Part shown: one piece after another, positions 1 to 64,000 of the stretch | How the letters are laid out: each line of letters begins with the position of its first letter | How positions within the stretch are numbered: the first letter of the stretch is position 1 | Sequence record: OQ031072 | DNA length: 64,000 bases | From: Shigella phage SFPB | Strand: one strand, 5' to 3' | Program-made: the position numbers and the translations under genes | The notes under the pieces: generated by a model | Database searches by the model: none | Told to the model about the DNA's origin: nothing | Seen by the model: only the letters and a program-made list of their open reading frames with translations

Positions 1-1104
1 ATGTTGACTAATTCTGAAAAAAGCAGATTTTTCCTTGCTGACTTAACTGGTGAAGTCCAGTCTATTCCAAATACTTACGGATATATCTCTGGTCTGGGAC
101 TGTTCCGTTCTGCTCCACAAACACAGACTACTTTCCTGATGGACTTGACTGATTGGGATATCAGCTTACTGGATGCGGTAGACCGTACCAGCCGTAAAGC
201 TGAGACTAGCGCTCCTGAGCGTGTTCGTCAGATTAGCTTCCCGATGATGTACTTCAAGGAAGTTGAAAGCATCACTCCTGATGAGATTCAGGGTGTTCGT
301 CAGCCAGGCACTGCAAATGAACTGACTACTGAAGCAGTTGTACGTGCTAAGAAGCTGATGAAGATTCGTACCAAGTTTGATATTACTCGTGAGTTCTTGT
401 TTATGCAAGCTCTGAAGGGTAAAGTTATCGACGCTAACGGTGTTCTGTACGCAGACCTGTACAAGCAGTTTGATGTAACTAAGAAGACTATCTACTTCGA
501 CTTGGACAACCCGAACTCTGATATCGATGCACACATCGAAGACCTGCGTATGCACATGGAAGATGAAGCTAAGACGGGTACTGTAATCAACGGTGAAGAA
601 ATTCACATCGTTGTTGACAGAACTTTCTTCAGCAAGCTTATCAAGCATCCTAAGATTCGTGACGCATACCTTGCACAGCAGACTCCACTGGCTTGGCAAC
701 AGATTACTGGTTCTCTGAGAACTGGTGGTACTGACGGTGTTCAGGCTCACATGAACCGTTTCTACTACGGTGGTGTTGTATTCGTACAGTACAACGGTAA
801 GTTCAAAGACAAGCGTGGTAAGACTCATACTCTGGTTAGCATTGACGGTGTATCTGACACTAATATTGGTGTAGGTCACGCATTCCCTAACGTAGCAATG
901 TTGGGTGAAGCTAACAACATCTTCGAAGTTGCTTACGCTCCATGTCCTAAGATGGGTTATGCAAACACTCTGGGTCAGGAACTGTATGTGTTCGAATATG
1001 AGAAAGACCGTGACGAAGGTATTGACTTCGAAGCCCACTCTTACATGCTGCCATACTGCACACGTCCTCAACTGCTTGTTGACGTTCGTTCAGACGCTGA
1101 GTAA
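1..1104 (+). CDS. major capsid protein, lambda gpE-like (Phage_cap_E-type); true 5' end may lie upstream of the window
   Basis: 367-aa ORF; C-terminal half follows the lambda gpE pattern (hydrophobic beta-rich core, conserved G/Y positions); sits directly upstream of head-tail and tail genes. Family call is from memory, not a search. Confidence 0.6.
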   Translation: MLTNSEKSRFFLADLTGEVQSIPNTYGYISGLGLFRSAPQTQTTFLMDLTDWDISLLDAVDRTSRKAETSAPERVRQISFPMMYFKEVESITPDEIQGVRQPGTANELTTEAVVRAKKLMKIRTKFDITREFLFMQALKGKVIDANGVLYADLYKQFDVTKKTIYFDLDNPNSDIDAHIEDLRMHMEDEAKTGTVINGEEIHIVVDRTFFSKLIKHPKIRDAYLAQQTPLAWQQITGSLRTGGTDGVQAHMNRFYYGGVVFVQYNGKFKDKRGKTHTLVSIDGVSDTNIGVGHAFPNVAMLGEANNIFEVAYAPCPKMGYANTLGQELYVFEYEKDRDEGIDFEAHSYMLPYCTRPQLLVDVRSDAE

Positions 1105-1126
1105 TAACTTGAAAGGAGGGTTATAA

Positions 1127-1576
1127 ATGTGTTATACAGGCGACCCCGCTAATAACCCTCTTGATAGAGTTCGAATCCTCTGCACCGATACTGACAACAA
1201 TGAAATCCTCATTGACCAATTGGTGCTAGAGTGGTTCTACCAAGAATCTGGAAAGGATGAAAAGAAAGCAGCCATCAAAGCTCTTAAATATTTACTCTTT
1301 CAAGTAGCCAAGATGGGAGATGAGAAAGTTGGTGGTGTTTATTTACGAAACTCTTCCAGATTCAAATCTCTGAAAGCTGTCTATGACGACCTAGTTAAAA
1401 GCTCTGTTAGTGGCCTCCCTTATGCGGGTGGTATTAGCCAGTGTGATATTGACATGCGTCGTCAAAATCCTTGCTCTGTCAAGAAATATACTGAATATGG
1501 CGATGCTGTTAGATACTACGGTAGAGATTACTGTGAACGTGTCAACGGTGTATTTATTATCGAGCGAGATGAATAA
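1127..1576 (+). CDS. hypothetical head/neck protein (head-tail joining module)
   Basis: ORF with SD AAGGAGGG 8 nt upstream; position between capsid and tail genes. Confidence 0.5.
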   Translation: MCYTGDPANNPLDRVRILCTDTDNNEILIDQLVLEWFYQESGKDEKKAAIKALKYLLFQVAKMGDEKVGGVYLRNSSRFKSLKAVYDDLVKSSVSGLPYAGGISQCDIDMRRQNPCSVKKYTEYGDAVRYYGRDYCERVNGVFIIERDE

Positions 1577-2058
1577 TGGTTAAAAGGGTTATTCACCCCG
1601 CTAGAGCTAAATTAGTCGGGGCTATGAAGAACTTGCATACGGCTAATGCTCAAGTTGGGTATTTTCAGGAACAAGGTCAACATAGCTCTGGTTTTTCTTA
1701 CTCTGCTTTAATGTACTTGCATGAAGTTATTGGTGTACCAGCAGCTTCAGGCAAAGTATATCGTAGGTTGTTTGAAATTACTATGATGTTACACAGACAG
1801 GCCTTGTTAGAGCAGACTAAGAAGAATCTCTATAAGCAATTAAACAGTCTTAATACTGACCCCTCAGATACTTTAGAAGCATTTGCAAAGAGTGCTCAGA
1901 AAGCAATTAAAAGAGGTTTTGGTAATACGGCTATATTGCCTCCTAACGCTCCATCTACAGTTAAAAAGAAAGGTTTCAATGCCCCTCTTGTGGAAACTGG
2001 AGATTTACGAGATAACCTTGCTTATAAAATCTCTACTAAGAAAGGTATTAAAAAATGA
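1576..2058 (+). CDS. hypothetical head-tail connector/completion protein
   Basis: TAATG-coupled to upstream ORF; position. Confidence 0.5.
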   Translation: MVKRVIHPARAKLVGAMKNLHTANAQVGYFQEQGQHSSGFSYSALMYLHEVIGVPAASGKVYRRLFEITMMLHRQALLEQTKKNLYKQLNSLNTDPSDTLEAFAKSAQKAIKRGFGNTAILPPNAPSTVKKKGFNAPLVETGDLRDNLAYKISTKKGIKK

Positions 2059-2456
2059 GACTCTTAAATAGACACAGCTTTGTAGTTAAAAGAAAGGTAT
2101 CTGAAGATGGTTATTACAATGAAGATGGTGATTGGGTAGCTTCACAGGATATTGTATCAATTAACTGCAAAGGTAATATTCAACCTTATATTAAGGGTTC
2201 TGTAAAGAATGGTACACAGATTGTTTTACCTGAAGGTATCAGACTGACAGATACAAGAATCCTTTTCACTGTAGCTGAGTTAAGAACGTCTGATGATGTT
2301 GATTGGACTGAAGCTGATATTGTCATGATTAAGGGACACGAATACGAAGTCTTTATGACAATGGATTGGTCTGAACAATTAGCTCACACATCCCATTATG
2401 AGTATATCATTATTAGAAGGGATAAGATGAATGCAGTTAGAAACAGCAGAACTTGA
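2055..2456 (+). CDS. hypothetical head-tail joining protein
   Basis: ATGA-coupled ORF in structural operon. Confidence 0.5.
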   Translation: MRLLNRHSFVVKRKVSEDGYYNEDGDWVASQDIVSINCKGNIQPYIKGSVKNGTQIVLPEGIRLTDTRILFTVAELRTSDDVDWTEADIVMIKGHEYEVFMTMDWSEQLAHTSHYEYIIIRRDKMNAVRNSRT

Positions 2457-3030
2457 GAAAGGTATTGTCCGAGTTTTGGTTGATGTTATTGGTCACCGTT
2501 TAGCGAGAGACAAGAATAACAGACCAAACGTTATTAGGGCTTACCCTTCAGATAATTCCAATGATAAAGGTCTAAAACCAGACCAGCCTTTTATTACAGT
2601 ATACTGTCAAGATGCTACCACACCTTATGGTTGGGTTCTTGATAAGTTCGTGGAAGATGATGTAGTTTGTTACAGAATTGCTTTCCAGATTCCTGTACTG
2701 ATTACTGTAAATGGTAAAGGTGCTCACAGTATTATGCTTGAGCTAAAACAAAGATTAGAGATGAGTACTACAAGAGATTATCTAGCTGACATGACAGGTG
2801 CTTCAGTACTTGATACAGGGGCTATCCCAAATGATTATACTTATCTCAACACAGATTTTGAAAATTCTGCACCTCTTGTTGTAACCCTTGTAAAAAATTC
2901 AGTATTAAAAGATGAACGTGGAAGTATTATTGAACGTATCATTGTGGATGGTGAATTGGTTTACGAGGAAGGACAGGAGCCACCAGAATATACTATCCAT
3001 CTAGATGTAGACTCCAAAGGGGTAAAATAA
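2431..3030 (+). CDS. hypothetical tail completion/neck protein
   Basis: ORF in structural operon, 199 aa. Confidence 0.5.
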   Translation: MQLETAELEKGIVRVLVDVIGHRLARDKNNRPNVIRAYPSDNSNDKGLKPDQPFITVYCQDATTPYGWVLDKFVEDDVVCYRIAFQIPVLITVNGKGAHSIMLELKQRLEMSTTRDYLADMTGASVLDTGAIPNDYTYLNTDFENSAPLVVTLVKNSVLKDERGSIIERIIVDGELVYEEGQEPPEYTIHLDVDSKGVK

Positions 3031-4382
3031 ATGTGGAATCCAATTGTTAATGTAGATATTACATTGAACACAGCAGGAACTACAAGAGAAGGTTTTGGTT
3101 TACCATTATTCCTTGCTTCAACAGATAACTTTGAAGAAAGAATCCGTGGTTATACTTCATTAACAGAAGTAGCTGAAGACTTTGATGAAAGTACTGCTGC
3201 GTATAAAGCTGCAAAACAGCTATGGAGCCAAACTCAAAAGTAACTCAACTGTATATTGGTAGAAGAACTATGCAATATACTGTTTCTATTCCTGACACAG
3301 TGGCTGAAGGAAGTGAATATTCATTGACAGTTGCTATTGGTGGTGGTGTTTCTCAGCCATTCCAGTACACTGCAAAAGAAAGCGACACAGCACTTATTGT
3401 CTTGAATGAGTTTAAATCACAGATTGAAGCAAGCCCAACAATTAAAGATGGTGTTAATGTTAGTGTAACAGGTACTGGTGCTTCTGCGACGATGATTATT
3501 ACTAAAGCTGGTGATAATGACTTCGTAAAAGTAACGTCTATTACACCTACAACATCTATTGCAGCAACAACTGCTGACACGGCTTCCGCTGCTCTGGCAT
3601 CCATTGAAGCATATTCAACAGATTGGTACTTCATCTCAGCAGAAGACAGAACTCAACAGTTTGTCTTGGCAATGGCTTCAGAGATTCAGGCTCGTAAGAA
3701 GATTTTCTTCACAGCTAATGCTGACGTTAAGGCTCTGCAAGGCACTGATTTGACCTCTGCAACAGATGTTCCGGCACAGTTAGCTAAGAGCAAGTACACT
3801 CGTACAGTTTGCTTGTGGCATCACACAGCCGAGTATGACTACCCAGAAATGGCTTACATCGCATATGGTGCTCCATATGATGCAGGTTCAATTGCTTGGG
3901 GTAACGCTCAATTAACTGGTGTTGCAGCATCTCTACAACCTGCTAACCAGAGACCACTGACAAGCATTCAGAAGTCAGCTTTAGATACCCGTAGCTGTAA
4001 CTTCATTGACCTCGATGGTGGGGTTCCTGTAGTGCGTAGAGGTATCACTTCTGGTGGTGAATGGATTGATATTGTACGTGGTGTTGATTGGCTTGAATCT
4101 GATTTGAAAACATCTCTGAGAGACTTGCTAATTAATCAGAAGGGTGGTAAGATTACTTATGATGATACTGGTATTACCCGTATTCGTCAGGTCATTGAAA
4201 CATCTCTTCAGCGAGCAGTTAACAGAAACTTTTTGTCAACTTACACCGTTACTGTTCCTAAAGCCTCACAAGTTGCATTGGCAGATAAGAAAGCACGTAT
4301 CCTGAAAGACGTTACCTTCCACGGTATTCTTGCAGGGGCTATCTTGGATGTTGACTTGAAAGGCACAGTGGCTTACGAATAA
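3031..4382 (+). CDS. putative tail sheath protein, reading frame changes (-1) between about 3207 and 3243 (70-aa ORF 3031..3243 plus 386-aa ORF 3222..4382)
   Basis: Combined size (~456 aa) and position immediately upstream of the tube gene; the 22-nt out-of-frame overlap is atypical for this genome, where neighbours are TAATG/ATGA-coupled. Adding one A at A-run 3213-3216 or 3236-3239 fuses the ORFs. Confidence 0.4.
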
Positions 4383-4396
4383 AGGAGTAATTAGGA

Positions 4397-4843
4397 ATGG
4401 CTATGTATCAGCAATATTCCCCTAAAGATGTAGTTTGTAGCTGGAATGGCATTGCCATTGAAGGTTTTGCACCAGACTCATTCTTGCGTCTTCAGAGAAC
4501 TTCTCCACTTGTTACGCCAGTTGTAGGTGCAGGTGGTCAAGTAGCTCTGACAAGAAATGCAGACAAGACAGGTACGATTGAGATTGAGCTAATGCAGACT
4601 TCTCTATCTAACCAGATGCTTTCTGCAATTCAAGCTAAACAAGATGACATGGAACTTGAAGAAGACATTTCATCTAACTTCGTAATTTATGACCCATCCG
4701 GTTCAGTACTGGCTACAGGTATCAATGCTTGGTTGCAAGAGCTTCCACAGATTGAACTTGGACGTGACCAGAACTCTAAAACTTGGATTTTCGGTTGTGA
4801 GAAGTTAGACTACGCTTCAACAATCCCTGCGTCAAGCGTTTAA
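4397..4843 (+). CDS. putative tail tube protein
   Basis: 148-aa ORF between putative sheath and chaperone/tape-measure genes; SD AAGGAG. Confidence 0.5.
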   Translation: MAMYQQYSPKDVVCSWNGIAIEGFAPDSFLRLQRTSPLVTPVVGAGGQVALTRNADKTGTIEIELMQTSLSNQMLSAIQAKQDDMELEEDISSNFVIYDPSGSVLATGINAWLQELPQIELGRDQNSKTWIFGCEKLDYASTIPASSV

Positions 4844-4854
4844 CAAATCCTAAT

Positions 4855-4894
4855 AAGGGGAGACTGTAAAAGGTCTTCCCCTTTTGTGTTTTTA
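4855..4894 (+). terminator. rho-independent terminator after tube gene
   Basis: AAGGGGAGAC-tgtaaaag-GTCTTCCCC hairpin followed by TTTTGTGTTTTT. Confidence 0.6.
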
Positions 4895-4918
4895 TACCAG
4901 AACTTTTAAGGAATCACA

Positions 4919-5320
4919 ATGAAAACTGAAACTAAAATGATTAATGGCAAGAAGGTAACTATTATTCTTCTTGGAGCTAGAGATGGTATCCGTATCTCTA
5001 TGAAGCTTGGTAAAGCAGTTGTACCAGCATTTGCACAGATGTTCTCTGGTTTAACCTCTAAAGATGGGGAAGCTAAAATCCCATTTAAAGAACTCGTTGA
5101 AGCTTGCTTTGAAAAGGTTGACGAACTAGATATTGATGCAATGGCAGAGACACTATTTCAGGGGGCAACAGTTAATGACTTCCCACTGAAAATTGATAGT
5201 TACTTCCAAGCGAACTACGGTGAATTTATTGACTTCTTAGCTTTTGCTTTGGAGGCAAACTTCGGAAGTTTTTTCGAGGCAAGCATTTTCAAAAGCCTAA
5301 CTTCTCAGCAGGAAGCTTAA
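4919..5320 (+). CDS. tail assembly chaperone (gpG-like)
   Basis: 133-aa acidic ORF immediately upstream of tape measure gene; conserved synteny. Confidence 0.55.
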   Translation: MKTETKMINGKKVTIILLGARDGIRISMKLGKAVVPAFAQMFSGLTSKDGEAKIPFKELVEACFEKVDELDIDAMAETLFQGATVNDFPLKIDSYFQANYGEFIDFLAFALEANFGSFFEASIFKSLTSQQEA

Positions 5321-5556
5321 GTTATTCTATGCAGACCCCGCTGACTGACGGGGCTGTAAAGGCAACTTATGATGAAGCAGATGAGATGAAATTTGTGCTT
5401 GCTATTTATGGTATGGATGGGTGTAAAGAAACACTCAACCAACTTTTTGATATGACCTTCGTTGATTTATTATCTCTACGTCAATATTTAGAAATCCAGA
5501 AGTCATATAAAGAAGAAATGGCTTACAACGAACTCAGAAAAGCAGGTAAAATTTAA
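5233..5556 (+). CDS. -1 frame extension of tail assembly chaperone (gpGT-like; predicted product 4919..5275 joined at -1 to 5275..5556)
   Basis: -1 frame is open from 5233; canonical slippery heptamer T_TTT_TTC at 5269-5275 in the zero frame; extension ends TAATG-coupled to the tape measure start. Confidence 0.5.
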   Translation, partial: LLSFCFGGKLRKFFRGKHFQKPNFSAGSLSYSMQTPLTDGAVKATYDEADEMKFVLAIYGMDGCKETLNQLFDMTFVDLLSLRQYLEIQKSYKEEMAYNELRKAGKI

Positions 5557-7768
5557 TGGCACAATATACAGTTGATAGTTTTATTGTTGAACTTGGATTC
5601 AGTGAAAAGGTTATTAAGGGTTTGCAAAGAGTTGAGAAAATGGCTATGCAGTCTGCTCAACGTATCGAACGCAATATCAATAAAGCCTTTGATGTGAAGC
5701 CTAATAGAAGTTCACAAGACGCTCTAAACAGACTTGTAAAAAACGCTCAGACTGCTTCAGGCAGAATCAATAAATCCCTAAACAATGCTATGAATTTAGA
5801 TTCACAAGGTGTAAAATCACTTCGTAGATTAGAAACACAGGGTAAGAAAACAGCCAAAGAAATTAATAAGGCTCTAAGACAAGCTATGAATGTTGAAGGT
5901 AAAGTCAATGTTCGTGGTGGAGTTGGTAGAGGCCGTGGTAATACTATCCCTCCGGTTGGAGGTGGTGGTTCACCTAGAGTTAGACCTGATATTGCTCAAA
6001 GACAAATGGAAAGAATGTTTAATAACAACTTCTATTCTGGTTTGACTCGTCGTCTTGAAACAATTGGTGGACAAGGTAACCAAATGGCTACTTCCTTCAG
6101 AGGAAGCTTACAAGGAATCTATAATAAGTACAAAGGTAGTGGTAAAGTTGGTGAGTATGAGATGGAAGTCAAGAAACTCATTGACACTACCAAACGTTGG
6201 GTTATTGCAGAAAATGCTAGACTTAAGGCAGTCAGAGAGTCAGCTTGGTTACAAGACAGAGCAAACTCTTCACTAAGACAGCTTGTAGGTGGTTTTGTTT
6301 CAGCGTATGCTATGCTGGAATTAGCTCAGAAGACTATTGATGCAGGTGTAAAGAGACAGTCTGCACAGTTAGCCTCAACAGCTATCTTTGGAGGGGATAC
6401 ACAGCAAGCTAGAATGTTCGCTGCTACGTTCTCTCACCAGATTGGTCAGAACTACACAGACACTATGAAGCAGTACTCAAACTTTGCTGCTGGTGCTCAG
6501 CCAGAGCTTGGTTTCCAAGGTACTCAGGAGTTCTATAAGAACGCTGCAATGTTCTCACGTATTCGTGGGGCTACTGATGAAGACTTGAAAGGTATCATGA
6601 TTGCTTTCCAGCAGATGGCATCTAAAGGTAAGATTCAGGCTGAAGAACTTCGTGGTCAGTTAGGTGACCGTTTAGCAGGTGCTGTTCAGCTATTTGCTGA
6701 TGCTATTGGGAAGACTCCACAAGAACTCGATAAGATGATGAAAGATGGTAAACTTCTTGCAAAAGATGTTCTACCAAAAGTCTCAGAAAGGATGAGAGAA
6801 CTTGTTGAAGCAGCAGGTGGTATGAATGCAGTTTCTAAGCAGACAGCTACCTCTATGGGTCAAGCCAAAGCTATGTGGGACAACACTCTTGTAGCACTCT
6901 TTAACAACTCTAGTGAAGGTATTTCACAACTTTCTAACTCTATTGCAATGTTCTTGCAAGGTTCACTTGGTACATCTCAGGCACTTGGTACAGGTATTGG
7001 TTACCTTTTGAAAGGTGCTAGTAACTTATTAGACTTCGTGACAGATATTATGTACCGCATTTCTTCATTGTACTACACAGCAATGGGTTATTACAAGGAA
7101 ATGGATGCTGGACAGCAGAAGTTAGTGAAAGAAGCTTCAGAGTTCCTTGCAACGGTTGTTGCTATTGGTGGTGCTGTAGCAACGGTTGCTAAAGTGGCGA
7201 AGCTTATCACTGGATTCTTTGATACAGCAATTGTACGAAAGATTCTTCAGAGATTTGGCATTGAGGTGGCTGAGAAAGTTGCACCAAGAGCAGCTCCATT
7301 TTTAATGCCACCTCAAGTAAAGGTAGCCTTGGCAACAATGGCACTATCTAGGTCTTCTGACCCAAATGCGGGGAAGAGATTTAATGAGGTTAATACACCT
7401 AACCCTTTCAATGAAGCTGTTTCAGGAATCACTAATCCAAAACGTCCTATGTTCTTTGACCAGAATGGACAACTCCAGTTTGCACAATACACTACAGATA
7501 CCTCTGGAAATATTCAGAGAGTTGATAACGGTTTGTCGAATTGGGATATTATCATGAACAACCTGTCTGAGTCTCTAAATAACTTTGCAAATAAGTTTAA
7601 TCAGACACCTATGATGATGACTCCTTCTGGACTCCCATTACAAACTAAGCAGACGCTTAACGTTTCCTTTAATCTGGATGGTAAGCAGATTGCTACTAAG
7701 ATGGTGGATATCACTGACAAGAATCAGGAAGATATTCTTTTAAACTCTAGCTACCCAGAGGATGAATA

Positions 7769-7769
<1 letters not shown>
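5556..7769 (+). CDS. tail tape measure protein
   Basis: 737 aa, Gly/Ala/Gln-rich with predicted helical N-terminus and hydrophobic segments; directly follows chaperone pair. Confidence 0.7.
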
Positions 7770-10530
<2,761 letters not shown>

Positions 10531-10531
<1 letters not shown>

Positions 10532-10947
10532 TGAAAACAGATTTTGCAATTAATCTTGGTGGTGACTACGTAGCTAAATTAGGAAATGATTCTGTATACG
10601 TTGCTCACGGAGATTTAAAAATTACGGGTAATCAGATTAGAATTATCCCAGAAGACGATAAAGCTACTCAGGTAGCTCAAAGATTACATATTAGGTGTCT
10701 TCTAAGGGCTGGAGAGGTATTCTTTAATACATCTGCTGGATTCCCTTATTTACAGCTTGCTAAGTTCAAGCAGAAGACCTCTATTTTTGATAATTATATG
10801 AAAGGTTACCTTGTTGAAACGAGAGATGTAACAAACATCTACAACTACTCTTCAACAATGGATAATGCAATGAGAAAAGTGTCAGTAAGATTTAATGCAA
10901 CGACAACTGCTGACGATGTTGAAATTAATACAGAGGTAAACATTTAA
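10531..10947 (+). CDS. putative baseplate protein (gpW-like position)
   Basis: 138-aa ORF, synteny. Confidence 0.35.
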
Positions 10948-12416
10948 TGGCTGGATTAACAACTACAGGTTTACAAACAAAAAGATATCAAGAAATCTTG
11001 GATGATGTTAAAGCAAGTCTGTATAGAGATATCTCACCAAACCTTGATGTTTCTGAAGATAGCGAACTTGGGTTATTCTTAGCTTCTGTTTGCCGAGGTC
11101 TTGCAGACGTTCATGAAATCTTGTCAGAAATTTATGACGGTGGTACTATTGACAAAGCTGAAGGATTCAGTTTAGATGATGTAACAGCTTTGAATGCTGT
11201 ATACAGATATGTGGCACAGGCTACAAGAGGTCAAGCTGAGTTCACTGGTAATTCTGGTGCTCCTGTACCAGCCACTACAAGACTAAGAAGCACAGCAGGT
11301 AACATCTTTTACCCTGTGTCAACTTTCACGCTGACTCCTTCTTACTGTGTAGAGGCAAACTTAGAAGTTAACTCTTTACGAACAGATGCAAACTATGTTA
11401 TTATCATTGACAACATTGAGTATTCATATCAGCCGACTAGCTCTGACACCATTACAACATTGCTACAGAAACTTGCAGATGCTATCAATGGTGGTATTAT
11501 TGCAAAGGCTGAAGTTATTAATGATGGTTCAGTCCTAAGAATCTATAAAGACACTGGAGATATCATTGCCAGAACTAACCCTATGGTTGTTACTGCAACG
11601 ACATTCTTAACATTTACAAAGATTACTTCAATCAGTGACGTTGTAGCAGATGAAACTGGAGCTATCCAGACTCTGGCAGGAACCTTAATTGAAATTGAAA
11701 CAACTGTAGATGGTCTTGATAGTGTTTTCAACAGATATGACTTGACAACAGGTCGTGATGAGGAAACTGACACAGAACTGAGACAGCGTTACTTAGAATC
11801 TCTGGCTGTTACTGGTGTAGGTACTCTGGATGCTATTGTAGCTGCTGTCAAGAGAGTACAAGGTGTGTCTGATGCTTCTGGTGTAGAAAATGATACTGAG
11901 ACAACAAACGCTGATGGTCTTCCTCCGAAGTCTTTTAAGATTGTTGTAGTTGGTGGTCAGAATGATAATATTGCACAGGCAATCTGGGACACGAAACCTG
12001 CTGGTATTCGCCCATATGGTTCAATCTTTGGGACTGCATATGACTTAGGTTCTCTTCCTCACGACGTTTACTTTAGTAGACCAATGCCTAAATACGTTTT
12101 TGTCAAGGTTACTTACTCTCTTTACGATGAAGAAACTCTTAACATCCCTGAACAGGATATTCATGACAGAATTGTTCAAGGTATTAATGCTTACGGTAGA
12201 ACTTTGAAAGTTGGTAATGATGTAATCCCTAACAGAATCTATGGACATATCTATGATGTAATTCAGGGTATCGAGATTAATGAGATTAAGGTTGCACTTT
12301 CAAATAACCAAGCAATTCCACCTGCTGAGGGGCAGTACACAACTTCAAGAATCACTATTGATGGTGACCAGTACACTGTTTGGGAAAGCTCACAGTATAC
12401 AATTACCAAGGAGTAA
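10947..12416 (+). CDS. putative baseplate wedge protein (gpJ-like)
   Basis: 489-aa ORF at gpJ position. Confidence 0.45.
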
Positions 12417-12418
12417 CA

Positions 12419-13276
12419 ATGTTTAAAAAGATTGAAAACTTTTATGAGAAAACATTGGACGAAAGAACTGTAACTCAATTCAAAGATAAGTTTATTTACA
12501 CAAGTCTATTGAAATCTATCACAGATGAGTTACAATTATTAGAGGATATCAGTAATCAGTTATATACTGAAAGAAATATTCGTGTAGGTGTTGGCACACA
12601 ACTTGATAACATCGGGGCTTTGATTAAAGTCCCTAGACCTATTGGTGCTGATGATGACACTTACAGAGCTATCCTCTACATTCAAATTTTCTTAAGACGT
12701 TCTGACACCACACCAAACTTCTTACAAAGGGCTGTTATGACCCTTTACAACGCATCATTCAGTCAGATTTTTGAGCACATTACGCCAATGACTGGTGGAA
12801 TTGTTATCCGTGTAAACACTCGAAATAACGTGTTAGATACAGCATACACACTTTCTAAGATTGCTGCAACAACTATTGGTTCAGCAGTTATCCTTAGAGA
12901 TGTTACCTTAAATGGTACTGCTTGGACTCCTGTAGAGGTTGCTGATTCATCTCTGGCAATTACTGATGAGAATAACAACTGGTTTGTAACAAACACTAAC
13001 AAGGGTCTTATTACGAACAACACAGGTGGCTCTCTAGAAGCAAATAAATTAGGTAGTTTTGCAGATGCAGGTGTAAGAGATGGTTATGTAAGAGTGGATA
13101 AAACTGGTGGAAGTACCAGTAAAGATTATTTAAAAGTCAGCAAAACAAACAATAGCAACGACTATTTCATTGCTGGTAAAGAAACAGTAGCAGGTGGTGA
13201 TTATGGGATTATGGCAGAAGTCGCCCAAATCGTCAAAGGCAGAAAAGATAAATCTCAACAAGAAGGAAGTTCATAA
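12419..13276 (+). CDS. putative baseplate/tail-fibre attachment protein; start trimmed to SD-preceded ATG
   Basis: AAGGAG SD then ATG at 12419; in frame with track ORF 12380..13276. Confidence 0.45.
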
Positions 13277-13590
13277 TGTCTCTTTCATGGTCTACAGACA
13301 CAGTTGATGCTGATGGTAACCAGCTTAAAGTTTTACCACCTCCAGAAATTCAAGCCACTGGCCTATTAAGAGGTGAACCTATGGGTCGTCAGTGGTTTAA
13401 CTATATTATCAACTATTTGCTTAACAAAGTAAATGGTACGGTTGGAGAGGTTCGTTCATTTGCTACGGAGCAACCTGATTTAGTTTCCAATGGTTGGGAA
13501 TTAATTGACACAGTAACAGGAACTGCACACACCAGCACGACTAACCTTTACACATATGAATATAAAGGAGCTAATAATGGCAGTCGGTGA
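13276..13590 (+). CDS. hypothetical structural protein
   Basis: 104-aa coupled ORF. Confidence 0.4.
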
Positions 13591-14752
13591 AATTCAAATT
13601 AGTGCATTGCCTCAAGCCTCGTTGCCTATTGATTTAAGTGATATCTTTCACCTTAAGCAAGGTATTGAGGATAAACGATGCACACTTGAGCAATTACTTG
13701 CTCCACACGCATCTTTAAGAAATAACCCACACGGCGTTACAAAGGTTCACGTAGAACTTGGTAATGTTATTAACGCGCTCCAATTAGTGGCTGCTAATAA
13801 CTTGTCAGACGTGGTTAGTGTTGAAGAGGCTAGACAGAACCTTAATATTCTATCAAGTGATGAAGTTAATGCCCTTATTCAAAATCACATTAATGACAAG
13901 AATAACCCTCACAACACTAACAAGATTCAAGTAGGTTTGTCTAATATTCAAAACTGGACATATTCAAACTCTTACTCTGAAGATGCTGATAAGTATGCTA
14001 CTGCAAAAGCTGTGAATGCTTTATATAGAGCTATCCAGAATAGCTATCCAATTGGTACTATTCATTTGTCAGTTAACCCTGCAAACCCATCTACATATTT
14101 ACTTTGTGGTGGTACTTGGGAGTTAGTTTCTAAAGGAAGGTCTCTTGTCGGTTATGACACAGATACAAGACCTGTAGAATCAGTATTTGGTTCTGCTACT
14201 GTAACACTTACACAAAATAACATTCCAAGTCACACACACTCTGTGTTGTTAACTGGTGGTGGACACTCCCATAATGCAACAGTAGTAATTTCTAGCTTTG
14301 ACTATGGGACTAAGAGCACATCAAGTTTTGATTATGGTTCTAAGGCCACAAACGACTCTGGAAGCCACGCTCATAATGTTAATGGTTCTGTAAGCAGTGC
14401 TGGTAGTCACAGCCACAGGATTCCATTGAGGGGTTCTGACAGGGGTGGTGTAAACGCTATTACGGCAACGGCTGATGCAGGTGTTGGTAATGCGTCATAT
14501 ACAGACTTTGATGGGGTTCACACACATACCTTCAACGTTAACTCTTCAGTTGGTGGTAACCACTCTCACAGTGTGTATATCGGAGCACATGGACACAGCG
14601 TTGCAATTGGTTCACATGGACACTCAGGTACTGTGACAGTTCAATCTTCTGAGCACACTCACTCAGGTACAACTGGTGCATTTGGTGCTGGACAAGCATT
14701 TAATATTGAGCAACCTTCTTATGTTGTATATGTTTGGAAGAGAACTGCGTAA
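13577..14752 (+). CDS. tail fibre protein with NPH-type fibre repeats, collar-like domain and His-rich (HxH) C-terminal region
   Basis: Repeats ...[16 protein letters not shown]... / ...[16 protein letters not shown]...; collar-like [15 protein letters not shown]...WEL; many H-x-H motifs; C-terminal VWKRTA. Confidence 0.65.
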
Positions 14753-14762
14753 TTATTTATAA

Positions 14763-14778
14763 GGGGCTACACAGCCCC
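14763..14778 (+). other. intergenic GGGGCT-N4-AGCCCC hairpin without U-tract
   Basis: perfect 6-bp stem, ACAC loop, between the two fibre genes. Confidence 0.4.
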
Positions 14779-14796
14779 TAGAAAGAGGATTTATAA

Positions 14797-17175
14797 ATGG
14801 CTGAATATAAGCTAAGTGAGCTAAACAGTATTGATACAGTTCGCTCAGAAGATTTACTTCACCTAAGAATTATCAAAAGGTCTGATATGCTAGGTGATGA
14901 AGACCGTAAAATGACCTATGCAAATTTCCTTGCCTCTTTCAAACTAGAAAGATTCTTACAACTAACTGGTGGGGATATGACAGGGAATCTTGGCATCGTC
15001 AAATTAAGATACGGTGGAAAAGACTTATTAGACCCAACAGGTTCTTCTGAGGTTATTCTCGGTGACACTGCCAAGACCTTTAGAATTAATGCGAGTGCTT
15101 TAAGATTAACTGTAAACGATGCCACAAGGTCTGCAACAGTTTATCACACACTTAATAAACCATCTCCTAATGAATTAGGTATGAGAACTAATACTGAAAA
15201 TGATGCAAGATATGCTATGAAGGAAACTGAAAATACTTTCTTGGCAAGACAAATCATTAATATCAACGGTGTTGGTCTAACACTTAAAAGTGTCTTACCA
15301 GATGGTGGAGCATATATTGAAGCAAGAGATTCAAATAATGCTTTGAGATTCACAGTTGGTAACTTGACTTCTGGTACTGATGTTACATTAGTTAATAGTA
15401 AGGGTGCTACGTTGACTCTTGGCACAAACTCTGTTAGTGTTGATAAGAATTTTGAAATCAATGGGCAGGTCCAGCCTAATAACTGGAATAACCTTGATGC
15501 AAGATTCTTTACACAGACTGCTGCTGACCAGAGATTTGCAAGACTTAATGCAAGTAATCACTTTGTTGGTGTTAATAACTTCAATGGTAAGACTTATGTT
15601 ATTGCAGATAGTAATGCACTTAACTTAAGAGCGACTACAGAGAATGCTGCATTGTTTATGCGTGGTTATAACAGTGCTGGGACAGGAACTTGGTATGTAG
15701 GTCAACCAGATGGTACGCAGTCTGAGATTGTTTTAGCAAACCAGATGACAAATGTTAACTTGAAAATTGCTACAGAGTTTTCATTTAACAAAGCTATCAA
15801 TGTAACTGGTCAGGTGAAACCAAGTGACTTTTCTAACTTTGATACAAGATATGTTCCAAGCTCTTTAACGAACGTTCTTGCAAGAACTAATGCTGCAAAC
15901 GTTTTTACTAACCCACAAACTATTGTTACTACAGATGCGGCTTTCACATTGCAAAGTGGGACAGCTAATTCACCACTGTATATTGTTGGTGCTAATGCAG
16001 ACGGAAACAGACGTTGGTATGTTGGTAACGGTGAAGGTAGTAGACCAAATTCTCTATTTCTATACAACTACTCAAGCGGTGGTGTACAGTTAGAAATTGC
16101 TGATACTTTCATGTTCAATAGAAGCGTATTAGTAACTGGTCAGGTTCAGCCTACAGATTGGACAAACTTTGATACAAGATACTACACACAATCTGCTGCA
16201 AACTCAAGGTATATGCTATCTGGTGTATCTGGAACGGGAACCGAAGTTGGTGATGCAACAGGTATTGCTTGGAATGCAAAAACAGGTTTGTACAGTGTTA
16301 CAAATTCAACTGGTGGGTCTACTCACTTAGTTTACCAAATGTACCTTGGAGTTGGCGCATCTACACCAACTGCACAGTTTAAATTTAACTACAAGAATAC
16401 TGGAATCTATTATAGAACAGCAAGGGATGAGTTTGGTTTTGAAGAGGCTTGGGCTAAAATCTACACCGACAAAGACAAACCTACACCCTCTGAACTTGGT
16501 GCTTACACCAAGGCTGAAGTGGACCAACGTATTGCTTCCGCTGTAACTGATGCTACAGACCTTAAGAAAGTGTATCCGGTTGGTATTGTGACGTTCTTTG
16601 CTTCTAATGTCAACCCAAATACAGCTTTCCCAGGCACTACTTGGACTTACTTAACTGAGGGTGCAAACAGAACTATTAGGATTGGTTCTGAAAATGGTTC
16701 TGATGTGAAGGGTCTTGGTGGTGCTGATACGGTTGCATTAAGTGTTGGTCATATCCCTGCACACACTCACGGCTTCTCTGGAACAACTTCTTGGTTTGAC
16801 TATGGAACTAAGTACACAGATGGTCAGGGTGCTCACGACCATGACAGAGGTAATATGGAAATCTCTGGTAACTTTGGATGGTTTAGAAGTGATAATAACT
16901 CGTTCTACGTTGCAGACGGTGCTTTTGCAATGAGTGGTAGCCAAGGTGGGCATAGCTGGACAGGTTCTAACTTCACTTATGGTGCGCCAGTTAACTTCTA
17001 TGCTTCCAGAACTTGGACAGGTAGAACTAGTTGGGTAGGTGCTCATGCTCACGGTGTAGGTATTGGTGGACACAACCACACATTCAGTGGTAACACTGGG
17101 GCAACTGGTTCTGGTGCAGCATTCAGTGTTCTTAACACTTACATTAAACTAATGGCTTGGGTAAGAACTGCATAA
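14797..17175 (+). CDS. long tail fibre protein with three internal ~150-aa repeats and a collar/His-rich C-terminal domain paralogous to 13577..14752
   Basis: Motif (V/I)xGQVxPxxWxNxDxR(Y/F)xTQ(S/T)AA occurs three times; C-terminal HxH motifs; ends AWVRTA like the upstream fibre. Confidence 0.65.
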   Translation: MAEYKLSELNSIDTVRSEDLLHLRIIKRSDMLGDEDRKMTYANFLASFKLERFLQLTGGDMTGNLGIVKLRYGGKDLLDPTGSSEVILGDTAKTFRINASALRLTVNDATRSATVYHTLNKPSPNELGMRTNTENDARYAMKETENTFLARQIININGVGLTLKSVLPDGGAYIEARDSNNALRFTVGNLTSGTDVTLVNSKGATLTLGTNSVSVDKNFEINGQVQPNNWNNLDARFFTQTAADQRFARLNASNHFVGVNNFNGKTYVIADSNALNLRATTENAALFMRGYNSAGTGTWYVGQPDGTQSEIVLANQMTNVNLKIATEFSFNKAINVTGQVKPSDFSNFDTRYVPSSLTNVLARTNAANVFTNPQTIVTTDAAFTLQSGTANSPLYIVGANADGNRRWYVGNGEGSRPNSLFLYNYSSGGVQLEIADTFMFNRSVLVTGQVQPTDWTNFDTRYYTQSAANSRYMLSGVSGTGTEVGDATGIAWNAKTGLYSVTNSTGGSTHLVYQMYLGVGASTPTAQFKFNYKNTGIYYRTARDEFGFEEAWAKIYTDKDKPTPSELGAYTKAEVDQRIASAVTDATDLKKVYPVGIVTFFASNVNPNTAFPGTTWTYLTEGANRTIRIGSENGSDVKGLGGADTVALSVGHIPAHTHGFSGTTSWFDYGTKYTDGQGAHDHDRGNMEISGNFGWFRSDNNSFYVADGAFAMSGSQGGHSWTGSNFTYGAPVNFYASRTWTGRTSWVGAHAHGVGIGGHNHTFSGNTGATGSGAAFSVLNTYIKLMAWVRTA

Positions 17176-17183
17176 TTACCTTG

Positions 17184-17239
17184 TTGACTAACTGTCAAGA
17201 TGGTGTTAATATTTCTTAGTAGGTATTCTCACCATCTTG
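17184..17239 (+). promoter_or_regulatory. sigma70-like promoter (TTGACT-17-TAATAT) embedded in a 10-bp inverted repeat
   Basis: -35 17184-17189, -10 17207-17212; CAAGATGGTG 17196-17205 and CACCATCTTG 17230-17239. Confidence 0.4.
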
Positions 17240-17261
17240 GCTCAAGAAGTAAGGTGATTAA

Positions 17262-17456
17262 ATGCCAACCATTCTAGCAATCCTCTTGAAAAATCTTGGG
17301 GCATTCTTCTGGAAGCTTCTACTTTCTCTTCTTAGCGAATACATGATTGAAAAAGTGTTCTTCAAGCTTGCAAGATACCTTGCGAGTAAAACAGACACAC
17401 CTATTGATGATGAATTTGTAGATACCTTGGAAAAGGCTTTTAAGGGTGAAAAATAA
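17262..17456 (+). CDS. small hydrophobic protein (possible membrane/lysis-associated)
   Basis: 64 aa, N-terminal hydrophobic segment. Confidence 0.4.
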   Translation: MPTILAILLKNLGAFFWKLLLSLLSEYMIEKVFFKLARYLASKTDTPIDDEFVDTLEKAFKGEK

Positions 17457-17830
17457 TGAAGTGGATTGAAGATGCTTTTAAGAACAATATTGGTGCAATC
17501 GTTGTAGGTATTTTCAGTGTAATTGGTATGTACACTACAATGCAGGTCTCTGATGGTAAACAGGAAGTGTCTATCACAAATAAGTTACAGCAGTTGGATG
17601 GTTACTCAAAAGGTAACTATTCAGCTATTCGTGACTTACAATCTGATATGAAGCTCCTACAATTAGGGATGGAGAACCAGAAAGTTCAGCTAGAGAATGT
17701 TAAGGGAGAAAACGCTAAGTTGACTAAGACCCTTGATAAGTTCTCTGACAGTGTTAACAACTTAGCACAATCTGTATCAGCTTTGCAAGCAATTACAGAA
17801 CAAAATACCCAAAGCACTAAAAAGAAATAA
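17456..17830 (+). CDS. N-terminal transmembrane plus coiled-coil protein (holin/antiholin- or spanin-like topology)
   Basis: TM segment IGAIVVGIFSVIGMYTTM followed by heptad-rich region; located after the tail fibre genes. Confidence 0.4.
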   Translation: MKWIEDAFKNNIGAIVVGIFSVIGMYTTMQVSDGKQEVSITNKLQQLDGYSKGNYSAIRDLQSDMKLLQLGMENQKVQLENVKGENAKLTKTLDKFSDSVNNLAQSVSALQAITEQNTQSTKKK

Positions 17831-17834
17831 TTCT

Positions 17835-17862
17835 AAGGCTCCTTTTTACGGGAGCCTTTTTT
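17835..17862. terminator. bidirectional rho-independent terminator between convergent gene blocks
   Basis: AAGGCTCC-N8-GGAGCCTT stem flanked by T-run; plus and minus operons converge here. Confidence 0.6.
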
Positions 17863-17866
17863 GTTT

Positions 17867-18765
17867 CTACTTACCTACTGATAAAGGTGCTTCAATCTTA
17901 CCAGCATGTTTATACCCTTTCAACCCACCTAGAAAGTCATCTGCTGTCATATGTCTCAAGTCTTCAAGAGACTTCAAATCTTGATGAATTTCAAACTTAG
18001 GTGCTGGAAACTCTTCATTACCAAGAAGTTGAAAAACCTGCGACATATGGTTCTGGTATATTTGAGTATCACCATAAGTCCCTATCAGATATCGCGGTGT
18101 ATATCCCGTCAGTTTACACAACACTTCCAAGATAAAGGCATAGGAAGCGATGTTAAACGGTAACCCTAAGAACGTATCACAAGAACGCTGATACCATTTT
18201 AAATCCACCTCATTAGTGTTCGAGATATAAATCTGAAAAAGTACATGACAAGGTGCTAATGCCATAGAGTTACTTGAGATATCTGCTGCATTCCATGCGT
18301 TAACGAGCATGTAACGGTCTGTAGGGGACTTTCTCATCTTCTCTACAAGATTACTCAACTGGTCTACAACAACACCACCATGACCTTCGTAGGCTCTCCA
18401 TTGGACTCCGTAGATTCTTCCTCCAGCGTCCTCCAGCCAATCATTCTCTGTAGCATAGGTTGTTTTCAACCAACGTTTAAAATCATCTGTCCAGATAGTC
18501 CAACGCTCTCCGTCGTTCTCCCCCAAGTTCTGTAACGCAAATGGCCTAGTTGGTTTTCACCGTTCATAAACCATAATGCTTCACCGAGGACTTGACGCAT
18601 AAATGTTTGTTTTGAGGTGATTAATGGGAATCCACTACGCATATCAAAACGGAACTCAGGTGGAGCAAAGGTCGAAATCACTGAGCCAGTTCGGGTTTTA
18701 CGCAACTCACCAACTGATAAAACATGGTTTAAAATAGCTTTGTAGCTTACATCTGCTTGTGACAT
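17867..18765 (-). CDS. thyA: thymidylate synthase, frame interrupted (N-terminal ORF 18466..18765, C-terminal ORF 17867..18526); apparent 1-nt deficit at the G5/C5 run 18520-18524
   Basis: N-terminal part has RTGxG...FPLITSK...LWF; C-terminal part has ...WNAADISSNSMALAPCH...FQ..Y and LGLPFNIASYA; the two ORFs are in different frames. Confidence 0.85.
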
Positions 18766-18780
18766 ATTAGAAACGTCCTC

Positions 18781-19311
18781 TTACTTGTGGAACATAGGTA
18801 TCAAACACCACAGACTTATCTTCTGAGGTTTGGACTGTACTTTAGCAAATAACTCTGTGTCATACAAGTACTGGAAGAAACCCTCATAAGGTAGCTTGAC
18901 AGTAGCCTCTTCAGTAACTTCCTTAATAACACTGTGGAAAACTACGTCAGCATACGGCAAAGCTGAGATTAAGATATTGGCTCCACCGATTACTAAAACA
19001 TCTTCCTCAATAGAACTATCAATATACTTTAGGAAAGCCCCAAAAGCTTCAGACTTAACTCTTGCTTTGCAATGAGAGTCATCTTTAAAGTCCAGACCAT
19101 AAAAGTCAAGAGAGTTTGTTAAGACAAGGTTCTCACGGTTTGGCAAAGGTTTGCTCCCAAGAGTCTTCCAAGTTTCGCTACCCATCAAGACTAACTGGTT
19201 AACAGTCTGCTTCTTAAACTCTGCCATATCTTGTTTATTACGAGGCCAAGGCATTCCAGTAGCTGTGCCAAACTCCCCGTTAATACCACTTGCAAAAATT
19301 AACTTAATCAT
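18781..19311 (-). CDS. frd: dihydrofolate reductase
   Basis: MIKLIFASGINGEFG..MPW N-terminus typical of DHFR; adjacent to thyA as in T4-type phages. Confidence 0.75.
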   Translation of the reverse strand: MIKLIFASGINGEFGTATGMPWPRNKQDMAEFKKQTVNQLVLMGSETWKTLGSKPLPNRENLVLTNSLDFYGLDFKDDSHCKARVKSEAFGAFLKYIDSSIEEDVLVIGGANILISALPYADVVFHSVIKEVTEEATVKLPYEGFFQYLYDTELFAKVQSKPQKISLWCLIPMFHK

Positions 19312-19580
19312 TTTGTAAATCCTTTGATAATGAACCAGTTTAGAACACGCTTCACAATCCTGTTCGGATGGTAAATAAGGTGAGGCTGTGGTTCATAACT
19401 TCCATAAGCCCAAAAAGATAAAATCTTTCCACATCCACAGCAACGGGTGTACCCTTCAGCGATATTGCCAGAGACAATCTCTGAAACTTCACCTTGGAAG
19501 TTCTCACCTCCACAATGGCAGCATTTAACTGGCTCACCATTATTCATGTAACACTGTGATACTCCGCTTAAGATTTTCAT
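19308..19580 (-). CDS. Cys-rich zinc-binding small protein
   Basis: CCHCGG...CCGCG motifs; ATGA-coupled. Confidence 0.4.
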   Translation of the reverse strand: MKILSGVSQCYMNNGEPVKCCHCGGENFQGEVSEIVSGNIAEGYTRCCGCGKILSFWAYGSYEPQPHLIYHPNRIVKRVLNWFIIKGFTK

Positions 19581-20092
19581 TTTTTGTTTACCTTAAAAGT
19601 GCGTTCAAATTTTAGTATGAAATCAAGGTCATCAACTTCACTTGACAGAAAATCTTCAAAGTGTTTTGGCACAAAGTCTAAGAAACTCATAGAACCAAAG
19701 TCACCTGTCAGTTTGATAGTTCCTTGTTCATACTCAGCAGTTACTACATGACCACCTTCAGTCTGCTTAACAATCTCTACAATATCAGCTATGAAGATGT
19801 TTAGCAATGCTTTAAAACTTCTTGGATACTGTGTATCTGAGTACAGTTCAATACTTGGCTCCAGATTAACTTCAATAGAACGACTATCCCGTAGCTCTGG
19901 AGTAAATAAGTGAGCAGGAAGAACACACAGAGAGTCAGCAGTGTCTTCATCGATGAACTCAATAGTTCCTGCATCATAGTTTGTATCAATCAAGAATGTC
20001 TTCTCAGTATGATATGTAGCTTTCATATGCTCAGACAACATTGATTTCAAGAATTCTGCTTCAGGCTGGCAAAGGGTAATTCCAATTTTCAT
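19577..20092 (-). CDS. hypothetical protein
   Basis: 171-aa coupled ORF. Confidence 0.45.
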   Translation of the reverse strand: MKIGITLCQPEAEFLKSMLSEHMKATYHTEKTFLIDTNYDAGTIEFIDEDTADSLCVLPAHLFTPELRDSRSIEVNLEPSIELYSDTQYPRSFKALLNIFIADIVEIVKQTEGGHVVTAEYEQGTIKLTGDFGSMSFLDFVPKHFEDFLSSEVDDLDFILKFERTFKVNKK

Positions 20093-20093
20093 G

Positions 20094-20597
20094 TTAAACC
20101 TCTACAAAAGTATCCTTGTCATTATCGTACTTGAAGAATTTTATACACTTTTGTGTATTCCAGTCAACCTTTTCATCATAAGCAAGACCTTTTGCTACAC
20201 GCTTTCCAATAGTCTGTATGATGATTTCACGGAGTTTCATATACTCCTTCCAAGCTCTGGAGCCAATAGTTATATTAAATTTATTATAGCTCTCAACAGC
20301 TTGCTCATTCCAACGAATCTCATTTGGTCTTACAGGTTTGTAAAGACGTGGAAGCATTTCATAGCCCATATGACCTTCTTCTTTGGCTAGTTCGAGTTGG
20401 TGAAGATACTCATTCAACCGTCCATCTTCCTCAAGCCACCTGTGAAGTGTCTGCAAGCCTAAGATGTTGTTGTTAAAGTGTGATGCACGTTTCACAGAAC
20501 CTAAATCACAACGATAATCTGACTTTGGTAGTGATAGTATGCTGCCTTGCAATACACTGTACCCAAAGTATAAATCGAGTTTTAAGGGAAGAGACAT
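20094..20597 (-). CDS. hypothetical protein
   Basis: 167-aa ORF. Confidence 0.45.
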   Translation of the reverse strand: MSLPLKLDLYFGYSVLQGSILSLPKSDYRCDLGSVKRASHFNNNILGLQTLHRWLEEDGRLNEYLHQLELAKEEGHMGYEMLPRLYKPVRPNEIRWNEQAVESYNKFNITIGSRAWKEYMKLREIIIQTIGKRVAKGLAYDEKVDWNTQKCIKFFKYDNDKDTFVEV

Positions 20598-20941
20598 TTG
20601 ATATCCTCATTTTTAAACACAAAAGTTGTGTAGTTGTGACCATCAACATCTAACCAGACAGCCTTAACATCAACACCATCTAGATTCTCTGACAACTCTT
20701 TGATGAAGTGGTCTCGTACCTTTTTGGCACTGGTGGTTTCAAGTTTGATGTTAGAGATTGCAGAGCCAATTGCCATATAACCTCTTACACGGTTTGCTTC
20801 AGTATGCTTCATACCACCAGTTGTGTAAACCTCTTTCAAGGTCTCCAGAATTGCATTACCATAAAGCTTCTCTGCTGGAGTTGGTTTACCATAGAAGCCA
20901 ATTGCAAAGTTATCGTTAAAGATTGCATTTTCACGTTTCAT
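20582..20941 (-). CDS. hypothetical protein
   Basis: 119-aa ORF. Confidence 0.45.
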   Translation of the reverse strand: MKRENAIFNDNFAIGFYGKPTPAEKLYGNAILETLKEVYTTGGMKHTEANRVRGYMAIGSAISNIKLETTSAKKVRDHFIKELSENLDGVDVKAVWLDVDGHNYTTFVFKNEDIKCLFP

Positions 20942-20942
20942 A

Positions 20943-21242
20943 TTAATCTGCCAGCCTTAAGTTAAAATTTACACCAAGTTTTGTACAAGCATTAAGCATG
21001 TACTCTAAAGAAATCTTTTGAGGGTCGTTAATGATATTTGATACACGACTCTGTGAGATTTCACAAACAGTTGCTACTTGAGCCTGAGAAAGTTTTAGCT
21101 TCTCAATCTCTTTAGAGAATCTGAAAGATACAAAGTCTTTCATCTCTTCTATATCCATTGGACAGACATAACTCTCCATTTCAGCCTCTCTATCAGCCTC
21201 CCAAGAATCTTGAGGTGCATATGGGTCAAAGACTTCATTCAT
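20943..21242 (-). CDS. XRE/Cro-type helix-turn-helix transcriptional regulator
   Basis: LSQAQVATVCEISQSRVSNIIN...LEYMLNACTKLGVNFNL is a classic Cro/CI HTH. Confidence 0.6.
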   Translation of the reverse strand: MNEVFDPYAPQDSWEADREAEMESYVCPMDIEEMKDFVSFRFSKEIEKLKLSQAQVATVCEISQSRVSNIINDPQKISLEYMLNACTKLGVNFNLRLAD

Positions 21243-21438
21243 CTTTTTTTCTCCGTTTTCGAGAAGTGTCTATTAACGAATCAAGATTAGTTGCTCTGAC
21301 GTTTTCACGAGTCCCATTAATGTAGTTATCTAAAGACTCTACAACGGTTGCAAAATCATTAGCCCAAACTCTGTAAATAACTACTCCGTCATCATCGACC
21401 ACTTCACCATAGTCTGTTCTACAGATGTTCTTCCTCAT
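21235..21438 (-). CDS. hypothetical small protein
   Basis: 67-aa ORF with basic C-terminus. Confidence 0.4.
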   Translation of the reverse strand: MRKNICRTDYGEVVDDDGVVIYRVWANDFATVVESLDNYINGTRENVRATNLDSLIDTSRKRRKKDE

Positions 21439-21440
21439 GA

Positions 21441-21821
21441 TTATAAACCCATGCAGTGACGATTTTCAATAAAGTATTGAACACCTTTGAAAGACTCACG
21501 CATAAAGTTGTCTTTCACATCTTCTACAGTCTCAATACCTTTGCTATCAAGAAGGTCAACGTTCTGAGTGACCATCTCATCTGCTAATCTGTCATAGTAA
21601 TCTCCCATAAAATGGTAGTTGTAGTCAACCATCTTATCAGTCATTTCTTGAACAGTCTGAGCAGACAACGGTTTAGTCAACTCTCCAGCATTTGAAGCGA
21701 TTTTCTGTACAATCTTACAAGATTCTAAAGCGACACCATTAAAGTTTGCTTCAGGCATCTTCATAGCTGCTGCACTAAAACTCATACCAATAGCAATGAC
21801 ACCAACAAGTAACTTTTTCAT
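21441..21821 (-). CDS. secreted/periplasmic protein with signal peptide; start trimmed to ATG after GGAGG
   Basis: MKKLLVGVIAIGMSFSAAAM signal peptide; SD GGAGG 7 nt upstream. Confidence 0.5.
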   Translation of the reverse strand: MKKLLVGVIAIGMSFSAAAMKMPEANFNGVALESCKIVQKIASNAGELTKPLSAQTVQEMTDKMVDYNYHFMGDYYDRLADEMVTQNVDLLDSKGIETVEDVKDNFMRESFKGVQYFIENRHCMGL

Positions 21822-21838
21822 AAACACCTCCGAGGTTT

Positions 21839-21899
21839 CTGACGGGTTCCTATATAATTTTCTATATAGGTAGTATACCCGTCAGGTTACTCATGTCAA
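21839..21899 (-). promoter_or_regulatory. sigma70-like promoter (TTGACA-16-TATACT, minus strand) overlapping a nested palindrome
   Basis: -35 rc at 21894-21899, -10 rc at 21872-21877; palindrome CTGACGGGT 21839-21847 / ACCCGTCAG 21877-21885 with inner CCTATATA/TATATAGG. Confidence 0.45.
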
Positions 21900-22062
21900 C
21901 AATTTTATACTAAATACATTCTAACTGCTGCATTTACTGCAAATGACAACAGAGTAAGGGCTAAGGCTGCTTTGTATGTTATACTTAAAAGTTTACTTAT
22001 GAAGTAAGATAATGATAAAACAACAAAAACAAACAGGATAATTGTGCTAAACATGCTAACCT

Positions 22063-23163
22063 CTATTCATAGTCTCGAATTACTATCCCAACAGGGAACT
22101 GTAAAGAACCCTTACGAGTCATCTTCTGGAACTGAACCGTTAAAGGCTTCCCGATAAACTCTTCAGGATGTTCAGCAAGATACTTTTTCTTCTCGTGTGT
22201 AGTTTTCCATGAAACATCTACAAAGACGTTAGGAAGAGTCTCTACAACGAACTTACCATGACCACGTTTATCAGTCTTTACACCAGTTACTTTAAATTCC
22301 TGTGTGTGCATCTTCTTGTGCTTAATCAGGAAGTAAGAGCGATGACCACACTCATAGAACGAATCTGGTGAGATTGACCGATACATTGCCCCTTCAAACT
22401 TGAGTTTAACCCAATTGTCATGAGCATTATCAAATTCTTCCCAAGAGTTAACACGGATTGTCTGAACAGGTACAACCCTGCAAGCATCACCGAGTTCAAC
22501 GATTGGTGAATTATCAATAACTTCACGACGCTCAGGCCAAGATTTAGTCTTGTCACAGATATCATACCAGTAGAATTTAAGAAGGTGACGGTCTGGATTG
22601 TCAGCATTCTTAATCATAGATACAATATCTTCCAAGTCCCAACCATGAGCATAAATCTCCCCGTCGAAATCCTCAACATCTTTGTGCAGTTTCAGCATAA
22701 GAAGAACATCAGGAATCAACTCTACAGGAATGTTGTATACCGTGTTCTCACGAGAATATGCCGTAAAACTTTCTGAGTCAGCATCTCTTGAAATCCTGCA
22801 ACGAACACCATCAAGTTTAGGTTGAGCATCGGCAGGGAATACCAGATACTTCTTGTGACTTATCTTGGAAGCATCCTGAGCAAGCTGTACACCAACCTTC
22901 TCAACATTCTCTGCTTCAGATTTTGTGTAAGCATATCCTTTACGGTCAACCTGCTTCTTGTACTTAGCAGCAACTTCAAAGAGAGCTTGCTGTTCAGCAT
23001 TACGCTCATTCTTTTTACCGATGTTCTTAGGTTCTGCTGTGTACTCTTCAAACATCATCTTGCCATTCTCTTTACCATAAGTTGTGACGACTTTATCACC
23101 TACAGCAACACATGACCAGACGTTGAAAGAACCATCTTTGTTTTGTTTGTACAGAATTGTCAT
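22063..23163 (-). CDS. ATP-dependent DNA ligase
   Basis: Adenylation motif PKLDGVRC (KxDG); ~366 aa as for T7-type ligases. Confidence 0.75.
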   Translation of the reverse strand: MTILYKQNKDGSFNVWSCVAVGDKVVTTYGKENGKMMFEEYTAEPKNIGKKNERNAEQQALFEVAAKYKKQVDRKGYAYTKSEAENVEKVGVQLAQDASKISHKKYLVFPADAQPKLDGVRCRISRDADSESFTAYSRENTVYNIPVELIPDVLLMLKLHKDVEDFDGEIYAHGWDLEDIVSMIKNADNPDRHLLKFYWYDICDKTKSWPERREVIDNSPIVELGDACRVVPVQTIRVNSWEEFDNAHDNWVKLKFEGAMYRSISPDSFYECGHRSYFLIKHKKMHTQEFKVTGVKTDKRGHGKFVVETLPNVFVDVSWKTTHEKKKYLAEHPEEFIGKPLTVQFQKMTRKGSLQFPVGIVIRDYE

Positions 23164-23699
23164 TTATTTTTCTTCTCCCACGTCTTTTTTAATTTTTCAA
23201 CAGAAACAATATTCCCAGAGTGCGTCATTGCATTGCTAGATAAGGAAAAGGAGCTATCTGGGTATGGTAGTCTCAATCTAGTATAAAAATCATAGTAGTT
23301 ATCACACAGGTCTTTGTATGCAATTTTTATGTTACCATTAGACATGTATGAGAGCAGAACAAGTGACCCATCTGGGTATTTTAAGCACTCCCCAAACTGT
23401 TTCTCGTATAAGTATCCAGCAAAATCTTTATACAAATCCTTCAAATGTTCAATGATATTATCAACTTGTCTTGCACCAAGACTTTTACAAATACGCGCAT
23501 ATTCCATGTTGTCAAATTGGTATGGCGTAGCTCCAGTTTCATGCCAAAACTCCAGTACAGAGAGTTTTACAGGTTGATATATAAAAGGGTTTGAATACTG
23601 TTTTTTCTTATCTTCATACCAAGGTATTGAGTAGCCTTGATAACCCATCTTCAGATTACTGTAGGACTCTTTGAATAACCTTTTTTCACTCATTGCCAC
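23160..23699 (-). CDS. hypothetical protein
   Basis: 179-aa ATGA-coupled ORF. Confidence 0.45.
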   Translation of the reverse strand: MAMSEKRLFKESYSNLKMGYQGYSIPWYEDKKKQYSNPFIYQPVKLSVLEFWHETGATPYQFDNMEYARICKSLGARQVDNIIEHLKDLYKDFAGYLYEKQFGECLKYPDGSLVLLSYMSNGNIKIAYKDLCDNYYDFYTRLRLPYPDSSFSLSSNAMTHSGNIVSVEKLKKTWEKKNK

Positions 23700-23947
23700 T
23701 TACCTTTTAAATACACATTTACAACTTGGTGGTCATAACCATCTTTAAGTTTATGCTTGACCTCTTCAACTCTGTAGTTCCAATCATTAATCTCAACAGT
23801 CTCCCCTTCTCGTGGAATAACTGGATTGCGTTGAGCTACAGTCATAGTGCTGAAGATGTTTTCATACTTATAGATAAAGTTTACCAGAACCTGCATATTA
23901 ATATCCCCCATCAAAAACTGTGGTGTGTGACTGACTATTCTTCCCAT
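23690..23947 (-). CDS. hypothetical protein
   Basis: 85-aa ORF. Confidence 0.4.
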   Translation of the reverse strand: MGRIVSHTPQFLMGDINMQVLVNFIYKYENIFSTMTVAQRNPVIPREGETVEINDWNYRVEEVKHKLKDGYDHQVVNVYLKGKWQ

Positions 23948-24143
23948 ACTTGTAAGAAGTTGTCGTCTGAGAATTTGGGCAGCGAACTACAATAACATCC
24001 CTGCTAATGGCATCACCATTAAGTTTATAAATCTTGCAGTCTTGCATTTCTGGAGGAAGTCTGTAAGAAGCATCCTTATTCTCATAAGAAGGGTTACATC
24101 CAACCAGTAGGACTACTAAAGCTGGTATCAATAATTTTAACAT
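23898..24143 (-). CDS. small lipoprotein
   Basis: Signal peptide with lipobox LLVGC. Confidence 0.45.
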   Translation of the reverse strand: MLKLLIPALVVLLVGCNPSYENKDASYRLPPEMQDCKIYKLNGDAISRDVIVVRCPNSQTTTSYKYGKNSQSHTTVFDGGY

Positions 24144-24153
24144 TTCAAACCTC

Positions 24154-24405
24154 TCAATAAAATAAATCTGAAGCTTTTGAATTTACAGGATTCAAAGAAC
24201 CTTCGTAATGTTCTTCATAACCCTCTTGGCAGATATTATACAGTTCTTTGAATCGGGTTTCATCAACTGGTTTAACATCTTTCTTAGCGCATAAGAAGAG
24301 ATACCAATCATACCCCAAATCCCTGCACCAAGCCTCTGAGACAAAAGCTATTGATTTGTCTTCGCTCTTGAAGATTGCTAAAGCTTCTTGCTCTTTATTG
24401 CTCAC
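24154..24405 (-). CDS. hypothetical protein
   Basis: 83-aa ORF. Confidence 0.4.
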   Translation of the reverse strand: MSNKEQEALAIFKSEDKSIAFVSEAWCRDLGYDWYLFLCAKKDVKPVDETRFKELYNICQEGYEEHYEGSLNPVNSKASDLFY

Positions 24406-24616
24406 GATACTCTACCTCTCTAAAAGTTTTATGGTAATAGATTTTGTAGTAAGCTATCTCGTTACTTTTAACATTTGTTTTAAGAAGAGTCCAGTCATAA
24501 CCTTCACCAACTCTTCCCCAAATGCTATAAAGTTTCATTAAAGATACTCCATCCAGTTTTCTGCCAAGGTTCCCCCTTGTACCATGCAGCCATTGGGTAA
24601 CCCATTTCACATACAA
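24395..24616 (-). CDS. hypothetical small protein (start uncertain, overlaps upstream ORF)
   Basis: ORF track only. Confidence 0.25.
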   Translation of the reverse strand: MYVKWVTQWLHGTRGNLGRKLDGVSLMKLYSIWGRVGEGYDWTLLKTNVKSNEIAYYKIYYHKTFREVEYREQ

Positions 24617-24731
24617 CCTTTCCGTCTTTTATTTCAAAGAACTCATCAGATGTGAAATTTTCATTTCGAACTTTCTTGCCCTGTTTCATAGCTTCGAGAG
24701 CTTCTTCGTATGTCATTTTTGGTGTCTCCAA
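24525..24731 (-). CDS. hypothetical protein
   Basis: 68-aa ORF. Confidence 0.4.
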   Translation of the reverse strand: METPKMTYEEALEAMKQGKKVRNENFTSDEFFEIKDGKVVCEMGYPMAAWYKGEPWQKTGWSIFNETL

Positions 24732-24922
24732 AATTCAATGTCAATAAGTTCCTGTGCAATACTCTTCAGATTCCCTTTCAAGAAAACCTTTTCAGAGTTA
24801 GGTAGGCTTGCATTATCGATGAGTCTATTCATTCTGTCAAAAAGAGTTTTCTTCCGATTCTTGATAGTCTCTTTTGAAGCACCTTGCATCATGGCGAGAT
24901 GAGTTCTTCCACGATGGCTCAT
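24713..24922 (-). CDS. hypothetical small basic protein
   Basis: 69-aa ORF; ATGA-coupled. Confidence 0.4.
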   Translation of the reverse strand: MSHRGRTHLAMMQGASKETIKNRKKTLFDRMNRLIDNASLPNSEKVFLKGNLKSIAQELIDIEFWRHQK

Positions 24923-25119
24923 AGACGTTCACCTTTAAGGTAGCCTGTCTTATCCTTGATAATCTTACCTCCAGCAATAAAAATATCAACCTTGCGAAGA
25001 TTTTCATTAGAAAGCTTGAGGTGCTTATGGCTACTGCAAATGATGATGCACATAGCCTCAATCTCACTTTGAGAATATCCAGCACATTGCAGTTGAACTT
25101 CAATTTCTGAAATAGTCAT
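24919..25119 (-). CDS. hypothetical small protein
   Basis: 66-aa ORF. Confidence 0.4.
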   Translation of the reverse strand: MTISEIEVQLQCAGYSQSEIEAMCIIICSSHKHLKLSNENLRKVDIFIAGGKIIKDKTGYLKGERL

Positions 25120-25180
25120 ACAAGTCTCCTATACAATATATAGTATAAGGTACTCTTCCATGAGCACCTTGTCAACACTA

Positions 25181-27880
25181 TTAGTGGACTTCAAGCCACG
25201 ATTTACCAACTTTCCCTGCACCTGTGACCAATGTCTCTTTTCTTAGCCCAAGGTTCTTAGATGCTTGACCATAATACCAGTCAGTTACTGCTTTCACATC
25301 TGCTGTCATGCTCTCTGGACATTCCCAGCTTGTTTCATCGTGGTAAGCACAGAGTAAGCGAGCACCAATAGCTGGTTTACGACCATTCAACTTCATCAAA
25401 CCCTCATCAATCATACGACGACATGCAAGGTTGATTGCTTCATTCTGAACTTGTGCTTCTGAACCCATCAGCAAATAGTTCAAGAGTTTGTGTGGAGACT
25501 TACACCACAGCCAAGCCCCAGCAACCTTCACAAAACCACCTTTAGCTATTGCAGCAGTTTTACCAAACACCTCTTCAAGTGCTTTCTTAGTTGCTTTGAA
25601 ATCAGCTTCCAAGTTGTCTAACAGTTTCTTAATCTTCGGTAAACGCACAAAGTAAGTCTGCTTAGTCAATGCACCTTCCTGAGTAGTTGCTGCTTTAATT
25701 GTTTTAGCAAACTTCTCATCACCTGCACCGAACAACAGGGCATAGATACCATTCTTAGCTTTCTTACGCCCCTTGCTAATCTCATGAAGAAGATTCTCAT
25801 CCTGAGTAGCACGACAAGTCAAGATATCTTGCTCATCATTAAGGCTGAAGTAGATACTGTTCAGAGTGTGAGCATCAGTCCCTGAGTAAACTACGTACAA
25901 ATCGTTTTCAGAGTCGTAACGCAGATACTTGTCAATCTCTGGATTCAGATACTGGTCAAAGTGTTTACAGTAGTATCTTCCATCCTCTTGACGGACAAAC
26001 TCAATCTCTTCTTTACCCTCTGTTACCGCTTTGGTGAAGTCTTTATCACCCATGAAGTTACAGAGTAGTACAAGCTGTGCAGAGTTCATATCAACAGATA
26101 CTACGTTGGTTCCCTCTTCACAAATCCACACTGCCCTCATTGGCTCACCGTACACGGCAGCACCAGAAGGTACGTTTACAATACCATACTGAGTCATACG
26201 TCCAGTAGAAGTACCAAACACCATTGCACCTGCACTCAAACGACCATCTGGACGAATCTGGTTCAGCCAACCTTTCTCATCATCCTTTGAGTTCTCAATA
26301 GTCCTGCGTCGGTGCATCAAAGTATAGTACTTCGCAATCTTCTGTCCAAGCTCACCTTCGATTGTATCATAAGAAGACTCTGTAAGCTTTGGTGAAGTCC
26401 TAATCAAGCAAGGCTCAAGCACATCTGTGTACTTCTTAACAGACCAGTTATGCTCAATGTAATAGACACCTTCATGCTCAATGTAATTCAATCCACAACG
26501 TTCAACCATCTCATCCCACTTAGGATGTTTGCGAATCATCTTTTTGTTGTCTTTGAATCTGCAAACCTTGATAGGACGACCATCAGAATCTTTTTTATAG
26601 TTCCAATCATCAGGAATCCAACCAACGGATTTTAAGTAATCCTTCACCACAGCTACCTGAGTCATTCGTGAAACTTCAAACTCAATTGGTGTAAATGGTG
26701 CATCAATCAAACCAGTGTAGCGACTAGACTCTAATTCAAAGTGATTAACAACGTGAACGTTGTAGTACTTCACAGTTTTCACAGTCTTAACTGGCTTCCA
26801 ATCTTTACACTTCTTGCCAATCTTCTCATTCAGTTCATTACAAACTGCACGAGCATCTTTCATTGCTACAAAACCTTCAGGGTACTCTTCTTTTGTGACC
26901 GTGTTAGTTGGAGTGTAGCAGTTGCGCTTCTCAACATTAAAAATCTTTGTAGTTGGCTTACCATACGGCTTGATAGGGTACTGCTTCAACTCACCTTCAC
27001 GCATCTGTTCACGATACTTTGTCTTAGGGTACTTGGTAATCCTTTTCAAACCATCAACGTGACCAAATGTATCTACATACTCGTTCCAAGACTTGGCAAA
27101 TTCTTCACCTGTGACTTTACCTTTTGTCTTAATAGTTGGTGGAAGGTGTGGTTCAACCTCAGCAGCCAACTCGTTAGTTAACTTGTCAAGTTCTTTAACG
27201 TGGAACTGCATAAGTTCTACATCAGCTTTCCAACCGTTGATAGCTTGCTGACTCATCCAGAAGGATGTTTCTTTAGCTCGCATGTAGGTTTCATAAGTGT
27301 CAACACCACACTTCTTAAGTTTGAGGTACTCATTATCAAGAGCACGTTTAGTTTTGGCGTTAATCTTAATATCTTCTACAACACGAGTAAGAATCTCTGC
27401 ATTCCAGACACCCCACTCTTCAATCTCTGGTTTACGGACACCTACACGAGCACCCCATGCAGCTAAACCATGAGCACCTTTGTAACCTTTTGGCGTAGGT
27501 CTATCCATCCACTGTACGCGAGATTGGATAAGTGAATCCTGAAAGAAGTCACCCCAAGGCTTACACTTAGTATTCTCAAAGTTCCACAGGTCAGGTGCAA
27601 TGTGATTAAACACCCACCAGTCATAACCAAGACCATTGTGGATACAAAGACGTTTAGCTTTCAGTGCAAACTCAACACCTTCACGCAGACCACCTTTGAT
27701 GTATTTTGTATACTTGTGACCAAGAATAGGCTCATCAGTGAAAACCCACACAGCAGGTTCATCACTGTCATCTTTATAGTCTGCGAAAGCCATTACGTGT
27801 GCTTTTGTAAACTCAAGGAGCAACCCATCAGTTTCTGTATCACCAACCAAATGTAATTTTTCGAAATCTACATTGTCCAT
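25181..27880 (-). CDS. DNA polymerase, family A, with 3'-5' exonuclease domain; start trimmed to ATG after GAGGAG
   Basis: Exo I motif VGDTETDGL; family-A motifs DMNSAQL (A), KNGIYALLFGAG (B), YHDE (C). Confidence 0.85.
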   Translation of the reverse strand: MDNVDFEKLHLVGDTETDGLLLEFTKAHVMAFADYKDDSDEPAVWVFTDEPILGHKYTKYIKGGLREGVEFALKAKRLCIHNGLGYDWWVFNHIAPDLWNFENTKCKPWGDFFQDSLIQSRVQWMDRPTPKGYKGAHGLAAWGARVGVRKPEIEEWGVWNAEILTRVVEDIKINAKTKRALDNEYLKLKKCGVDTYETYMRAKETSFWMSQQAINGWKADVELMQFHVKELDKLTNELAAEVEPHLPPTIKTKGKVTGEEFAKSWNEYVDTFGHVDGLKRITKYPKTKYREQMREGELKQYPIKPYGKPTTKIFNVEKRNCYTPTNTVTKEEYPEGFVAMKDARAVCNELNEKIGKKCKDWKPVKTVKTVKYYNVHVVNHFELESSRYTGLIDAPFTPIEFEVSRMTQVAVVKDYLKSVGWIPDDWNYKKDSDGRPIKVCRFKDNKKMIRKHPKWDEMVERCGLNYIEHEGVYYIEHNWSVKKYTDVLEPCLIRTSPKLTESSYDTIEGELGQKIAKYYTLMHRRRTIENSKDDEKGWLNQIRPDGRLSAGAMVFGTSTGRMTQYGIVNVPSGAAVYGEPMRAVWICEEGTNVVSVDMNSAQLVLLCNFMGDKDFTKAVTEGKEEIEFVRQEDGRYYCKHFDQYLNPEIDKYLRYDSENDLYVVYSGTDAHTLNSIYFSLNDEQDILTCRATQDENLLHEISKGRKKAKNGIYALLFGAGDEKFAKTIKAATTQEGALTKQTYFVRLPKIKKLLDNLEADFKATKKALEEVFGKTAAIAKGGFVKVAGAWLWCKSPHKLLNYLLMGSEAQVQNEAINLACRRMIDEGLMKLNGRKPAIGARLLCAYHDETSWECPESMTADVKAVTDWYYGQASKNLGLRKETLVTGAGKVGKSWLEVH

Positions 27881-28138
27881 TTTTACTCCTCTCAAATCAT
27901 TCTGGATAATACCCTACAGCAATTTTCTTCAAAAAGCAAGTTGACAAACTACTTGACAAGGTGTTAGTCTTTTCGAAGTGGGTTTTATCTTAATAGACTC
28001 CCTTTATAGATTAACTATACAGTTTCTTTAAAAGTCTTAAAAGATTTTTAATAGCTTTTAAAAAGCTTTAAAGTTATATGTATAACATACATAAAGATAA
28101 GAGATTAAAATCTTTATAGATACTTAACAGAGGCAATC

Positions 28139-28579
28139 ATGCAGAGGATGTACGTTCACCCAGATATCAATAACCTTGTCCAAGCTTTAGAAAAAGTTGA
28201 AGCACTTTACATTGAGGCTCAGAAGGAGTATGCTTATCAACATCGTCGAATGGTTGATGTTCAGCATGAGATAGAACTATCAAGTGGATATGACGAAGGT
28301 TTAAAGTGCTCGGTATTTGAGCACATGAAAGAGATATCTTCAGAAAGACGTAAAGCGAAAGACACAATCTTTTTGATAGATACCTTAAAAAATAAGTTGC
28401 AAAATGGAACGGACTTAGATAGTCTATCCCAACTGCTTCAGGATGCAGAGAATACATGGGACAGAAATTACTTCCCACGGTCTGAAAAAGGGCTTGACTT
28501 CTCTTCACAAGAAAGCTTAAGATTATCACGACTTACTATTAACAAAATGAGAGAGATTAAAGATGAAAACTGTAAATGA
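28139..28579 (+). CDS. hypothetical protein
   Basis: 146-aa ORF, first gene of rightward block. Confidence 0.45.
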   Translation: MQRMYVHPDINNLVQALEKVEALYIEAQKEYAYQHRRMVDVQHEIELSSGYDEGLKCSVFEHMKEISSERRKAKDTIFLIDTLKNKLQNGTDLDSLSQLLQDAENTWDRNYFPRSEKGLDFSSQESLRLSRLTINKMREIKDENCK

Positions 28580-29357
28580 GATTCTGGAAGAAAAAGGTAT
28601 TGACGAAGCATTCATGCTGAACACCGTTGAGACTCTTGCTATCATTATGCGTAGCAACTCACTGTCAGGAAAATTTATCCCTGAATCTCTGCGTGTTGTA
28701 AAAAACGCTGTAGAGAATGACGAAGATTTCCGTAAAGAGGTTGAATACCTGCTGTCTAATAAGACTGATGCTCTGAAGACCATCTTCATTGGTGTTGATG
28801 CCTTTGCAGCATACATCTTTGATGAAATGTATTCAGGTGGATACATCCAGATTACTGAGCAGGGTATTAAAGAACTTGATAACATGAGTGATGAAGACCT
28901 TCTGAAAGGTATTTGTACACCAGTTGCTGCTGTAATGGCATCGCTAGAGAAGCGTATGAATGATAAGTCACCACGTTATGCAAAACTGGATTGGGGCTTT
29001 GATGAAGTCTCTGACAAGGCAATTCAGTACGCTGATGAGACAATGAATAAGCTGTCAGAGATTACTAATGGTCTCTCTTTAGACCCTATTCAGGTTAAGG
29101 TAACTTCACTGTTAAACGCTATCTTTAGTATCATGGGTATCCATGCTTTACTTGAAGTGTCAAAAATGTTAGAGTCTGACCCAAGCTTTGTAGAGAGCAT
29201 TTCACAAGGTGCTCATACAGCAGCACTCGGGGATGTATTTAGCCAAACTGGTGCAGCAGTTCTTAGCACCAAGATTGCAATCAACTTCGGTGAAGAGTTT
29301 GTTCAGCAGTTAGAAGCAATGTCTGAGCGTGAACTCACTGGTTCTCAACTACAATAA
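28563..29357 (+). CDS. hypothetical protein
   Basis: 264-aa ORF. Confidence 0.5.
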   Translation: MKTVNEILEEKGIDEAFMLNTVETLAIIMRSNSLSGKFIPESLRVVKNAVENDEDFRKEVEYLLSNKTDALKTIFIGVDAFAAYIFDEMYSGGYIQITEQGIKELDNMSDEDLLKGICTPVAAVMASLEKRMNDKSPRYAKLDWGFDEVSDKAIQYADETMNKLSEITNGLSLDPIQVKVTSLLNAIFSIMGIHALLEVSKMLESDPSFVESISQGAHTAALGDVFSQTGAAVLSTKIAINFGEEFVQQLEAMSERELTGSQLQ

Positions 29358-29371
29358 TTGTGGCATACCCT

Positions 29372-29399
29372 TAAGCCTCCTTAATTGGGGGCTTTTTAT
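29372..29399 (+). terminator. rho-independent terminator
   Basis: AAGCCTCC-ttaatt-GGGGGCTT then TTTTATT. Confidence 0.55.
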
Positions 29400-29414
29400 T
29401 ATGGAGTGACTTAT

Positions 29415-30155
29415 ATGAAAAGTGTTATTGCATTTACTGGAAAAGCTCGTTCTGGAAAGGATACGTCTTGCAGCATTGTAAAAAATCTATTGAATGAGGC
29501 TGGATACACTGTTAAAGTATTTGCGTTTGCCGATAACTTAAAAGCAACTGCTGGATTTATCTTTGACTTAAACTGGCACGACCTATATGGTGATACGAAA
29601 GAAACACCTAAAAAGTTTAGCTTAGATTTTGACAATCTTAACTCCCGTGTGGCATGGGCTTTCAATATAAACATGAAAAGCAAAGGCATACAAGATGATG
29701 CAAAACTTTGTGGGGAAATCACAGACAGGCTTATCAAAGAGTTAAAGAAAGTTGGTAAACCTACATTGCTTACAAAGCTTGGTTTGAAAAATGAATATAT
29801 GATTTCCTCAAGACAAATACAGCAAGTCTGGGGTAGTGAGGTTATCCGTAAAATTCTTGGAGAGCGTTTCTGGATTACAGATTTGGCAGAACGTATTGAA
29901 AAATTCTATGGTGATTGCGTTAAGAAAAGTCACATAGGTATTGCACTGGTATGTGATTTAAGGTTTGATATTGAAGCTGAGTTCCTTCAAAGCTATGATA
30001 GTCAGATAATTGAGATTACAAGAAAAGATGCTATTCAGGTGGCTTCCCATAGCTCTGAACGTGGTATCTCCACTAACTTCTCTCGTGATATTATCCAGAA
30101 TAATGGAACGATGGAAGAATTAGAGAGCAAACTTAAAACCATTATCAATCTGTAA
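29415..30155 (+). CDS. deoxynucleoside monophosphate kinase (T4 gp1-like); start trimmed
   Basis: P-loop FTGKARSGKDT at N-terminus; SD GGAGTG. Confidence 0.7.
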   Translation: MKSVIAFTGKARSGKDTSCSIVKNLLNEAGYTVKVFAFADNLKATAGFIFDLNWHDLYGDTKETPKKFSLDFDNLNSRVAWAFNINMKSKGIQDDAKLCGEITDRLIKELKKVGKPTLLTKLGLKNEYMISSRQIQQVWGSEVIRKILGERFWITDLAERIEKFYGDCVKKSHIGIALVCDLRFDIEAEFLQSYDSQIIEITRKDAIQVASHSSERGISTNFSRDIIQNNGTMEELESKLKTIINL

Positions 30156-30167
30156 AAGGTGTTGAAG

Positions 30168-30359
30168 ATGAGAGAGAATAACTTTAAAGTAATTGACCAC
30201 CGTACAGTGGAACTCTCATCTCTTTCCAAAGAAGTTATGATGGAGCGACTTGAAAGGGTCGCTTCAAGAAGGAAAGAGATTGCAGAAGAAATCCATGAGC
30301 TTGATAAGATTGAAAACGGTCTTAAGGCAGAACTACAACGAAGAGGTGTGAATGGCTAA
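30168..30359 (+). CDS. hypothetical small protein; start trimmed
   Basis: ORF with SD AAGGTG. Confidence 0.4.
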   Translation: MRENNFKVIDHRTVELSSLSKEVMMERLERVASRRKEIAEEIHELDKIENGLKAELQRRGVNG

Positions 30360-32342
30360 ACAGAGAAAACTGAAAGATGCTGGAACATTTGTAGGTCACT
30401 GTGCATGTCCACGCCCTCAATGTTTATCTTCAGATGCAGGTTCTATATATCGTCATGATGACGGTTCATATTCAATGACATGTTTCAGTTGTGGAAAAGG
30501 TTTTCCAGAGTGGGATTTTGATAAAGGGCAGATTGTGAGTACTCATACTTCAGGTTCAGAGAATAAAAACCGTACATTTCGTGGTATGGATTTAGATGAT
30601 GTGAAAGAAAACCTAGAAGCAATGGATTTAAAAGACAGGAAGATTCCTGCAAAAGTCCTTGAGCGCCTTGGTATTAAAGTTGATATTGACGACAATGGTG
30701 ACATTGATGCGCACTTCTATCCAACATACAAAAAAGATGAAGATGGTAAGTTGCAACATGTAGGTTATCGTGTTCGTCACAAATATCCAGATGATTATCA
30801 CAAAGAGCACTTACGTGGGAAGTTGAAAGACTTTTCTGGTGGTGTCGGAGATATCAAAGGTGAACTGGCTATGTTCGGTTCATGGATTGCTCCAGAAGGT
30901 GGTAACCGTCTTTTCATCTGGGAAGGTGAGATGGAATGTGCTACAGCAATCTACATGACTTCTTTAGCAATTAAAGATAAGTCTAGACGTAAGAATTACT
31001 GCCACGTTTCTGTACCATCCGGTGCTAATGTTAAGTCTATCAAAGAGAACTATCAGTATATTACTTCCTTTGATGAGATTTACCTATGCTTTGATAATGA
31101 TGAAGCAGGGGCTAAAGCAACTAAGGAAGCTGCTGGTATCTTACCTATTGAAAAAGTAAGACTGTTCCAGTATCCTGAAGGTATTAAAGACCTTAGTGAG
31201 TGGTGGACTAAGTTCTTCAAAGACAAAGATACAGTCTTGGAAGGATTTAAACAACGAATCTACAATGCACCTCGTTACTGCCCTGCTGGTATCAAGAACT
31301 TTGCAGATGGTTTCGATGCTATGAAGAATCGTGGTCAGATTCCTTTAATTCCTTTCCCAGATTCTTTCGGGGATTTGAATAAGTTGACTTATGGCGGGTA
31401 TGGTTTAGGTGAGATTACAACCCTTGCTGCACCTTCATCTGTAGGTAAGTCTGCATATACTCGTGAAATGATTTACAAAGCATGGAAAGATACTGAGTAC
31501 AACATCGGTGTAATTCCTGTAGAAGACACTTACGAAGAACTTATGGAAATGCTCTGTGCAATCCATCTTAGTAAGCAGATTTCAGAGATTCCTTACGATG
31601 AGCGTAATTGGGATGAGATTAAGGTTGCACATGCTGAGTTGTCAAAAGGTCGTCGTATTCACATCGTAGACCACCAAGGGGCAATTGACCAAGATAACCT
31701 GCTGGAGTTTGTTGACTATCTGGTTAACAGCCTTGATTGTAAGATTATCATTCTTGACCCTATTACATTGGCGCTGTCACGCTCTGATACAGATGAAGAA
31801 GAAGTTCTGTCTGAGTTACTTCGTCGCTGTAAGCGTTATCAGTATGCTCAGGTAAACGTGTGTCACGTTCGTAAGAGTGCAGGTGGTCAAAAGGCCAACT
31901 CTGAAGGTGGTGATATTTCTGAAGAAGATATCAAGGGTTCTGGTGCATACTTCCAGATTTCCATGAACAACATTTTGCTTATGCGTAACAAGGTTGACCC
32001 AGACCCTGTTAAAAAGAACTTGACAAAATCAAGTTAACGAAATGTCGTCGTCATGGTAAATCAACTGGTATTGCTGGTCACACTTGGTACAATCCAGATA
32101 CAGGCCGTCTTGTAAAGGCTGCTGGATGTGGTGTTGATATTGATGGTGCAGCAGAGAATATTCGTCAGCAGTTTGGTATTGGTGAGGCTGAAGACCATTA
32201 TGATGACTCTATGCCACACTATGAAGATGTTGATTTTGACCGTGAATCTGGAGAGATTTACACACAAGAGCAACGTGAAAGCTCCACCATTCCACCTGTG
32301 ATTAACGAGGATAATGATGACTGTCCGTTCGAAACTGATTGA
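30352..32342 (+). CDS. T7 gp4-like primase-helicase; frame interrupted at A5 run 32011-32015 (frame A ends 32037, C-terminus continues in -1 frame to 32342)
   Basis: N-terminal Cys4 zinc finger; primase acidic motif FIWEGEMECATA; Walker A GLGEITTLAAPSSVGKSAYT; the -1 frame after the A-run encodes KLTKCRRHGKSTGIAGH..., matching the T7 gp4 C-terminus. Confidence 0.85.
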
Positions 32343-32595
32343 TAGTTATCTGAAGGAGGGTTTTGAACCCTTCTATTCAGAAGAAAGTAGAAAAAAATTT
32401 GTAAAAGAGTGCTTGACTAAGATAGAGCAGTTCGGTAAAGTACTCATCAACAAGGGACATGAAGTAAAGTTTGAGCACTTATCAAAAGATAATGTTGAGC
32501 AGTTTGCATTAGCGATTGATGGTTTATCTACAGTTTACATCTTTACCTTGACTAATAAACATTTTGAATATGAAATATATCGGAGAGATTCATGA
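32314..32595 (+). CDS. hypothetical protein
   Basis: 93-aa ORF. Confidence 0.4.
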   Translation: MMTVRSKLIDSYLKEGFEPFYSEESRKKFVKECLTKIEQFGKVLINKGHEVKFEHLSKDNVEQFALAIDGLSTVYIFTLTNKHFEYEIYRRDS

Positions 32596-32729
32596 AACAT
32601 TCTAAAGCATTCGAGAAAGTATTTGGTGATTCCATGAAAGCAACTGCTGGTAAACCTGCTGAATACTATGTACAGAAGCGAGTTCGCATGGGTAAGACGG
32701 CTCGTAAAGCAGCTAAGAAATCTGCTTAA
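32592..32729 (+). CDS. small basic protein (45 aa), not in ORF track
   Basis: ATGA-coupled; SD GGAGAG 5 nt upstream; Lys/Arg-rich. Confidence 0.3.
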   Translation: MKHSKAFEKVFGDSMKATAGKPAEYYVQKRVRMGKTARKAAKKSA

Positions 32730-32734
32730 AGTGT

Positions 32735-32771
32735 TTGACAAGGGAGTACGAAGTCTGTAAGATTGTACTCC
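32735..32771 (+). promoter_or_regulatory. sigma70-like promoter TTGACA-17-TAAGAT with 7-bp inverted repeat GGAGTAC/GTACTCC
   Basis: -35 32735-32740, -10 32758-32763; upstream AAGTGTTTGACA resembles the early cassette -35 context. Confidence 0.45.
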
Positions 32772-32814
32772 TTGATAGTTGAGTTGAAAGTTAATTTGAG
32801 AAAGAGGTATTAAA

Positions 32815-33222
32815 ATGTCTAAAGTTGTTAAAATGAAAGCTCCGGTAGAGAAGTACAATGGTCAAGAACGTGAGACTCTGCGTTACCTACTGAAAGATGT
32901 TTGGTTCTATTACCTGAACACTATTCCACGTCCTCAAAAGGGTAAATCTGTGGATAAGCATTTTCCGGGCAAAGATTGTAACTACAGCGTTTCAATTCTG
33001 GCAAAAGATGGTAACAAGCTCTTTAAAGAGTTCACCAAATCCAAGCGCAATGCTGAAGGTTGGGATAAAGTTACTACAGAGGCTGTTGATGCAGATGACT
33101 TCGAAGAGAAGTTTGGTTGTGAGCCTCCGTTTGAAGCTGACACCTATCACATCCTGAAGGTTAGCCGTTCAGCAGCATATAAAGACGGTGCTGTGTGGTC
33201 AGCAAAACAGAGTTTCCTGTAA
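32815..33222 (+). CDS. hypothetical protein
   Basis: 135-aa ORF with SD. Confidence 0.5.
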   Translation: MSKVVKMKAPVEKYNGQERETLRYLLKDVWFYYLNTIPRPQKGKSVDKHFPGKDCNYSVSILAKDGNKLFKEFTKSKRNAEGWDKVTTEAVDADDFEEKFGCEPPFEADTYHILKVSRSAAYKDGAVWSAKQSFL

Positions 33223-33674
33223 TGCTGGTTGAAGAAATCAACGGTAAGCGTGTTGCAGTTAAGCAGCCTATGAAGAAAATCAAGGCAGCAAAATCTGATA
33301 AGCACGATGATGATAAGACTTACGATGTAATTCATCCAGATATTGCAGTTGGTAACGGCTCATTTGGTAGTGTGATTCTGGCGACTCACTTCTACACATT
33401 TGAAGGTAACGTTCTGACCAAGCCAATTCAGGAACAATTTATCATTGATACTCTGGTTCCTTACACTGGTGGTACTGGTGGTGCTACTGAGACTGAACTG
33501 GATGAAGATGAACTGGCAATGCTTGGTCTTGCAGGTGTTGAAGACAACGGTGAAATCACTGAAGAAGATGCAAAAGATTCTGGTGATGAAGGTAAAGGTG
33601 GTGATGACGATGACGACGACCTACCAAACCCAGATGATGACGACGAAGATGATTTCGAAACTGACGACGAGTAA
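33222..33674 (+). CDS. protein with long acidic C-terminal tail (possible ssDNA-binding or replisome-interacting protein)
   Basis: C-terminus ...DDDDDDLPNPDDDDEDDFETDDE; TAATG-coupled; sits between helicase and flap endonuclease. Confidence 0.35.
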   Translation: MLVEEINGKRVAVKQPMKKIKAAKSDKHDDDKTYDVIHPDIAVGNGSFGSVILATHFYTFEGNVLTKPIQEQFIIDTLVPYTGGTGGATETELDEDELAMLGLAGVEDNGEITEEDAKDSGDEGKGGDDDDDDLPNPDDDDEDDFETDDE

Positions 33675-33691
33675 TAGTCAGTAACTACTAC

Positions 33692-33721
33692 AAAGCCCTG
33701 TACAGACGTATGGGGCTTTTT
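33692..33721 (+). terminator. rho-independent terminator
   Basis: AAAGCCC-N14-GGGCTTT then TTTTT. Confidence 0.55.
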
Positions 33722-33736
33722 CGTATGGAGAGTACA

Positions 33737-34777
33737 ATGGAACAATACACCTTAACAAAGCTCCCAGAGAGCGTTACACACGTCTTTATTGACTCTGATA
33801 GCATTGCTTACAAAGGTGCTTGTGTAGTTGAAAAAGCAAAGTACAAGTATGTGAATAAAATCACTGCTGAAGAATCCGACGCTTTTGATAGTGCAAAACT
33901 GGCAGCACAATGGCTGTCTGACCAAAGAGTTTTAACTGAAGAGTTAGGACTTGACTTTGATGAAGATGAATGGGAAAGACAGACTTGGAAGGAGGCTAAG
34001 AGTGAAGCTGAAGCAATTATGGCTACACAGCAAGTTCTTCAGGAGTGGTTGAAAGTCGTTGGTAAAGAACGCAAATGGATGGGTTACCTTACTGAGAAAG
34101 GTGTTCACAAACACAAGGATATCAAAGGTCTTGAACACCAATATCAAGGTAACAGAAAAGAAGCTGTAACACCTACACACCTAGTTGCTTGTCGTGAGTA
34201 TCTTCTGTCACGACCAGAGTTTAAGCTCTTAAAAGGGGGCTTCGAAGCAGACTCTATCGTTATTGCAAAAGCTGAGAAGATGGGGAAAAAAGCTGCTCTG
34301 ATGAGTATTGATAAAGACCTTCGTCAAGCTGAAGGAACTTACTGTATTGATATGACTTACGAGAAAGCTCCATTAATTTTCATTGCAGATAATAACGTTG
34401 GTGAGATTTGGGATTGCCCTATCAAATCTAAACCGAAAGCTAAGAAGACAGTCGGAGTAGGTTTTAAATTCCTCTGCTATCAAGCTGTAGCAGGTGATAA
34501 TGCAGACAACTACTTCGGTTTAAAAGGTGCTGGTAAGGTTGCGGTGATGAATGCACTGGAAGGTAAAACTACCTACAAAGAGTGCTTAGATGCCATCTAT
34601 GAACTTTATGCTAAGAAAGAGTCATACACTTATGAATCGTGGGATGGTCAGATTGTGACAAGAACTCCACTAGAATTAATGGAGCAACACTTCTGGATTG
34701 CTTATCAAGAACGAAATCCTAAAGATGATTTTACGTTTAAAAAATACAATTGGGAGCCAGTTATGAATGAAGATTAA
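33737..34777 (+). CDS. 5'-3' exonuclease / flap endonuclease (RNase H-like); start trimmed
   Basis: H3TH-like segment LCYQAVAGDNADNYFGLKGAGKVAV; N-terminal acidic nuclease fold residues. Confidence 0.6.
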   Translation: MEQYTLTKLPESVTHVFIDSDSIAYKGACVVEKAKYKYVNKITAEESDAFDSAKLAAQWLSDQRVLTEELGLDFDEDEWERQTWKEAKSEAEAIMATQQVLQEWLKVVGKERKWMGYLTEKGVHKHKDIKGLEHQYQGNRKEAVTPTHLVACREYLLSRPEFKLLKGGFEADSIVIAKAEKMGKKAALMSIDKDLRQAEGTYCIDMTYEKAPLIFIADNNVGEIWDCPIKSKPKAKKTVGVGFKFLCYQAVAGDNADNYFGLKGAGKVAVMNALEGKTTYKECLDAIYELYAKKESYTYESWDGQIVTRTPLELMEQHFWIAYQERNPKDDFTFKKYNWEPVMNED

Positions 34778-35267
34778 AGGATTTGGAAATTGCCCTGTTT
34801 ATGGACATTGGGTTTCACTGTGCGGGGAAATTGACCCCGCTAACTATTTTGGTTTTGTCTATTTAGTATACTGTAAGAAAACTGGACAATATTATATTGG
34901 GAAGAAACAATTTAATAACGTCACTAAGAAAAAGGTTGCTGGAAAGACCAGACGTAAAGTCGTGACAAAAGAAAGTGATTGGATGACTTATCAAACATCT
35001 TCTGAGTACATTAAGAAGGATATTGAATCTTTTGGTGAAAAAGAGTTTGACTTCTACATCATCCAGACTTACTATACGCGAGGTGGCTTAGTTTATGGCG
35101 AAGCTAACCTACAACATAAGTTTGACGTCATGACAAAAAGGATTGACTCTAAGCTTCGACTCTTCTACAATGCGAACATTGCAGCAATCAAGTTTCTTAC
35201 AAAAGAGACTTATGATGAAGCTGAGAAGAGAATCACTAAAATCATGAAACTTAATGAGAGAGTTTAA
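34767..35267 (+). CDS. GIY-YIG homing endonuclease-like protein
   Basis: FGFVYLVYCKKTGQYYIGKK matches GIY-(N10)-YIG. Confidence 0.55.
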   Translation: MKIKGFGNCPVYGHWVSLCGEIDPANYFGFVYLVYCKKTGQYYIGKKQFNNVTKKKVAGKTRRKVVTKESDWMTYQTSSEYIKKDIESFGEKEFDFYIIQTYYTRGGLVYGEANLQHKFDVMTKRIDSKLRLFYNANIAAIKFLTKETYDEAEKRITKIMKLNERV

Positions 35268-35268
35268 A

Positions 35269-35484
35269 ATGTTTAATAAAATCAAAAATGACCATGTTTC
35301 TAAAATCCAGAGTGGCGTAGCAGCACTGAAGGAAACTATCAGTAAAGCTAAGTCAGCTACAGAAGCTGAGATGGATGCTCTGGAATCACAAATTCAACAT
35401 CTGTTAAGCAAACGTGTTGAACTCAAAGAACGAATGGACTATATTGAGTCTCAACAAAAGTTGTTTGAAGATAAGGAGGCTTAA
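35269..35484 (+). CDS. hypothetical coiled-coil protein; start trimmed
   Basis: SD GAGAG; 71 aa. Confidence 0.4.
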   Translation: MFNKIKNDHVSKIQSGVAALKETISKAKSATEAEMDALESQIQHLLSKRVELKERMDYIESQQKLFEDKEA

Positions 35485-36239
35485 TGTTTAATTCCAGAGA
35501 ATCCGTAAGAAATTGGAATCTACGTTGTGGCAATAATCCAAAAGAGCCATACAGTACAGAGTATTGGGAATCACTGAAAAGTCAATCTCTGTGTATGATT
35601 GAAGAAGCTAGAGAGTTAGTCGCAGCAGTAGAAGCCAAAGACCCTGTTGAGACCCTTGATGCTCAAGCTGATTTGCAGTATGTACTTGACGGTTTAATTT
35701 TCCTGACACAACATGACCATGATGGTGCTATTAAGGCTGTTTGTGAAAACAACAACCTCAAATACACAGATGACTATCAAGAAGCTTTACAGCGAATGTT
35801 TGATATTGAGAAACGTACTGGTGATGAATGTTACCTGCGTCAATCAATTATTGAAGGTAAAGAGTGGTTTGCGATTATTCGCAAGTCTGATGGTAAGATT
35901 ATGAAACAGTCTAATCTTCCAAAAGTTCAACTTGAAAGTTTTATTGCAGAAGTTGACGCAAAAGAATTATTTGTGGTAACATCTGACACATGCGTTATCT
36001 GCCAAGGACTGATTGGAAGTCTTGGTAGTCTTGGCATTAAAAACTTTTCTAAAGTTGAACCAATCTCTTCAAAAGCAGATAAAGACTTCTGCCGTGAGAA
36101 TGGATTATGGCTTGCGGATATTGTGTACTATGATGGTGAGAAGTTCCATGTAACCTCATATCCGAAATTGAATTATGATGCAATCAACCTCAAGCAGTGG
36201 TTGAAAGGAGTCGGTTATAATGGATTCACAGAACATTAA
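35484..36239 (+). CDS. MazG-like nucleotide pyrophosphohydrolase domain fused to a CxxC-containing C-terminal domain
   Basis: N-terminal LCMIEEARELVAAVEAKDPVETLDAQADLQYVLDGLIF resembles MazG/HisE helices; C-terminal CVICQG. Confidence 0.45.
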   Translation: MFNSRESVRNWNLRCGNNPKEPYSTEYWESLKSQSLCMIEEARELVAAVEAKDPVETLDAQADLQYVLDGLIFLTQHDHDGAIKAVCENNNLKYTDDYQEALQRMFDIEKRTGDECYLRQSIIEGKEWFAIIRKSDGKIMKQSNLPKVQLESFIAEVDAKELFVVTSDTCVICQGLIGSLGSLGIKNFSKVEPISSKADKDFCRENGLWLADIVYYDGEKFHVTSYPKLNYDAINLKQWLKGVGYNGFTEH

Positions 36240-36546
36240 TAAAGGTGAAGAAGTGGTGGCAAAAAGCCACTTCTCCAACTACAACCTCTCTATGACAGTG
36301 TTTATGAATGATTCACTGTTAGACAAGTACGGAGAGAAGCCAGAAACGATTCTGGATAATGAACAAGTATTAGCAGCAGTGTTGTATAAGTATGGCTTAA
36401 ATATTGATAAACCGTACTCTTACGAGATTTGCCAGCATAGAAATACTTTTGGTAAAGTTGTTGTAGCCCCCCTGTTCATGGGTGTAGAGCGCACAGATGA
36501 CCAGTGGATTTACTTGAAACGAAACTTGGATAGATACCATGTCTAA
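36220..36546 (+). CDS. hypothetical protein
   Basis: 108-aa ORF. Confidence 0.4.
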   Translation: MDSQNINKGEEVVAKSHFSNYNLSMTVFMNDSLLDKYGEKPETILDNEQVLAAVLYKYGLNIDKPYSYEICQHRNTFGKVVVAPLFMGVERTDDQWIYLKRNLDRYHV

Positions 36547-36874
36547 AACGAAAAAGTTAACTAAAGAAGAAATTAAATCTGGCGAAGAATTAGGCACTGA
36601 TAAGTTTGGTGAGACATTACGTCATGGTGACTTTGTAATGTACACTGAAGATTGCAAAGGTCGCAGCGATATCAAATTTGGAAGAGTTGTCTGCAAAGTC
36701 CGTGGTAACTTTTCAATTGCACGACTTGAAGATGATGTTAGTGAAAAACTTGATATGGCATTCGATGATGGTATGCGTTACTGGTACATGAATGCAATGT
36801 CTAAAGGTTCACTGACAAAAGTATCACAGAAGTTCGTTGAACTCTGGGTAAGTAAAAAGATTTTTAGCATTTAA
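36539..36874 (+). CDS. hypothetical protein
   Basis: 111-aa ORF. Confidence 0.4.
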   Translation: MSKTKKLTKEEIKSGEELGTDKFGETLRHGDFVMYTEDCKGRSDIKFGRVVCKVRGNFSIARLEDDVSEKLDMAFDDGMRYWYMNAMSKGSLTKVSQKFVELWVSKKIFSI

Positions 36875-36881
36875 TCTCTAA

Positions 36882-36905
36882 GGGGTCTCTTCGGAGACCC
36901 TTTTT
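36882..36905 (+). terminator. rho-independent terminator (GGTCTC-TTCG-GAGACC type)
   Basis: GGGGTCTC ttcg GAGACCC then TTTTT. Confidence 0.6.
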
Positions 36906-36925
36906 CACCTGTAGGATTTAATATA

Positions 36926-39160
36926 ATGATTACTACTATTCGCAAATCAGACGGTACAATCGTACCATTCGAACCAGAGCGTTTAAATAAATGGGCTTCA
37001 TGGGCTGACAAGAGAGGAATTATCTGGTCAGAGGTTGTCATGGAAGCTATGAAGCGTGTCTATGAAGGTTGTACAACAAAAGAAATGCACCAAGCTATGA
37101 TTGACGTTTGTATTGATAAGCAAACTCAAGAGTACTCTGATATGGCTGGGAGACTACTTCTTGGCATTATCTACAAAGAAGCTTTTGGTGGATTTACAAA
37201 GGTTCCTCAGTTACTTCCATTTGTGATGAAGATGGAGCAGATGGGGCTTTGGGAACATATGGATTACACACCTGAAGAGATTGACTACTTACAAGGTCAC
37301 ATCGTACATTCAAAAGATATCTCTTATGGGTATGCAGTGCTGAAGCAGTTCCGTGATAAGTATGGAATCCGTGACATTAAAAGTGGTAAACTGTTTGAGT
37401 CTCCACAGTTTATGTTCATGGGTATGGCTATGAAAGCCTTTGAAAGACAGCCTAAACAGCGTCGTTTAGATGATGTTATTAAGCTCTACACATATCTATC
37501 TGACCTGAAGATTAATGCTCCTACACCGTACCTGAACGGTCTGAGAGCTACAAAATCTGGCTATGCTTCTTGCTGCCTAATTAAAGCAAATGATACTGCT
37601 GAATCTCTTGGCATTGCTACAAAAGTAGCTTATGACATGACCACTAAGCAAGCAGGTATTGGTATGCTGATGGAGACCAGAACAATTGGTGATGGAATCC
37701 GACAAAACACTATTGAGCATATGGGAAAACTCCCTTATTATAAGCTGGTACGTGCTGCTGTAGAGGCTAATAAGCAGAAGAGTCGTGGTGGTTCAGCGAA
37801 CAACTTCTACACTGCTCTTGACCCTCAGATTGAAGATTTACTTCGTCTGAAGCACCCTACAACGGTTACTTCAAAGCGTATTAATGAGATGGATTACTCA
37901 TTTGGAACAAACGATTACTTCTGGCAATGTGTGCAGTACGATACAGATTGGCTACTATTCTCTTACAAGGACGCTCCAAAATTGTATGATATGTTCTACA
38001 CAGCAAGTGCAGATGAGTTTGCAATGGCTGTTGGACATGCGGTTCACACTGGTGTTAAACATAAGCGAGTAAAAGCTCGTGAGATTGCTAAGTTGTTTAT
38101 CCAGCAACGTTATGCAACTGGTCGTGTTTATCCGTTCTTTACGAACAACGCAAACACACATACGCCGTTCAAAGAACCTTTGAAAATGTCTAACCTGTGC
38201 ATGGAAATTATATTGCCAGTTTATGGATTTGAGAAAGAGACAGACCTTTACAGCTACAATGCTGCTAAAGAAGATGGTGAAGTAGCTCTTTGCTTCCTAG
38301 CTAGTTTGGTTGCAGGGAGAATTTCAGAAGATGAATACGCTGACGTTGCTTATTATGCTCTTGCAATGGTTGACTCCGTTATTGACCTCATGGACTACCC
38401 GTATCCGTCGATGCGTAACCATGTACAGAAACGTCGCTCTGTTGGGATTGGCCTTACAAATGTGGCTCATTACCTTGCAAAGAACTACGTGAACTACTCT
38501 TCAAGGGCTGGTAAAACGAAGCTACATGAACTTGCAGAGATGCACTCATTCTATCTGCATGAGGCTTCACTGAGACTGTCTAAAGAGCGTGGTGTGCCTG
38601 AGTACATGAAGTTTACTAAGTACCCTGATGGTTGGGTTCCAACTAAGACAGCTAACAAGAAGATTGATGAAAAACATGATGCAAAACTAAGATATGATTG
38701 GGATGACTTAGCACAACGTATCAAAGAAAATGGTGGAATCCGAAACTCTGTATTAGAAGCTTACATGCCTAACGAGAGTTCTTCACTGGCAACTAACACG
38801 ACAAACGGGCTGTACCCTATTCGTGACTTCATCTTAACTAAGAAGTCTGCAACTGGTAACGTTCTGTTTATTGTACCTGATTATGAAGAGTTGAAGTATG
38901 TATACGAAATTGCTTGGGATATTGACACCTTTGATATGATTGATTGCTATGCAATTGTTCAAAAATTCACTGGTCAAGCTATCTCTTCAGATTTCTATGT
39001 TGACTACTCGAAGTCTAAGAAGGTATCATTAGAGCAAGCTTTGAAGTACATGATTTATGCAAACTCTGTAGGTATGAAAACCATGTACTACCTAAACAGT
39101 CGTATTGGTGTTGGTAAATCAGCACTTCAAGATGCTTACTGCGAAGGTTGTGGTGTTTAG
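36926..39160 (+). CDS. nrdA: ribonucleotide reductase class Ia large subunit
   Basis: ATP-cone-like N-terminus; catalytic SNLCMEI motif; 744 aa. Confidence 0.9.
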   Translation: MITTIRKSDGTIVPFEPERLNKWASWADKRGIIWSEVVMEAMKRVYEGCTTKEMHQAMIDVCIDKQTQEYSDMAGRLLLGIIYKEAFGGFTKVPQLLPFVMKMEQMGLWEHMDYTPEEIDYLQGHIVHSKDISYGYAVLKQFRDKYGIRDIKSGKLFESPQFMFMGMAMKAFERQPKQRRLDDVIKLYTYLSDLKINAPTPYLNGLRATKSGYASCCLIKANDTAESLGIATKVAYDMTTKQAGIGMLMETRTIGDGIRQNTIEHMGKLPYYKLVRAAVEANKQKSRGGSANNFYTALDPQIEDLLRLKHPTTVTSKRINEMDYSFGTNDYFWQCVQYDTDWLLFSYKDAPKLYDMFYTASADEFAMAVGHAVHTGVKHKRVKAREIAKLFIQQRYATGRVYPFFTNNANTHTPFKEPLKMSNLCMEIILPVYGFEKETDLYSYNAAKEDGEVALCFLASLVAGRISEDEYADVAYYALAMVDSVIDLMDYPYPSMRNHVQKRRSVGIGLTNVAHYLAKNYVNYSSRAGKTKLHELAEMHSFYLHEASLRLSKERGVPEYMKFTKYPDGWVPTKTANKKIDEKHDAKLRYDWDDLAQRIKENGGIRNSVLEAYMPNESSSLATNTTNGLYPIRDFILTKKSATGNVLFIVPDYEELKYVYEIAWDIDTFDMIDCYAIVQKFTGQAISSDFYVDYSKSKKVSLEQALKYMIYANSVGMKTMYYLNSRIGVGKSALQDAYCEGCGV

Positions 39161-39215
39161 TTTCAATAACTATGAGGGTCGTAAAAGACCCTCTAAAATT
39201 AACTTTGGAGAGTCT

Positions 39216-39491
39216 ATGATAGACTTAATAGAATCCGCAAGAAATAAAGCAGAAGGTAAATCTGTTTATCTGATGTATAAGCCAAGAAATACACTTTACT
39301 ATGTTGCCAGTACAGAGGTAATGGTAAAGCAGGATGATGATTCTTGGAAGAAATGTGTGAGATATATTGACTGCTTTAATGGCGGCAAAGAATATGTTAG
39401 AGCACCTGAGTTATTTAATATGGAAAACTGGCTAGTCCTTACAAGACAAGCTGCGAGAGATATGTTCAGAACAGGAAAATTACCAGAATGA
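39216..39491 (+). CDS. hypothetical small protein between nrdA and nrdB; start trimmed
   Basis: SD GGAGAG then ATG 39216; ATGA-coupled to nrdB. Confidence 0.4.
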   Translation: MIDLIESARNKAEGKSVYLMYKPRNTLYYVASTEVMVKQDDDSWKKCVRYIDCFNGGKEYVRAPELFNMENWLVLTRQAARDMFRTGKLPE

Positions 39492-40561
39492 TTAATTCAC
39501 ATCCAATCTTCTTAGGTGAAGAACGTAAGACTTTTGATTCACTTAATAAACACTATCCAAAAATCTTTGAACTGTATAAGCAACAGAAAGCTCAAGACTG
39601 GTCTGAAGAGGAATTTCCATTTGAGCAATCACGCTTAGACTTTGAGAGTGTCCCTCAGTCAATGTCTGGTGTAATGCTTGAGATTCTGAAATGGCAATGG
39701 GAAGCAGATACACAGGTTGCTAAGAGTTTAGCTTTTGCATTTGCACCATTCATCTCTGATGATATCTATGCAACTGCTATCATGAAGCAATCAGAAATTG
39801 AGAACCTTCATGCACTAACTTATTCAGAGATTGTTCGTCAGTGTATCAAGAACCCTGAAACAATCCTTGATGAGATTAACCAGAACGCTGCTGTTCAGGA
39901 CAGATTGAAGACTGTGAACAGAGCACTGGCAGAACTTCTTGACGAAGGTATTAACTATCGTTTAAGCTATGTTCGTCAAGAGCTAATGGAGAAAGACCCT
40001 TTACACTTCCACAAAGTAATCTTAAAAGGTCTCTTTGCAGTAACAGCACTTGAGGGTATTTCCTTCATGGCATCCTTTGCATGTACCTTTGCACTTGATG
40101 CACAAGATAAGTTCCAAGGGATTGCACAAGCAGTACAGAAAATTATGCTTGACGAAATCATTCACACAAAGATTGATATCGAAGCATTAAAAGAAACTTT
40201 GAAAGATGAAGAGTGGCAAGAAGCTTTCCGTCAAGTACTCCCAGAAATTAAAGTAATTCTGGATGAGGTAGTTGAAAGTGAAGAGAAATGGTCTTATTAT
40301 ATTTTCTCTGAAGGACGTGCTGTTGTAGGTTTAAATACAAAACTTCTTCACGAATGGGTTTACTACAACGCTGCTCCATTGTATGATATGTTTGGTATTC
40401 CAAGAGACTTCGTAGCTCCTGAAGAACCACCTTTGAAATATATGATTAAGAAGATGGAAATTGATAAAGAGCAAAACGCTAACCAAGAACAACAAAATGG
40501 TGCGTACCTTTTGAATACCGTTGTTGATGATTTAAATTCAGGATTTTTAGAGGTTCCTTAA
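39488..40561 (+). CDS. nrdB: ribonucleotide reductase class Ia small subunit
   Basis: 357 aa; conserved E/H-containing helices; synteny with nrdA. Confidence 0.85.
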   Translation: MINSHPIFLGEERKTFDSLNKHYPKIFELYKQQKAQDWSEEEFPFEQSRLDFESVPQSMSGVMLEILKWQWEADTQVAKSLAFAFAPFISDDIYATAIMKQSEIENLHALTYSEIVRQCIKNPETILDEINQNAAVQDRLKTVNRALAELLDEGINYRLSYVRQELMEKDPLHFHKVILKGLFAVTALEGISFMASFACTFALDAQDKFQGIAQAVQKIMLDEIIHTKIDIEALKETLKDEEWQEAFRQVLPEIKVILDEVVESEEKWSYYIFSEGRAVVGLNTKLLHEWVYYNAAPLYDMFGIPRDFVAPEEPPLKYMIKKMEIDKEQNANQEQQNGAYLLNTVVDDLNSGFLEVP

Positions 40562-40803
40562 TGACTTATGTAATTTACTCAAAAGATGGATGCCCACAGT
40601 GTGTGACTGCTAAGAACTTTGCTCAGGCTCGTGGCTTAGACCATGTTGTTAGAATGCTTGGGAAAGATTATGAGCTAAGTGACCTGATGGATATTGCAAA
40701 GATACCTGTTCGTCAGATGCCTTTCATTATGAAGGTTGAAGACAATGAAATGAAACCTGTTGGAACACTACAGAACTTTATGGCAGAGGTGAATAATGCT
40801 TAA
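40561..40803 (+). CDS. glutaredoxin/NrdH-like redoxin
   Basis: GCPQC active site near N-terminus; 80 aa; adjacent to nrd genes. Confidence 0.65.
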   Translation: MTYVIYSKDGCPQCVTAKNFAQARGLDHVVRMLGKDYELSDLMDIAKIPVRQMPFIMKVEDNEMKPVGTLQNFMAEVNNA

Positions 40804-40996
40804 ACGTTTATGGGATGGTTTTGTTGAAGATGCTCCGATGATTGCTCTGGCATTCATGGTTACTAGCCTGTTTACTGATTTAAAACAAGGTGCTCTATTT
40901 GGAGCTATGCTAGTATGGGTTATCTTTGAGATATTAGATATCAAACATGATTTGAGTGGAAAGCTTAAAAAGCTTATTGAAAAGTTTTCTAAGTAG
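40796..40996 (+). CDS. small membrane protein
   Basis: 66 aa with two hydrophobic segments. Confidence 0.4.
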   Translation: MLKRLWDGFVEDAPMIALAFMVTSLFTDLKQGALFGAMLVWVIFEILDIKHDLSGKLKKLIEKFSK

Positions 40997-41007
40997 AATT
41001 AATATAA

Positions 41008-41030
41008 GGGTCTCTTCGGAGACCTTTTTT
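41008..41030 (+). terminator. rho-independent terminator (GGTCTC-TTCG-GAGACC type)
   Basis: GGGTCTC ttcg GAGACC then TTTTTT. Confidence 0.6.
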
Positions 41031-41045
41031 GCATTAGGAGTCAGA

Positions 41046-43187
41046 ATGGTTAAAGTACAAATTATTAAGAAAGACGGTTCACTGGAAAAGCCAAACGTAA
41101 ATAAAATCGTCGAAGCAGTTACCAAGTCAGCTAATAGAGTTGGCTACAAAGAGTTACCACTAGAAGTTACCCATGCTCTTGAATCAGCCTTTATGAGACT
41201 GCTTGTCAGAGCAACTAATCAGAATGCTATGCTCATCTCTGTAGATGATGTTCACAGTATTGTAGAAGGGACTCTGGCAGAGGTAAACCATGAAATCTAT
41301 GAGTCATATTCAACCTACAGAAACTATCGTAAAGAGGTTGCACAGAATTGGGATGAACTTTACCAGAAAACTAAAGACACACTCTTCTTAGGTGACCGTG
41401 AGAATGCTAACTTTGACAGTAGCTTAATCTCTACAAAAGGTTCAATCATCCGTGGATATTTGACAAAAGAAATCTTTAAGCAGTATCACTTGACACCAGA
41501 AGAAGCAAGTGCTATTGAAGATGGATTCATTTATATCCATGACTTAAGAGACTTAATCTTCGGTGGTATTAACTGTTGCTTGTTTGACATGGGAAGCGTC
41601 TTGAAAGGTGGTTTTGAAATGTCAGGCATCGAATACTGTGAACCAAAGTCTGTACTTTCAGCTTTACAGGTTATTGGTGACGTTGTACTCTCAGCAACTG
41701 CACAGCAATTTGGTGGGTTTACTATCCCAGAGATTGACAAGGTTCTTGTGCCATATGCTAAGAAGTCTTTTGAGTATCATCTGGAGAAAGCAAAGCAGTA
41801 TAATATCCCAAGTAAAGAAGTATACCACTACGCTAAAGAGCAACTTCAGATTGAGCTAACCCAAGGCTTCCAATCTCTGGAAATGAAACTGAATACAGTT
41901 CCTTGCAGCCGTGGTGATTTTGCATTCACAACTTTAACGTTTGGTTTACTCGAACCAGATATGGCTAGTGAAGATAACCGCTTGCAATTTATGATTGCAA
42001 AGACTATTCTTGATGTGAGAATGAATGGTCAAGGCAAGTCTAAGAAGCCTGTTGTATTCCCTAAACTGGTTTACATTTATGATGAGACAAGGCACATGTT
42101 AGACCCTTGGCAGGGAACTCTTTATGACAAAGCTATTGAGTGCTGTTCTAAAGCTATGTATCCAGACTTCTTAAGTGTTTCTGGTCATGGTTCTGTTGCA
42201 GAAGCTTTTGAGCGTTCAGGTGCAGTCATCTCTCCAATGGGTTGTAGGGCTTTCTTATCACCATATTATGATGAAGATGGTAAAGAGTTCTACACAGGGC
42301 GAGCAAATATCGGTGCAGTATCTCTTAATCTGCCAATGATTTACAAGTATTCTGAAGAGAATGGTTTAGACTTCTGGACAGAACTTGACAAATACCTTGA
42401 AATGATTCGAAGCTTCCATAAGAAGCGTTATGAGATGATTGCTAATATGCCAGCAAGCTCTAACCCTTTAGCTTTCACACAAGGTGGATTGTATAAAGGA
42501 CATAAGAAGCCAACTGATAAGATTGGTTGGGATACTGTTAAGTCTTTTACAGCATCTTTTGGCGTGACCGCATTAGATGAATTAACAGTGCTTGCTCAAG
42601 GTAGAAGATTGCATGAGTCTGATGGTGATATTGCAAGCAAGGTTTTAAGCTATCTGAATAGCAAGCTGGAGCAGTTTAAGCAGGAAGACGGCTTCCTGTA
42701 TGCACTTTATGGTACACCTGCTGAGAGTCTTTGTGGTACGCAATTGAAGCAGTTTAGAAATATGTTCGGAGTTGTTAAAGGTGTTTCTGATAAAGAGTAC
42801 TTTACAAACAGTTTCCACATGAATGTTGGTGCAGACATTACACCGTTTGAAAAGCAAGACTTAGAAGAACCTTTCTTCCACTCTTGTAATGGAGGCCATA
42901 TCATCTACTCAAGGTTAGCCAATCCTGAGAACTTGCAAGCTATCAGGGCTTGTGTAACAAGGGGTATGGGTAAAGGATTCTATCAAGGTATCAACTTTGA
43001 CTTAGCAATCTGTGAAAATTGTGGTCACAGACCTAACAAAGATGTTGAACTATGCCCTAAGTGCAACTCCCATGATATCTCTGTGATTAATCGTGTGTGT
43101 GGTTATCTAGGTTGGACTAAGATTAAAGGTACTTCCAGAATGAACGATGCAAAAATTGCAGAAATCAAGGACAGAGTATGTATGTAA
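41046..43187 (+). CDS. nrdD: anaerobic ribonucleotide reductase, class III; start trimmed to ATG after terminator and AGGAG
   Basis: C-terminal glycyl-radical motif RVCGYLG and Cys4 zinc site CENCGH...CPKCNSHD. Confidence 0.9.
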   Translation: MVKVQIIKKDGSLEKPNVNKIVEAVTKSANRVGYKELPLEVTHALESAFMRLLVRATNQNAMLISVDDVHSIVEGTLAEVNHEIYESYSTYRNYRKEVAQNWDELYQKTKDTLFLGDRENANFDSSLISTKGSIIRGYLTKEIFKQYHLTPEEASAIEDGFIYIHDLRDLIFGGINCCLFDMGSVLKGGFEMSGIEYCEPKSVLSALQVIGDVVLSATAQQFGGFTIPEIDKVLVPYAKKSFEYHLEKAKQYNIPSKEVYHYAKEQLQIELTQGFQSLEMKLNTVPCSRGDFAFTTLTFGLLEPDMASEDNRLQFMIAKTILDVRMNGQGKSKKPVVFPKLVYIYDETRHMLDPWQGTLYDKAIECCSKAMYPDFLSVSGHGSVAEAFERSGAVISPMGCRAFLSPYYDEDGKEFYTGRANIGAVSLNLPMIYKYSEENGLDFWTELDKYLEMIRSFHKKRYEMIANMPASSNPLAFTQGGLYKGHKKPTDKIGWDTVKSFTASFGVTALDELTVLAQGRRLHESDGDIASKVLSYLNSKLEQFKQEDGFLYALYGTPAESLCGTQLKQFRNMFGVVKGVSDKEYFTNSFHMNVGADITPFEKQDLEEPFFHSCNGGHIIYSRLANPENLQAIRACVTRGMGKGFYQGINFDLAICENCGHRPNKDVELCPKCNSHDISVINRVCGYLGWTKIKGTSRMNDAKIAEIKDRVCM

Positions 43188-43633
43188 AGGAGCTTCTTTG
43201 CTACAATCCAGAAAATGGTGAAATAAGATGGAAGAGTGACGGCAGCCTTGCTGGAAGTAAAATTTCAGGAGGCTACATTCTCATAACACTTCCAGATGGT
43301 TCCAAAGAATATGCTCACAGACTGGCATTCTTACTTATGGGTGAAGAGATACCTGAGTTAGTAGACCACATCAATGGTATTAGAGATGATAACCGTTGGA
43401 GCAACTTAAGAAGCTCTAACAAGGTTGATAATGCTTGTAATGCTAAATTAAGAGATGACAATAAAACAGGGTATAAAGGTATTTCTTGGGACTCTTCGAG
43501 AAAGAGGTGGAGAGTTTCAATAACCTATAACAAAAGGACAGTTTCCAAGAGATTCAAAAACTTTGAAGATGCTGTAGAGTACATGCAAGACTTAAGATTG
43601 GAACTTCATTCACAGTACTGTAGGTTCAAATAA
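43178..43633 (+). CDS. HNH homing endonuclease-like protein
   Basis: AHRLAFLLMGEEIPELVDHINGIRDDNRWSNL (HNH_3-like); basic C-terminal domain. Confidence 0.6.
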   Translation: MYVKELLCYNPENGEIRWKSDGSLAGSKISGGYILITLPDGSKEYAHRLAFLLMGEEIPELVDHINGIRDDNRWSNLRSSNKVDNACNAKLRDDNKTGYKGISWDSSRKRWRVSITYNKRTVSKRFKNFEDAVEYMQDLRLELHSQYCRFK

Positions 43634-43791
43634 AGTAGTTGACAAGGTGGTGTAGGTCTTGATAGGCTTACATCACCTTTTTATTAGGAATCACAACATG
43701 ATTAAGACATTCTTGTTAGTCACCTTAGTAGGCTCTGTCTTACTAGGTTTCTTGTTAGGGCTTTTATACAACACATTGAAAGGAAAGAGAA

Positions 43792-44184
43792 ATGACTAAA
43801 TTAAATAAAAATCAAATGAACTGGCTTAAAGACTATGCTTTAGAGTGTGGCTCTTGTGAGAAAACTCACAGAAAATACTCAGAGTTTTACATAGCATGTA
43901 CTCTTTTAATAACTGACTCTGTTATTGATGACGCAAAGGATGATGACATTGAACTCCCTACGGAGTTGAGTGATAAAGTCTTAGTAGTAACTGGAACATG
44001 GTCAGATTCATATGGTACAGAAATTGGTGACATGTCTTTCTACAGTATTCAGCAAACAATGAATCCAAAGTATGTTGCTTTGATGACTCGTGCTCAGGAA
44101 GATGAACTGCTTCAGGAATTTATTAAAGAGCATTGTGAAGAGTACGTCACAAAACATGTAAGTTTTGAAGTTGAGGTGTGCTAA
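43792..44184 (+). CDS. hypothetical protein
   Basis: 130-aa ORF. Confidence 0.45.
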   Translation: MTKLNKNQMNWLKDYALECGSCEKTHRKYSEFYIACTLLITDSVIDDAKDDDIELPTELSDKVLVVTGTWSDSYGTEIGDMSFYSIQQTMNPKYVALMTRAQEDELLQEFIKEHCEEYVTKHVSFEVEVC

Positions 44185-44669
44185 TGAACTACATGGAAAT
44201 ACGAAAATTCGATACAGCGAACGGTGAAGGTGCTCGTGTCAGTCTTTTTGTAGCTGGCTGCAAACATCACTGTGAAGGTTGTTTTAACAAGGAATCTTGG
44301 AAGTTTAATGCTGGTAAAGAGTTTACTTATGCAAACCTTTATGGCATTATGCAGATAATGAATGATGATGGAATCAGTGGTCTATCTATCCTTGGTGGAG
44401 AGCCACTTGATGATAGGAATGTTCAGACAGTAACAAATATCTGTAAGCGGATTAAAACCGTATACCCAGACAAATCTATATGGTTATGGACAGGTTACCA
44501 GCTACATGAAAAAATTAACTTAGAAGTGATGAAATATGTTGACGTGGTAATAGATGGTAAGTATGATGCTTCTAAACCAACACACAAACCATATCGTGGG
44601 TCTGACAATCAAATACTTTGGAGAAAAGAATATGGCTGGCAAGGCGACTGTCAATGGAGAGCAGAATAG
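44184..44669 (+). CDS. nrdG: anaerobic RNR activating enzyme (radical SAM); start trimmed
   Basis: RVSLFVAGCKHHCEGCFN cluster near N-terminus; TAATG-coupled. Confidence 0.8.
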   Translation: MNYMEIRKFDTANGEGARVSLFVAGCKHHCEGCFNKESWKFNAGKEFTYANLYGIMQIMNDDGISGLSILGGEPLDDRNVQTVTNICKRIKTVYPDKSIWLWTGYQLHEKINLEVMKYVDVVIDGKYDASKPTHKPYRGSDNQILWRKEYGWQGDCQWRAE

Positions 44670-44952
44670 AGCGGGTTTTCGAAGAGGTGAGATTATGACC
44701 ATTTCTTGCAATAGCTCACTGTTTGGAGAGTATAAGGTTAACCCTAACACTCTTGAAGATTGGCAGAAGTACACAAAGAGTCTTTTTGATACAACTGGAT
44801 TAGACGCTTTAAAAAAGCTTGCAGAAGTTGAAGTTTTCAGAGTAAAATATAAGTCACACATGTCAAACTTCTACGCAACAAATATTGTTGAAGATGACAA
44901 AGTGGTTTCCGTAACAGAAGAAGAACTGAAGCAGTTCTGTATTAAACTTTAA
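44632..44952 (+). CDS. hypothetical protein; start trimmed
   Basis: SD GGAGAAAAG; 106 aa. Confidence 0.4.
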   Translation: MAGKATVNGEQNRAGFRRGEIMTISCNSSLFGEYKVNPNTLEDWQKYTKSLFDTTGLDALKKLAEVEVFRVKYKSHMSNFYATNIVEDDKVVSVTEEELKQFCIKL

Positions 44953-44967
44953 TAGAGAGATATTAAA

Positions 44968-45225
44968 ATGGGAATTTTTTCAAACATGAAAGCAGGTTTC
45001 TTAGCAGCTCTGGCAAAATCAGCAGCTATCGTTTCAATGACTGGTAAGCAGGTTGGAGTAGACGCTTCAGCAGTTGCACAGGTTCTTGCAAGCCAGATTG
45101 AACAGCAACCTTACATCCATGTTGGACGTGGTAAAGGTGGTAAGAAGCAAGCTCATCGCCAAACTGGTGCAGCAGCAATTAAACGTGCAGCTAAAAAAGC
45201 TCGCAACCGTAAACGTAGCAAGTAA
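44968..45225 (+). CDS. small protein with highly basic C-terminus
   Basis: 85 aa; C-terminal KRAAKKARNRKRSK. Confidence 0.45.
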   Translation: MGIFSNMKAGFLAALAKSAAIVSMTGKQVGVDASAVAQVLASQIEQQPYIHVGRGKGGKKQAHRQTGAAAIKRAAKKARNRKRSK

Positions 45226-45236
45226 GGATTATTAAA

Positions 45237-45548
45237 ATGGAAAAGGTTTATAACACTCGTAAAATTCAGATTTCTATCCTGTGCCAGTTTATGGCTGATA
45301 AACACAACTCCCACTATTGTGGTACAGGTTTCCTTACTCTAGGTGGTGGCTACATTAGCTTCAAAGAAGCTGTGAAGATGTATAATGAGCACCCTGAAGA
45401 TGACAAAGAGTTGAAACAACTGAAGCTTACTTATGACAAGAAGCGTAAGAAAATTATCTGCTTGAACAATTTTATCAAGCCAACTGAGAACGTCTATGAT
45501 GCAATTGGTGAAGAAGGCTTCTTCAAAGTCTTGAAATTAACTCAGTAA
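45237..45548 (+). CDS. hypothetical protein
   Basis: 103-aa ORF with SD. Confidence 0.45.
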   Translation: MEKVYNTRKIQISILCQFMADKHNSHYCGTGFLTLGGGYISFKEAVKMYNEHPEDDKELKQLKLTYDKKRKKIICLNNFIKPTENVYDAIGEEGFFKVLKLTQ

Positions 45549-45561
45549 ATGTATATGATTA

Positions 45562-45590
45562 GGGAACTGTAAAAGGTTCCTTTTTATTTT
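45562..45590 (+). terminator. rho-independent terminator with TGTAAAAG loop
   Basis: GGGAAC tgtaaaag GTTCC then TTTTTATTTT; same loop as terminator at 4855. Confidence 0.55.
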
Positions 45591-45599
45591 GGAGAAATC

Positions 45600-46115
45600 A
45601 TGTACCATTCAAATCTGAAACGTGCTGCTGCAATGTCTGTTCTTCGTCTTGATTTTGATGAGCGTCAAGAGTTTATCGATTCACATCAGTATGACCCTTC
45701 AAATTCTAACCACATGGTACTTTGGAACCGTGGTAAGTTTCGTGATAGTGCCTTGTTCCAGTACTACCCTCACTATACTATTGACAACCTCTATGAATAC
45801 TGTGTTGTCAAGAACACTATTGCAACCCTTAATAAGCTTTGTAGATATTCTGGAAAGAAAGCTTTCACATTAGGCCACCATAAGCCCGTGACAAAAGGTG
45901 GAGAGCACCATTGCTCAAACTGGTTTATCCAGACTCAAGAAGATAACCAGAAGCAGGGAGAGAAGCTTCCAGAGGCTCCTAAGATGACTTGGGAGGAACA
46001 GAAAGCATATCTTAAAAATAATATGCCACCAATGCTTGACAGGGAATATGCAGTTCTGGCAATATCACTCTTGTTGAAGCTTGAGACAGTTTATGAGGCA
46101 ACTTATCATGGCTAG
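45600..46115 (+). CDS. HNH endonuclease-like protein
   Basis: LGHHKPVTKGGEHHCSNWFIQTQEDNQKQGEK (HH...GG...N...N..K). Confidence 0.5.
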   Translation: MYHSNLKRAAAMSVLRLDFDERQEFIDSHQYDPSNSNHMVLWNRGKFRDSALFQYYPHYTIDNLYEYCVVKNTIATLNKLCRYSGKKAFTLGHHKPVTKGGEHHCSNWFIQTQEDNQKQGEKLPEAPKMTWEEQKAYLKNNMPPMLDREYAVLAISLLLKLETVYEATYHG

Positions 46116-46386
46116 AGAACAATGGGATATCAAAGAGCTAATTAGCGAAGCTGGAAATGGTAGTGAGATGTATATGATACGTGGTCACGTCCCAGATGCA
46201 CTTGCTATTGAGATGATAGACCACTACTCCAACGGATTCTATAAAGAGTTTGGAGAGCCAAATATTGAACGTACTTGGACAAAACCAGTACCAGACGGAA
46301 CAGGAAACTGTTCAGTTATCTACCATATTGTAGACCCAAAGAAATGTAAATCAGCTATGGCTGTAACATTTGTAACTTTTGATTGA
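46108..46386 (+). CDS. hypothetical protein; start trimmed
   Basis: SD GAGG; 92 aa. Confidence 0.4.
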   Translation: MAREQWDIKELISEAGNGSEMYMIRGHVPDALAIEMIDHYSNGFYKEFGEPNIERTWTKPVPDGTGNCSVIYHIVDPKKCKSAMAVTFVTFD

Positions 46387-46396
46387 GAGAAATATT

Positions 46397-47278
46397 ATGA
46401 AAACTACTATTCGAGTTCTACTTAATTCAAATTCCAAAGGTTCTCATCAAGAGACCTTCAACATTATCCAGTTCCCTTCTGGGGAGATTGGTGGTAACTT
46501 CTCAGAAGACTTAGTAGACTTTGCTGAACATGCTGCTGGTAAGATTGAAAACGTAATATTCACTGTACAAGGTTATGACAAAGACACACTCTTTGCATTG
46601 GCTATGGCTAAAGAAGCAATTGACCGTTTGATTCCTCAGAAAGCAACCCTGAAAACTGTTGTCTTTGGATTCTTACCAAATGCTCGCTATGACCGTCACA
46701 TGTTTAAAGGTGATGCAGCAGCACTTAAAGTCTTTGCAAATCTTGTAAATGCTATGGAGTTCGATGCAGTATGTGCTCTGGATACTCACAGTAATGTTGC
46801 AGAGAATTTGTTTAAGAGCTTCTACAACCTCCCTCAAAAAGAGGCAGCAGTCCACTTTGCAAGTGACCCACGCATTGATTACTTAGTGGCTCCAGATGCA
46901 GGTGCAGCTAAGAAGACTGAAGAGGCTGCTAAAGAGGTTGAGAAACCTTACATTACAATGGCTAAGGTACGAAACCTGAAAACTGGTGAAATCACTGGTA
47001 TGCGAATCCTTGATGATGTAGACTTGACAGGTAAGACCGTCATGATTCTGGATGATATCTGTGACGGTGGTCGAACATTTATCGAGGCTGCAAAGTATCT
47101 TCGTGAAGCTGGAGCAGAACGTGTAGAACTGTATGTCACTCATGGGATTTTCTCTAAAGGTGTTGAAAATCTCCTTGACAATGGTATCGACCATATCTAC
47201 ACTACAAACTCACTAGGGGATGAAAAAGACCGTGGTCTTTCCCACTTCTCACAAGTGACCGTAGCAAATATTGAATAA
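46397..47278 (+). CDS. ribose-phosphate pyrophosphokinase (Prs)-family enzyme; candidate ADP-ribose pyrophosphokinase (Adps-like); start trimmed
   Basis: Prs architecture: N-domain FPSGEI, DTHS segment, phosphoribosyltransferase loop GKTVMILDDICDGGRTF. Confidence 0.7.
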   Translation: MKTTIRVLLNSNSKGSHQETFNIIQFPSGEIGGNFSEDLVDFAEHAAGKIENVIFTVQGYDKDTLFALAMAKEAIDRLIPQKATLKTVVFGFLPNARYDRHMFKGDAAALKVFANLVNAMEFDAVCALDTHSNVAENLFKSFYNLPQKEAAVHFASDPRIDYLVAPDAGAAKKTEEAAKEVEKPYITMAKVRNLKTGEITGMRILDDVDLTGKTVMILDDICDGGRTFIEAAKYLREAGAERVELYVTHGIFSKGVENLLDNGIDHIYTTNSLGDEKDRGLSHFSQVTVANIE

Positions 47279-47286
47279 AAACTTTA

Positions 47287-47302
47287 GGGGCTGAAAAGCC
47301 CC
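47287..47302 (+). other. intergenic GGGGCT-GAAA-AGCCCC hairpin (no U-tract) between Prs-like and Nampt-like genes
   Basis: perfect 6-bp stem with GAAA loop. Confidence 0.4.
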
Positions 47303-47322
47303 ACTTTGAGAGAGATAAAAAG

Positions 47323-49149
47323 ATGACTAAATCAATCTATGCAGTACCAGCAGGTCTTAATGCAGATGCTTATAAAGCGGGTCATATCTATCAGTATCCA
47401 GATGCTACACAGTATCTTATGTTGAACTTAACACCTCGTGGAGATAAATGGTTTAACTCTCCGTTAGAGATTGATGGTGTTGTAGCTTTTGGTATTCAGC
47501 GTTTTGTAAAAGACTATCTGGTAGACCACTGGAATGCAACGTTCTTTGAACGTGATAAGAAAGAAGCCATTGACGAAATCTTGGAAATCATGAATGGTGT
47601 CCTTGGTGCAGATACTATTGGTCGTCAACATTGGGAAGAACTTCATGACTTGGGTTACCTACCTGTTGAAGTCTACTCTGTAGAGGAAGGTACAATTGTC
47701 CCTATGCGTGTCCCGATGATTGTCTTCAAAAATACTGTAGAGGGATTCCATTGGGTAGCTGGTTACCTTGAAGATGCTTTCTCTGCTGAAATCTGGAAAG
47801 CTTGTACGATTGCAACTATTGCACTGCATTACAAACGTATTTGTAAGCAATGGGCTGATTTAACCTGTGACAACGACTCCCATTTACCTTGGCAGTGTCA
47901 TGACTTTGCAATGCGTGGCATGTCTGGCTTCACAGATGATGCGTTTAACGCAGTAGGACACCTGACAAGCTTTAAAGGCACTGACAGCTTCCCTGCTGTC
48001 TACACTGCTAAACGTTCTTATGGTCAGTTTATGGAAGTAAGTGATATCGGCAACTCTGTACCAGCTACTGAACACTCTGTGATGTGCGCAAACATTTCAT
48101 GGAATATGAAAGACTTGTCAGAGGAAGATATTCATTCACAGTACATCATGCGGTCTGATAGCTTGCTGGATGCAAAACGTTGGCGTGGTGAGGTTAAAAC
48201 CTTTGAGCATTTACTGGTAGACGTATATCCAACTGGTATTGCAAGTGTTGTTTCAGATACTTACAACTTCTGGCGTACTGTTACAGAGATTCTGCCAGAG
48301 CTACGTAATGTAATTCTGAATCGTGATGGTAAGTTGGTAATTCGTCCAGACTCTGGAGACCCTGTTCACATTGTTACAGGTTACAAAGCCGTTGAATGGG
48401 AAACTGCTAAGTCAATGTTCTACAAGCACATGAAAGGTCTTGCACCAGATAATACCCATCTGCATGACACAATCTTGAATTGTGAAATGTCTGATATTGG
48501 TTTTGGGTTCTCTGCTTGGTTAATCTCTGAAGGTTATGAGATGGTTGTTGAAAATGAAGATTTTGATTATATTGATACAATCAACCTGATTACCGCTCAG
48601 AAAACTGGACAGTTTACTGTGAAGCGTATGTTAACAGCAGAAATTGATGGAGCTATCCACACGCTGTATAACATATTTGGTGGCACTGTTAACTCCAAAG
48701 GGTACAAAGTACTGGATGAGCACATTGGGCTAATCTACGGTGATTCTATCACTCTGGAAAGGGCTAATGAGATTCTGTCACGTCTTGCTGATAAAGGTTT
48801 TGCAAGTTCTAACGTGGTGTTTGGTGTAGGCTCATATACCTATCAGTACCTGACCCGTGACACCTTTGCATTTGCTGTTAAAGCAACTCTTGCACAGATG
48901 GATGGTCAAGAAATTATGCTGGCTAAAGACCCTAAAACTGACAGTGGTCTTAAGAAGTCTGCTTTTGGTGGGGTTGTCCCTATGTGGGATGGTGACAAGC
49001 TGGTAGCTGTAGATGGTTTTGGATTTGCAGAGTTTGAAGGTGCAATTGACAATTGCCATAGTGCTTTGAAACTGGTATTTAGCAATTCACAGGCTTGTAA
49101 CCGTGTTAACCTGCGTGATGTTCGAAATACTATTGACAAGCAACTTTAA
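47323..49149 (+). CDS. nicotinamide phosphoribosyltransferase (Nampt/NadV)-family enzyme; candidate Namat-like
   Basis: LNADAYKAGHIYQYP, HDFAMRGMSGF...FKGTDSF and IRPDSGDP segments align with Nampt. Confidence 0.8.
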   Translation: MTKSIYAVPAGLNADAYKAGHIYQYPDATQYLMLNLTPRGDKWFNSPLEIDGVVAFGIQRFVKDYLVDHWNATFFERDKKEAIDEILEIMNGVLGADTIGRQHWEELHDLGYLPVEVYSVEEGTIVPMRVPMIVFKNTVEGFHWVAGYLEDAFSAEIWKACTIATIALHYKRICKQWADLTCDNDSHLPWQCHDFAMRGMSGFTDDAFNAVGHLTSFKGTDSFPAVYTAKRSYGQFMEVSDIGNSVPATEHSVMCANISWNMKDLSEEDIHSQYIMRSDSLLDAKRWRGEVKTFEHLLVDVYPTGIASVVSDTYNFWRTVTEILPELRNVILNRDGKLVIRPDSGDPVHIVTGYKAVEWETAKSMFYKHMKGLAPDNTHLHDTILNCEMSDIGFGFSAWLISEGYEMVVENEDFDYIDTINLITAQKTGQFTVKRMLTAEIDGAIHTLYNIFGGTVNSKGYKVLDEHIGLIYGDSITLERANEILSRLADKGFASSNVVFGVGSYTYQYLTRDTFAFAVKATLAQMDGQEIMLAKDPKTDSGLKKSAFGGVVPMWDGDKLVAVDGFGFAEFEGAIDNCHSALKLVFSNSQACNRVNLRDVRNTIDKQL

Positions 49150-49163
49150 AACAGTATGATAAG

Positions 49164-49187
49164 AGGCTCCTACGGGAGCCTTTTTAA
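49164..49187 (+). terminator. rho-independent terminator
   Basis: AGGCTCC tacg GGAGCCT then TTTTT. Confidence 0.6.
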
Positions 49188-49202
49188 TTTGTGGAGAAGA
49201 AT

Positions 49203-49418
49203 ATGAGATTTAACACGGATTTATTTTATACAGATAGCACTGGATTCTTTGGTGGATATTGTGTAGCATCTTGGCAGTTATGGTTCTCAGAAGAGTACAG
49301 GGGTGATATGCAGGTTTTTGTAGAAGATTATAAGTTCCCTACAAAACCTACTAAACGCCAGATTAGAAAGCTTCGCAGAGAGTTTCGTAAAACTTGCAAA
49401 GGGATTAACAGACTATGA
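49203..49418 (+). CDS. hypothetical small basic protein; start trimmed
   Basis: SD GGAGAAG; 71 aa. Confidence 0.4.
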   Translation: MRFNTDLFYTDSTGFFGGYCVASWQLWFSEEYRGDMQVFVEDYKFPTKPTKRQIRKLRREFRKTCKGINRL

Positions 49419-49750
49419 AAATTAAACAGATGAATGTTAATTTAATCATTGAAGAACGTTGGGAAAACATCAAGCGCCATGAAGATGGTCATAAGTTTAT
49501 CAATGAACTGTTTCAAGCAGCACAATCAGAGTTAGCTTCTGAGATTTATACAACGGTTACTTTGAAGGTTTATATCAAAGGTCTTCCACAGAACCATCAA
49601 GAAGCTCTTGATTTGTTTCAAGAAGAATTTTACAATCCAAACAAAAAGATACTTGAGAATAGTTTTGCAGTATCTTCGAGTATTGTCCATGACAGGAGTT
49701 TTGTCCTATTCAGAACTATAGGAGACAAGGTATGCAAGGTTATTGGTTAG
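49415..49750 (+). CDS. hypothetical protein
   Basis: 111-aa ATGA-coupled ORF. Confidence 0.45.
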   Translation: MKIKQMNVNLIIEERWENIKRHEDGHKFINELFQAAQSELASEIYTTVTLKVYIKGLPQNHQEALDLFQEEFYNPNKKILENSFAVSSSIVHDRSFVLFRTIGDKVCKVIG

Positions 49751-49911
49751 AAATTGTTCTTTCACTCGGTTGTATAGTTGCTATTGCAGTATTACTATGC
49801 AAGTACTTCTCAGAGACTGAACCTTGTGATGAATGTGAAGGTTCTGGGGTAGTTGGTATAGGGCATTGTTGCCCTTACTGTAATGGAACTGGAAAGAAAT
49901 TTAAAAAGTAA
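49732..49911 (+). CDS. small membrane-anchored zinc-ribbon protein (59 aa), not in ORF track
   Basis: SD GGAGACAAGG; N-terminal hydrophobic helix; CDECEGSG...CCPYCNGTG. Confidence 0.35.
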   Translation: MQGYWLEIVLSLGCIVAIAVLLCKYFSETEPCDECEGSGVVGIGHCCPYCNGTGKKFKK

Positions 49912-49973
49912 CTTGACAGTGGCATCTATAAAATTATATAGTTTGCCACATCGACAACTAAGGAGATACTCTT

Positions 49974-52346
49974 ATGCGCATGGTAAATGACCACGCAACG
50001 GTAATTAAAAGCTCAAGTACACTGGAAACCTCTCAGGCTCAGATTAAGATGACACCTGAAATGTTCAGTCTTCTAAGCTCAGGTGTTTACACATATAAAG
50101 AACGTGCTGTAATTCGTGAATTGTCATGTAACGCAGTAGATGCTCACATTGATTCTGGTAACGTTGATAAACCTTTCTTGGTTCACTTACCAACTCGTTT
50201 CGAGCCATTCTTTGAAGTTCGTGACTTTGGTACTGGATTGACTCATGATAAAGTAATGGACCTCTACATGAACTACGGAGAGTCAACAAAGAATGATTCA
50301 AATGACTACATCGGAGCTATGGGTATCGGTTCAAAGTCACCGTTTGCGATTGCTCAATCATTTACTGTATCAAGCTACGTTGATGGTGTTGTTAACAAGT
50401 ACTCTGTATATCTTGAGAATGGTATCCCTCAAGTTACTAAGTTGACTACTAACCCAACTACAGAGCCAAATGGTTTAGCTGTTCGAGTAGCGGTATCTGA
50501 TAACCGTATTAACAAGTTTCATGAAGAAGCGAGCAATGTATACTCGTACTTTAAAGTTAAGCCAGAGTGTAATGTTGAGTACTATGACATTCTTGAAGCA
50601 ATGACTTCCATTTCTCGTGAAGATGGTGTCTATGATGCAATGAAGTACAAAGAGAACTGGCGCTCAAATAGTAACAGTGTCCATTTCAACGTAATCATGG
50701 GAGATATTGCTTATCCTGTTGAAATGGGCGAGTTGCTTGGTTCAGAGTTTACAAGTATTCTGCCTCAGTTCTTCCGTAGTGCTGTAGACCTTGTTAATAT
50801 CTACATGCCAATTGGTTCAGTGGCTATTGCTGCATCTCGTGAAGCATTACAGATGAATGAGACCACTAAGACAAAGATTGTTGAAGCCGTGAAGAAAATC
50901 ACTAAGACAATCGTTGAAGATGTGGTTAAAGAGATTGCTAATAAGCCAACGCTGATTGATGCTGCTCAGGCTTATGATACCATGAGGAAAGAGGCTCGTG
51001 AAATCTTTAATCACGTCCAAGATTCTCTGGAGTGGCAAGGTCAGAACTTGAAAAAGCTTGAACAAAAGCTATTGGGTATTCGTCGTGGTCAGTTAACTGA
51101 AGCAGATGGTTCTCCATCATTCTTGAAAGATGATGCAGGTAACTTAAGGCTTGACAAAGACGGTAATCCAGTCCCTAATATTGGTAATCTGTATGAGCCT
51201 GTAGCATATTACAAGTACAGCAGTCTGGAGAATCGTATTCGAGCAACTTCAGCAACATATTCACAAGATGCTGCCATGTTTAGTATCTTTGGTGCAATGA
51301 GTAAAGATAAGTTGAGCAACTATTTGTTCCTTATCAATGACCGTCGAAACAAGAACGGGTCTGAAAAGACGACTGGTAAAAATCAGATTATCCGTGGAGC
51401 TTGCCGTGACCGTGAACAGGAAGATTCTAACTTCCGTCGCTACAATGGTATTGCTTTCTTGTTCAGCAGTCAGCAGCAATTTGATGAATTTGTAGCTCTG
51501 CATATGCTTGACAAGACTCTGTTAAGTGTGCATACAATGTCATCTAAAGAGCACCACTATGAGAAACGTACCATTGTACGTGGAGTGGTGAAGCTGTACA
51601 AAGCATTTATATGTCCAAATACTTACATGATTCGTTATACAGAGGTTAAAGAGAACTTTGATGAGATTGAAGAACCACAACTGTATATCAAAGCACAGAG
51701 TGATGAAGTGATTGGTGGAATCTTCTCATGTTCACCAGAACGTGCTGCAACGTTGATGACAGAGTTAACTGGACAGTCTGTTTATGTCTTCCGTAAAGCC
51801 AACTGGAAAAAGATTCCTGAAGACTGGACAGAAGTCAATGAACAAGTAATGAAAGATTTTATTGATAACACTCATTGGATTGAGTATCACCGTTACTTGA
51901 CTCACCAATATATGACTAATAATCATGATATCACTGATTGTAATGTGATTTCTCGAAACTTTATGTTTGCTGATAAGCGTAAGTCCAGAGGCCACATTTA
52001 CAGTAAAGACTTTAAGAAGACTATTTTCTTAGAGGGGAATGAAGAGGCTATAGAAGCAATGTTTGGACGCTTGGCATATACTGCTGCACCAGTTGCTTAC
52101 AAAGATATTACCAGCACTCTTGATACCATTCGCAGGAATATGAGAGGCTCTTGTAAGCCAAGAAAGGTTCTGGATAACGCTAAGAAGCGTCTTGAAAGTA
52201 AGTTCAAAGATTACTTTGAGAAACGCCGTAAAGAAAACTTCTTGCTTTCTAATCTGGATTGGAATAAAGTATCACCAGTCGAAGTTGGTAAGTTTTTAGG
52301 TTTTGACACTAAGAGCATTCCAGAAGATACTGTATGCTGGGATTAA
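49974..52346 (+). CDS. rIIA: rIIA-like protein with GHKL-type ATPase domain
   Basis: N-terminal ELSCNAVDA, RDFGTGL and GAMGIGSKS motifs; ~790 aa; followed by rIIB-sized gene. Confidence 0.55.
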   Translation: MRMVNDHATVIKSSSTLETSQAQIKMTPEMFSLLSSGVYTYKERAVIRELSCNAVDAHIDSGNVDKPFLVHLPTRFEPFFEVRDFGTGLTHDKVMDLYMNYGESTKNDSNDYIGAMGIGSKSPFAIAQSFTVSSYVDGVVNKYSVYLENGIPQVTKLTTNPTTEPNGLAVRVAVSDNRINKFHEEASNVYSYFKVKPECNVEYYDILEAMTSISREDGVYDAMKYKENWRSNSNSVHFNVIMGDIAYPVEMGELLGSEFTSILPQFFRSAVDLVNIYMPIGSVAIAASREALQMNETTKTKIVEAVKKITKTIVEDVVKEIANKPTLIDAAQAYDTMRKEAREIFNHVQDSLEWQGQNLKKLEQKLLGIRRGQLTEADGSPSFLKDDAGNLRLDKDGNPVPNIGNLYEPVAYYKYSSLENRIRATSATYSQDAAMFSIFGAMSKDKLSNYLFLINDRRNKNGSEKTTGKNQIIRGACRDREQEDSNFRRYNGIAFLFSSQQQFDEFVALHMLDKTLLSVHTMSSKEHHYEKRTIVRGVVKLYKAFICPNTYMIRYTEVKENFDEIEEPQLYIKAQSDEVIGGIFSCSPERAATLMTELTGQSVYVFRKANWKKIPEDWTEVNEQVMKDFIDNTHWIEYHRYLTHQYMTNNHDITDCNVISRNFMFADKRKSRGHIYSKDFKKTIFLEGNEEAIEAMFGRLAYTAAPVAYKDITSTLDTIRRNMRGSCKPRKVLDNAKKRLESKFKDYFEKRRKENFLLSNLDWNKVSPVEVGKFLGFDTKSIPEDTVCWD

Positions 52347-52353
52347 AAATAGT

Positions 52354-52382
52354 TTGACAGGGGCTGAAAAGCCCCTTAGAAT
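52354..52382 (+). promoter_or_regulatory. sigma70-like promoter TTGACA-17-TAGAAT whose spacer is the GGGGCTGAAAAGCCCC hairpin
   Basis: -35 52354-52359, hairpin 52360-52375, -10 52377-52382. Confidence 0.45.
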
Positions 52383-52425
52383 ACGAACCACTAAGTAATT
52401 TTAAACAACAAAGAGAGATATTGAA

Positions 52426-53538
52426 ATGACTACTAAGACTAAAGCACAAATCGACGCAGAAATCTATGCACTGGTTAAAGAAGGTAAACTGACCAAAACT
52501 GCAATCGCTCTGAAGTATAACACTTCAACCCGTTCGGTAGGTCGTGCTGTAGAGCGTCATGAAGCAACGCTGCTGTCAGGGAAAACCAAAGCAAAACCTG
52601 CAAAGACTCTGAAAGATATTGCTAAGAAAGCTAAAGCAACCAAGAAAGTATCTAAGCAGAAAACTGTTGCAAAAGCTGTTAAAGAAGCAGTCAAAACAGA
52701 ACCTGTGAATGCTCTGCATGAAGCAATGCAGAATAACAGCCAGATTGAATACATGATTACTGGTGATTCTGTTATCATGACTTTCGGTGCAGAGTCTGAG
52801 ATTGTTGAGTCAACTCATCCTAACTACACTGATATTGTAATGGCTGTTGTTTCAGGTGAGTACAAGAAAGCTTTTGAACTGATGAACATTCACAAGTCTA
52901 TTGAGAACTTCACTCAAGGTGCTGTAACCATCAAAGGTGACAACCTGTATTACGGTGCTGTTCAGATGCGCTCAACTCTGGTAGACCGTATTCTGGATAT
53001 GATGAAGAAAGGTGATAATGGTTTTGTTCGACTGATTGCATTCTTCGAAAAACTTATGGAAAACCCATCAAAAGATTCTGTAGAACAACTTTGGGGCTTC
53101 GTATCACACCTTGATGTTGAAATTGATGAAGAAGGTTATATCATCGGCTGGAAGAAAGTCACAACCCGTGGTGGTAAACTGTTTGACTCTCGTACCTGCA
53201 AAGTTCCAAATGATTTGGGTAACATTGTAGAGATGCCACGTTGGATGGTTGATAATAACCGTCATGTAACCTGCTCTCAGGGTCTGCACGTTGGTGCTTG
53301 GGATTATGTAACTAGCTTCTCTGGTGACACTATCCTGAAAGTTCGTGTTCATCCTCGTGATGTTGTTTCAGTACCAACTGACTACAACGACATGAAAATG
53401 CGAGCTTCCCGTTATGAAGTTGCAGCGATTGTAAATAGTCGCCGTGAAGTCATCAAAGAGTGGGATGGTTCAGAAGCACTCCACGTAGTTGTAGGTACTG
53501 CTGGTGAACTGATTTCTCAGCGTAAACGTGAAGTCTAA
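52426..53538 (+). CDS. rIIB: rIIB-like protein (by position and size)
   Basis: 370-aa ORF directly downstream of rIIA-like gene; no motif recognised. Confidence 0.4.
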   Translation: MTTKTKAQIDAEIYALVKEGKLTKTAIALKYNTSTRSVGRAVERHEATLLSGKTKAKPAKTLKDIAKKAKATKKVSKQKTVAKAVKEAVKTEPVNALHEAMQNNSQIEYMITGDSVIMTFGAESEIVESTHPNYTDIVMAVVSGEYKKAFELMNIHKSIENFTQGAVTIKGDNLYYGAVQMRSTLVDRILDMMKKGDNGFVRLIAFFEKLMENPSKDSVEQLWGFVSHLDVEIDEEGYIIGWKKVTTRGGKLFDSRTCKVPNDLGNIVEMPRWMVDNNRHVTCSQGLHVGAWDYVTSFSGDTILKVRVHPRDVVSVPTDYNDMKMRASRYEVAAIVNSRREVIKEWDGSEALHVVVGTAGELISQRKREV

Positions 53539-53554
53539 TAAGTAAATTCCTAAA

Positions 53555-53580
53555 GGGGCTGCTTCGGCAGCCTTTTTTAT
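53555..53580 (+). terminator. rho-independent terminator
   Basis: GGCTGC ttcg GCAGCC then TTTTTT. Confidence 0.6.
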
Positions 53581-53608
53581 TTGAAAAATGTGCAGGTTAG
53601 TGTATAAT
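53581..53608 (+). promoter_or_regulatory. sigma70-like promoter TTGAAA-16-TATAAT
   Basis: -35 53581-53586, -10 53603-53608; spacer contains TGTGCAGGT, the iteron core. Confidence 0.5.
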
Positions 53609-53639
53609 TGTCTGCATGTTTAACAAAATAGGAGTGCAA

Positions 53640-54188
53640 ATGAAGAAATTTGTTTTAGGTTTGTGCTTATTCTTTACAGCACATTTAGCTACAGCGTCTG
53701 ACTGTCCAGAGCTTACAATCAGTCAGAAAGTTAATATGTTAAAAGCATATAACTATGGCGAAGGACAGATGGGAAAAGGTTGGGGAATCCCTTTAGCAGC
53801 TATAGCCTTACAAGAGTCACAATTAGGTGTCATGTTAGAAAATAAAAAGACTCATGATTATGGTGTTTTCCAAAATCACTTGAAGACTGTTGTAAAGCGT
53901 AACAAGGTATCTCCAAAGGTTGCTAAGAAGAAGCTAGTAAGTGACTTCCATTACTCAGCGAAAGAGGCTCATAAGGAGCTATTATTCTGGACTAAGGTTC
54001 ATGGTAACCCAGATGGAAAGTACTCTATGAAGCGTGTCCTAGCTTCTTATAATGCTGGTTACAAATACAAGATTCCAAAGGCTAGACAATACTCTCAAGA
54101 TGTGTACAATAACATGAAACTGCTGGCTCAATGTGAGTTTGCAACAAACATTAAAAAGGTAAAATATGAGCGAATCAAAACAATTTGA
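53640..54188 (+). CDS. secreted lytic transglycosylase-like (SLT domain) protein; candidate endolysin; start trimmed
   Basis: Signal peptide MKKFVLGLCLFFTAHLATA; SLT-like core AIALQESQLG...DYGVFQN. Confidence 0.55.
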   Translation: MKKFVLGLCLFFTAHLATASDCPELTISQKVNMLKAYNYGEGQMGKGWGIPLAAIALQESQLGVMLENKKTHDYGVFQNHLKTVVKRNKVSPKVAKKKLVSDFHYSAKEAHKELLFWTKVHGNPDGKYSMKRVLASYNAGYKYKIPKARQYSQDVYNNMKLLAQCEFATNIKKVKYERIKTI

Positions 54189-54861
54189 CATGGTTCTGTG
54201 TCATGCTTATGATATCAAGCCACTTGATTTAGATATCAGTTCTGCAAGTTGGTCAGATATTGCTAAAGCTGACTTTGCAGATACAGCAAGAAATGTTGTG
54301 TGTAGCTTTGAAGACTTCCACTCAACAAAGACACAGATTCCTTGTCAGGATTTGCTAACAGGTAAAACTGTATATGTTGGTCGTAACAGCCTTATCTTGG
54401 TTGCAAAGAACTTGGAAGAAAAACGTAAAATGGTCTTAGCAGACATTGATGGTGTTCTTACAAGTTTTGACAAGAAACTTAATGCAACTCTGTTAGATGA
54501 TGGTACTTACTCACAGTATACTAACTTGGTAGACTCTCGCAGAGCTAAACCAACATATGTTTTTAACATCCTGTGTGGTATATCAAGAAATGCTGATATA
54601 GGATTCTTAACTGCTCGTGGAGAATCACAAAGAGTTGTCACACATCTTTTCCTGAATGAGAATGTAGACAGTGATTTCCTACTGTTTATGCGTGGATTTG
54701 GTGACAATGAGATTAGTGCAGAAAGTTTGAAAGTTCGTATGCTTCAGTCTTGCATTCTACCTTACTATGATGTAGTATGCTTTATAGAAGATACGGTGAA
54801 GAACGTGGCAAAGGTTGAAAGAATCTTACCACACATCAAAACAATGCTTGTTAAAAACTGA
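54166..54861 (+). CDS. HAD-superfamily phosphatase-like protein
   Basis: Motif I-like ADIDGVLT; later LTARG and FIEDT. Confidence 0.4.
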   Translation: MSESKQFDMVLCHAYDIKPLDLDISSASWSDIAKADFADTARNVVCSFEDFHSTKTQIPCQDLLTGKTVYVGRNSLILVAKNLEEKRKMVLADIDGVLTSFDKKLNATLLDDGTYSQYTNLVDSRRAKPTYVFNILCGISRNADIGFLTARGESQRVVTHLFLNENVDSDFLLFMRGFGDNEISAESLKVRMLQSCILPYYDVVCFIEDTVKNVAKVERILPHIKTMLVKN

Positions 54862-54872
54862 GAGAGTAAACC

Positions 54873-55337
54873 ATGCAAAACATTATTACAGTAGCTATCG
54901 ATGCTTCCGGTAACAAATCACAGGTAGTTCGTGAGATTATCAAAAGTAATTTCGATGGTAAAATCTTTCGTGCAGTAAACGTGAAAGCTGATGGTAACAT
55001 TCGTGAGTATCGTGCAATGTTGAATGTTACAAAACACGTTAAGGGTGTTGGTTCAACTACTGCTCATAAAGAAAATCTGATGACTATCTATGATATGGGT
55101 ATGGCTTCAGAGTTAGGTGCAAAAGGGATTGTACAATCTGGTGCTCCTTACCGTTCTTTCAATCTGGAAACTGCTCTTATGCTTTCCTTTACAAGTGGTT
55201 CTCAAACTACCACTTACCTCTTCACAGATACTGCAACGGTTTCTGCGATTAAGGACAATACCATTAAGGCTGGTGTAGCTGCTGCTTCAAAAGCCTCAAC
55301 AATGGCAGCAAATGTCCTTGCGAAAGTTCTTGGTTAA
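54873..55337 (+). CDS. hypothetical protein
   Basis: 154-aa ORF with SD. Confidence 0.45.
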   Translation: MQNIITVAIDASGNKSQVVREIIKSNFDGKIFRAVNVKADGNIREYRAMLNVTKHVKGVGSTTAHKENLMTIYDMGMASELGAKGIVQSGAPYRSFNLETALMLSFTSGSQTTTYLFTDTATVSAIKDNTIKAGVAAASKASTMAANVLAKVLG

Positions 55338-55348
55338 AGTTATTATAG

Positions 55349-55372
55349 AGGCTCCTTCGGGAGCCTTTTTCA
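55349..55372 (+). terminator. rho-independent terminator
   Basis: AGGCTCC ttcg GGAGCCT then TTTTT. Confidence 0.6.
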
Positions 55373-55389
55373 TTTCTAGGAGAAGTTAA

Positions 55390-55737
55390 ATGACGTTTAA
55401 AGAATTTTGTCAAGCAGCTTTTGTAATCATTTTCTTAACAGGTGTTGGTGCTTGGGGAGGTTACACTTACAAGACCAGCCAAGTTAATGAAAAGGAGCTA
55501 ACTAACCAGAGACTTGTAAGCGTTGCTAAAGATGCTTATCAAGAAGGTTTATCAAATCTTAGCTCCAATTACAAAAATGATTTGAAAGATGTGCTTGCTA
55601 AAAACAAACACACCAAAGAGGTATTGAACTATGAAAAAACTAAGACAGTCTTTATTAATGATTGTGCTACTGAGCCTTATGTCAGGGTGTTCAACGAACA
55701 AAGTGAGCAGTACCTTCAAAAACTCCCAAGTAAGTGA
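55390..55737 (+). CDS. inner-membrane spanin (Rz-like)
   Basis: N-terminal TM AAFVIIFLTGVGAWGG then coiled-coil periplasmic domain; contains overlapping lipoprotein gene. Confidence 0.5.
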   Translation: MTFKEFCQAAFVIIFLTGVGAWGGYTYKTSQVNEKELTNQRLVSVAKDAYQEGLSNLSSNYKNDLKDVLAKNKHTKEVLNYEKTKTVFINDCATEPYVRVFNEQSEQYLQKLPSK

Positions 55738-55897
55738 GAGTGACAAGTATACTCAAGAAGAAGCACGTTATGAGGTTAAAGGCACTAAAGGTGAAGACCT
55801 TGCAAGTGCTCTTGAGTTTTATCGTGATGGTTACTATGAATGTACTATTAAGGCAAACAATTTAATTGATATGATTTTGTTAGGGAATAAGCAGTAA
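55631..55897 (+). CDS. outer-membrane lipoprotein spanin (Rz1-like), overlapping the Rz-like gene in another frame
   Basis: Signal peptide with lipobox-like LMSGC; 88 aa; start lies inside 55390..55737. Confidence 0.5.
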   Translation: MKKLRQSLLMIVLLSLMSGCSTNKVSSTFKNSQVSESDKYTQEEARYEVKGTKGEDLASALEFYRDGYYECTIKANNLIDMILLGNKQ

Positions 55898-56166
55898 TGA
55901 CAGAGAAGAATGAAACATTTTTTGTGGAAGGTTATCTTCTGTTACCAAGACCAAGTAACACTTACATGAGATTTGACATTATGCCAACGGTTATGGATTA
56001 TGTAACTTGTCACATCTTTATGCAGGGTGTTTCTGCACAACTTAAACATGTTGGAAGAGATTGCAAAATACGTGTTGACAACCATCCTGAAATCAACGAG
56101 AATCACTACACATGGTTCGGGGAAGATTCTAAAGAAATCTATGCAGTCCTTAAAACAAGGAAGTGA
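55897..56166 (+). CDS. hypothetical protein
   Basis: TAATG-coupled, 89 aa. Confidence 0.4.
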   Translation: MTEKNETFFVEGYLLLPRPSNTYMRFDIMPTVMDYVTCHIFMQGVSAQLKHVGRDCKIRVDNHPEINENHYTWFGEDSKEIYAVLKTRK

Positions 56167-56175
56167 GGGTTAGTG

Positions 56176-56502
56176 ATGCAACTAGATGGTAAGAATTATG
56201 TAGCCGTCTTCTCAGACGGTGAAAAGGAAATTGGTACAGCACAAGTCTGTCACAGTGGTAAAGAGTTTCTCTATGGGGTTGTTGCATTCATTGGTACTCG
56301 TGGTGATATGAAATCTTTTAAAGATTGTGTTGACAAGCTTGAAGAATCCATAGAGAATCATTGGTGTCTGATATGGCTTAATGCAGAGAATGTTAAAGAA
56401 CGCTATGCAAAAGTTGGTATCCATATTGAAAGCATCGAACATGTTGACCTGTTTGAACTAACTGAAAAGGTGATGTATGAAAGCAATTCTGGTAAGAAGT
56501 AA
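56176..56502 (+). CDS. hypothetical protein; start trimmed
   Basis: 108-aa ORF. Confidence 0.4.
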   Translation: MQLDGKNYVAVFSDGEKEIGTAQVCHSGKEFLYGVVAFIGTRGDMKSFKDCVDKLEESIENHWCLIWLNAENVKERYAKVGIHIESIEHVDLFELTEKVMYESNSGKK

Positions 56503-56737
56503 AGTTACACGTCAAGTGTTAGCAGGGGCTATATTTGTTGGACGGGATGAGGTGATGCCATTTGGTTCACGAATCTATAAAGGTTCTGTACTATCACATA
56601 GCCACTTTAAGGCTGGTGATTTTTGTCACTATATTAACAGGGGCTATCTAAGAGAGGAACTCGGATATTGGAAGACCCGCATTAAGGAAAGATACGGTGA
56701 CAGAGTATTCTTACAAGAGGTAATCTCAAATGGCTGA
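56477..56737 (+). CDS. hypothetical protein
   Basis: 86-aa ORF. Confidence 0.4.
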   Translation: MKAILVRSKVTRQVLAGAIFVGRDEVMPFGSRIYKGSVLSHSHFKAGDFCHYINRGYLREELGYWKTRIKERYGDRVFLQEVISNG

Positions 56738-56930
56738 TTTCTGCACTAAGTGTTCTGTTGAGATGTTTGGAAAAGACACAGGGGACTTAAAAGGCCTCTT
56801 TACAAAAGCAGAGTTTGAAGCTGGTTCAGCAATGCCAGTAATCTGTGAAGGTTGTGGTGCTTTATGGGTAGACCATGAAGGTAACCGAGTTAAACCATCT
56901 GAAGATAACGAACGTTGGGAGCATTACTAA
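56730..56930 (+). CDS. small zinc-ribbon protein
   Basis: CTKCS...CEGCG pair. Confidence 0.4.
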   Translation: MADFCTKCSVEMFGKDTGDLKGLFTKAEFEAGSAMPVICEGCGALWVDHEGNRVKPSEDNERWEHY

Positions 56931-56931
56931 T

Positions 56932-57726
56932 ATGGGTATCGTAAAAATTATTAAAGGTGATATCTTTAAAGACTTTGATGGTAAGAAATTTGATATCATT
57001 GGTCACGGTTGCAACTGCATGAACTTGATGGGTGCAGGTATCGCAGCAACAATTGCCAAACGTTACCCAAAAGCTTATGAAACTGATGCTGAAGTTTATG
57101 CTACAGTAGGTGGTGAAAATCATAACCCTAAGCATCTAATGCTTGGTAACATCTCTGTAGCACGTTTTAAGCAGGGTCGAATTGCTAACCTTTACACTCA
57201 GGTTATCACTGGCAAAGATGCACGATACAACGCCTTAGAAGCAGCTTTACAGCGTCTTAACAACTACTGTAAAGTTAATCAACTTAAGAAAGTTGGACTT
57301 CCTATGATTGGTGCAGGGATTGGTGGTCTTGACAGCATGGCTGTGCTGTCTATCATCAATCAGACCATGAAAGATGTTGACGTTTATATGTATGTCTATG
57401 AAGATAAGATGTACAGTCAGTTGACTAGTCCGGTTACTGGTTGGGAAAACTTTAGTGAACCTCAATACTTTGATGGTGTTGCCGTGGTAGGCAAGGATAA
57501 AGTTACTCTCAAGGTGAAGCGTAATGGTAAGGTACACACCAGTTACCCTCCGGTTGATAAGTACAATCGAAGTAACGCTCAAGTTACCCACCCGTTACAA
57601 GGCCATTGTCACAGAGCCGTAACATTTGGTGATGATGCAAGTGTGTATATCGGTGCTGCTACAGAAGAGTTTGCAGAGGATTATATCACACATGAGAATG
57701 TTAACTATGTTGAAGCACGTAACTAA
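56932..57726 (+). CDS. macro-domain (ADP-ribose binding/processing) protein with C-terminal extension; start trimmed
   Basis: GDIF...FDIIGHGCNCMNLMGAGIAATIAK resembles the macro NAAN...GGGVAGAI signature; second Gly-rich loop LPMIGAGIGGLD. Confidence 0.5.
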   Translation: MGIVKIIKGDIFKDFDGKKFDIIGHGCNCMNLMGAGIAATIAKRYPKAYETDAEVYATVGGENHNPKHLMLGNISVARFKQGRIANLYTQVITGKDARYNALEAALQRLNNYCKVNQLKKVGLPMIGAGIGGLDSMAVLSIINQTMKDVDVYMYVYEDKMYSQLTSPVTGWENFSEPQYFDGVAVVGKDKVTLKVKRNGKVHTSYPPVDKYNRSNAQVTHPLQGHCHRAVTFGDDASVYIGAATEEFAEDYITHENVNYVEARN

Positions 57727-57751
57727 TAAGTTACCTAAATAGACATAGACA

Positions 57752-57799
57752 AGCCCTCCAAAGTTTGAGTTTAAAATCTCAGGTAAGGAGGGCTTTTTC
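57752..57799 (+). terminator. terminator-like hairpin (8-bp stem AGCCCTCC/GGAGGGCT, large loop) with U-tract
   Basis: stem arms 57752-57759 and 57787-57794, TTTTT 57795-57799. Confidence 0.45.
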
Positions 57800-57979
57800 A
57801 TTTCAAATTTGTGCAGGTGCAATTGCATAGAACTCTGGACAGATTTCTTTAGCTGAACTCCAAAGGGAAAATTCATTTTCAATTTGTGCAGGTCTAGACT
57901 CCAAAGAGCTTTTTCATTTTCAATCTGTGCAGATGCAGTTGGACTCCAAAGGGAAAATTCATTTTCAATTTGTGCAGGT
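57795..57979 (+). repeat. tandem direct repeats (iterons), 3 full copies plus 1 partial, unit ~40-45 bp, core TTCATTTTCAAT(T/C)TGTGCAG(G/A)T
   Basis: Copies at 57855-57893, 57896-57934, 57941-57979 (first and third near-identical), partial at 57795-57818. Confidence 0.8.
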
Positions 57980-58152
57980 AGGTAGCTATAGGAAGCCAGC
58001 CCCACCATCCCCTCTTACTCCCCTTCCTCCCAAAAGTCAAGAGAAAAATTTGTAGAGAACTAAAAAATAATTCTTGACTAGTTTTCTGTTTTCTGTTAGT
58101 TGCGTACACGCGTTTCATTCACAACATGCCAAAAATATTTTTAAAAATTTTG

Positions 58153-58238
58153 TTGACTCTATGAATCCAGTTTTGTAGTATTTGCATCAACGGGGCAAGA
58201 TAAAGCCCCAACAATCCTAAACTGGAGAATCTAGAATG
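58153..58238 (+). promoter_or_regulatory. early-promoter cassette, variant B: TTGACT-17-TAGTAT, 5'UTR hairpin GGGGC-N8-GCCCC, CCTAAACTGGAGA RBS
   Basis: -35 58153-58158, -10 58176-58181, hairpin 58191-58208, ATG 58236. Confidence 0.6.
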
Positions 58239-58442
58239 TTATATCAACGGGAATTAATGATTGTAGACAATAACAAAACTAAAAAACGTCGCTTCTTTAT
58301 GTTAATCTGTGACGTGTGGCAAAGAATATCTGAAAAGGATTATGACAAGTATGTTGATACATCAATCAGGTCGGATTGTTATTTGACAAATCACACAAGA
58401 CAGTTTACAAGACATACAGCAGTTTACTACTATGACGTTTAA
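58236..58442 (+). CDS. hypothetical small protein
   Basis: 68 aa; canonical cassette spacing. Confidence 0.5.
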   Translation: MLYQRELMIVDNNKTKKRRFFMLICDVWQRISEKDYDKYVDTSIRSDCYLTNHTRQFTRHTAVYYYDV

Positions 58443-58453
58443 AGGGCTTGACA

Positions 58454-58615
58454 ATGATTAAAGAAGGCAATGTAATAAGCTACAAAGATTTAGACGGATA
58501 CCCAAAAATTGGGAAAGTTTTCTACCTTTACAAGTCAGTGATGGATAATGACTGCATAGCCCTAACAAATGGCGACAAGATAACCATGAAAGATTTTATA
58601 AAAATTATTTCATAA
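58454..58615 (+). CDS. hypothetical small protein (53 aa), not in ORF track
   Basis: SD AAAGGG 8 nt upstream; stop abuts next cassette. Confidence 0.35.
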   Translation: MIKEGNVISYKDLDGYPKIGKVFYLYKSVMDNDCIALTNGDKITMKDFIKIIS

Positions 58616-58707
58616 AGTGCTTTACATGGGGTTTAAAAAGGTAGTATCTTAAGCCCCAGATAAAGAGCTTTACCACTAAACAATCCTAAACTGGAGATTC
58701 TAAAATG
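58616..58707 (+). promoter_or_regulatory. early-promoter cassette, variant A: AAGTGCTTTACA(-35) ... TAGTAT, hairpin GGGGTTTAA-N12-TTAAGCCCC, CCTAAACTGGAGA RBS
   Basis: repeat family member; ATG 58705. Confidence 0.6.
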
Positions 58708-59088
58708 AAAAAATATTATATGCCAAAATTCATCAAGAAAGAAAACTTTCGTGATGCTCTGGAAAAATACATGAATGAGCAGTTCAAAGGTAAATTAATT
58801 GTTGTCCACGCATACAATTTTAAGTATGATGTAAATGGAAACAAGACAAATCACTATACCGCTACGATGCTGGATGGTACACTCTCAGGTGAAAAAGCCA
58901 TTATCAATGCACTGGCTGGACGTGGTAAAACGTTGATACGTTGTGATAAACGCCGATATCAGGGCAGTTCTTATGGTTATGAGGATGCAGTCTATCACCT
59001 TGATAACATGGGTTACAATGTCGAAAAAGCTGGCGTGTCTCAAATGATTGGTAGTGATGGATATGTGACAATTTTTAAAATTAACTAA
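58705..59088 (+). CDS. hypothetical protein
   Basis: 127 aa, cassette-driven. Confidence 0.5.
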   Translation: MKKYYMPKFIKKENFRDALEKYMNEQFKGKLIVVHAYNFKYDVNGNKTNHYTATMLDGTLSGEKAIINALAGRGKTLIRCDKRRYQGSSYGYEDAVYHLDNMGYNVEKAGVSQMIGSDGYVTIFKIN

Positions 59089-59090
59089 TA

Positions 59091-59178
59091 AAGTGCTTTA
59101 CATGGGGTTTATAGTTCAATAAGATAAGCCCCAGATAAAGAACTTTATTACTAACCTAAACTGGAGATTCAAAAAATG
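59091..59178 (+). promoter_or_regulatory. early-promoter cassette, variant A
   Basis: AAGTGCTTTACA-17-TAAGAT, hairpin, CCTAAACTGGAGA; ATG 59176. Confidence 0.6.
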
Positions 59179-59433
59179 GCTACCATTAAAAACATCGTAA
59201 TTACTGCAAAATCCCGTGATGATGCTCGTGCAACTGCTAAAAAATTAAATGGTAAAGTGGTTGACAACGGAAAAGATTCTACTGTAAGATGGGGCGTAAA
59301 GACAGACAAAAAATTAACTCTTAAACATAGCTCTTACAATATGTTTAAAGGTGTAAAAACTATCGGTAACACTAACGTGTTTACAAAACAGGGTTACAAA
59401 ATGCACTTAGCATTAATTGGCAATTTAATCTAA
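59176..59433 (+). CDS. hypothetical small basic protein
   Basis: 85 aa. Confidence 0.5.
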   Translation: MATIKNIVITAKSRDDARATAKKLNGKVVDNGKDSTVRWGVKTDKKLTLKHSSYNMFKGVKTIGNTNVFTKQGYKMHLALIGNLI

Positions 59434-59522
59434 AAGTACTTTACATGGGGTTTATAAGTCGATAGTATAAGCCCCAGATAAAGAGCTTTACCAACAATCC
59501 TAAACTGGAGATTCAAAAAATG
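59434..59522 (+). promoter_or_regulatory. early-promoter cassette, variant A
   Basis: AAGTACTTTACA-17-TAGTAT, hairpin GGGGTTTATA/TATAAGCCCC, RBS; ATG 59520. Confidence 0.6.
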
Positions 59523-60032
59523 AAATCAGTCGAAAGCACCTTTGAAGTTCAAAAAGAAAAATTTACTATCATCTTTGAAGCAATGAATGTTTATGAGCCT
59601 TCCCATTGTGTGGATAACTGGCAATTCACTGATGAGCATAAAGGAGGAGTTACAATCAAAGTTAAAAACTCAGAACGTAACGGCTACAAATATGCAATTC
59701 CTATGCACTATGCGCTTTCACAGCTTGCCAGTGATTACGCAAAACAGGGAAGGGATAACCCATCATTAGCCGCTTACAAGAGCTTACAAGATGAACTAGA
59801 AAGGGATTTAGGGGCTAATAGCTACATTCTATACGCCTCAGTAGTTGACGCTGAAGGCAACACGGTTTTAAATAGTTTTTCCCTTGCGTATGGTTTTGAT
59901 TGGTGCTATCTTGACGGGGAAGATTTAGATTCACGCTTAAAAGAGGAAGTAAGCAATTCAGGTGCTGAAGAGGAAGTTTTAGAGCGCTTGGAAGATTTAA
60001 AAGATAGTGTGATGAATATCTTTAATATCTAA
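59520..60032 (+). CDS. hypothetical protein
   Basis: 170 aa. Confidence 0.5.
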   Translation: MKSVESTFEVQKEKFTIIFEAMNVYEPSHCVDNWQFTDEHKGGVTIKVKNSERNGYKYAIPMHYALSQLASDYAKQGRDNPSLAAYKSLQDELERDLGANSYILYASVVDAEGNTVLNSFSLAYGFDWCYLDGEDLDSRLKEEVSNSGAEEEVLERLEDLKDSVMNIFNI

Positions 60033-60120
60033 AAGTACTTTACATGGGGGTTATCAAGTTGCTAAGATAGCCCCAGATAAAGAGCTTTACCAACAATCCT
60101 AAACTGGAGAATCTAAAATG
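60033..60120 (+). promoter_or_regulatory. early-promoter cassette, variant A
   Basis: AAGTACTTTACA-18-TAAGAT, hairpin, RBS; ATG 60118. Confidence 0.6.
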
Positions 60121-60408
60121 AAAATTCCTGCTAATGTACGCTCAAAGTTAAGCCAATTACTACAAAACATTTCTTTTGTAGAATCTCATAGACGTTCACA
60201 GGATGTTATAGAGTGGTATCATGGGAAGATTAACAAGAAAGAAGTTTTAATCTGTATTTGGAACTTTCAAAAAGAACATGGCAAGCCATTGCTTCAGGTT
60301 GACATTTATGATAATACTAGCAAATCAGCAGTAAAATCAAAAGCTGATATGATTGATTCATATGAAATTAGTCACACTGGTAGATTATCACACGTTGGGA
60401 AGGTTTAA
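60118..60408 (+). CDS. hypothetical protein
   Basis: 96 aa. Confidence 0.5.
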   Translation: MKIPANVRSKLSQLLQNISFVESHRRSQDVIEWYHGKINKKEVLICIWNFQKEHGKPLLQVDIYDNTSKSAVKSKADMIDSYEISHTGRLSHVGKV

Positions 60409-60409
60409 A

Positions 60410-60736
60410 ATGTTACTTTCTGGTATCGCAATTCTGATTTCAATTGTGGCGCTATGTAAAGCTTATCAAGCCTCAGCATATGCAGATAAGGCCATCACAA
60501 GGAAAGTTAAAATAAACCTTGTAAGTAGCTTCTTAGAGCGTTTAAGCGTGGAACAATTACAACGTTTAGAGATGGGCTTCAGGTTTAAGGCAGACACTTA
60601 TCAAATCAGTGATGTTTTATCCGGTAACTTTGAGCTTGTTAATGATTACAATACGTTACTAAATGCTATTCAAGCTACTGATTTAAAAGAATATTATCCG
60701 GCTATTGCACAAGAAATTAATAAACGCAAAAAATAG
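60410..60736 (+). CDS. small membrane protein; start trimmed
   Basis: N-terminal TM LLSGIAILISIVALC; in frame with track ORF 60353..60736. Confidence 0.45.
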   Translation: MLLSGIAILISIVALCKAYQASAYADKAITRKVKINLVSSFLERLSVEQLQRLEMGFRFKADTYQISDVLSGNFELVNDYNTLLNAIQATDLKEYYPAIAQEINKRKK

Positions 60737-60737
60737 C

Positions 60738-60822
60738 TTGCAAAGGCAAATCAAAACAAGTAAAGTACTCATCAACGGGGCAAGCAAGCCCCCAACAATC
60801 CTAAACTGGAGAATCTAAGATG
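60738..60822 (+). promoter_or_regulatory. early-promoter cassette, variant B (TTGCAA-17-TAAAGT, hairpin GGGGCAAGCAAGCCCCC, RBS)
   Basis: -35 60738-60743, -10 60761-60766; ATG 60820. Confidence 0.6.
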
Positions 60823-61092
60823 TATACAACTAATAATGGCAGAACTTTAAATGTAACTTTAAAGCACTATGTAGATGGTGTATTAAACTTTGAAGACTTG
60901 CAAGCAGAACAGCACTTGTTAGCTTGGCAAGTAGCAGGATTACAAAAAACCGCCACCGGATATGGGAAGAAAATCCCTACATCTTGGAAAGTTCGATACC
61001 TTGGAAAGTTACGCAGAATTTATCAAGATGTTTACAGTAATAGTGGTGTAAGTTACATTATTGTTAGTGGTAAAAAGTTACATCTTGCTTAA
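60820..61092 (+). CDS. hypothetical protein
   Basis: 90 aa. Confidence 0.5.
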   Translation: MYTTNNGRTLNVTLKHYVDGVLNFEDLQAEQHLLAWQVAGLQKTATGYGKKIPTSWKVRYLGKLRRIYQDVYSNSGVSYIIVSGKKLHLA

Positions 61093-61094
61093 TA

Positions 61095-61182
61095 AAGTGC
61101 TTTACATGGGGTTTATAAGTCGATAGTATAAGCCCCAGATAAAGAACTTTATCACTAACCTAAACTGGAGATTCAAAAAATG
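61095..61182 (+). promoter_or_regulatory. early-promoter cassette, variant A (near-identical to copy at 59434)
   Basis: AAGTGCTTTACATGGGGTTTATAAGTCGATAGTATAAGCCCCAGATAAAGAAC...; ATG 61180. Confidence 0.6.
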
Positions 61183-61581
61183 GCTACGAACAAAGATATA
61201 GCAGTACTGAAAGCACGTTTGACCGTTAACCGTATTAATGCTATCACATCAACCGCACCAGATGAGGTTTTACATAACATTATCGGTAAAATTCAGGGTG
61301 TAATTTTAGACGTTGAAAACATCAGAAATTCACTTGCAAATGTTGCACAGGGTGTTACACTTGACGGCGCACAATATGAAATGGCTGATATGCTTTCAAA
61401 GTCAAAAGTTCTTAATAAAGAATTAGACTTGAAAATGTTTCGATTTGCTGTTAAAGTGTGGTTATCTGTTGAGTTTGATGCTAACTTTGCAATTGCTGAT
61501 TTCTTTGCAACGTGGTTACAACGTAATTTAGAAAAGCAAGATTTTCAAGATATCTGCGATACAATTTACGCAGAACTTTAA
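61180..61581 (+). CDS. hypothetical protein
   Basis: 133 aa. Confidence 0.5.
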   Translation: MATNKDIAVLKARLTVNRINAITSTAPDEVLHNIIGKIQGVILDVENIRNSLANVAQGVTLDGAQYEMADMLSKSKVLNKELDLKMFRFAVKVWLSVEFDANFAIADFFATWLQRNLEKQDFQDICDTIYAEL

Positions 61582-61588
61582 AAAACGT

Positions 61589-61675
61589 TTGACACTAATT
61601 TTTAGATAGATTAAAGTACTCATCAACGGGGCAAGACAGAAGCCCCAACAATCCTAAACTGGAGATTCAAAAATG
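61589..61675 (+). promoter_or_regulatory. early-promoter cassette, variant B (TTGACA-17-TAAAGT, hairpin, RBS)
   Basis: -35 61589-61594, -10 61612-61617; canonical ATG 61673. Confidence 0.6.
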
Positions 61676-61677
61676 AA

Positions 61678-62229
61678 ATGCTTTCACGGAACTACTCAAG
61701 AAAATTTTGTAAACCTGCTGAGTGGTGGAGAAAACCTTCAGGGGCTTGGAATTGCTCAGACAGTGACGGGTGTTTTTATGTTTACCCTGTTAGTAAGTTC
61801 TATGATGTAGAGGATATGGACGCAGAACAAATCACTGAAGAGGGTATTAGAAACGCTCTGGATAGCGCAAGTATCACAGCGGCTTTCCAGATGAAATCAC
61901 AAAAAATCGTTATCTTGGAACTTGATATTCCAGAAGATGAATTACAAGATGACTGGAGCTGTGAGAACATGAGCGATGTTGCAAGCTTTACAGAATACTT
62001 TGATAGGGCTTGGATTAAAAAGATTTACACAACTGAATTTAATGCTATGTATGCACCGTTTTTTGTACCTAACTTGAACAATAGAAATCTGGGCTATGTA
62101 CCTGATGAATTACATAACATTGCTGTAATGATTCAACGTAGCGATGAGATGAATAACGTGTTTTGTGATTTGTGCGACAACTTGCAATCTAACATAACAG
62201 AAAGCACTGTAAGCGACGTTTTAGCGTAA
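61678..62229 (+). CDS. hypothetical protein; start ambiguous (61678 in-frame ATG, or cassette-canonical ATG 61673 in the +1-offset frame joined at T5 run 61774-61778)
   Basis: 183-aa ORF from 61678; alternative 45-codon ORF from 61673 ends at 61810. Confidence 0.45.
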   Translation: MLSRNYSRKFCKPAEWWRKPSGAWNCSDSDGCFYVYPVSKFYDVEDMDAEQITEEGIRNALDSASITAAFQMKSQKIVILELDIPEDELQDDWSCENMSDVASFTEYFDRAWIKKIYTTEFNAMYAPFFVPNLNNRNLGYVPDELHNIAVMIQRSDEMNNVFCDLCDNLQSNITESTVSDVLA

Positions 62230-62292
62230 ACCATACAATCACACTAACAACATTCAAAAGCCCTGTATAGGGGCTTACAAGGGGTTTAAATC

Positions 62293-62529
62293 ATGTTAAC
62301 GACTATCTATCTCATGCTTGCCGTTTGCTCTGGTGCAAATAATTGTCATTATGGCATTATGGAATCTTTCGAAGGCACTAAACAAAATGCAGTAGAGGCT
62401 TGCAATATTGCTAGACAGGACTACCCGAAATCGTCTATAATGGGCTGTTATGTCTTACAAGGTGAAGACGAAAGCACAGAATACTACGAAAACGTTAATG
62501 AAGATGAGTTTTTAGAGATTTACAAATAA
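62293..62529 (+). CDS. small secreted/lipoprotein-like Cys-containing protein
   Basis: Hydrophobic N-terminus MLTTIYLMLAVCSG; 78 aa. Confidence 0.45.
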   Translation: MLTTIYLMLAVCSGANNCHYGIMESFEGTKQNAVEACNIARQDYPKSSIMGCYVLQGEDESTEYYENVNEDEFLEIYK

Positions 62530-62606
62530 AGTACTTTACATGGGGCTTTAAACCTTGCTACTATAAGCCCCAGATAAAGAGCTTTCCTAAACTGGAGATT
62601 CAAATG
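62529..62606 (+). promoter_or_regulatory. early-promoter cassette, variant A (shortened 3' part)
   Basis: AAGTACTTTACA-18-TACTAT, hairpin, CCTAAACTGGAGA; ATG 62604. Confidence 0.55.
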
Positions 62607-62753
62607 ATGACGCATACTATTGAGACAGTTTTTAACAACCCTGTATTCTCAGAGATGATTTTCTCATTTATCATGATGTTACTAGTAAAAATCATGAAAA
62701 AAGCAGAAAAACTACATTTAAAGAAAAAATCTATTGTAAACCGTATTAAGTAA
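62604..62753 (+). CDS. small membrane protein (49 aa), not in ORF track
   Basis: cassette-driven; hydrophobic core FSFIMMLLV then basic tail. Confidence 0.4.
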   Translation: MMTHTIETVFNNPVFSEMIFSFIMMLLVKIMKKAEKLHLKKKSIVNRIK

Positions 62754-62800
62754 AGTTACAGTATCTATCAAGCCCACTTCCTAAACTGGAGAATCTGAAA

Positions 62801-63142
62801 ATGGCACATGTAACCATAATTACTGATAAAGAAAATTCATCTTGGTCTACAAAAGTAAGTGATAAAGTGTCGCCTTTACAGTGCCTAAAATACTTTGAGC
62901 AATGGAATCGCGGCGAGGATGTTAGCCCGTTTCATGTGATGCGTATAGTTCACACTGACAAAGAAGGGAATAAAACAACCTTAAACAGTGAATACTATGC
63001 AACACGATTTGAAACAAAAGTTAACACAATGAAAATATTACGTGAATCCGGCTATGGTCACATTGCCGCTTTAATCTGGAGTGATTTACTCAAAGACCAA
63101 AAAATGACCTATGTCAAGACAGAAAAAATCTTTATAAGCTAA
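62801..63142 (+). CDS. hypothetical protein
   Basis: 113 aa; preceded by CTTCCTAAACTGGAGAATC RBS module. Confidence 0.5.
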   Translation: MAHVTIITDKENSSWSTKVSDKVSPLQCLKYFEQWNRGEDVSPFHVMRIVHTDKEGNKTTLNSEYYATRFETKVNTMKILRESGYGHIAALIWSDLLKDQKMTYVKTEKIFIS

Positions 63143-63269
63143 TCAATGACTTACAAAATTCTTTGAAAAAACTGTTGACAATACCCCTTGACATTGATAG
63201 ATTTGTTCGAGGGGTTTATCTAAAAGGGATTCACTTAAAAGATTCTTTATAGATAAGCGTAAAAAGTAC

Positions 63270-63340
63270 TTGCAAAGGTCTAATCATATCTATATAGTAT
63301 CTTCAAAAGGCAACTTCCTAAACTGGAGAATCACTAAATG
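63270..63340 (+). promoter_or_regulatory. early promoter TTGCAA-17-TATAGT plus CCTAAACTGGAGA RBS module (no hairpin)
   Basis: -35 63270-63275, -10 63293-63298; ATG 63338. Confidence 0.5.
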
Positions 63341-63478
63341 TTAGATATCATTAAAAACCCTATCCTTTGCGGTATGATTGTCTCTGTTGTGTTGCCATTA
63401 GCAATACTCATCATTGGTGAAATCTCAGATAAACTTTTTGATAAAAAACTACTTGCAATACAGAATCAAAACAAGTAA
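63338..63478 (+). CDS. small membrane protein (46 aa), not in ORF track
   Basis: Hydrophobic segment ILCGMIVSVVLPLAILIIG; 3' end overlaps next cassette promoter. Confidence 0.4.
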   Translation: MLDIIKNPILCGMIVSVVLPLAILIIGEISDKLFDKKLLAIQNQNK

Positions 63479-63545
63479 AGTATTTATCAACGGGGAGGAG
63501 ACTTCCCCACTAAAACAAAATTCCTAAACTGGAGAATCTAGAATG
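63453..63545 (+). promoter_or_regulatory. early-promoter cassette, variant B (TTGCAA-17-TAAAGT, hairpin GGGGAGGAGACTTCCCC, RBS)
   Basis: -35 63453-63458; ATG 63543. Confidence 0.6.
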
Positions 63546-64000
63546 AATAAGTTCCAAGCAATTAATCATATCCGTTCCAATGCAGTAATGAGCAAGCCAG
63601 TAAAAGACACCTTCGAATTTCGCTGTAATGACAAGTTGTTTGCAGTCATTACGAAAGGGGAAGATAAAAAGTATTATGTACATCGCCAAAACGTTAAGGC
63701 GGTAACAGCAGATAACTTTATGCAAGCTGTTGCAAAAATTCTACCGGATTTTATGGAACTGGTAGCAGAACTTTGTGAACACTGCATCAAGTCATCAAAG
63801 GCAGAATTAAACCGCTTTAAAATGGCTTATGAGCGTTCTATCAAGTCTCATAACATGTATATCATGCCATTGGCTTTTGGTACTCAGGCAATGGGAACAG
63901 GTTGTCATCCTTGCCACCTTTACGATGTAGAAAGCATTTACCTTAGTGAGACAAAAGATATTGATTTTAGTTTACAGTTAGGACAAGCATTAAACGATAT
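63543..64000 (+). CDS. hypothetical protein, 3' end beyond window
   Basis: ORF open from cassette-positioned ATG to window end. Confidence 0.5.
   Translation, partial: MNKFQAINHIRSNAVMSKPVKDTFEFRCNDKLFAVITKGEDKKYYVHRQNVKAVTADNFMQAVAKILPDFMELVAELCEHCIKSSKAELNRFKMAYERSIKSHNMYIMPLAFGTQAMGTGCHPCHLYDVESIYLSETKDIDFSLQLGQALND

Follow-up and report, generated by a model that had tools for sequence, protein, structure and literature searches.

Among described tail sheaths, the protein closest to the one considered here is gp39 of Shigella phage Sf14. Sf14 gp39 was detected by mass spectrometry of the phage particles (PMC11821841, Table 1), and has been modelled together with the tube protein gp40 in the map of the helical tail (PMC11821841). 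The Sf14 tail is a C6 (six-fold) helical assembly in which the sheath is a major, high-copy structural protein (PMC11821841). Cryo-EM models of the neck and of the helical tail of this phage are available on the PDB (9C39 and 9C3B), and in these the sheath chain is continuous and comprises 450 residues. Structures have also been solved for more remote relatives, among them phi92 gp130, the Pam3 sheath and the 9CB9 tail sheath.

The window analysed here is the whole 64,000-nt stretch of Shigella phage SFPB (OQ031072), and is assigned by megablast to Mooglevirus, a group of Felix O1-like myophages within the Ounavirinae. The window is approximately 97.8% identical to its relatives over 25 kb. 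Across the sheath gene, megablast returns identities of 98.3-99.6% to Citrobacter phage KMM4, to the Shigella phages Henu11 and Sf13-Sf19 and to Escherichia phage 3HA14. KMM4, Henu11, Sf17 and Moogle each encode this protein in one CDS of 1353 nt (450 aa), for which the RefSeq name is tail sheath. The gene in the window is the same ordinary, well-known Felix O1/Moogle-type tail sheath, and its division into two ORFs is in all likelihood an artefact of sequencing and base calling or of assembly.

The sheath gene and its surroundings

As it reads in the window, the sheath gene is divided between two ORFs, 3031-3243 (+; 70 aa) and 3222-4382 (+; 386 aa), each of which starts with ATG. The original prediction had noted that these ORFs overlap by 22 nt in different frames, and the ORF list and the sequence agree on this point; the 386-aa ORF is phased one base earlier, and thus occupies the -1 frame. 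The ATG at 3222, from which this second ORF starts, is internal to the sheath gene. The gene and its parts are as follows.

3031..4382 (+): complete sheath gene as read in the window; 1352 nt, against 1353 nt (450 aa) in the relatives
3031..3243 (+): N-terminal sheath fragment; residues 1-68 are authentic, and Q69, K70 and the TAA stop are products of the frame error
3235..3236 (+): site of the missing C; ACTCCAAAAG in the relatives, ACTCAAAAG in the window
3237..4382 (+): aa 70-450 of the sheath, encoded in the -1 frame, from tblastn and the PHROG 205 match

The last stop in the -1 frame ahead of the second ORF is the TAA at 3204-3206, and one base added anywhere between this codon and the stop of the first ORF (3241-3243) fuses both ORFs. 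The stretch over which the frames can be joined had been anticipated, and is confirmed from the sequence as 3207-3243.

The gene had been called a putative tail sheath, and this name is borne out by profile searches in which the two halves match the sheath family back to back, as well as by a solved orthologue. Residues 1-70 of the first ORF match positions 14-84 of the PHROG 205 (tail sheath) profile with E=3.9e-23, and residues 5-385 of the second ORF match positions 83-434 with E=8e-90. The match to this profile therefore covers its full length, and is divided exactly at the junction of the two ORFs. The Pfam family DUF3383 (PF11863) is distributed in a similar manner, with positions 4-70 covered by the first ORF and positions 165-418 by the second. 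The second ORF scores 57.9 bits, above the cut-off of 34.9; the 22.1 bits of the first ORF alone fall under this cut-off, as expected for a 70-aa fragment. The orthologue from Henu11 matches the 450-residue chain of PDB 9C39/9C3B with E=2e-292, to which it is nearly identical.

The gene also lies where a sheath gene would be expected. Its neighbours, as identified by Pfam, are a Phage_tail_terminator_9 gene (2431-3030) and a gene for a KPP10_Orf10/rv5-like tube protein (4397-4843), and a 737-aa ORF at 5556-7769 has the size of a tape measure. The order terminator, sheath, tube, chaperones and tape measure is found in the window, and is the same in the annotated relatives. A single uninterrupted ORF of approximately 450 codons, which is also typical of the sheath family, is not found in the window, where the absence of one C interrupts the frame. 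As a separate observation on this neighbourhood, the KMM4 record (Citrobacter phage BSwM KMM4, OP902293.1) probably contains frame errors of its own in the genes adjoining the sheath: its tail terminator CDS (locus 132-608) measures 477 nt instead of 600, and its tube CDS (locus 2292-2543) measures 252 nt instead of 447.

The 22-nt overlap had itself been regarded as odd among the TAATG and ATGA junctions of this operon. Such junctions do dominate the operon, but a natural overlap of 26 nt (2431-2456) is present just upstream, between the genes at 2055-2456 (133 aa) and 2431-3030 (tail terminator). Because this overlap recurs in the annotations of Henu11, Sf17 and Moogle, long overlaps are not abnormal per se in this operon, and the length of the overlap alone does not mark the sheath junction as abnormal.

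A single missing cytosine

Alignment of the region 3150-3300 with KMM4, Henu11, Sf17 and Moogle contains one gap, situated between 3235 and 3236, at which one C of a CC pair has been lost. At 3232-3240 the relatives read ACTCCAAAAG and the window reads ACTCAAAAG; in longer context, the relatives read CAAACTCCAAAAGTAAC and the window CAAACTCAAAAGTAAC. The lost C lies directly 5' of the second A4 run, and the flanking 80 nt have 0 mismatches to 3HA14 and Henu11. When the C is put back, a 1353-nt gene is obtained, with a 450-aa ORF that reads LWSQTPKVTQLYIGRR and is approximately 99% identical to the 3HA14 sheath. By tblastn, residues 1-70 of the 3HA14 sheath align to 3031-3240 of the window in frame 1 (98.6% identity) and residues 70-450 align to 3237-4379 in frame 3 (99.2% identity).

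The original prediction, which had suspected another homopolymer indel, was thus correct in substance: one C is missing, the relatives have a single CDS and both halves belong to the same sheath family. A one-base indel in a short run is indeed what separates the frames, but the lost base is a C of the CC pair and not an A of an A4 run. Fusion does yield one sheath-sized protein, the restored length of which is 450 aa rather than the approximately 456 aa first estimated.

To survey the wider set of relatives, 60 records were taken from across the 300 phage records that matched the 1352-nt gene of the window. In this sample the match spans 1353 nt in 50 of 52 full-length cases, and only one feature lies under it wherever the sampled record carries annotation there. 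The two exceptions are the Escherichia phages ESCO50 and ESCO56, in which the match spans 1380 nt; this span suggests that the sheath gene in these Felixounaviruses carries an in-frame insertion of approximately 27 nt. Relatives with the same two ORFs had been named as the finding that would speak against an indel. The two-ORF arrangement of the sheath gene is absent from every relative examined, and the relatives have one 450-aa CDS instead. A 147-kb record labelled "Staphylococcus phage SA1" (GU169904.1), which looks like a mixed or chimeric assembly, also contains a sheath gene of Felix O1 type at 72472-73824; this gene is full-length and 82.5% identical to that of the window.

The deletion is private to the window sequence, while its flanks equal those of the relatives. 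A 41-mer carrying the deletion has 0 exact matches in IMG/VR, the JGI metagenome contigs and the GTDB genome contigs; the corresponding wild-type 41-mer has 2 matches in IMG/VR. With a degenerate 28/29-mer pattern, which allows for the third-position differences of Moogle, the single-C form has 0 matches in IMG/VR and the CC form has 6. An exact-product look-up in an index of 153 billion genes returned neither the 70-aa nor the 386-aa product.

Companion deletions and the cause of the break

The full genomes of 3HA14 and Henu11 were rebuilt and aligned to the window. An unfiltered census of indels consisted mostly of alignment noise in divergent regions, and was replaced by a filter under which an indel had to be isolated and uncompensated, flanked by clean sequence and of a length that is not a multiple of three. 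Nine sites, including that in the sheath gene, were found at which 3HA14 and Henu11 agree with each other against the window, and the window is one base shorter at all nine. No one-base insertions in the window were found at sites where 3HA14 and Henu11 agree. The deletions fall in C/G runs at eight of the nine sites, and a T precedes the run (read as Cs) at seven of these eight. The sites are listed below.

3235 (+): tail sheath, split; CC in Henu11
4857: no gene, between the tube and chaperone genes; G5 in Henu11
13567: gene junction, in the last codons of a 99-aa ORF; G3 in Henu11
18520..18521 (-): thymidylate synthase (ThyA), split; C6 in Henu11 and C5 in the window, with aa 1-84 and 82-299 in different frames
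18827..18828 (-): dihydrofolate reductase (DHFR), 3' end shifted; G3 in Henu11 to G2, with aa 1-164 and 161-181 in different frames
27888: no gene, just upstream of the DNA polymerase start; C3 in Henu11
32025..32029 (+): DNA primase/helicase (663 aa), split; A5 to A4, with aa 1-559 in frame 1 and 550-663 in frame 3
33216..33218 (+): 287-aa conserved hypothetical protein, split; C3 to C2, with aa 1-134 in frame 1 and 130-287 in frame 3
45579: no gene, intergenic; C3 in Henu11

Five of these nine deletions split long conserved ORFs, namely those for the sheath, thymidylate synthase, DHFR, the primase/helicase and the 287-aa protein; the deletion in DHFR shifts its last 20 or so codons. By tblastn, the five broken proteins show 90-100% identity on both sides of the break and run on to the natural stop. 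The control comparison of 3HA14 with Henu11 over 68 kb contains eight isolated indels, which occur in both directions and break no long gene, the longest open frame in their regions being at most 139 codons. A further one-base deletion in the window, in an A6 run at 52345, was seen in comparison with Henu11 only; it falls between genes or at a gene junction, and breaks no long ORF.

One-base losses that are biased in direction and context are the usual sign of systematic homopolymer under-calling, and a strictly lytic myophage cannot be propagated for sequencing if it has neither sheath nor primase/helicase. Because the deletions in the window have this bias, and because a phage deprived of these two proteins could not be grown, we infer that the missing C is an error of sequencing or of the consensus. 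One C of the CC pair at 3235/3236 would have been lost in the deposited or assembled sequence, such that the frame appears broken after residue 68. The likeliest cause is that short C/G runs were systematically called too short, either in sequencing or when the consensus was built, with the phage itself unchanged. The real phage most likely makes one 450-aa sheath subunit, which would polymerise around the tail tube, the product of the next gene (4397-4843). What speaks against this explanation is that a run as short as CC is an unusual place for a homopolymer error.

The alternative that fares best, although it too is improbable, is that the deletion is real and arose very recently in the phage population from which the sequence came. 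A defective variant, for example, could have been complemented by wild type at high multiplicity and come to dominate the consensus. The identical flanks and the intact downstream frame fit such a recent event as well as they fit an error. However, five independent frame-breaking deletions in one genome would be needed, and two of the five broken genes, those for the sheath and the primase/helicase, are indispensable. The deletions, moreover, share one direction and, with few exceptions, a C/G-run context, and none of the other collections searched contains the variant.

Possible recoding at the sheath junction

It is very improbable that the C deletion is real and the tail works all the same, whether through a P69Q sheath made by rare slippage at A_AAG_UAA (3237-3243) or through a non-covalent split sheath. 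In the split version, the 70-aa N-terminal piece and the 386-aa remainder could assemble non-covalently. The slippage version, judged by itself, is more improbable still. It supposes that full-length sheath is produced from the deleted gene by -1 slippage of tRNA-Lys on A_AAG (3237-3240) before the TAA, and the resulting 450-aa product would differ from wild type only by P69Q (SQTQK, then VTQLY). The loss of the C does, by chance, place A_AAG directly before TAA, with GGAG at 3224-3227, 9 nt upstream, and a real mutant could for this reason be slightly leaky, a point that counts against an artefact. The tetramer A_AA.G is, furthermore, the most shift-prone in E. coli (PMC4066793). Even this best tetramer, however, shifts by only a few percent, and does so with a strong pseudoknot, and Z_ZZN tetramers without a downstream pseudoknot shift by approximately 0.15% in E. 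coli, against a background of approximately 0.11% (PMC4066793). The relatives, in which the frame is intact, have both the GGAG and the A run as part of their ordinary coding sequence. Since the sheath is a main structural component, present in many copies, sub-percent expression by slippage could not support growth, and slippage would in any case leave the four other broken genes unexplained.

The junction was also compared with established recoding sites. The codons in the frame of the first ORF up to its stop are GCT GCA AAA CAG CTA TGG AGC CAA ACT CAA AAG TAA, and direct reading of these agrees with the earlier statement that a slippery heptamer is lacking: no X_XXY_YYZ heptamer occurs in this frame at 3207-3243, and the only shift-prone motifs at the junction are the tetramers A_AAA (3213-3216) and A_AAG (3237-3240). 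No stimulatory RNA structure was found in the 90 nt downstream, which fold with an MFE of -16.9 kcal/mol (z = -0.75) and which are equalled or surpassed in folding by 47 of 200 shuffled versions. The two-frame layout is likewise not conserved, with a single frame in every relative examined. The sheath junction resembles the -1 frameshift of phage tail chaperones (lambda G/GT type) in its overlapping 0/-1 frame ORFs within a tail operon, but differs from it in having no heptamer, no stimulatory structure and no conserved two-frame layout. It is not a member of the programmed -1 frameshift class.

The appearance of a true recoding site in this operon can be seen 2 kb downstream, where the first ORF for the tail assembly chaperone (4919-5320) carries the canonical -1 slippery heptamer T_TTT_TTC (5269-5275) close to its 3' end. 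This ORF is followed in the -1 frame by the ORF at 5329-5556, and the orthologous pair in Moogle is a two-piece joined CDS; the site is a genuine, known programmed -1 frameshift of the G/GT type. Transcriptional slippage is known from runs of approximately 8-9 nt or more, and is unlikely at the sheath junction, where the A runs are only 4 nt long.

The weakest alternative, with next to no probability, takes the ORFs as two real genes, one for a small 70-aa protein and one for a shorter, 386-aa sheath started at ATG 3222; both ORFs do begin with ATG and overlapping genes do exist in the operon (26 nt, 2431-2456), but the real small upstream gene that the original prediction had offered as its alternative is refuted, as no relative examined has the two ORFs and the Sf14 chain is continuous over 450 residues, the 70-aa ORF forms the N-terminal part both of the sheath profile and of that solved chain, no Shine-Dalgarno motif can be read from the sequence upstream of ATG 3222 and neither product occurs in the 153-billion-gene index.

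Implications and comparison with known sheaths

With an error in the sequence as the preferred explanation, the split is no biological feature and the finding matters mainly for annotation hygiene. The annotation should join the two ORFs or mark them as a tail sheath gene with a frameshift. Users of the record should assume that single bases are missing systematically from short C/G runs along its entire length, at least four further genes of the window being broken like that of the sheath. Wherever else in the genome a gene seems to be split, small and new, or recoded, comparison with the relatives should come first. A real deletion would make for a modestly interesting leaky or split sheath, but the evidence is strongly against it.

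Apart from the break, the gene closely follows its described counterpart. Sf14 gp39 (FDI99_gp118) is approximately 98% identical over all 450 residues to the protein of the relatives and to the repaired protein of the window. Its place in the operon is also the same, with the tail terminator/collar gene on one side and the gene for the rv5 Orf152-like tube protein on the other. The Sf14 gene is an unbroken 1353 nt, whereas that of the window is one C short and is read as ORFs of 70 and 386 aa. Set beside the PHROG 205/DUF3383 sheaths of the Felix O1-like, phi92-like and related myophages, the window sheath differs solely in this break of frame.

What the first reader, a model, noticed from the sequence alone, without database searches (positions are those of the whole stretch)
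5233..5556. Candidate -1 programmed frameshift in the tail assembly chaperone (slippery T_TTT_TTC at 5269-5275)
Seen: the chaperone ORF 4919-5320 holds a canonical X_XXY_YYZ heptamer T_TTT_TTC in its zero frame; the -1 frame is open from 5233 through 5556 and ends TAATG-coupled to the tape measure start. Established: tailed phages conserve a G/GT-type -1 frameshift in the gene pair just upstream of the tape measure. Inference: a ~210-aa fusion is made at low frequency.
Basis: partly seen in the sequence, partly recalled or inferred. Interest (0 to 1): 0.55.

Follow-up and report, generated by a model that had tools for sequence, protein, structure and literature searches.

The report
Known tail-chaperone -1 ribosomal frameshift site
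This is the standard low-frequency -1 ribosomal frameshift that tailed phages use to make a long form of their tail assembly chaperone. It is real and strongly conserved, but the same site is already annotated and published for close relatives, so it is ordinary.

Summary
ORF 4919-5320 is a Pfam Phage_TAC_15 tail assembly chaperone. Its zero frame reads AGT TTT TTC, giving T_TTT_TTC at 5269-5275. The -1 frame is open from 5233 to TAA 5554-5556, which overlaps the tape-measure ATG (TAATG). The window is a Mooglevirus-like (Felix O1-type) myophage.
- The heptamer is invariant and in register in 40/40 related loci from five lineages, down to 44% protein identity. It recurs in the same motif in a Vequintavirinae phage and, as T_TTT_TTT, in a Pseudoalteromonas phage.
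- The downstream ORF's ATG is not conserved. Erwinia phages have no usable start before codon 56 of 94.
- Synonymous diversity in the chaperone gene falls from 0.25 to 0.05 exactly at the heptamer.
- In-frame U6 runs are avoided elsewhere in the window.

I found no conserved 3' RNA structure. A strong internal Shine-Dalgarno-like GGAGG lies 12 nt upstream and is a plausible stimulator.

The frameshift is already annotated at this base in Citrobacter phage Michonne. It is stated in the Moogle and Michonne genome papers and in a 2025 comparative study. I found no direct experimental proof. Sf14 virion mass spectrometry detected the -1 ORF product but not the chaperone, which is a loose end. Novelty: already known. 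Interest is low.

The parts
4857..4880 (+). Intrinsic terminator hairpin followed by a T-tract, between the tail tube gene (4397-4843) and the chaperone gene. It is context: it probably lowers transcription into the chaperone/tape-measure genes.
   Evidence: Terminator scan. A terminator is annotated at the same place in phage Michonne.
4919..5320 (+). Tail assembly chaperone gene, short form (TAC-N, lambda gpG-like), 133 aa. This is the zero-frame product.
   Evidence: Pfam PF21822 Phage_TAC_15, E 7.5e-20. PHROG 1613 tail assembly chaperone, E 1.8e-48. It lies between the tube and tape-measure genes.
5252..5256 (+). Internal Shine-Dalgarno-like GGAGG, 12 nt 5' of the heptamer. It is a candidate 5' stimulator of the -1 shift (inferred).
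   Evidence: Predicted duplex with the 16S 3' end is -9.3 kcal/mol, and only 0.5% of random 30-nt windows reach -9 or below. It is conserved in the Mooglevirus, Felixounavirus, Suspvirus and Wc4-1 lineages. Phage H101 has AAGGAG at the same place. It is absent in Kolesnikvirus, A73 and PAK_P3. The 9-14 nt spacing rule comes from PMC5009743.
5269..5275 (+). Slippery heptamer T_TTT_TTC (U_UUU_UUC), the -1 frameshift site. Two tRNA-Phe sit on UUU (P site) and UUC (A site) and re-pair on UUU UUU.
   Evidence: Read directly from the sequence. It is invariant and in register in 40/40 related loci and in A73 and Felix O1. H101 has T_TTT_TTT. Slippage is annotated at the equivalent of window position 5272 in Michonne. 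U_UU.C is the second-best A-site motif in E. coli (PMC4066793).
5275..5320 (+). Dual-coding zone. The zero frame encodes the chaperone C-terminus (EASIFKSLTSQQEA). The -1 frame encodes the start of the linker of the long form (RGKHFQKPNFSAGS...).
   Evidence: Synonymous diversity is 0.055 here against 0.246 upstream, and the lowest sliding window of the whole gene starts at the heptamer. In Erwinia phages the only surviving nucleotide similarity is the island 5258-5298.
5275..5556 (+). -1 frame segment translated after the shift: 93 codons plus TAA. It comprises a disordered linker of about 24 residues and a helical 'T' domain of about 60 residues. The long form is read from 4919-5275, then from 5275-5556 with base 5275 read a second time, and is 212 aa.
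   Evidence: Translation. PHROG 4963 tail assembly chaperone, E 2.4e-51. AlphaFold2 gives pLDDT 40-55 for residues 1-24 and about 95 for residues 41-93. The amino-acid sequence is conserved across genera.
5329..5331 (+). ATG that gene callers use as the start of a separate 75-aa ORF (5329-5556). It is not conserved and is probably not the main route of expression.
   Evidence: The ATG is at a different position in Felixounavirus and is ATA in L030. Kolesnikvirus has no ATG until 120 nt past the TAC stop, and its first ATG/GTG/TTG after the slip site is -1 frame codon 56 of 94. The nearest SD-like AGGAAG in the window ends 12 nt upstream of the ATG.
5554..5558 (+). TAATG junction: the stop of the -1 ORF overlaps the start of the tape measure gene (5556-7769).
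   Evidence: Sequence and ORF list. TMP_3 Pfam and PHROG 4036 hits for 5556-7766.

Best explanation
This is a programmed -1 ribosomal frameshift of the lambda G/GT type in the tail assembly chaperone gene of a Mooglevirus-like (Felix O1-type) myophage. Most ribosomes translate 4919-5320 and release the 133-aa chaperone. A minority slip back one base on U_UUU_UUC (5269-5275), when tRNA-Phe occupies both the P site (UUU) and the A site (UUC). They then continue in the -1 frame to TAA 5554-5556. The result is a 212-aa long form: the first 119 residues of the chaperone, a flexible linker of about 24 residues, and a helical C-terminal domain of about 60 residues. By analogy with lambda (inferred), the shared N-terminal part coats the tape measure protein encoded immediately downstream. 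The C-terminal domain recruits the tail tube protein. The fixed, low shift frequency sets the short-to-long ratio needed for tail assembly. The heptamer is the essential signal. There is no conserved 3' RNA structure. The GGAGG 12 nt upstream may stimulate the shift by pairing with 16S rRNA (inferred). What is shown: the sequence anatomy, its conservation, and the fact that relatives lack an independent start. What is inferred: the shift itself, its efficiency, and the roles of the two products.
For: Anatomy:
- The heptamer is in the zero-frame register, and the -1 frame is open from 36 nt before it to the tape-measure start.
- The upstream ORF is a Pfam Phage_TAC_15 protein, and both ORFs hit PHROG families annotated as tail assembly chaperone.

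Conservation:
- T_TTT_TTC is present in register in 40/40 loci (20 distinct alleles of the region). These span Mooglevirus, Felixounavirus, Suspvirus, Kolesnikvirus and Pectobacterium phage Wc4-1, down to 44% protein identity.
- It recurs in the same motif in Vequintavirinae phage A73 at 25% identity. Pseudoalteromonas phage H101 has T_TTT_TTT there. The preceding codon changes amino acid (Ser, Cys, Gly) but keeps its third-position T.
- In SUSP2 the -1 frame opens only 9 nt before the heptamer. This confines the shift site to 52 nt, and the heptamer is the only canonical site there.
- The +1 frame closes within 6-48 codons of the overlap in the six relatives checked.

No independent start:
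- In Kolesnikvirus the first ATG/GTG/TTG in the -1 frame is codon 56 of 94, inside the conserved helical core.
- L030 has ATA in place of the ATG.

Dual coding and codon usage:
- Synonymous diversity drops from 0.246 to 0.055 starting at the heptamer.
- A 41-nt nucleotide island around the site is all that blastn still finds in Erwinia phages.
- Only 3 of 23 Phe-Phe dicodons in the window's genes start with TTT, although TTT is 58% of Phe codons (P = 1e-5). So in-frame U6 is selected against except here.

Prior work:
- Michonne annotates 'ribosomal slippage' at the same base.
- The frameshift is stated in PMC4319497, PMC4591319 and PMC12846349.
- U_UU.C ranks second among A-site motifs in E. 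coli, and homogeneous U-rich heptamers are frameshift-prone (PMC4066793).
- Sf14 virion mass spectrometry detected the product of the -1 ORF, so that frame is translated (PMC11821841).
Against: - I found no direct demonstration of the fusion protein or of a junction peptide for any Felix O1-like phage.
- In Sf14 virion mass spectrometry the 75-aa ORF product (gp42) was detected but the 133-aa chaperone (gp41) was not. A fusion should give peptides from both parts, and lambda G and GT are absent from virions.
- There is no significant or conserved RNA structure 3' of the site. Z-scores range from -1.5 to +0.6 in nine lineages, and the consensus fold finds nothing downstream.
- The SD-like element is missing in Kolesnikvirus, A73 and PAK_P3, so it cannot be a universal requirement.
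- No natural single-ORF fusion of the two domains was found in two large protein searches.
- An ATG near the chaperone stop exists in the Escherichia, Salmonella, Shigella and Citrobacter lineages, so some independent or re-initiated translation cannot be excluded there.
Confidence: 0.88

Rival explanations
1. There is no frameshift. The -1 ORF is a separate small gene (75 aa, 5329-5556) translated from its own ATG. This could be by re-initiation or coupling after the chaperone stop 8 nt upstream. The heptamer would then be incidental Ser-Phe-Phe coding.
For: Many public records annotate two separate CDS (Sf17, KPS64, Sf14, JH2). An ATG lies 3-9 nt after the chaperone stop in Mooglevirus, Suspvirus and Felixounavirus. 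Sf14 virion mass spectrometry detected gp42 (the small ORF) but not gp41. All database homologues of the T region are short stand-alone ORF calls.
Against: The ATG is not positionally conserved, is ATA in L030, and is absent in Kolesnikvirus. There the first possible start is codon 56 of 94, inside the conserved domain. In the window the nearest SD-like AGGAAG ends 12 nt upstream of the ATG, and Felixounavirus has no SD-like sequence there. This model does not explain why synonymous variation in the chaperone gene collapses from the heptamer onward, why the heptamer is invariant across 25-44% identity relatives while the preceding amino acid changes, or why the -1 frame is always open from the heptamer.
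Confidence: 0.05
2. The long form is made by transcriptional slippage. RNA polymerase adds one extra U on the T6 run (5269-5274), and the altered mRNA is then read normally into the -1 frame. The protein would be identical to the ribosomal frameshift product.
For: The site is a homopolymer run. The protein product (…SFFR…) cannot distinguish the two mechanisms. In distant relatives the conserved element is a T-run (GTTTTT in PAK_P3-like phages) rather than a strict heptamer (PMC12846349).
Against: Known bacterial slippage sites are runs of about 9 A or T (PMC5009743), and this run is T6. The run never lengthens in 35 alleles. It is always in the X_XXY_YYZ register with a C at position 7, which is the efficient ribosomal motif. 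In-frame U6 within Phe-Phe dicodons is avoided elsewhere in the window's genes, which is what selection against ribosomal shifting would produce.
Confidence: 0.04
3. The heptamer and the open -1 frame are coincidental and have no function.
For: In one genome, an in-frame X_XXY_YYZ in a 29-codon overlap is expected 0.09 times by chance. Three other heptamers near gene ends in the window are followed by a long open -1 frame simply because neighbouring genes overlap.
Against: All the comparative evidence argues otherwise: invariance across families, conserved -1 frame protein, suppression of synonymous sites, and the absence of alternative starts.
Confidence: 0.02

Closest known systems
Annotated tape-measure chaperone frameshift of Citrobacter phages Michonne, Mordin and Moogle (Mooglevirus)
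   Same: It is the same gene at 92-95% nucleotide identity, with the same T_TTT_TTC heptamer. The annotated slippage base (record position 47149) corresponds to window 5272, and the -1 ORF and TAATG junction are the same. The frameshift is stated in PMC4319497 and PMC4591319.
   Different: There is no material difference. Those annotations are predictions by homology to the lambda paradigm, not experiments. Closer relatives of the window (Sf14, Sf17, KPS64) annotate two separate genes instead.
Bacteriophage lambda G/GT (Levin 1993; Xu, Hendrix and Duda 2004, 2013, 2014)
   Same: Two overlapping ORFs sit just upstream of the tape measure gene. [quoted passage not shown] No 3' structure is needed in lambda (from my own knowledge), and none is seen here. 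The product is a minor long form sharing the N-terminal chaperone domain. The lambda ratio and roles are described in PMC5009743.
   Different: Lambda is a siphovirus and its slip site is G_GGA_AAG. I found no sequence or PDB fold match linking these proteins to a solved chaperone. Here the heptamer uses tRNA-Phe, and an SD-like GGAGG lies 12 nt upstream. Lambda G and GT are absent from virions, whereas the Sf14 homologue of the -1 ORF was reported in virion mass spectrometry.
Phage P2 E / E+E' frameshift (contractile-tail phage; from my own knowledge, not checked here)
   Same: It is the chaperone pair of a myophage upstream of the tape measure, with a -1 shift on a run of six T (T_TTT_TTG as I recall).
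   Different: The protein family is different and the seventh base differs. The P2 case has experimental support, and this one does not.
Conserved GTTTTT site in TAC-N genes of Vandenendeviridae (Pakpunavirus Adele) and 231 'Andersonviridae' phages (PMC12846349, 2025)
   Same: That paper reports the same conserved T-run near the 3' end of TAC-N genes in the Felix O1-like clade and proposes a -1 frameshift. My loci for PAK_P3, A73 and H101 agree with it.
   Different: In PAK_P3/PAK_P5 the run is T5 (G_GTT_TTT_C), not a canonical X_XXY_YYZ heptamer. The window has the full heptamer.
E. coli dnaX and IS911/IS3 -1 frameshift cassettes
   Same: There is a slippery heptamer with an internal Shine-Dalgarno-like sequence at the 9-14 nt distance that stimulates -1 shifting (PMC5009743).
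   Different: Those cassettes also have a 3' stem-loop or pseudoknot and reach 15-50% efficiency. No 3' structure is found here, and a low efficiency is expected.

Membership tests
G/GT-type tail assembly chaperone -1 programmed frameshift (Xu, Hendrix and Duda 2004) | Two ORFs lie between the major tail/tube gene and the tape measure gene | tested here: met
   Tube-like gene at 4397-4843 (PF11681, PHROG 280), chaperone at 4919-5320, -1 ORF running to 5556, and tape measure at 5556-7769 (PF20155, PHROG 4036).
G/GT-type tail assembly chaperone -1 programmed frameshift (Xu, Hendrix and Duda 2004) | The upstream ORF is a tail assembly chaperone | tested here: met
   Pfam PF21822 Phage_TAC_15, 72 bits against a cut-off of 22. 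PHROG 1613, E 1.8e-48. Fold comparison with solved structures was uninformative, with a best Foldseek E of 1.
G/GT-type tail assembly chaperone -1 programmed frameshift (Xu, Hendrix and Duda 2004) | The second ORF overlaps the first in the -1 frame and does not depend on its own start codon | tested here: met
   The overlap is 88 nt in the window and 52-133 nt in relatives. In Kolesnikvirus there is no ATG/GTG/TTG before codon 56 of 94, and L030 has ATA. The window itself does have an ATG at 5329.
G/GT-type tail assembly chaperone -1 programmed frameshift (Xu, Hendrix and Duda 2004) | A slippery sequence lies in the overlap, in the zero-frame register, and is conserved among relatives | tested here: met
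   T_TTT_TTC in 40/40 loci and in A73, and T_TTT_TTT in H101. Synonymous-site suppression starts at the heptamer.
G/GT-type tail assembly chaperone -1 programmed frameshift (Xu, Hendrix and Duda 2004) | A fusion protein is made at a low, fixed frequency | not testable with these tools
   It needs a reporter assay or proteomics. The only published data found are Sf14 virion mass spectrometry, where the -1 ORF product was detected and the chaperone was not, searched against the annotated proteome.
G/GT-type tail assembly chaperone -1 programmed frameshift (Xu, Hendrix and Duda 2004) | Both forms are needed for tail assembly and are absent from the mature virion | not testable with these tools
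   No genetics is available. The reported detection of Sf14 gp42 in particles does not fit the 'absent from virions' part, if it is not a contaminant.
dnaX/IS-type -1 frameshift cassette (5' SD plus heptamer plus 3' structure) | An internal Shine-Dalgarno-like sequence lies 9-14 nt 5' of the shift site | tested here: met
   GGAGG at 5252-5256, 12 nt upstream, -9.3 kcal/mol, in the top 0.5% of random windows. It is not conserved in all lineages.
dnaX/IS-type -1 frameshift cassette (5' SD plus heptamer plus 3' structure) | A stable stem-loop or pseudoknot lies 5-9 nt 3' of the shift site | tested here: not met
   The 50 nt after the site fold with z = -0.07. Nine lineages give z from -1.5 to +0.6 with no common fold. 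The consensus fold finds nothing downstream. There is no Rfam match. Pseudoknots were not searched explicitly.
Programmed transcriptional slippage | A homopolymer run long enough for RNA polymerase realignment (about 9 A/T in bacteria) | tested here: not met
   The run is exactly T6 in all 35 alleles. The length requirement comes from PMC5009743.

The most novel reading that the evidence does not exclude
The locus may depart from the lambda paradigm in two ways. (1) The shift could be stimulated by a conserved internal Shine-Dalgarno-like GGAGG 12 nt upstream, not by the heptamer alone. (2) The C-terminal 'T' domain could also exist free of the chaperone domain, either by re-initiation at ATG 5329 or by cleavage in the disordered linker, and stay with the finished particle. 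The second point is hinted at by Sf14 virion mass spectrometry, which detected the small ORF product but not the chaperone.
Probability: 0.12. Interest if true: 0.45.

Novelty: already known. Interest (0 to 1): 0.15.

Why it matters
For annotation, it means the 75-aa 'gene' 5329-5556 should be merged into a 212-aa frameshift product. Many Felix O1-like records, including the closest relatives Sf14, Sf17 and KPS64, still list two separate genes or leave the region unannotated. For biology it adds nothing new in kind. It is one more instance of the conserved chaperone frameshift of tailed phages, and it has been predicted at this site since 2015. Three modest points could be of use. The slip site is conserved across several phage families at 25% protein identity. 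In-frame U6 runs within Phe-Phe dicodons are avoided elsewhere in the window's genes. A possible 5' Shine-Dalgarno stimulator could be tested easily in E. coli.

Tried and rejected
1. 3' stimulatory RNA structure. I folded single sequences of 50, 70 and 100 nt after the site in the window and in eight other lineages, made a consensus fold of 12 alleles, and ran an Rfam scan. Nothing was significant or shared.
   - A weak hairpin AAACTT-CGG-AAGTTT overlaps the first bases of the heptamer. It is conserved without covariation and is explained by coding.
   - A GC hairpin at 5337-5357 shows one compensatory change but lies 62 nt downstream and is lost in Felixounavirus. I rejected it as a general stimulator.
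2. 'Rosetta stone' test for a natural single-ORF fusion of the two domains. A word-indexed search with the 212-aa fusion gave 86 hits, all 123-136 aa. Exhaustive HMMER with the T region gave 9 hits, all short ORFs apart from one 1041-aa repetitive protein. No fusion was found.
3. Solved-structure relatives. There was no sequence match. Foldseek gave nothing with E below 1 for either the chaperone model (pLDDT 76) or the T-domain model.
5. Other slip sites in the 88-nt overlap. There is no second X_XXY_YYZ heptamer in frame. One Felixounavirus allele (L019) also has A_AAT_TTC 12 nt upstream, but it is not conserved.
6. Experimental proof in the literature. Six full-text searches found only predictions, plus the Sf14 virion mass spectrometry table. 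The supplement of that paper holds no peptide-level data. The Vladimirov et al. 2022 paper on T4-like chaperones could not be read.

Full report
**What is in the sequence**

The window is a Felix O1-type myophage of the genus Mooglevirus or very close to it. The 4.6 kb around the finding is 97% identical to Shigella phages ESh19, Henu11, KPS64 and Sf14-Sf19, and 92% identical to Citrobacter phages Michonne and Mordin.

The local gene order is as follows:
- tail sheath
- tail tube (4397-4843)
- an intrinsic terminator (4857-4880)
- a 133-aa ORF (4919-5320)
- a 75-aa ORF (5329-5556)
- the 737-aa tape measure protein (5556-7769)

The 133-aa ORF is a tail assembly chaperone: Pfam Phage_TAC_15 at E 7.5e-20, and PHROG 1613 at E 1.8e-48.

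- The zero frame reads AGT TTT TTC at 5267-5275, so T_TTT_TTC at 5269-5275 is in the X_XXY_YYZ register.
- The -1 frame has a TGA at 5230-5232 and is then open to TAA 5554-5556.
- That TAA overlaps the tape-measure ATG (TAATG).
- A shift at the heptamer yields 119 + 93 = 212 residues.

**Is it more than chance?**

Within this genome alone the case is only mild. In-frame X_XXY_YYZ heptamers occur at 0.0031 per codon in the window's ORFs, so 0.09 are expected in a 29-codon overlap. The case rests on comparison.

I collected the locus from 40 relatives: public phage records and IMG/VR contigs, giving 35 distinct chaperone alleles and 20 distinct alleles of the 127-nt region.
- **Heptamer conservation.** T_TTT_TTC is present, in register, in every one. 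The relatives span Mooglevirus, Felixounavirus (including Felix O1 itself), Suspvirus, the Erwinia/Hafnia Kolesnikvirus group and Pectobacterium phage Wc4-1, down to 44% protein identity. The -1 frame always runs from the heptamer to the tape-measure start.
- **Site confinement.** In SUSP2 the -1 frame opens only 9 nt before the heptamer. This confines any shift to a 52-nt stretch with no other canonical site.
- **Nucleotide island.** In Erwinia phages the only nucleotide similarity to the window that blastn still detects is a 41-nt island, 5258-5298, centred on the site.
- **More distant relatives.** Vequintavirinae phage A73 (25% identity) has T_TTT_TTC in the homologous NYGCFF motif. Pseudoalteromonas phage H101 has T_TTT_TTT. 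The codon before the run encodes Ser, Cys or Gly in different lineages but always ends in T. Nankokuvirus PAK_P3/PAK_P5 keeps only a T5 run. All have a -1 frame open for 100-131 codons in all, running from just upstream of the run to at or near the tape-measure start, while the +1 frame closes within 6-48 codons.

**Frameshift or separate gene?**

Many records, including the closest relatives, annotate the 75-aa ORF as its own gene. Four results argue against that as the main route.
1. **The ATG is not conserved.** It sits at a different codon in Felixounavirus and is ATA in contig L030. Kolesnikvirus has no ATG until 120 nt past the chaperone stop. There the first ATG, GTG or TTG in the -1 frame is codon 56 of 94, with no Shine-Dalgarno sequence, inside the most conserved part of the domain.
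2. **Synonymous diversity drops at the heptamer.** It is 0.246 over codons 1-116 and 0.055 over codons 117-131. The lowest 14-codon sliding window of the whole gene begins at codons 115-118, which is at the heptamer. This is expected if the -1 frame is translated from the heptamer onward. It is unexpected if translation of the second frame began after the chaperone stop.
3. **In-frame U6 is avoided elsewhere.** Only 3 of 23 Phe-Phe dicodons in the window's genes start with TTT, although TTT is 58% of Phe codons (binomial P = 1e-5).
4. **The predicted architecture fits a fusion.** The first ~24 residues after the shift are predicted disordered (pLDDT 40-55). Residues 41-93 form a confident helical domain (pLDDT about 95). 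That is the linker-plus-domain layout expected of a G-T fusion.

**Signals**

U_UU.C is the second most shift-prone A-site motif in E. coli after A_AA.G, and homogeneous U-rich heptamers are frameshift-prone (PMC4066793).

I found no 3' stimulatory structure:
- The 50 nt after the site fold no better than shuffles (z = -0.07).
- Nine lineages give z from -1.5 to +0.6 with no shared fold.
- The consensus fold places nothing downstream.
- Rfam has no match.

As far as I know, lambda G/GT also needs only its heptamer.

Upstream there is a strong Shine-Dalgarno-like GGAGG at 5252-5256, 12 nt from the heptamer. Its predicted duplex with the 16S 3' end is -9.3 kcal/mol, a value reached by only 0.5% of random 30-nt windows. 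The spacing falls in the 9-14 nt range reported to stimulate -1 shifting (PMC5009743). It is conserved in four lineages, and H101 has AAGGAG at the same place. It is absent in Kolesnikvirus, A73 and PAK_P3. It is therefore a plausible lineage-specific enhancer, not a requirement.

**Rivals**
- **Transcriptional slippage** would give the same protein. However, the run is only T6 in every allele, while bacterial examples use about nine. The strict heptamer register and the avoidance of in-frame U6 within Phe-Phe dicodons elsewhere in the window also point to the ribosome.
- **Separate-gene expression only** is contradicted by the four results above.
- **Pure coincidence** is excluded by the conservation.

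**What is already known**

Citrobacter phage Michonne (KT001916) carries a joined CDS, 'tape-measure chaperone, ribosomal slippage (47149)'. That position maps to window 5272, inside the heptamer. The Moogle and Michonne genome announcements state the frameshift (PMC4319497, PMC4591319). A 2025 paper reports the conserved GTTTTT run in the TAC-N genes of 231 phages of this clade and in Pakpunavirus relatives (PMC12846349).

I found no experimental demonstration. The nearest data are in the Sf14 structure paper. Virion mass spectrometry detected gp42 (FDI99_gp115, the 75-aa ORF) but not gp41 (FDI99_gp116, the chaperone) (PMC11821841). This shows the -1 frame is translated. It does not show the fusion, it is odd for a pure fusion, and it differs from lambda, where neither form is in virions. 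The search database there was the annotated proteome, so junction peptides could not have been found. The paper's supplement holds no peptide lists.

**Searches that found nothing**
- No natural single-ORF fusion of the two domains exists in either large protein search.
- There is no solved-structure relative by sequence or fold.

**Verdict**

It is an already known, already annotated feature of this phage group, and it is of low interest beyond correcting annotation. Two questions remain open: whether the upstream GGAGG acts as a stimulator, and what form of the T domain was seen in Sf14 particles.

Noticed in passing
window 3031-4382 (break at 3234/3235): The tail sheath gene is split into a 70-aa ORF (3031-3243) and a 386-aa ORF (3222-4382) by a 1-nt deletion: AAACTCCAAAAG in Sf17 is AAACTCAAAAG here. 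All 24 closest public records carry the intact 450-aa gene. It is likely a sequencing or assembly error, or a defective variant. There is no slippery heptamer at the break.
   Followed up: partly
window 4857-4880: An intrinsic terminator hairpin with a T-tract lies between the tail tube gene and the chaperone gene, and is also annotated in phage Michonne. It suggests the chaperone and tape-measure genes are transcribed at a lower level than the sheath and tube genes.
   Followed up: partly
whole window (67 long ORFs): Phe-Phe dicodons are strongly biased against starting with TTT: TTC-TTT 11, TTC-TTC 9, TTT-TTC 2, TTT-TTT 1. TTT is nonetheless 58% of Phe codons (P = 1e-5). This is consistent with selection against in-frame U6 runs outside the chaperone site.
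   Followed up: partly
window 5337-5357: A GC-rich hairpin, CCCCG-CTGACTGA-CGGGG, lies just after ATG 5329, inside the -1 ORF. SUSP2 and contig L013 carry the compensatory pair CCCCA/TGGGG (two synonymous changes). It is lost in Felixounavirus. Its function, if any, is unknown, and it is too far (62 nt) from the slip site to be a classical stimulator.
   Followed up: partly
window 18466-18765 (-), 21441-21821 (-), 39488-40561 (+): Three other in-frame X_XXY_YYZ heptamers (TTTAAAC, GGGTTTA, TTTAAAT) lie 1-8 codons before a gene's stop and are followed by a -1 frame open for 69-202 codons. This is most likely just the next gene overlapping in the -1 frame.
   Followed up: no
L042 (Pseudomonas phage PAK_P3) about 1064-1098: In PAK_P3 a strong GC hairpin (GGGGGGUGACC...GGUACACCCCC) lies about 35-60 nt downstream of the T5 run, spanning the end of the chaperone gene. 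No counterpart exists in the window's lineage.
   Followed up: no
Sf14 literature (PMC11821841, Table 1) versus window 4919-5556: Virion mass spectrometry of Sf14, 97% identical to the window across this region, reports the 75-aa -1 ORF product as detected and the 133-aa chaperone as not detected. This is unexpected under the lambda model, in which neither form is in particles.
   Followed up: partly

Follow-up and report, generated by a model that had tools for sequence, protein, structure and literature searches.

Two adjacent genes in the window encode two baseplate tail fibres, and the best overall explanation of their features, which we hold with high confidence, is that they are trimeric Mooglevirus baseplate fibres carrying receptor-binding tips of the T4 gp37 type. 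The window is the whole 64,000-nt stretch of Shigella phage SFPB DNA (OQ031072) that was analysed. It belongs to Mooglevirus, subfamily Ounavirinae, and represents a Felix-O1-like Shigella/E. coli myophage. The pair was read correctly in an earlier sequence-only reading, and reports on nearly identical phages already contain this arrangement; the architecture is described for Bas63 (Sci Adv 2025, PMC12609058) and Sf14 (Commun Biol 2025, PMC11821841). The fibre genes and their immediate surroundings are as follows.

13276..13590, + strand: 104-aa ORF immediately upstream of the fibre genes (phrog_4141, function unknown)
13577..14752, + strand: short tail fibre gene, 391 aa, corresponding to Sf14 gp52 (FDI99_gp105) and Bas63 STF; phrog_2097
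13715..13960, + strand: short-fibre shaft with two NNPH..K..V.L.N motifs, found by motif search; mostly helical in the AF2 model
14762..14779, + strand: 7-bp hairpin (AGGGGCT-ACAC-AGCCCCT), read from the sequence of the 44-nt spacer between the fibre genes
14797..17175, + strand: long tail fibre gene, 792 aa, corresponding to Sf14 gp53 (FDI99_gp104); phrog_4277 matched end to end

Over 4.5 kb, the locus shares 97.6% nucleotide identity with Henu11 and about 96% with Sf14, and megablast of the region returned 20 records with at least 80% query coverage. The gene order (wedge J, wedge 1, platform, short fibre, long fibre, small ORF, putative holin) is conserved and matches the annotated Sf14 locus, with which the fibre pair is orthologous. 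The short fibre is 99.5% identical in protein sequence to Sf14 gp52 and matched phrog_2097 (tail fibre) at E=9e-132. The long fibre is 95.6% identical to Sf14 gp53 and 100% identical to the Shigella phage SFPB fibre (P0240). The 104-aa ORF occupies the same position as its counterpart in Sf14; it is positionally equivalent to Sf14 gp51 and to Bas63 gp25, the "LTF platform", and gene order suggests that it may share the role described for them (PMC12609058, PMC11821841). Direct reading of the spacer sequence revealed no T-run 3' of the intergenic hairpin.

The two ORFs exist as the sequence-only reading had described them; the short fibre has 391 aa from the start at 13577 given there, and the long fibre has 792 aa. 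This start is considered right for the short fibre because AAGGAG is located 7 nt upstream and relatives annotate the same 391-aa product. An in-frame ATG further upstream, at 13556, was rejected as it has no Shine-Dalgarno sequence; the short-fibre residue numbers used here follow the 398-aa frame that begins there. The same reading had also seen NPH-type repeats in the short fibre. Two NNPH motifs are indeed present, with NPH at residues 57 and 117, and their His is kept in 63/64 and 58/64 orthologues, respectively. However, residues 40-155 gave no match to Pfam PF03406 (Phage_fiber_2) even at E≤10; the name "NPH-type fibre repeat" therefore describes what is seen by eye and assigns the region to no family.

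The two fibre tips

The C-terminal region of each fibre can be divided into a collar, two needle segments and the head between them.

14006..14230, + strand: short-fibre collar, aa 151-225, of the T4 gp10 C-terminal / gp37 collar type
14231..14416, + strand: descending strand of the short-fibre needle, aa 226-287; HxH at 226, 237, 271 and 285; SSFDYG(T/S)K motif duplicated
14417..14518, + strand: short-fibre head, aa 288-321, a hypervariable distal loop region
14519..14749, + strand: short-fibre ascending needle strand, with HxH at 322, 336, 345, 354 and 367, and C-terminal strand back to the collar, ending WKRTA
16558..16761, + strand: long-fibre collar, aa 588-655 (Pfam Gp10_C); aligns with the short-fibre collar; nearly invariant columns in a homologue alignment
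16762..16851, + strand: short descending segment of the long-fibre needle, aa 656-685; HxH at 656 and 680; His kept in 118/119 homologues
16852..17037, + strand: long-fibre head module, 62 aa (686-747), with abundant Trp, Phe and Tyr
17038..17172, + strand: long-fibre ascending needle and C-terminal collar strand, with HxH at 750 and 759, ending WVRTA; His kept in 111/119 and W788 in 111/119 homologues

To the sequence-only reading, both fibres had a collar-like segment, a dense run of HxH motifs and a common W(K/V)RTA terminus, and the tips were likened to that of the T4 long tail fibre. The collar was confirmed in both. The short-fibre collar gave 63.5 bits with Pfam Gp10_C (PF21939, cut-off 27) and matched 2FKK, the C-terminal domain of T4 gp10, at E=6e-7, and its AF2 pLDDT is 80-90; the long-fibre collar scored 27.5 bits, at the cut-off. 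The resemblance to T4 proved to be one of direct homology for the short fibre. Residues 153-370 matched the T4 gp37 tip (2XGF) at E=4e-25 (E=1e-30 with a profile). Identity is 41% over the whole alignment, but 63% within the needle and 21% within the head. All seven HxH motifs of T4 gp37 aligned with an HxH in the short fibre, which has two more, giving nine in total. Shuffled short-fibre sequences had a mean of 1.5 such motifs, and none of 5000 had nine or more. Judged by these alignments, the short-fibre tip is directly homologous to the T4 gp37 tip.

The dense HxH run held for the short fibre but less so for the long fibre, which has only four motifs. Its shuffles had a mean of 0.24, with four or more in 2 of 5000. 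The long tip matched 2XGF only weakly (E=4e-4), its four HxH motifs aligning to T4 motifs 1, 2, 6 and 7. The long tip is, however, tied to the T4 gp37-type tip through the short fibre, since short-fibre residues 160-398 and long-fibre residues 589-792 are 28% identical (E=7e-16). By its motif alignment, the long tip is a reduced version of the gp37-type tip with four HxH motifs.

The two fibres had been called paralogous, and this applies to their tips: similarity is restricted to the C-terminal ~205-240 aa, and the N-termini showed no significant sequence similarity (z=1.2). The ends are alike as reported (YVWKRTA in the short and MAWVRTA in the long fibre), the heads are unrelated to each other, and the short tip is nearer to T4 gp37 than to the tip of the adjoining long fibre. 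The tips are homologous and do not represent a recent duplication.

A lack of His conservation in relatives, which the sequence-only reading had named as refuting, was then looked for and was not seen. In 64 short-fibre homologues, the HxH His are about 92% conserved, compared to 45% for non-His residues in the same region, and in the long tip they are kept in 111-118 of 119 homologues. In both sets, the two His of each motif are conserved together. The segments between the descending and ascending HxH motifs behave differently from their surroundings. Among the same 64 tip-search homologues, short-fibre residues 288-320 are 11-21% identical and their flanks at least 45%; in Michonne, the head is about 30% identical. 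Long-fibre residues 686-747 are 3-15% identical, with many gaps, among the 119 tip-search homologues. The long head is less variable among full-length Ounavirinae orthologues (median 56%), and the "4-HxH" tip type with this head module was found in 104/120 orthologues. In both tips, HxH motifs thus flank a hypervariable segment on both sides. A hypervariable segment placed between descending and ascending HxH runs is as expected for a receptor-binding head, and the short-fibre head (288-321) is presumed to be a receptor-contact surface.

The Gp10_C profile was matched to its last position at the short-fibre C-terminus, and end-to-end matches were obtained only with a mid-profile insertion of about 100 residues in the short fibre and 65 in the long fibre, which fits an excursion of needle plus head out of the collar and back. 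AF2 monomer models were mediocre (pLDDT 66.9 for the short and 61.8 for the long fibre, with both heads <50), and Foldseek searches with these models did not return 2XGF. The predicted needle topology therefore rests on homology to T4 gp37 rather than on the models. Foldseek did return other relatives that were expected, namely the Mu fibre 8JU3 (E=2e-5) and, weakly, T4 gp10, Bizionia C24, R2 pyocin and phage fibres.

The long-fibre shaft and module exchange

The remainder of the long fibre comprises an N-terminal region and a series of knobs.

14797..15150, + strand: N-terminal baseplate-binding region, aa 1-118, the most conserved module (median 71%)
15151..16155, + strand: three tandem linker-plus-knob repeats, R1 (119-228), R2 (229-343) and R3 (344-453), Pfam gp37_trimer units
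16225..16557, + strand: fourth knob, aa 477-587, Pfam gp37_C (PF12604), homologous to a distal domain of the Mu fibre S/S'

The baseplate-binding role of the N-terminal region is taken from the work on Bas63 (PMC12609058) and Sf14 (PMC11821841). Three repeats had been noted in the 792-aa fibre, and three were found, although each is 110-115 aa in length rather than the ~150 aa first estimated. R2 and R3 are the most similar (z=20.5), followed by R1-R2 (z=5.4) and R1-R3 (z=4.9). Pfam gp37_trimer (PF20744) matched the fibre in three stretches with 153 bits in total; scored singly, the repeats gave 31.8, 37.3 and 42.3 bits (cut-off 21.7; E 1e-7 to 8e-11). Each repeat closes with GQVxP..(W/F).N.D.R(Y/F), so the GQV motif does occur three times, but the YxTQSAA tail that was attributed to every repeat, although evident in copies 1 and 3, is not clear in copy 2. 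The fourth knob matched gp37_C at 63.5 bits (E=2e-17), and residues 477-582 matched the Mu fibre 8JU3 by sequence (E=6e-21) and in Foldseek (E=2e-5, probability 1.00).

Exchange of modules was examined in phages that are >95% identical. The paralogous tips had been taken to suggest a possible host-range cassette; among these close relatives, the swaps of this type affect single knobs of the long-fibre shaft and not the tips, with boundaries in the conserved linkers. In KMM4/P0267, the gp37_C knob is replaced by an unrelated module, and in ESh19 the R3 knob is swapped. Across full-length Ounavirinae orthologues, no long-fibre module diverges more than the knobs, whose median identities are 26-33%. 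Since the median of the head is 56%, the tip may not be the main specificity determinant of this fibre.

A rival explanation, to which we assign a fairly low likelihood, takes this further: long-fibre specificity would derive mainly from lateral binding by the gp37_trimer and gp37_C knobs, with the His tip serving chiefly as a structural cap. The divergence of the knobs relative to the head is consistent with it, as are the clean single-knob replacements in KMM4 and ESh19, where the rest of the fibre is 95-100% identical, and the homology of the gp37_C knob to a distal domain of Mu S/S'. For Sf14, too, the authors suggest that receptor contacts may lie proximal to the tip (PMC11821841). However, relaxed constraint would account for divergent shaft surfaces just as well. 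Exchange also extends to the tip: in the P0350 long fibre, the knobs are about 30% identical but the head 97%. Moreover, the head is the main difference between the long fibres of the window and Sf14 (60% identity at residues 701-720).

In a more speculative form, which we offer as a tentative proposal somewhat less probable again, the long fibre would be a string of adhesin cassettes, each exchangeable independently, consisting of three gp37_trimer knobs, a Mu-S-like knob and a reduced 4-HxH tip whose large head is rich in aromatic residues. The conserved (K/Q)P..(W/F).N(F/L)D.R(Y/F) linkers would be the recombination junctions, and Mooglevirus host range would be tuned mainly by lateral knob swaps rather than by the distal tip. 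The "4-HxH, big-head" tip would then be an undescribed variant of the gp37 tip.

Proposed receptor binding and metal sites

In the explanation that we favour, two adjacent late genes would give rise to trimeric baseplate fibres of 391 aa and 792 aa with receptor-binding tips. Each chain would run from a gp10/gp12-like collar down a narrow β-needle to a small distal head and then up the needle to the collar, ending in W(K/V)RTA. The long-fibre shaft displays four knobs, three of the gp37_trimer type and one Mu-S-like gp37_C knob, spaced by conserved linkers at which whole knobs are traded among otherwise near-identical phages. The hypervariable heads would be the most likely receptor-contact surfaces, and the LPS core the likely receptor, as in other Ounavirinae; LPS-core dependence has been reported for Bas63 and is suggested for Henu12 by a resistant mutant. 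Because their heads are unrelated, the fibres most likely differ in the structures that they recognise, and the Sf14 authors likewise propose that the two fibres bind different receptors (PMC11821841). The idea of a dual receptor specificity or a host-range cassette is plausible, given two unrelated heads that are both hypervariable in the homologues from their tip searches.

Alternatively, the fibres may have sequential roles in a single adsorption pathway. The long fibre would make the first reversible contact and the short fibre, acting like T4 gp12, would lock irreversibly on the same LPS, with no dual host-range device. The Bas63 authors name the shorter fibre STF (PMC12609058), both fibres are attached to the baseplate (PMC11821841), and Ounavirinae depend on the LPS core. 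Furthermore, the short fibre is nearly invariant (99.5%) in close relatives with swapped long-fibre modules, as expected if it bound a conserved secondary receptor. We nonetheless give this alternative a fairly low likelihood. In Sf14 and Bas63, both fibres take the position of long fibres, retracted along the sheath, and neither is folded beneath the baseplate (PMC11821841, PMC12609058), and no T4 gp12 chain was among the PDB matches at E≤1 with either a single sequence or a profile. The short fibre also ends in a gp37-like tip, the head of which is hypervariable in more distant relatives.

In the gp37-type tips of the favoured explanation, each HxH motif would place six His from three chains around a single octahedral metal site centred on the three-fold axis. 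The metal is Fe2+ in T4, and the stacked sites would rivet the six-stranded needle. The short fibre would have up to nine metal sites, namely the seven of T4 and two beside the collar. The long fibre would have four, predicting a shorter needle bearing a larger, aromatic-rich head. HxH motifs coordinate Fe in the T4 gp37 tip, as stated in the Bas63 paper (PMC12609058), and a metal-stabilised tip with these predicted sites is well supported by homology. It is very improbable that the HxH motifs bind no metal and that the His are kept for β-strand packing, hydrogen bonding or pH sensing: the long tip lacks three of the seven T4 sites, implying that individual sites are dispensable, but all seven T4 Fe-ligand motifs align with an HxH within a needle of 63% identity, both His of a motif are conserved together, and the HxH-iron arrangement is accepted for the P2 and Mu spikes and proposed for the Sf14 and Bas63 spikes (PMC11821841, PMC12609058).

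Comparison with known systems

Among the closest described systems is Sf14, whose gp52 and gp53 are the same genes in an identical order. Cryo-EM of Sf14 virions revealed the two fibres retracted along the sheath, with lengths of 430 Å and 630 Å (PMC11821841). That paper assigned "C24-like" and "gp10 C-like" domains to gp52 and described gp53 as T7 gp17C/Mu gp49-like; it does not term the fibre tips gp37-type needles and treats HxH and iron only for the central spike gp47 (PMC11821841). In Bas63 (JohannRWettstein), both STF gp26 and LTF gp27 have a T4-gp37-like tip with a collar, an HxH needle, a small head and a chain that doubles back, and the LTF has repeated β-helix domains with helix-turn linkers between them, for which low repeat-domain conservation was noted (PMC12609058). 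Bas63 belongs to another genus, Felixounavirus, and the lowest identity between Bas63 and Sf14 structural proteins, about 52%, is in the tail fibres (PMC12609058). The Bas63 fibres have seven (STF) and six (LTF) HxH motifs compared to nine and four in the window, and the Bas63 LTF shaft has five repeat domains compared to three gp37_trimer knobs and one gp37_C knob (PMC12609058). Relative to Bas63, the window's long fibre would have a larger aromatic head and a shorter needle.

The T4 gp37 tip (residues 785-1026, 2XGF) has seven Fe-coordinating HxH motifs, an FDYGTK motif and a collar in common with the short fibre, which has its two extra HxH near the collar. The T4 head is unrelated to either head in the window, and the T4 tip ends a kinked fibre of four proteins, whereas each tip in the window ends a single-protein fibre. 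Folding of the T4 gp37 tip requires the chaperones gp57A and gp38. Pfam and PHROG searches of the genes adjoining the fibres recognised neither a chaperone family nor a Mu U-type assembly protein. The collars of both fibres match the C-terminal domain of T4 gp10 (2FKK; PF21939). However, T4 gp10 is a baseplate wedge protein with no HxH needle-and-head excursion, while in the window the domain forms the base of a putative receptor-binding tip. The domain shared with Mu S/S' (8JU3; PF12604) is internal in the long fibre, where it is followed by a 205-aa tip of collar, needle and head, and it can be replaced, which has happened in KMM4.

Prophage fibres of Erwiniaceae, Photorhabdus and Xenorhabdus, annotated "phage baseplate protein / Gp10_C", are 40-48% identical to the collar and needle of the long fibre and have the same invariant HxH positions and a WxRxA end. 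As in the window, they end a Baseplate_J-Wedge1 module in the two loci examined. In contrast to the long fibre, they are only about 300 aa in length, lack knobs of both the gp37_trimer and the gp37_C type, usually contain 5-9 HxH motifs and carry other heads.

Fibre genes and their neighbours

A 4.5-kb query around the fibre genes shared 97.6% identity with Shigella phage Henu11 and ~96% with Sf14, Sf16 and others. Twenty records covered at least 80% of this query, and the matches were Mooglevirus genomes (Ounavirinae, Felix-O1-like myophages). Both fibre ORFs were found in the window, and the long fibre protein has 100% identity to the tail fibre annotated in Shigella phage SFPB. The gene order is the same as in Sf14: tape measure, hub, spike, wedge proteins and a small ORF precede the two 'tail fiber protein' genes, and 3' of these lie a small ORF, a putative holin and a divergently transcribed thymidylate synthase. 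The features are as follows.

9890-10531 (+), central baseplate spike, 213 aa
13276-13590, small ORF upstream of the short fibre, 104 aa
13577-14752 (+), short fibre, 391 aa
14762-14779 (+), hairpin in the spacer between the fibre genes
14797-17175 (+), long fibre, 792 aa
17262-17830 (+), two small membrane-type ORFs, 64 and 124 aa
17835-17858, strong bidirectional terminator hairpin
~17867-18765 (-), thyA, present as two ORFs of 99 and 219 aa

The short fibre most likely starts at 13577, with AAGGAG 7 nt upstream and a 391-aa product that is annotated identically in relatives; this bears out the start given by the sequence-only reading. An in-frame ATG at 13556 has no ribosome-binding site. 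Residue numbers of the short fibre refer to the 398-aa frame beginning at that ATG.

The first 14 nt of the short-fibre gene (13577-13590) also belong to the upstream 104-aa ORF, likewise in KMM4; in Sf14, ESh19 and Michonne this ORF is shorter by 5 codons, and the overlap is absent. Between the fibre genes, the 44-nt spacer contains a 7-bp GC-rich hairpin (AGGGGCT-ACAC-AGCCCCT) that lacks a T-run; it may act on transcript stability or by attenuation and so set the ratio of the two fibres. Searches of Pfam and PHROGs gave no tail-fibre chaperone match for any of the three small ORFs next to the fibre genes (104, 64 and 124 aa). The 64-aa ORF belongs to phrog_402 and is hydrophobic at its N-terminus; the 124-aa ORF has an apparent hydrophobic segment at its N-terminus and weak coiled-coil-type Pfam matches. 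Its Sf14 counterpart is annotated 'putative holin' and is marked 'Yes' in the protein table of the cryo-EM paper (PMC11821841). The terminator after the 124-aa ORF closes the late operon. Beyond it, thyA is split by a 1-nt deletion at ~18520 relative to Sf14 (TTGGGG-GAGAAC in the window, TTGGGGAGAGAAC in Sf14), which reflects either an error in sequencing or a genuine frameshift/pseudogene.

Tips of the two fibres

Both fibres had been described as carrying a collar, HxH motifs and a terminal W(K/V)RTA, and this description was confirmed. Pfam called Gp10_C, the C-terminal domain of T4 gp10, at the C-terminus of each fibre, W(K/V)RTA closes both sequences, and there are nine HxH motifs in the short fibre (as many in 0 of 5000 shuffles) and four in the long fibre (2 of 5000). 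The Gp10_C matches span 236 residues in the short and 202 in the long fibre compared to a model of 139 positions, indicating a large insertion within each domain. The C-terminal ~205-240 residues are homologous between the fibres (28% identity, E=7e-16), which upholds the claim of paralogous tips. Sequence similarity between the N-termini, the baseplate-binding regions, was not significant (z=1.2); the only common N-terminal element is an EDKRCT/EDRKMT-like motif. The NPH-type repeats ascribed to the short fibre stood in part: the sequence does contain the two motifs, each with a conserved His, but they matched none of the Pfam repeat families, Phage_fiber_2 included.

Short-fibre residues 153-370 aligned with residues 785-1026 of T4 gp37 in the crystal structure of its tip (2XGF; E=4e-25, and E=1e-30 with a family profile). 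All seven T4 HxH motifs have an aligned HxH in the short fibre, and its two additional motifs (226 and 367) flank the collar. The part of the Bas63 paper that treats T4 gp37 describes seven needle HxH motifs coordinating Fe ions (PMC12609058). Identity to 2XGF, taken from the alignment, was 41% overall (needle 63%, head 21%) compared to 28% identity to the long tip, and a recent in-situ duplication of the tip was rejected on these figures. T4 gp12 was not found as a short-fibre relative among the PDB matches of the single sequence or the profile.

The long tip gave a weak match to 2XGF (E=4e-4). Four HxH motifs are present, at the positions of T4 motifs 1, 2, 6 and 7 only, so that the needle would be shorter, and a 62-aa Trp/Phe/Tyr-rich segment (686-747) would replace the distal needle and head. 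This '4-HxH' form was present in 104 of 120 long-fibre orthologues; 13 of the 120, Citrobacter phage Michonne among them, have a '6-HxH' form with a ~33-aa head. Six HxH have been reported for the Bas63 equivalent of the long fibre (PMC12609058).

The nearest relatives of the long tip outside the Ounavirinae are prophage fibres (40-48% identity), which also counted against a recent duplication. Those of Mixta mediterraneensis (L006, 6001-6939) and Izhakiella capsodis (L007, 6001-6909) are ~300 aa long, share the collar, HxH needle and WxRxA tip with the long fibre at this identity, and their genes close prophage baseplate modules. Neither locus has a fibre-assembly chaperone gene after the fibre; in Mixta an acyltransferase gene adjoins it. 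Some ~300-aa prophage fibres of this kind are annotated 'phage baseplate protein'.

The proposal of metal-binding histidines withstood the comparison with relatives. In 64 short-fibre homologues, which include proteins of as little as 29-33% overall identity, 92% conservation was found for the HxH histidines compared to 45% for non-His residues of the same region, and each of the eight long-tip HxH histidines was kept in 111-118 of 119 homologues. The least conserved part of the tip in both sets was the stretch that separates the descending HxH run from the ascending one: 11-21% identity at short-fibre residues 288-320, and 3-15%, with many gaps, at long-fibre residues 686-747. The Michonne short fibre diverges chiefly in the distal needle and head (~30% identity). 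Conserved HxH motifs around a variable middle are the pattern that would be expected of a scaffold carrying a variable receptor-binding head.

The central baseplate spike has an HTH at His194/His196, close to its C-terminus. An iron-binding HxH motif of this kind has been reported in Sf14 gp47 (PMC11821841) and in the Bas63 spike (PMC12609058).

Shaft of the long fibre and module exchange

Three tandem repeats were found in the long fibre, at residues 119-228 (R1), 229-343 (R2) and 344-453 (R3). Each matched Pfam gp37_trimer on its own, in agreement with the sequence-only reading, but they are 110-115 aa long rather than ~150 aa. R2 and R3 are the most similar (z=20.5), and R1 resembles either at z ~5. 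Residues 477-587 form a Pfam gp37_C domain that is homologous to one of the distal domains of the Mu fibre (8JU3) by sequence (E=6e-21) and by Foldseek comparison of its model (E=2e-5). With this homology, the long fibre reads from an N-terminal attachment region through three linker-plus-knob repeats and a fourth, Mu-like knob to the collar, followed by a short needle, a large head and a return strand.

AF2 monomer models had a pLDDT of 66.9 for the short fibre and 61.8 for long-fibre residues 460-792; the collars and the Mu-like knob were well formed and the heads fell below 50. Foldseek matches of the short-fibre model in the PDB were weak (cyanophage fibre, T4 gp10 and Bizionia C24; E 8e-3 to 0.1), and 2XGF was not among them. 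With such pLDDT values and matches, the models cannot confirm the needle geometry, and the proposed needle topology rests on sequence homology and published work.

The fibres were compared with those annotated in Sf14, KMM4, ESh19 and Michonne. The short fibre is at least 99.5% identical in Sf14, KMM4 and ESh19. The KMM4 long fibre is 95-100% identical outside residues ~461-560, where an unrelated, longer module stands in place of the gp37_C knob (nucleotide identity 61-73%). This ~137-aa knob (3706-4143 in the KMM4 record, L002) also occurs in the long-fibre homologue P0267 (both long fibres are otherwise 94-100% identical) and mid-protein in several unrelated PHROG fibre families; it had no Pfam or PDB relative by sequence. 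The ESh19 long fibre is near-identical outside residues ~376-455, the R3 knob (nucleotide identity 51-65%). The breakpoints lie within conserved linkers (...GQVQPTDWTNFD|, ...NAANVFT| and |KPTPSELGAY). In 92 more distant orthologues, median identity was 71% for the N-terminus, 33, 26 and 33% for the knobs, 68% for gp37_C, 68% for the collar, 56% for the head and 73% for the return strand. The distant homologue P0350 has a 97% identical head and knobs of ~30% identity, indicating that tips are exchanged too. The sequence-only reading had suggested comparing the tips for domain swaps: such exchange was seen in P0350, whereas the clean cassette swaps among near-identical phages lie in the shaft knobs, at linker junctions.

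Comparison with described fibres

The range of Shigella, E. coli and Citrobacter strains open to a therapeutic Mooglevirus would depend on these fibres. In a Henu12-resistant Shigella mutant with a waaH insertion, Henu12 adsorption was lost. With exact boundaries for the collar, the needle, the head and the four linker-delimited knobs, and with single-knob swaps at the linkers occurring in nature, junctions for host-range engineering are ready-made, although the practical value is modest.

Collectively, the original observation is real. Its interpretation is sound as reasoning from homology: the tips would be metal-riveted and of gp37 type, their heads variable and receptor-binding, and the two fibres would differ in specificity. 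Three small increments are added here: the site count and alignment (nine and four); the common '4-HxH, large aromatic head' tip variant; and the knob-level cassette swaps at linker junctions.

In Sf14, cryo-EM assigned the 391- and 792-aa proteins to virion fibres that measure 430 A and 630 A and lie retracted against the sheath; the authors proposed that the two bind different receptors, and HxH and iron are mentioned there only for the central spike (PMC11821841). In Bas63, a Felixounavirus, both fibres are described as ending in a T4-gp37-like tip made of a collar, an HxH needle and a head, the chain doubling back, and unexpectedly low conservation was noted for the repeat domains of the longer fibre (PMC12609058). 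The fibre architecture is thus already published for 96-100% identical phages (Sf14, SFPB) or a sister genus (Bas63); the two-fibre layout of Ounavirinae, with HxH tips of gp37 type on either fibre, appeared in print in 2025, and the fibres analysed here follow that scheme with no new principle.

Follow-up and report, generated by a model that had tools for sequence, protein, structure and literature searches.

Homopolymer under-calling as the probable origin of a split thymidylate synthase gene in a Mooglevirus genome sequence

Introduction

The closest described counterparts of the locus considered here are the ThyA proteins of Mooglevirus phages, represented by those of Henu11 (Gp91, UTC26120.1) and Sf14 (YP_009618601.1), which are encoded downstream of dhfr by a gene that converges with a holin gene over a shared hairpin, a probable terminator. 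Another phage thymidylate synthase seen as two open reading frames (ORFs) is that of the T4 td gene, which carries a group I intron, and it is from this one historical precedent that the notion of an intron in a divided phage thyA derives. Phage thymidylate synthase genes, such as td of T4, are dispensable on thyA+ hosts, which counts in favor of gene loss where such a gene is found broken, and runs of six G are real mutational hot spots prone to slippage. Split genes may also have a technical origin. Unpolished assemblies of Nanopore or flow-based reads under-call homopolymers, leaving deletion-biased single-base errors that frameshift conserved genes throughout the genome and recur at the same run in independent assemblies.

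The window (the whole 64-kb stretch of DNA analyzed here) carries thyA in the same place as Henu11 and Sf14 and, after restoration of one G, at the same length. In contrast to the thyA genes of these phages, it has five G in place of six G or GGGGAG, and hence its ORF lies in two frames. Our comparative analysis indicates that this split is very probably an artefact of assembly or base calling, namely a homopolymer under-call, and not biology.

Results

The thyA gene as written in the window

The split gene comprises the following features:

17867-18765, minus strand: whole thyA gene, 899 nt in the window versus 900 nt in relatives, collinear with thyA of Henu11, Sf16 and HP1 minus one base
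18466-18765, minus strand: ORF of the N-terminal thyA fragment, 99 aa with an ATG start (ORF list, Pfam; by tblastn residues 1-84 of Sf14 ThyA, frame -2)
17867-18526, minus strand: ORF of the C-terminal thyA fragment, 219 aa (ORF list, Pfam; by tblastn residues 82-299 of Sf14 ThyA, frame -1, 99.5% identity)
18520-18524, minus strand: run of five G, one base short (five C on the plus strand), where relatives have six G or GGGGAG

The initial annotation had placed the two halves of thymidylate synthase in different frames with a 61-nt overlap, and both the ORF list and the profile matches bear this out. The two ORFs overlap by exactly 61 nt (18466-18526), and the Pfam family Thymidylat_synt (PF00303) matches the 99-aa ORF at profile positions 2-80 (E = 1.2e-14) and the 219-aa ORF at positions 77-266 of 266 (E = 1e-54), so that the two are abutting halves of one ThyA. 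On the minus strand the junction reads AGA ACT TGG GGG AGA ACG, with the five G at 18524-18520, and a shift of -1 leads from the N-terminal frame to the C-terminal one. The final 17 residues of the 99-aa ORF, RTTESVGLSGQMILNVG, are out-of-frame read-through, and the first in-frame start of the 219-aa ORF is a fortuitous TTG. The catalytic motifs PCH and YQRSCD lie on the C-terminal fragment (LAPCHVLFQ and WYQRSCDTFLGLPFNIASYA), and the N-terminal fragment carries KTRTGSV with the phosphate-binding Arg of RTG. Judged by the family, neither fragment should be active by itself, because these residues are distributed over both.

The dhfr gene (19311 to about 18767, minus strand) lies directly upstream of thyA. 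On the other side, between the convergent holin (plus strand) and thyA (minus strand) genes, a GGCTCC/GGAGCC hairpin with flanking A and T runs occupies 17837-17856. It probably serves both genes as a bidirectional intrinsic terminator, and phages Michonne and Mordin have an annotated terminator in the holin-thyA region as well.

Repair by one G and comparison with intact relatives

Insertion of one G into the run at 18520-18524, from which a continuous ThyA-like ORF had been predicted, indeed gives an uninterrupted ORF of 299 aa, reading RYRTWGENDGERWTIW. The repaired protein is identical to Henu11 ThyA at 299 of 299 residues and differs from Sf14 ThyA at 1 of 299. Thymidylate synthases of solved structure in the PDB can be aligned with it over its full length; in the case of E. 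coli ThyA, residues 8-296 correspond to residues 4-263 (E about 1e-48). Both fragments together cover the full PF00303 profile, and the catalytic Cys, the YQRS-D motif and the RTG Arg of the ThyA family are all present.

The corresponding site reads GGGGGG in Henu11 and GGGGAG in Sf16 and HP1, and thyA is intact in all three, with 900 nt. Over the thyA region (1.6 kb) the window is 99.1% identical to Shigella phage Henu11 and likewise to Henu12, while Citrobacter phage BSwM KMM2 and Shigella phages Sf14-Sf19, ESh20, KPS64 and 3HA14 reach 97-98% identity. All of these are Mooglevirus phages (Ounavirinae, Felix O1-like myoviruses), as is the phage of the window, whose best database matches have 93-99% identity.

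Aligned with four relatives, thyA is collinear, the one gap being a single base and nothing being inserted, and an Rfam search of positions 17000-20000 gave no match at E<=1 to any family, group I introns included. There is therefore no intron in thyA, in agreement with the initial annotation, which had judged the overlap far too short for a td-type group I intron, and the reading in which an intron, an intein-like element or another mobile insertion interrupts the gene can be discarded. Unlike T4 td, the window thyA has no intervening sequence, and its 61-nt overlap comes from a frame change, not from an insertion.

A genuine replication slippage from six to five G would make thyA a recent pseudogene, leaving the phage to rely on host ThyA for dTMP. 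Runs of six G do slip naturally, yet the gene is free of secondary decay. Downstream of the shift, the codons of the ThyA frame differ from those of Henu11 by 3 synonymous and 0 non-synonymous changes and from those of Sf14 by 17 synonymous changes and 1 non-synonymous change; by this comparison the C-terminal part has neither decayed nor acquired further stops. Together with the evidence on other records and other genes presented below, this makes a pseudogene unlikely.

Alternatively, five G could be real and the gene recoded, either by a -1 slip of P-site tRNA-Gly on G_GGG or by RNA polymerase stutter adding one G, with a mixture of the 99-aa and full-length products as outcome. The needed shift is indeed -1, re-pairing of tRNA-Gly from GGG (18518-18520, frame 0) to the overlapping GGG would be perfect, and the product would have the wild-type sequence TWGENDG. 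Folding of the 111 nt that begin at the run is somewhat more stable than that of shuffled sequences (-25 kcal/mol, z = -2.64). However, in-frame relatives carry the same downstream sequence, so this modest signal is uninformative as to a frameshift stimulator, and the Rfam search of 17000-20000 was equally empty at E<=1 in this respect. The junction U_UGG_GGG is not a slippery heptamer of the form X_XXY_YYZ, and a tract of five G is shorter than known transcriptional slippage tracts. Nor is the two-frame arrangement of thyA conserved, since more than 15 Mooglevirus records have the gene in a single frame with the same downstream sequence. Recoding is accordingly regarded as extremely improbable.

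The five-G state in other records

Genomes of the Henu11 and Sf14 type (about 88 kb) have no more than two G/C 6-mers, the thyA run and the C6 of the gp071 homologue, and the thyA run is therefore one of the two most error-prone G/C sites. The state of the thyA run was compared across about 20 GenBank records of related phages. With a 61-nt query spanning the site, gap-free matches were confined to Citrobacter phages KMM2 and KMM4; 15 other Mooglevirus records have the extra base, and 5 more align only from base 16 and are thus unscored by this query. Both KMM2 and KMM4 show the same five-G state and the same split ORFs of 99 and 219 aa as the window, with thyA deposited as two CDSs, and their annotations (OP902295.1, loci L007/L008, and OP902293.1) give the fragments as separate hypothetical proteins.

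That five G is written in two further deposited genomes would favor a pseudogene if these were reliable at homopolymers. Both come from one study and were assembled with Flye from MinION R9.4.1 reads only, with no Illumina data or polishing mentioned (PMC10383413). In these unpolished Nanopore assemblies (OP902295 and OP902293) the second C6 run is also collapsed, to C5, whereas it is C6 in 15 other records. KMM2 moreover has at least 7 conserved genes split, among them those for DNA polymerase (in three pieces), exonuclease, dNMP kinase and prs and the gp071 and gp103 homologues. The window differs from KMM2 and KMM4 in that its second C6 run is intact (36467-36472), although it has lost bases from short runs (CC, GGG). 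Over the 1.6 kb around thyA the window is nearer to Henu11 (99.1%, six G) than to KMM2 (98.1%). Simple inheritance therefore does not account for the five-G state that they share; as far as the compared sequences tell, this state goes with the error-prone platform and not with the clade.

When the 99-aa fragment was looked up as an exact protein, the sole hits were KMM2 and a Logan contig of SRR22580849. This contig, although it encodes the truncated protein, adds little to the case for a pseudogene: along 2141 nt it shows 100% identity to KMM2, and for this reason it probably stems from the KMM2 material itself and does not count as a separate observation. Exact-pattern scans of IMG/VR and JGI metagenomes found the intact form only and not the five-G variant, and a scan of GTDB genomes with the exact pattern matched neither form.

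The occurrence of five G in the window, KMM2 and KMM4 could also be taken as true and as a sign that the G run is hypermutable in this one lineage of Mooglevirus, acting as an on/off slippage switch of thyA or tolerated through low-level -1 bypass by tRNA-Gly. We consider this very unlikely, and the homopolymer under-call remains the preferred reading of the three records.

One-base deletions across the window

The window was aligned to the rebuilt complete genomes of Henu11, KMM2 and Sf14, and the state of each candidate site was read in all three. The alignment revealed eight isolated 1-nt indels separating the window from the consensus of these genomes:

3235, plus strand: CC to C in the tail sheath gene (3031-4382), which is split; repair gives a 450-aa ORF
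4857-4860, plus strand: G5 to G4 in the intergenic Shine-Dalgarno-like sequence AAGGGGGAG, ahead of the gene for the tail assembly chaperone
13567-13568, plus strand: GGG to GG in the ribosome-binding region of tail fibre gene 1, which falls at the end of gp106
18520-18524, C6 to C5 on the plus strand: thyA; repair gives the 299-aa ORF
18827-18828, minus strand: CCC to CC (GGG to GG on the plus strand) near the 3' end of dhfr (18767-19311); repair gives 181 aa
27888-27889, plus strand: CCC to CC immediately upstream of the start of the minus-strand DNA polymerase gene
32025-32028, plus strand: A5 to A4 in the primase-helicase gene (30352-32342), which is split; repair gives a 663-aa ORF
33216-33217, plus strand: CCC to CC in the gp077 homologue (32815-33674), which is split; repair gives a 286-aa ORF

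All eight are deletions in the window (chance probability 0.004) and all eight fall inside homopolymers. Seven lie in runs of at least 3 (chance probability of seven or more, 3e-5) and seven in G/C runs (4e-6 for seven or more, G/C runs of at least 2 containing 12.8% of bases). Five of the eight break conserved genes, those for tail sheath, ThyA, dihydrofolate reductase (dhfr) and primase-helicase and the gp077 homologue, and each single-base repair restores a full-length ORF. As written, dhfr has about 17 terminal residues replaced and encodes 176 aa versus 181 aa, ending 15 nt early. A tblastn search with 83 Sf14 proteins detected 81 genes in the window, 5 of them split across frames, and the same control on Henu11 found 0 of 76 genes split.

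As is established for myoviruses, a contractile-tailed lytic phage needs both its tail sheath and its replicative primase-helicase, and one that forms plaques can lose neither. With these two indispensable genes broken, not all of the deletions can be real, and the indel calls of the window are generally unreliable. The seven homopolymer deletions outside thyA, two of them in genes that a myovirus cannot do without, therefore speak against reading the thyA deletion by itself as a natural slip. They speak against recoding as well, because the sites of the other four broken genes (e.g. ACT-CAAAA) are not slippery and would be left unexplained.

Two further kinds of length difference were noted along the same alignment. 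Compared with Henu11 and Sf14, the rIIB gene (52426-53535) has a 9-nt in-frame deletion of TGCAAAGAG at 52620, where there is a short direct repeat. This deletion, in contrast to the 1-nt ones, leaves the reading frame unchanged and resembles ordinary natural variation. Gaps in the divergent segment at 34.7-43.2 kb were considered as hidden frameshifts and rejected, since tblastn shows nrdA, nrdB, nrdD and the other genes there to be intact, and the gaps are thus paired alignment effects of divergence.

Other features of the window

In Sf14 (58951-59442) and in Henu11 (about 500 nt) an HNH homing-endonuclease gene lies between the exonuclease gene and a GIY-YIG gene. It is absent from the window at about 34738-34768, so that this mobile endonuclease gene is polymorphic for presence or absence. 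In the gene for the tape measure protein (5556-7766), about 245 nt at 7120-7365 have no DNA-level alignment to Henu11, KMM2 or Sf14 and form a local mosaic segment, and the tape measure protein as a whole is only 90% identical to that of Sf14. At 58210-62621 (plus strand), a conserved intergenic module recurs in about nine copies that precede successive small ORFs. Each is laid out as AAAGTGCTTTACATGGGG, a hairpin, AAGCCCCAGATAAAGAGCTTT and then AACAATCCTAAACTGGAGATTCAAAAATG, and the modules look like repeated cassettes of early promoter, 5' leader and Shine-Dalgarno sequence of Felix O1-like phages.

Discussion

The evidence from the repaired gene, the related records and the remainder of the window points in the same direction. 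The thyA indel lies in a homopolymer and its reversion restores the ORF; the same assembly contains multiple deletion-biased errors that hit conserved and essential genes; and the same thyA site stands at five G in the Nanopore-only assemblies KMM2 and KMM4. The true genome would most likely have six G at 18520-18524 (minus strand), as Henu11 does, and the true gene would encode an ordinary full-length 299-aa ThyA directly after dhfr. Of the six G, one would have been under-called, through the same type of error as at no fewer than seven other places in the 64-kb window. Direction, context and consequences of the deletions can be read off directly, and from them we infer both the error at the level of reads and the kind of platform behind it.

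This agrees with the ranking of the initial annotation, in which a homopolymer sequencing error came first and a pseudogene or slippage site was held less likely. The former is now supported by the six G of Henu11, by the eight homopolymer deletions and by the restriction of five G among other records to Nanopore-only assemblies, whereas the latter is disfavored by the lack of decay, of a slippery heptamer and of a conserved two-frame arrangement. The same annotation had taken a one-base deficit in the primase-helicase as a sign of a systematic artefact; the deficit is confirmed as A5 to A4 at 32025-32028, and the pattern extends to eight sites, including dhfr, tail sheath and the gp077 homologue, which that annotation did not contain.

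Two points count against an artefact. The window keeps C6 at 36467-36472 while CC and GGG runs lose bases, which is not the simplest pattern, in which the longest runs fail first, and a genuine slip from six to five G would be tolerated, thyA being dispensable on thyA+ hosts for many phages. With Nanopore and flow-based under-calling the window shares one-base homopolymer deletions, frameshifted conserved genes and recurrence at the same run; it differs in that several errors lie in runs of 2-3 bases and one 6-mer is correct, so that the error profile is not assignable to a specific technology.

The records of the window, KMM2 and KMM4 thus appear to contain uncorrected homopolymer deletions that create false split genes, a matter of data quality and not of biology. 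Anyone looking in genomes of this kind for pseudogenes, recoding sites or 'novel small ORFs' would be led astray, and the eight sites given here form a concrete correction list for the window sequence. Should five G be true after all, the locus would show, as a modest example, how a mutational hot spot can cost a phage a gene of nucleotide metabolism that it can do without. Under the preferred reading, a homopolymer under-call, the biological novelty of the split thyA is essentially nil, and the phage would carry an ordinary Mooglevirus dhfr-thyA pair.
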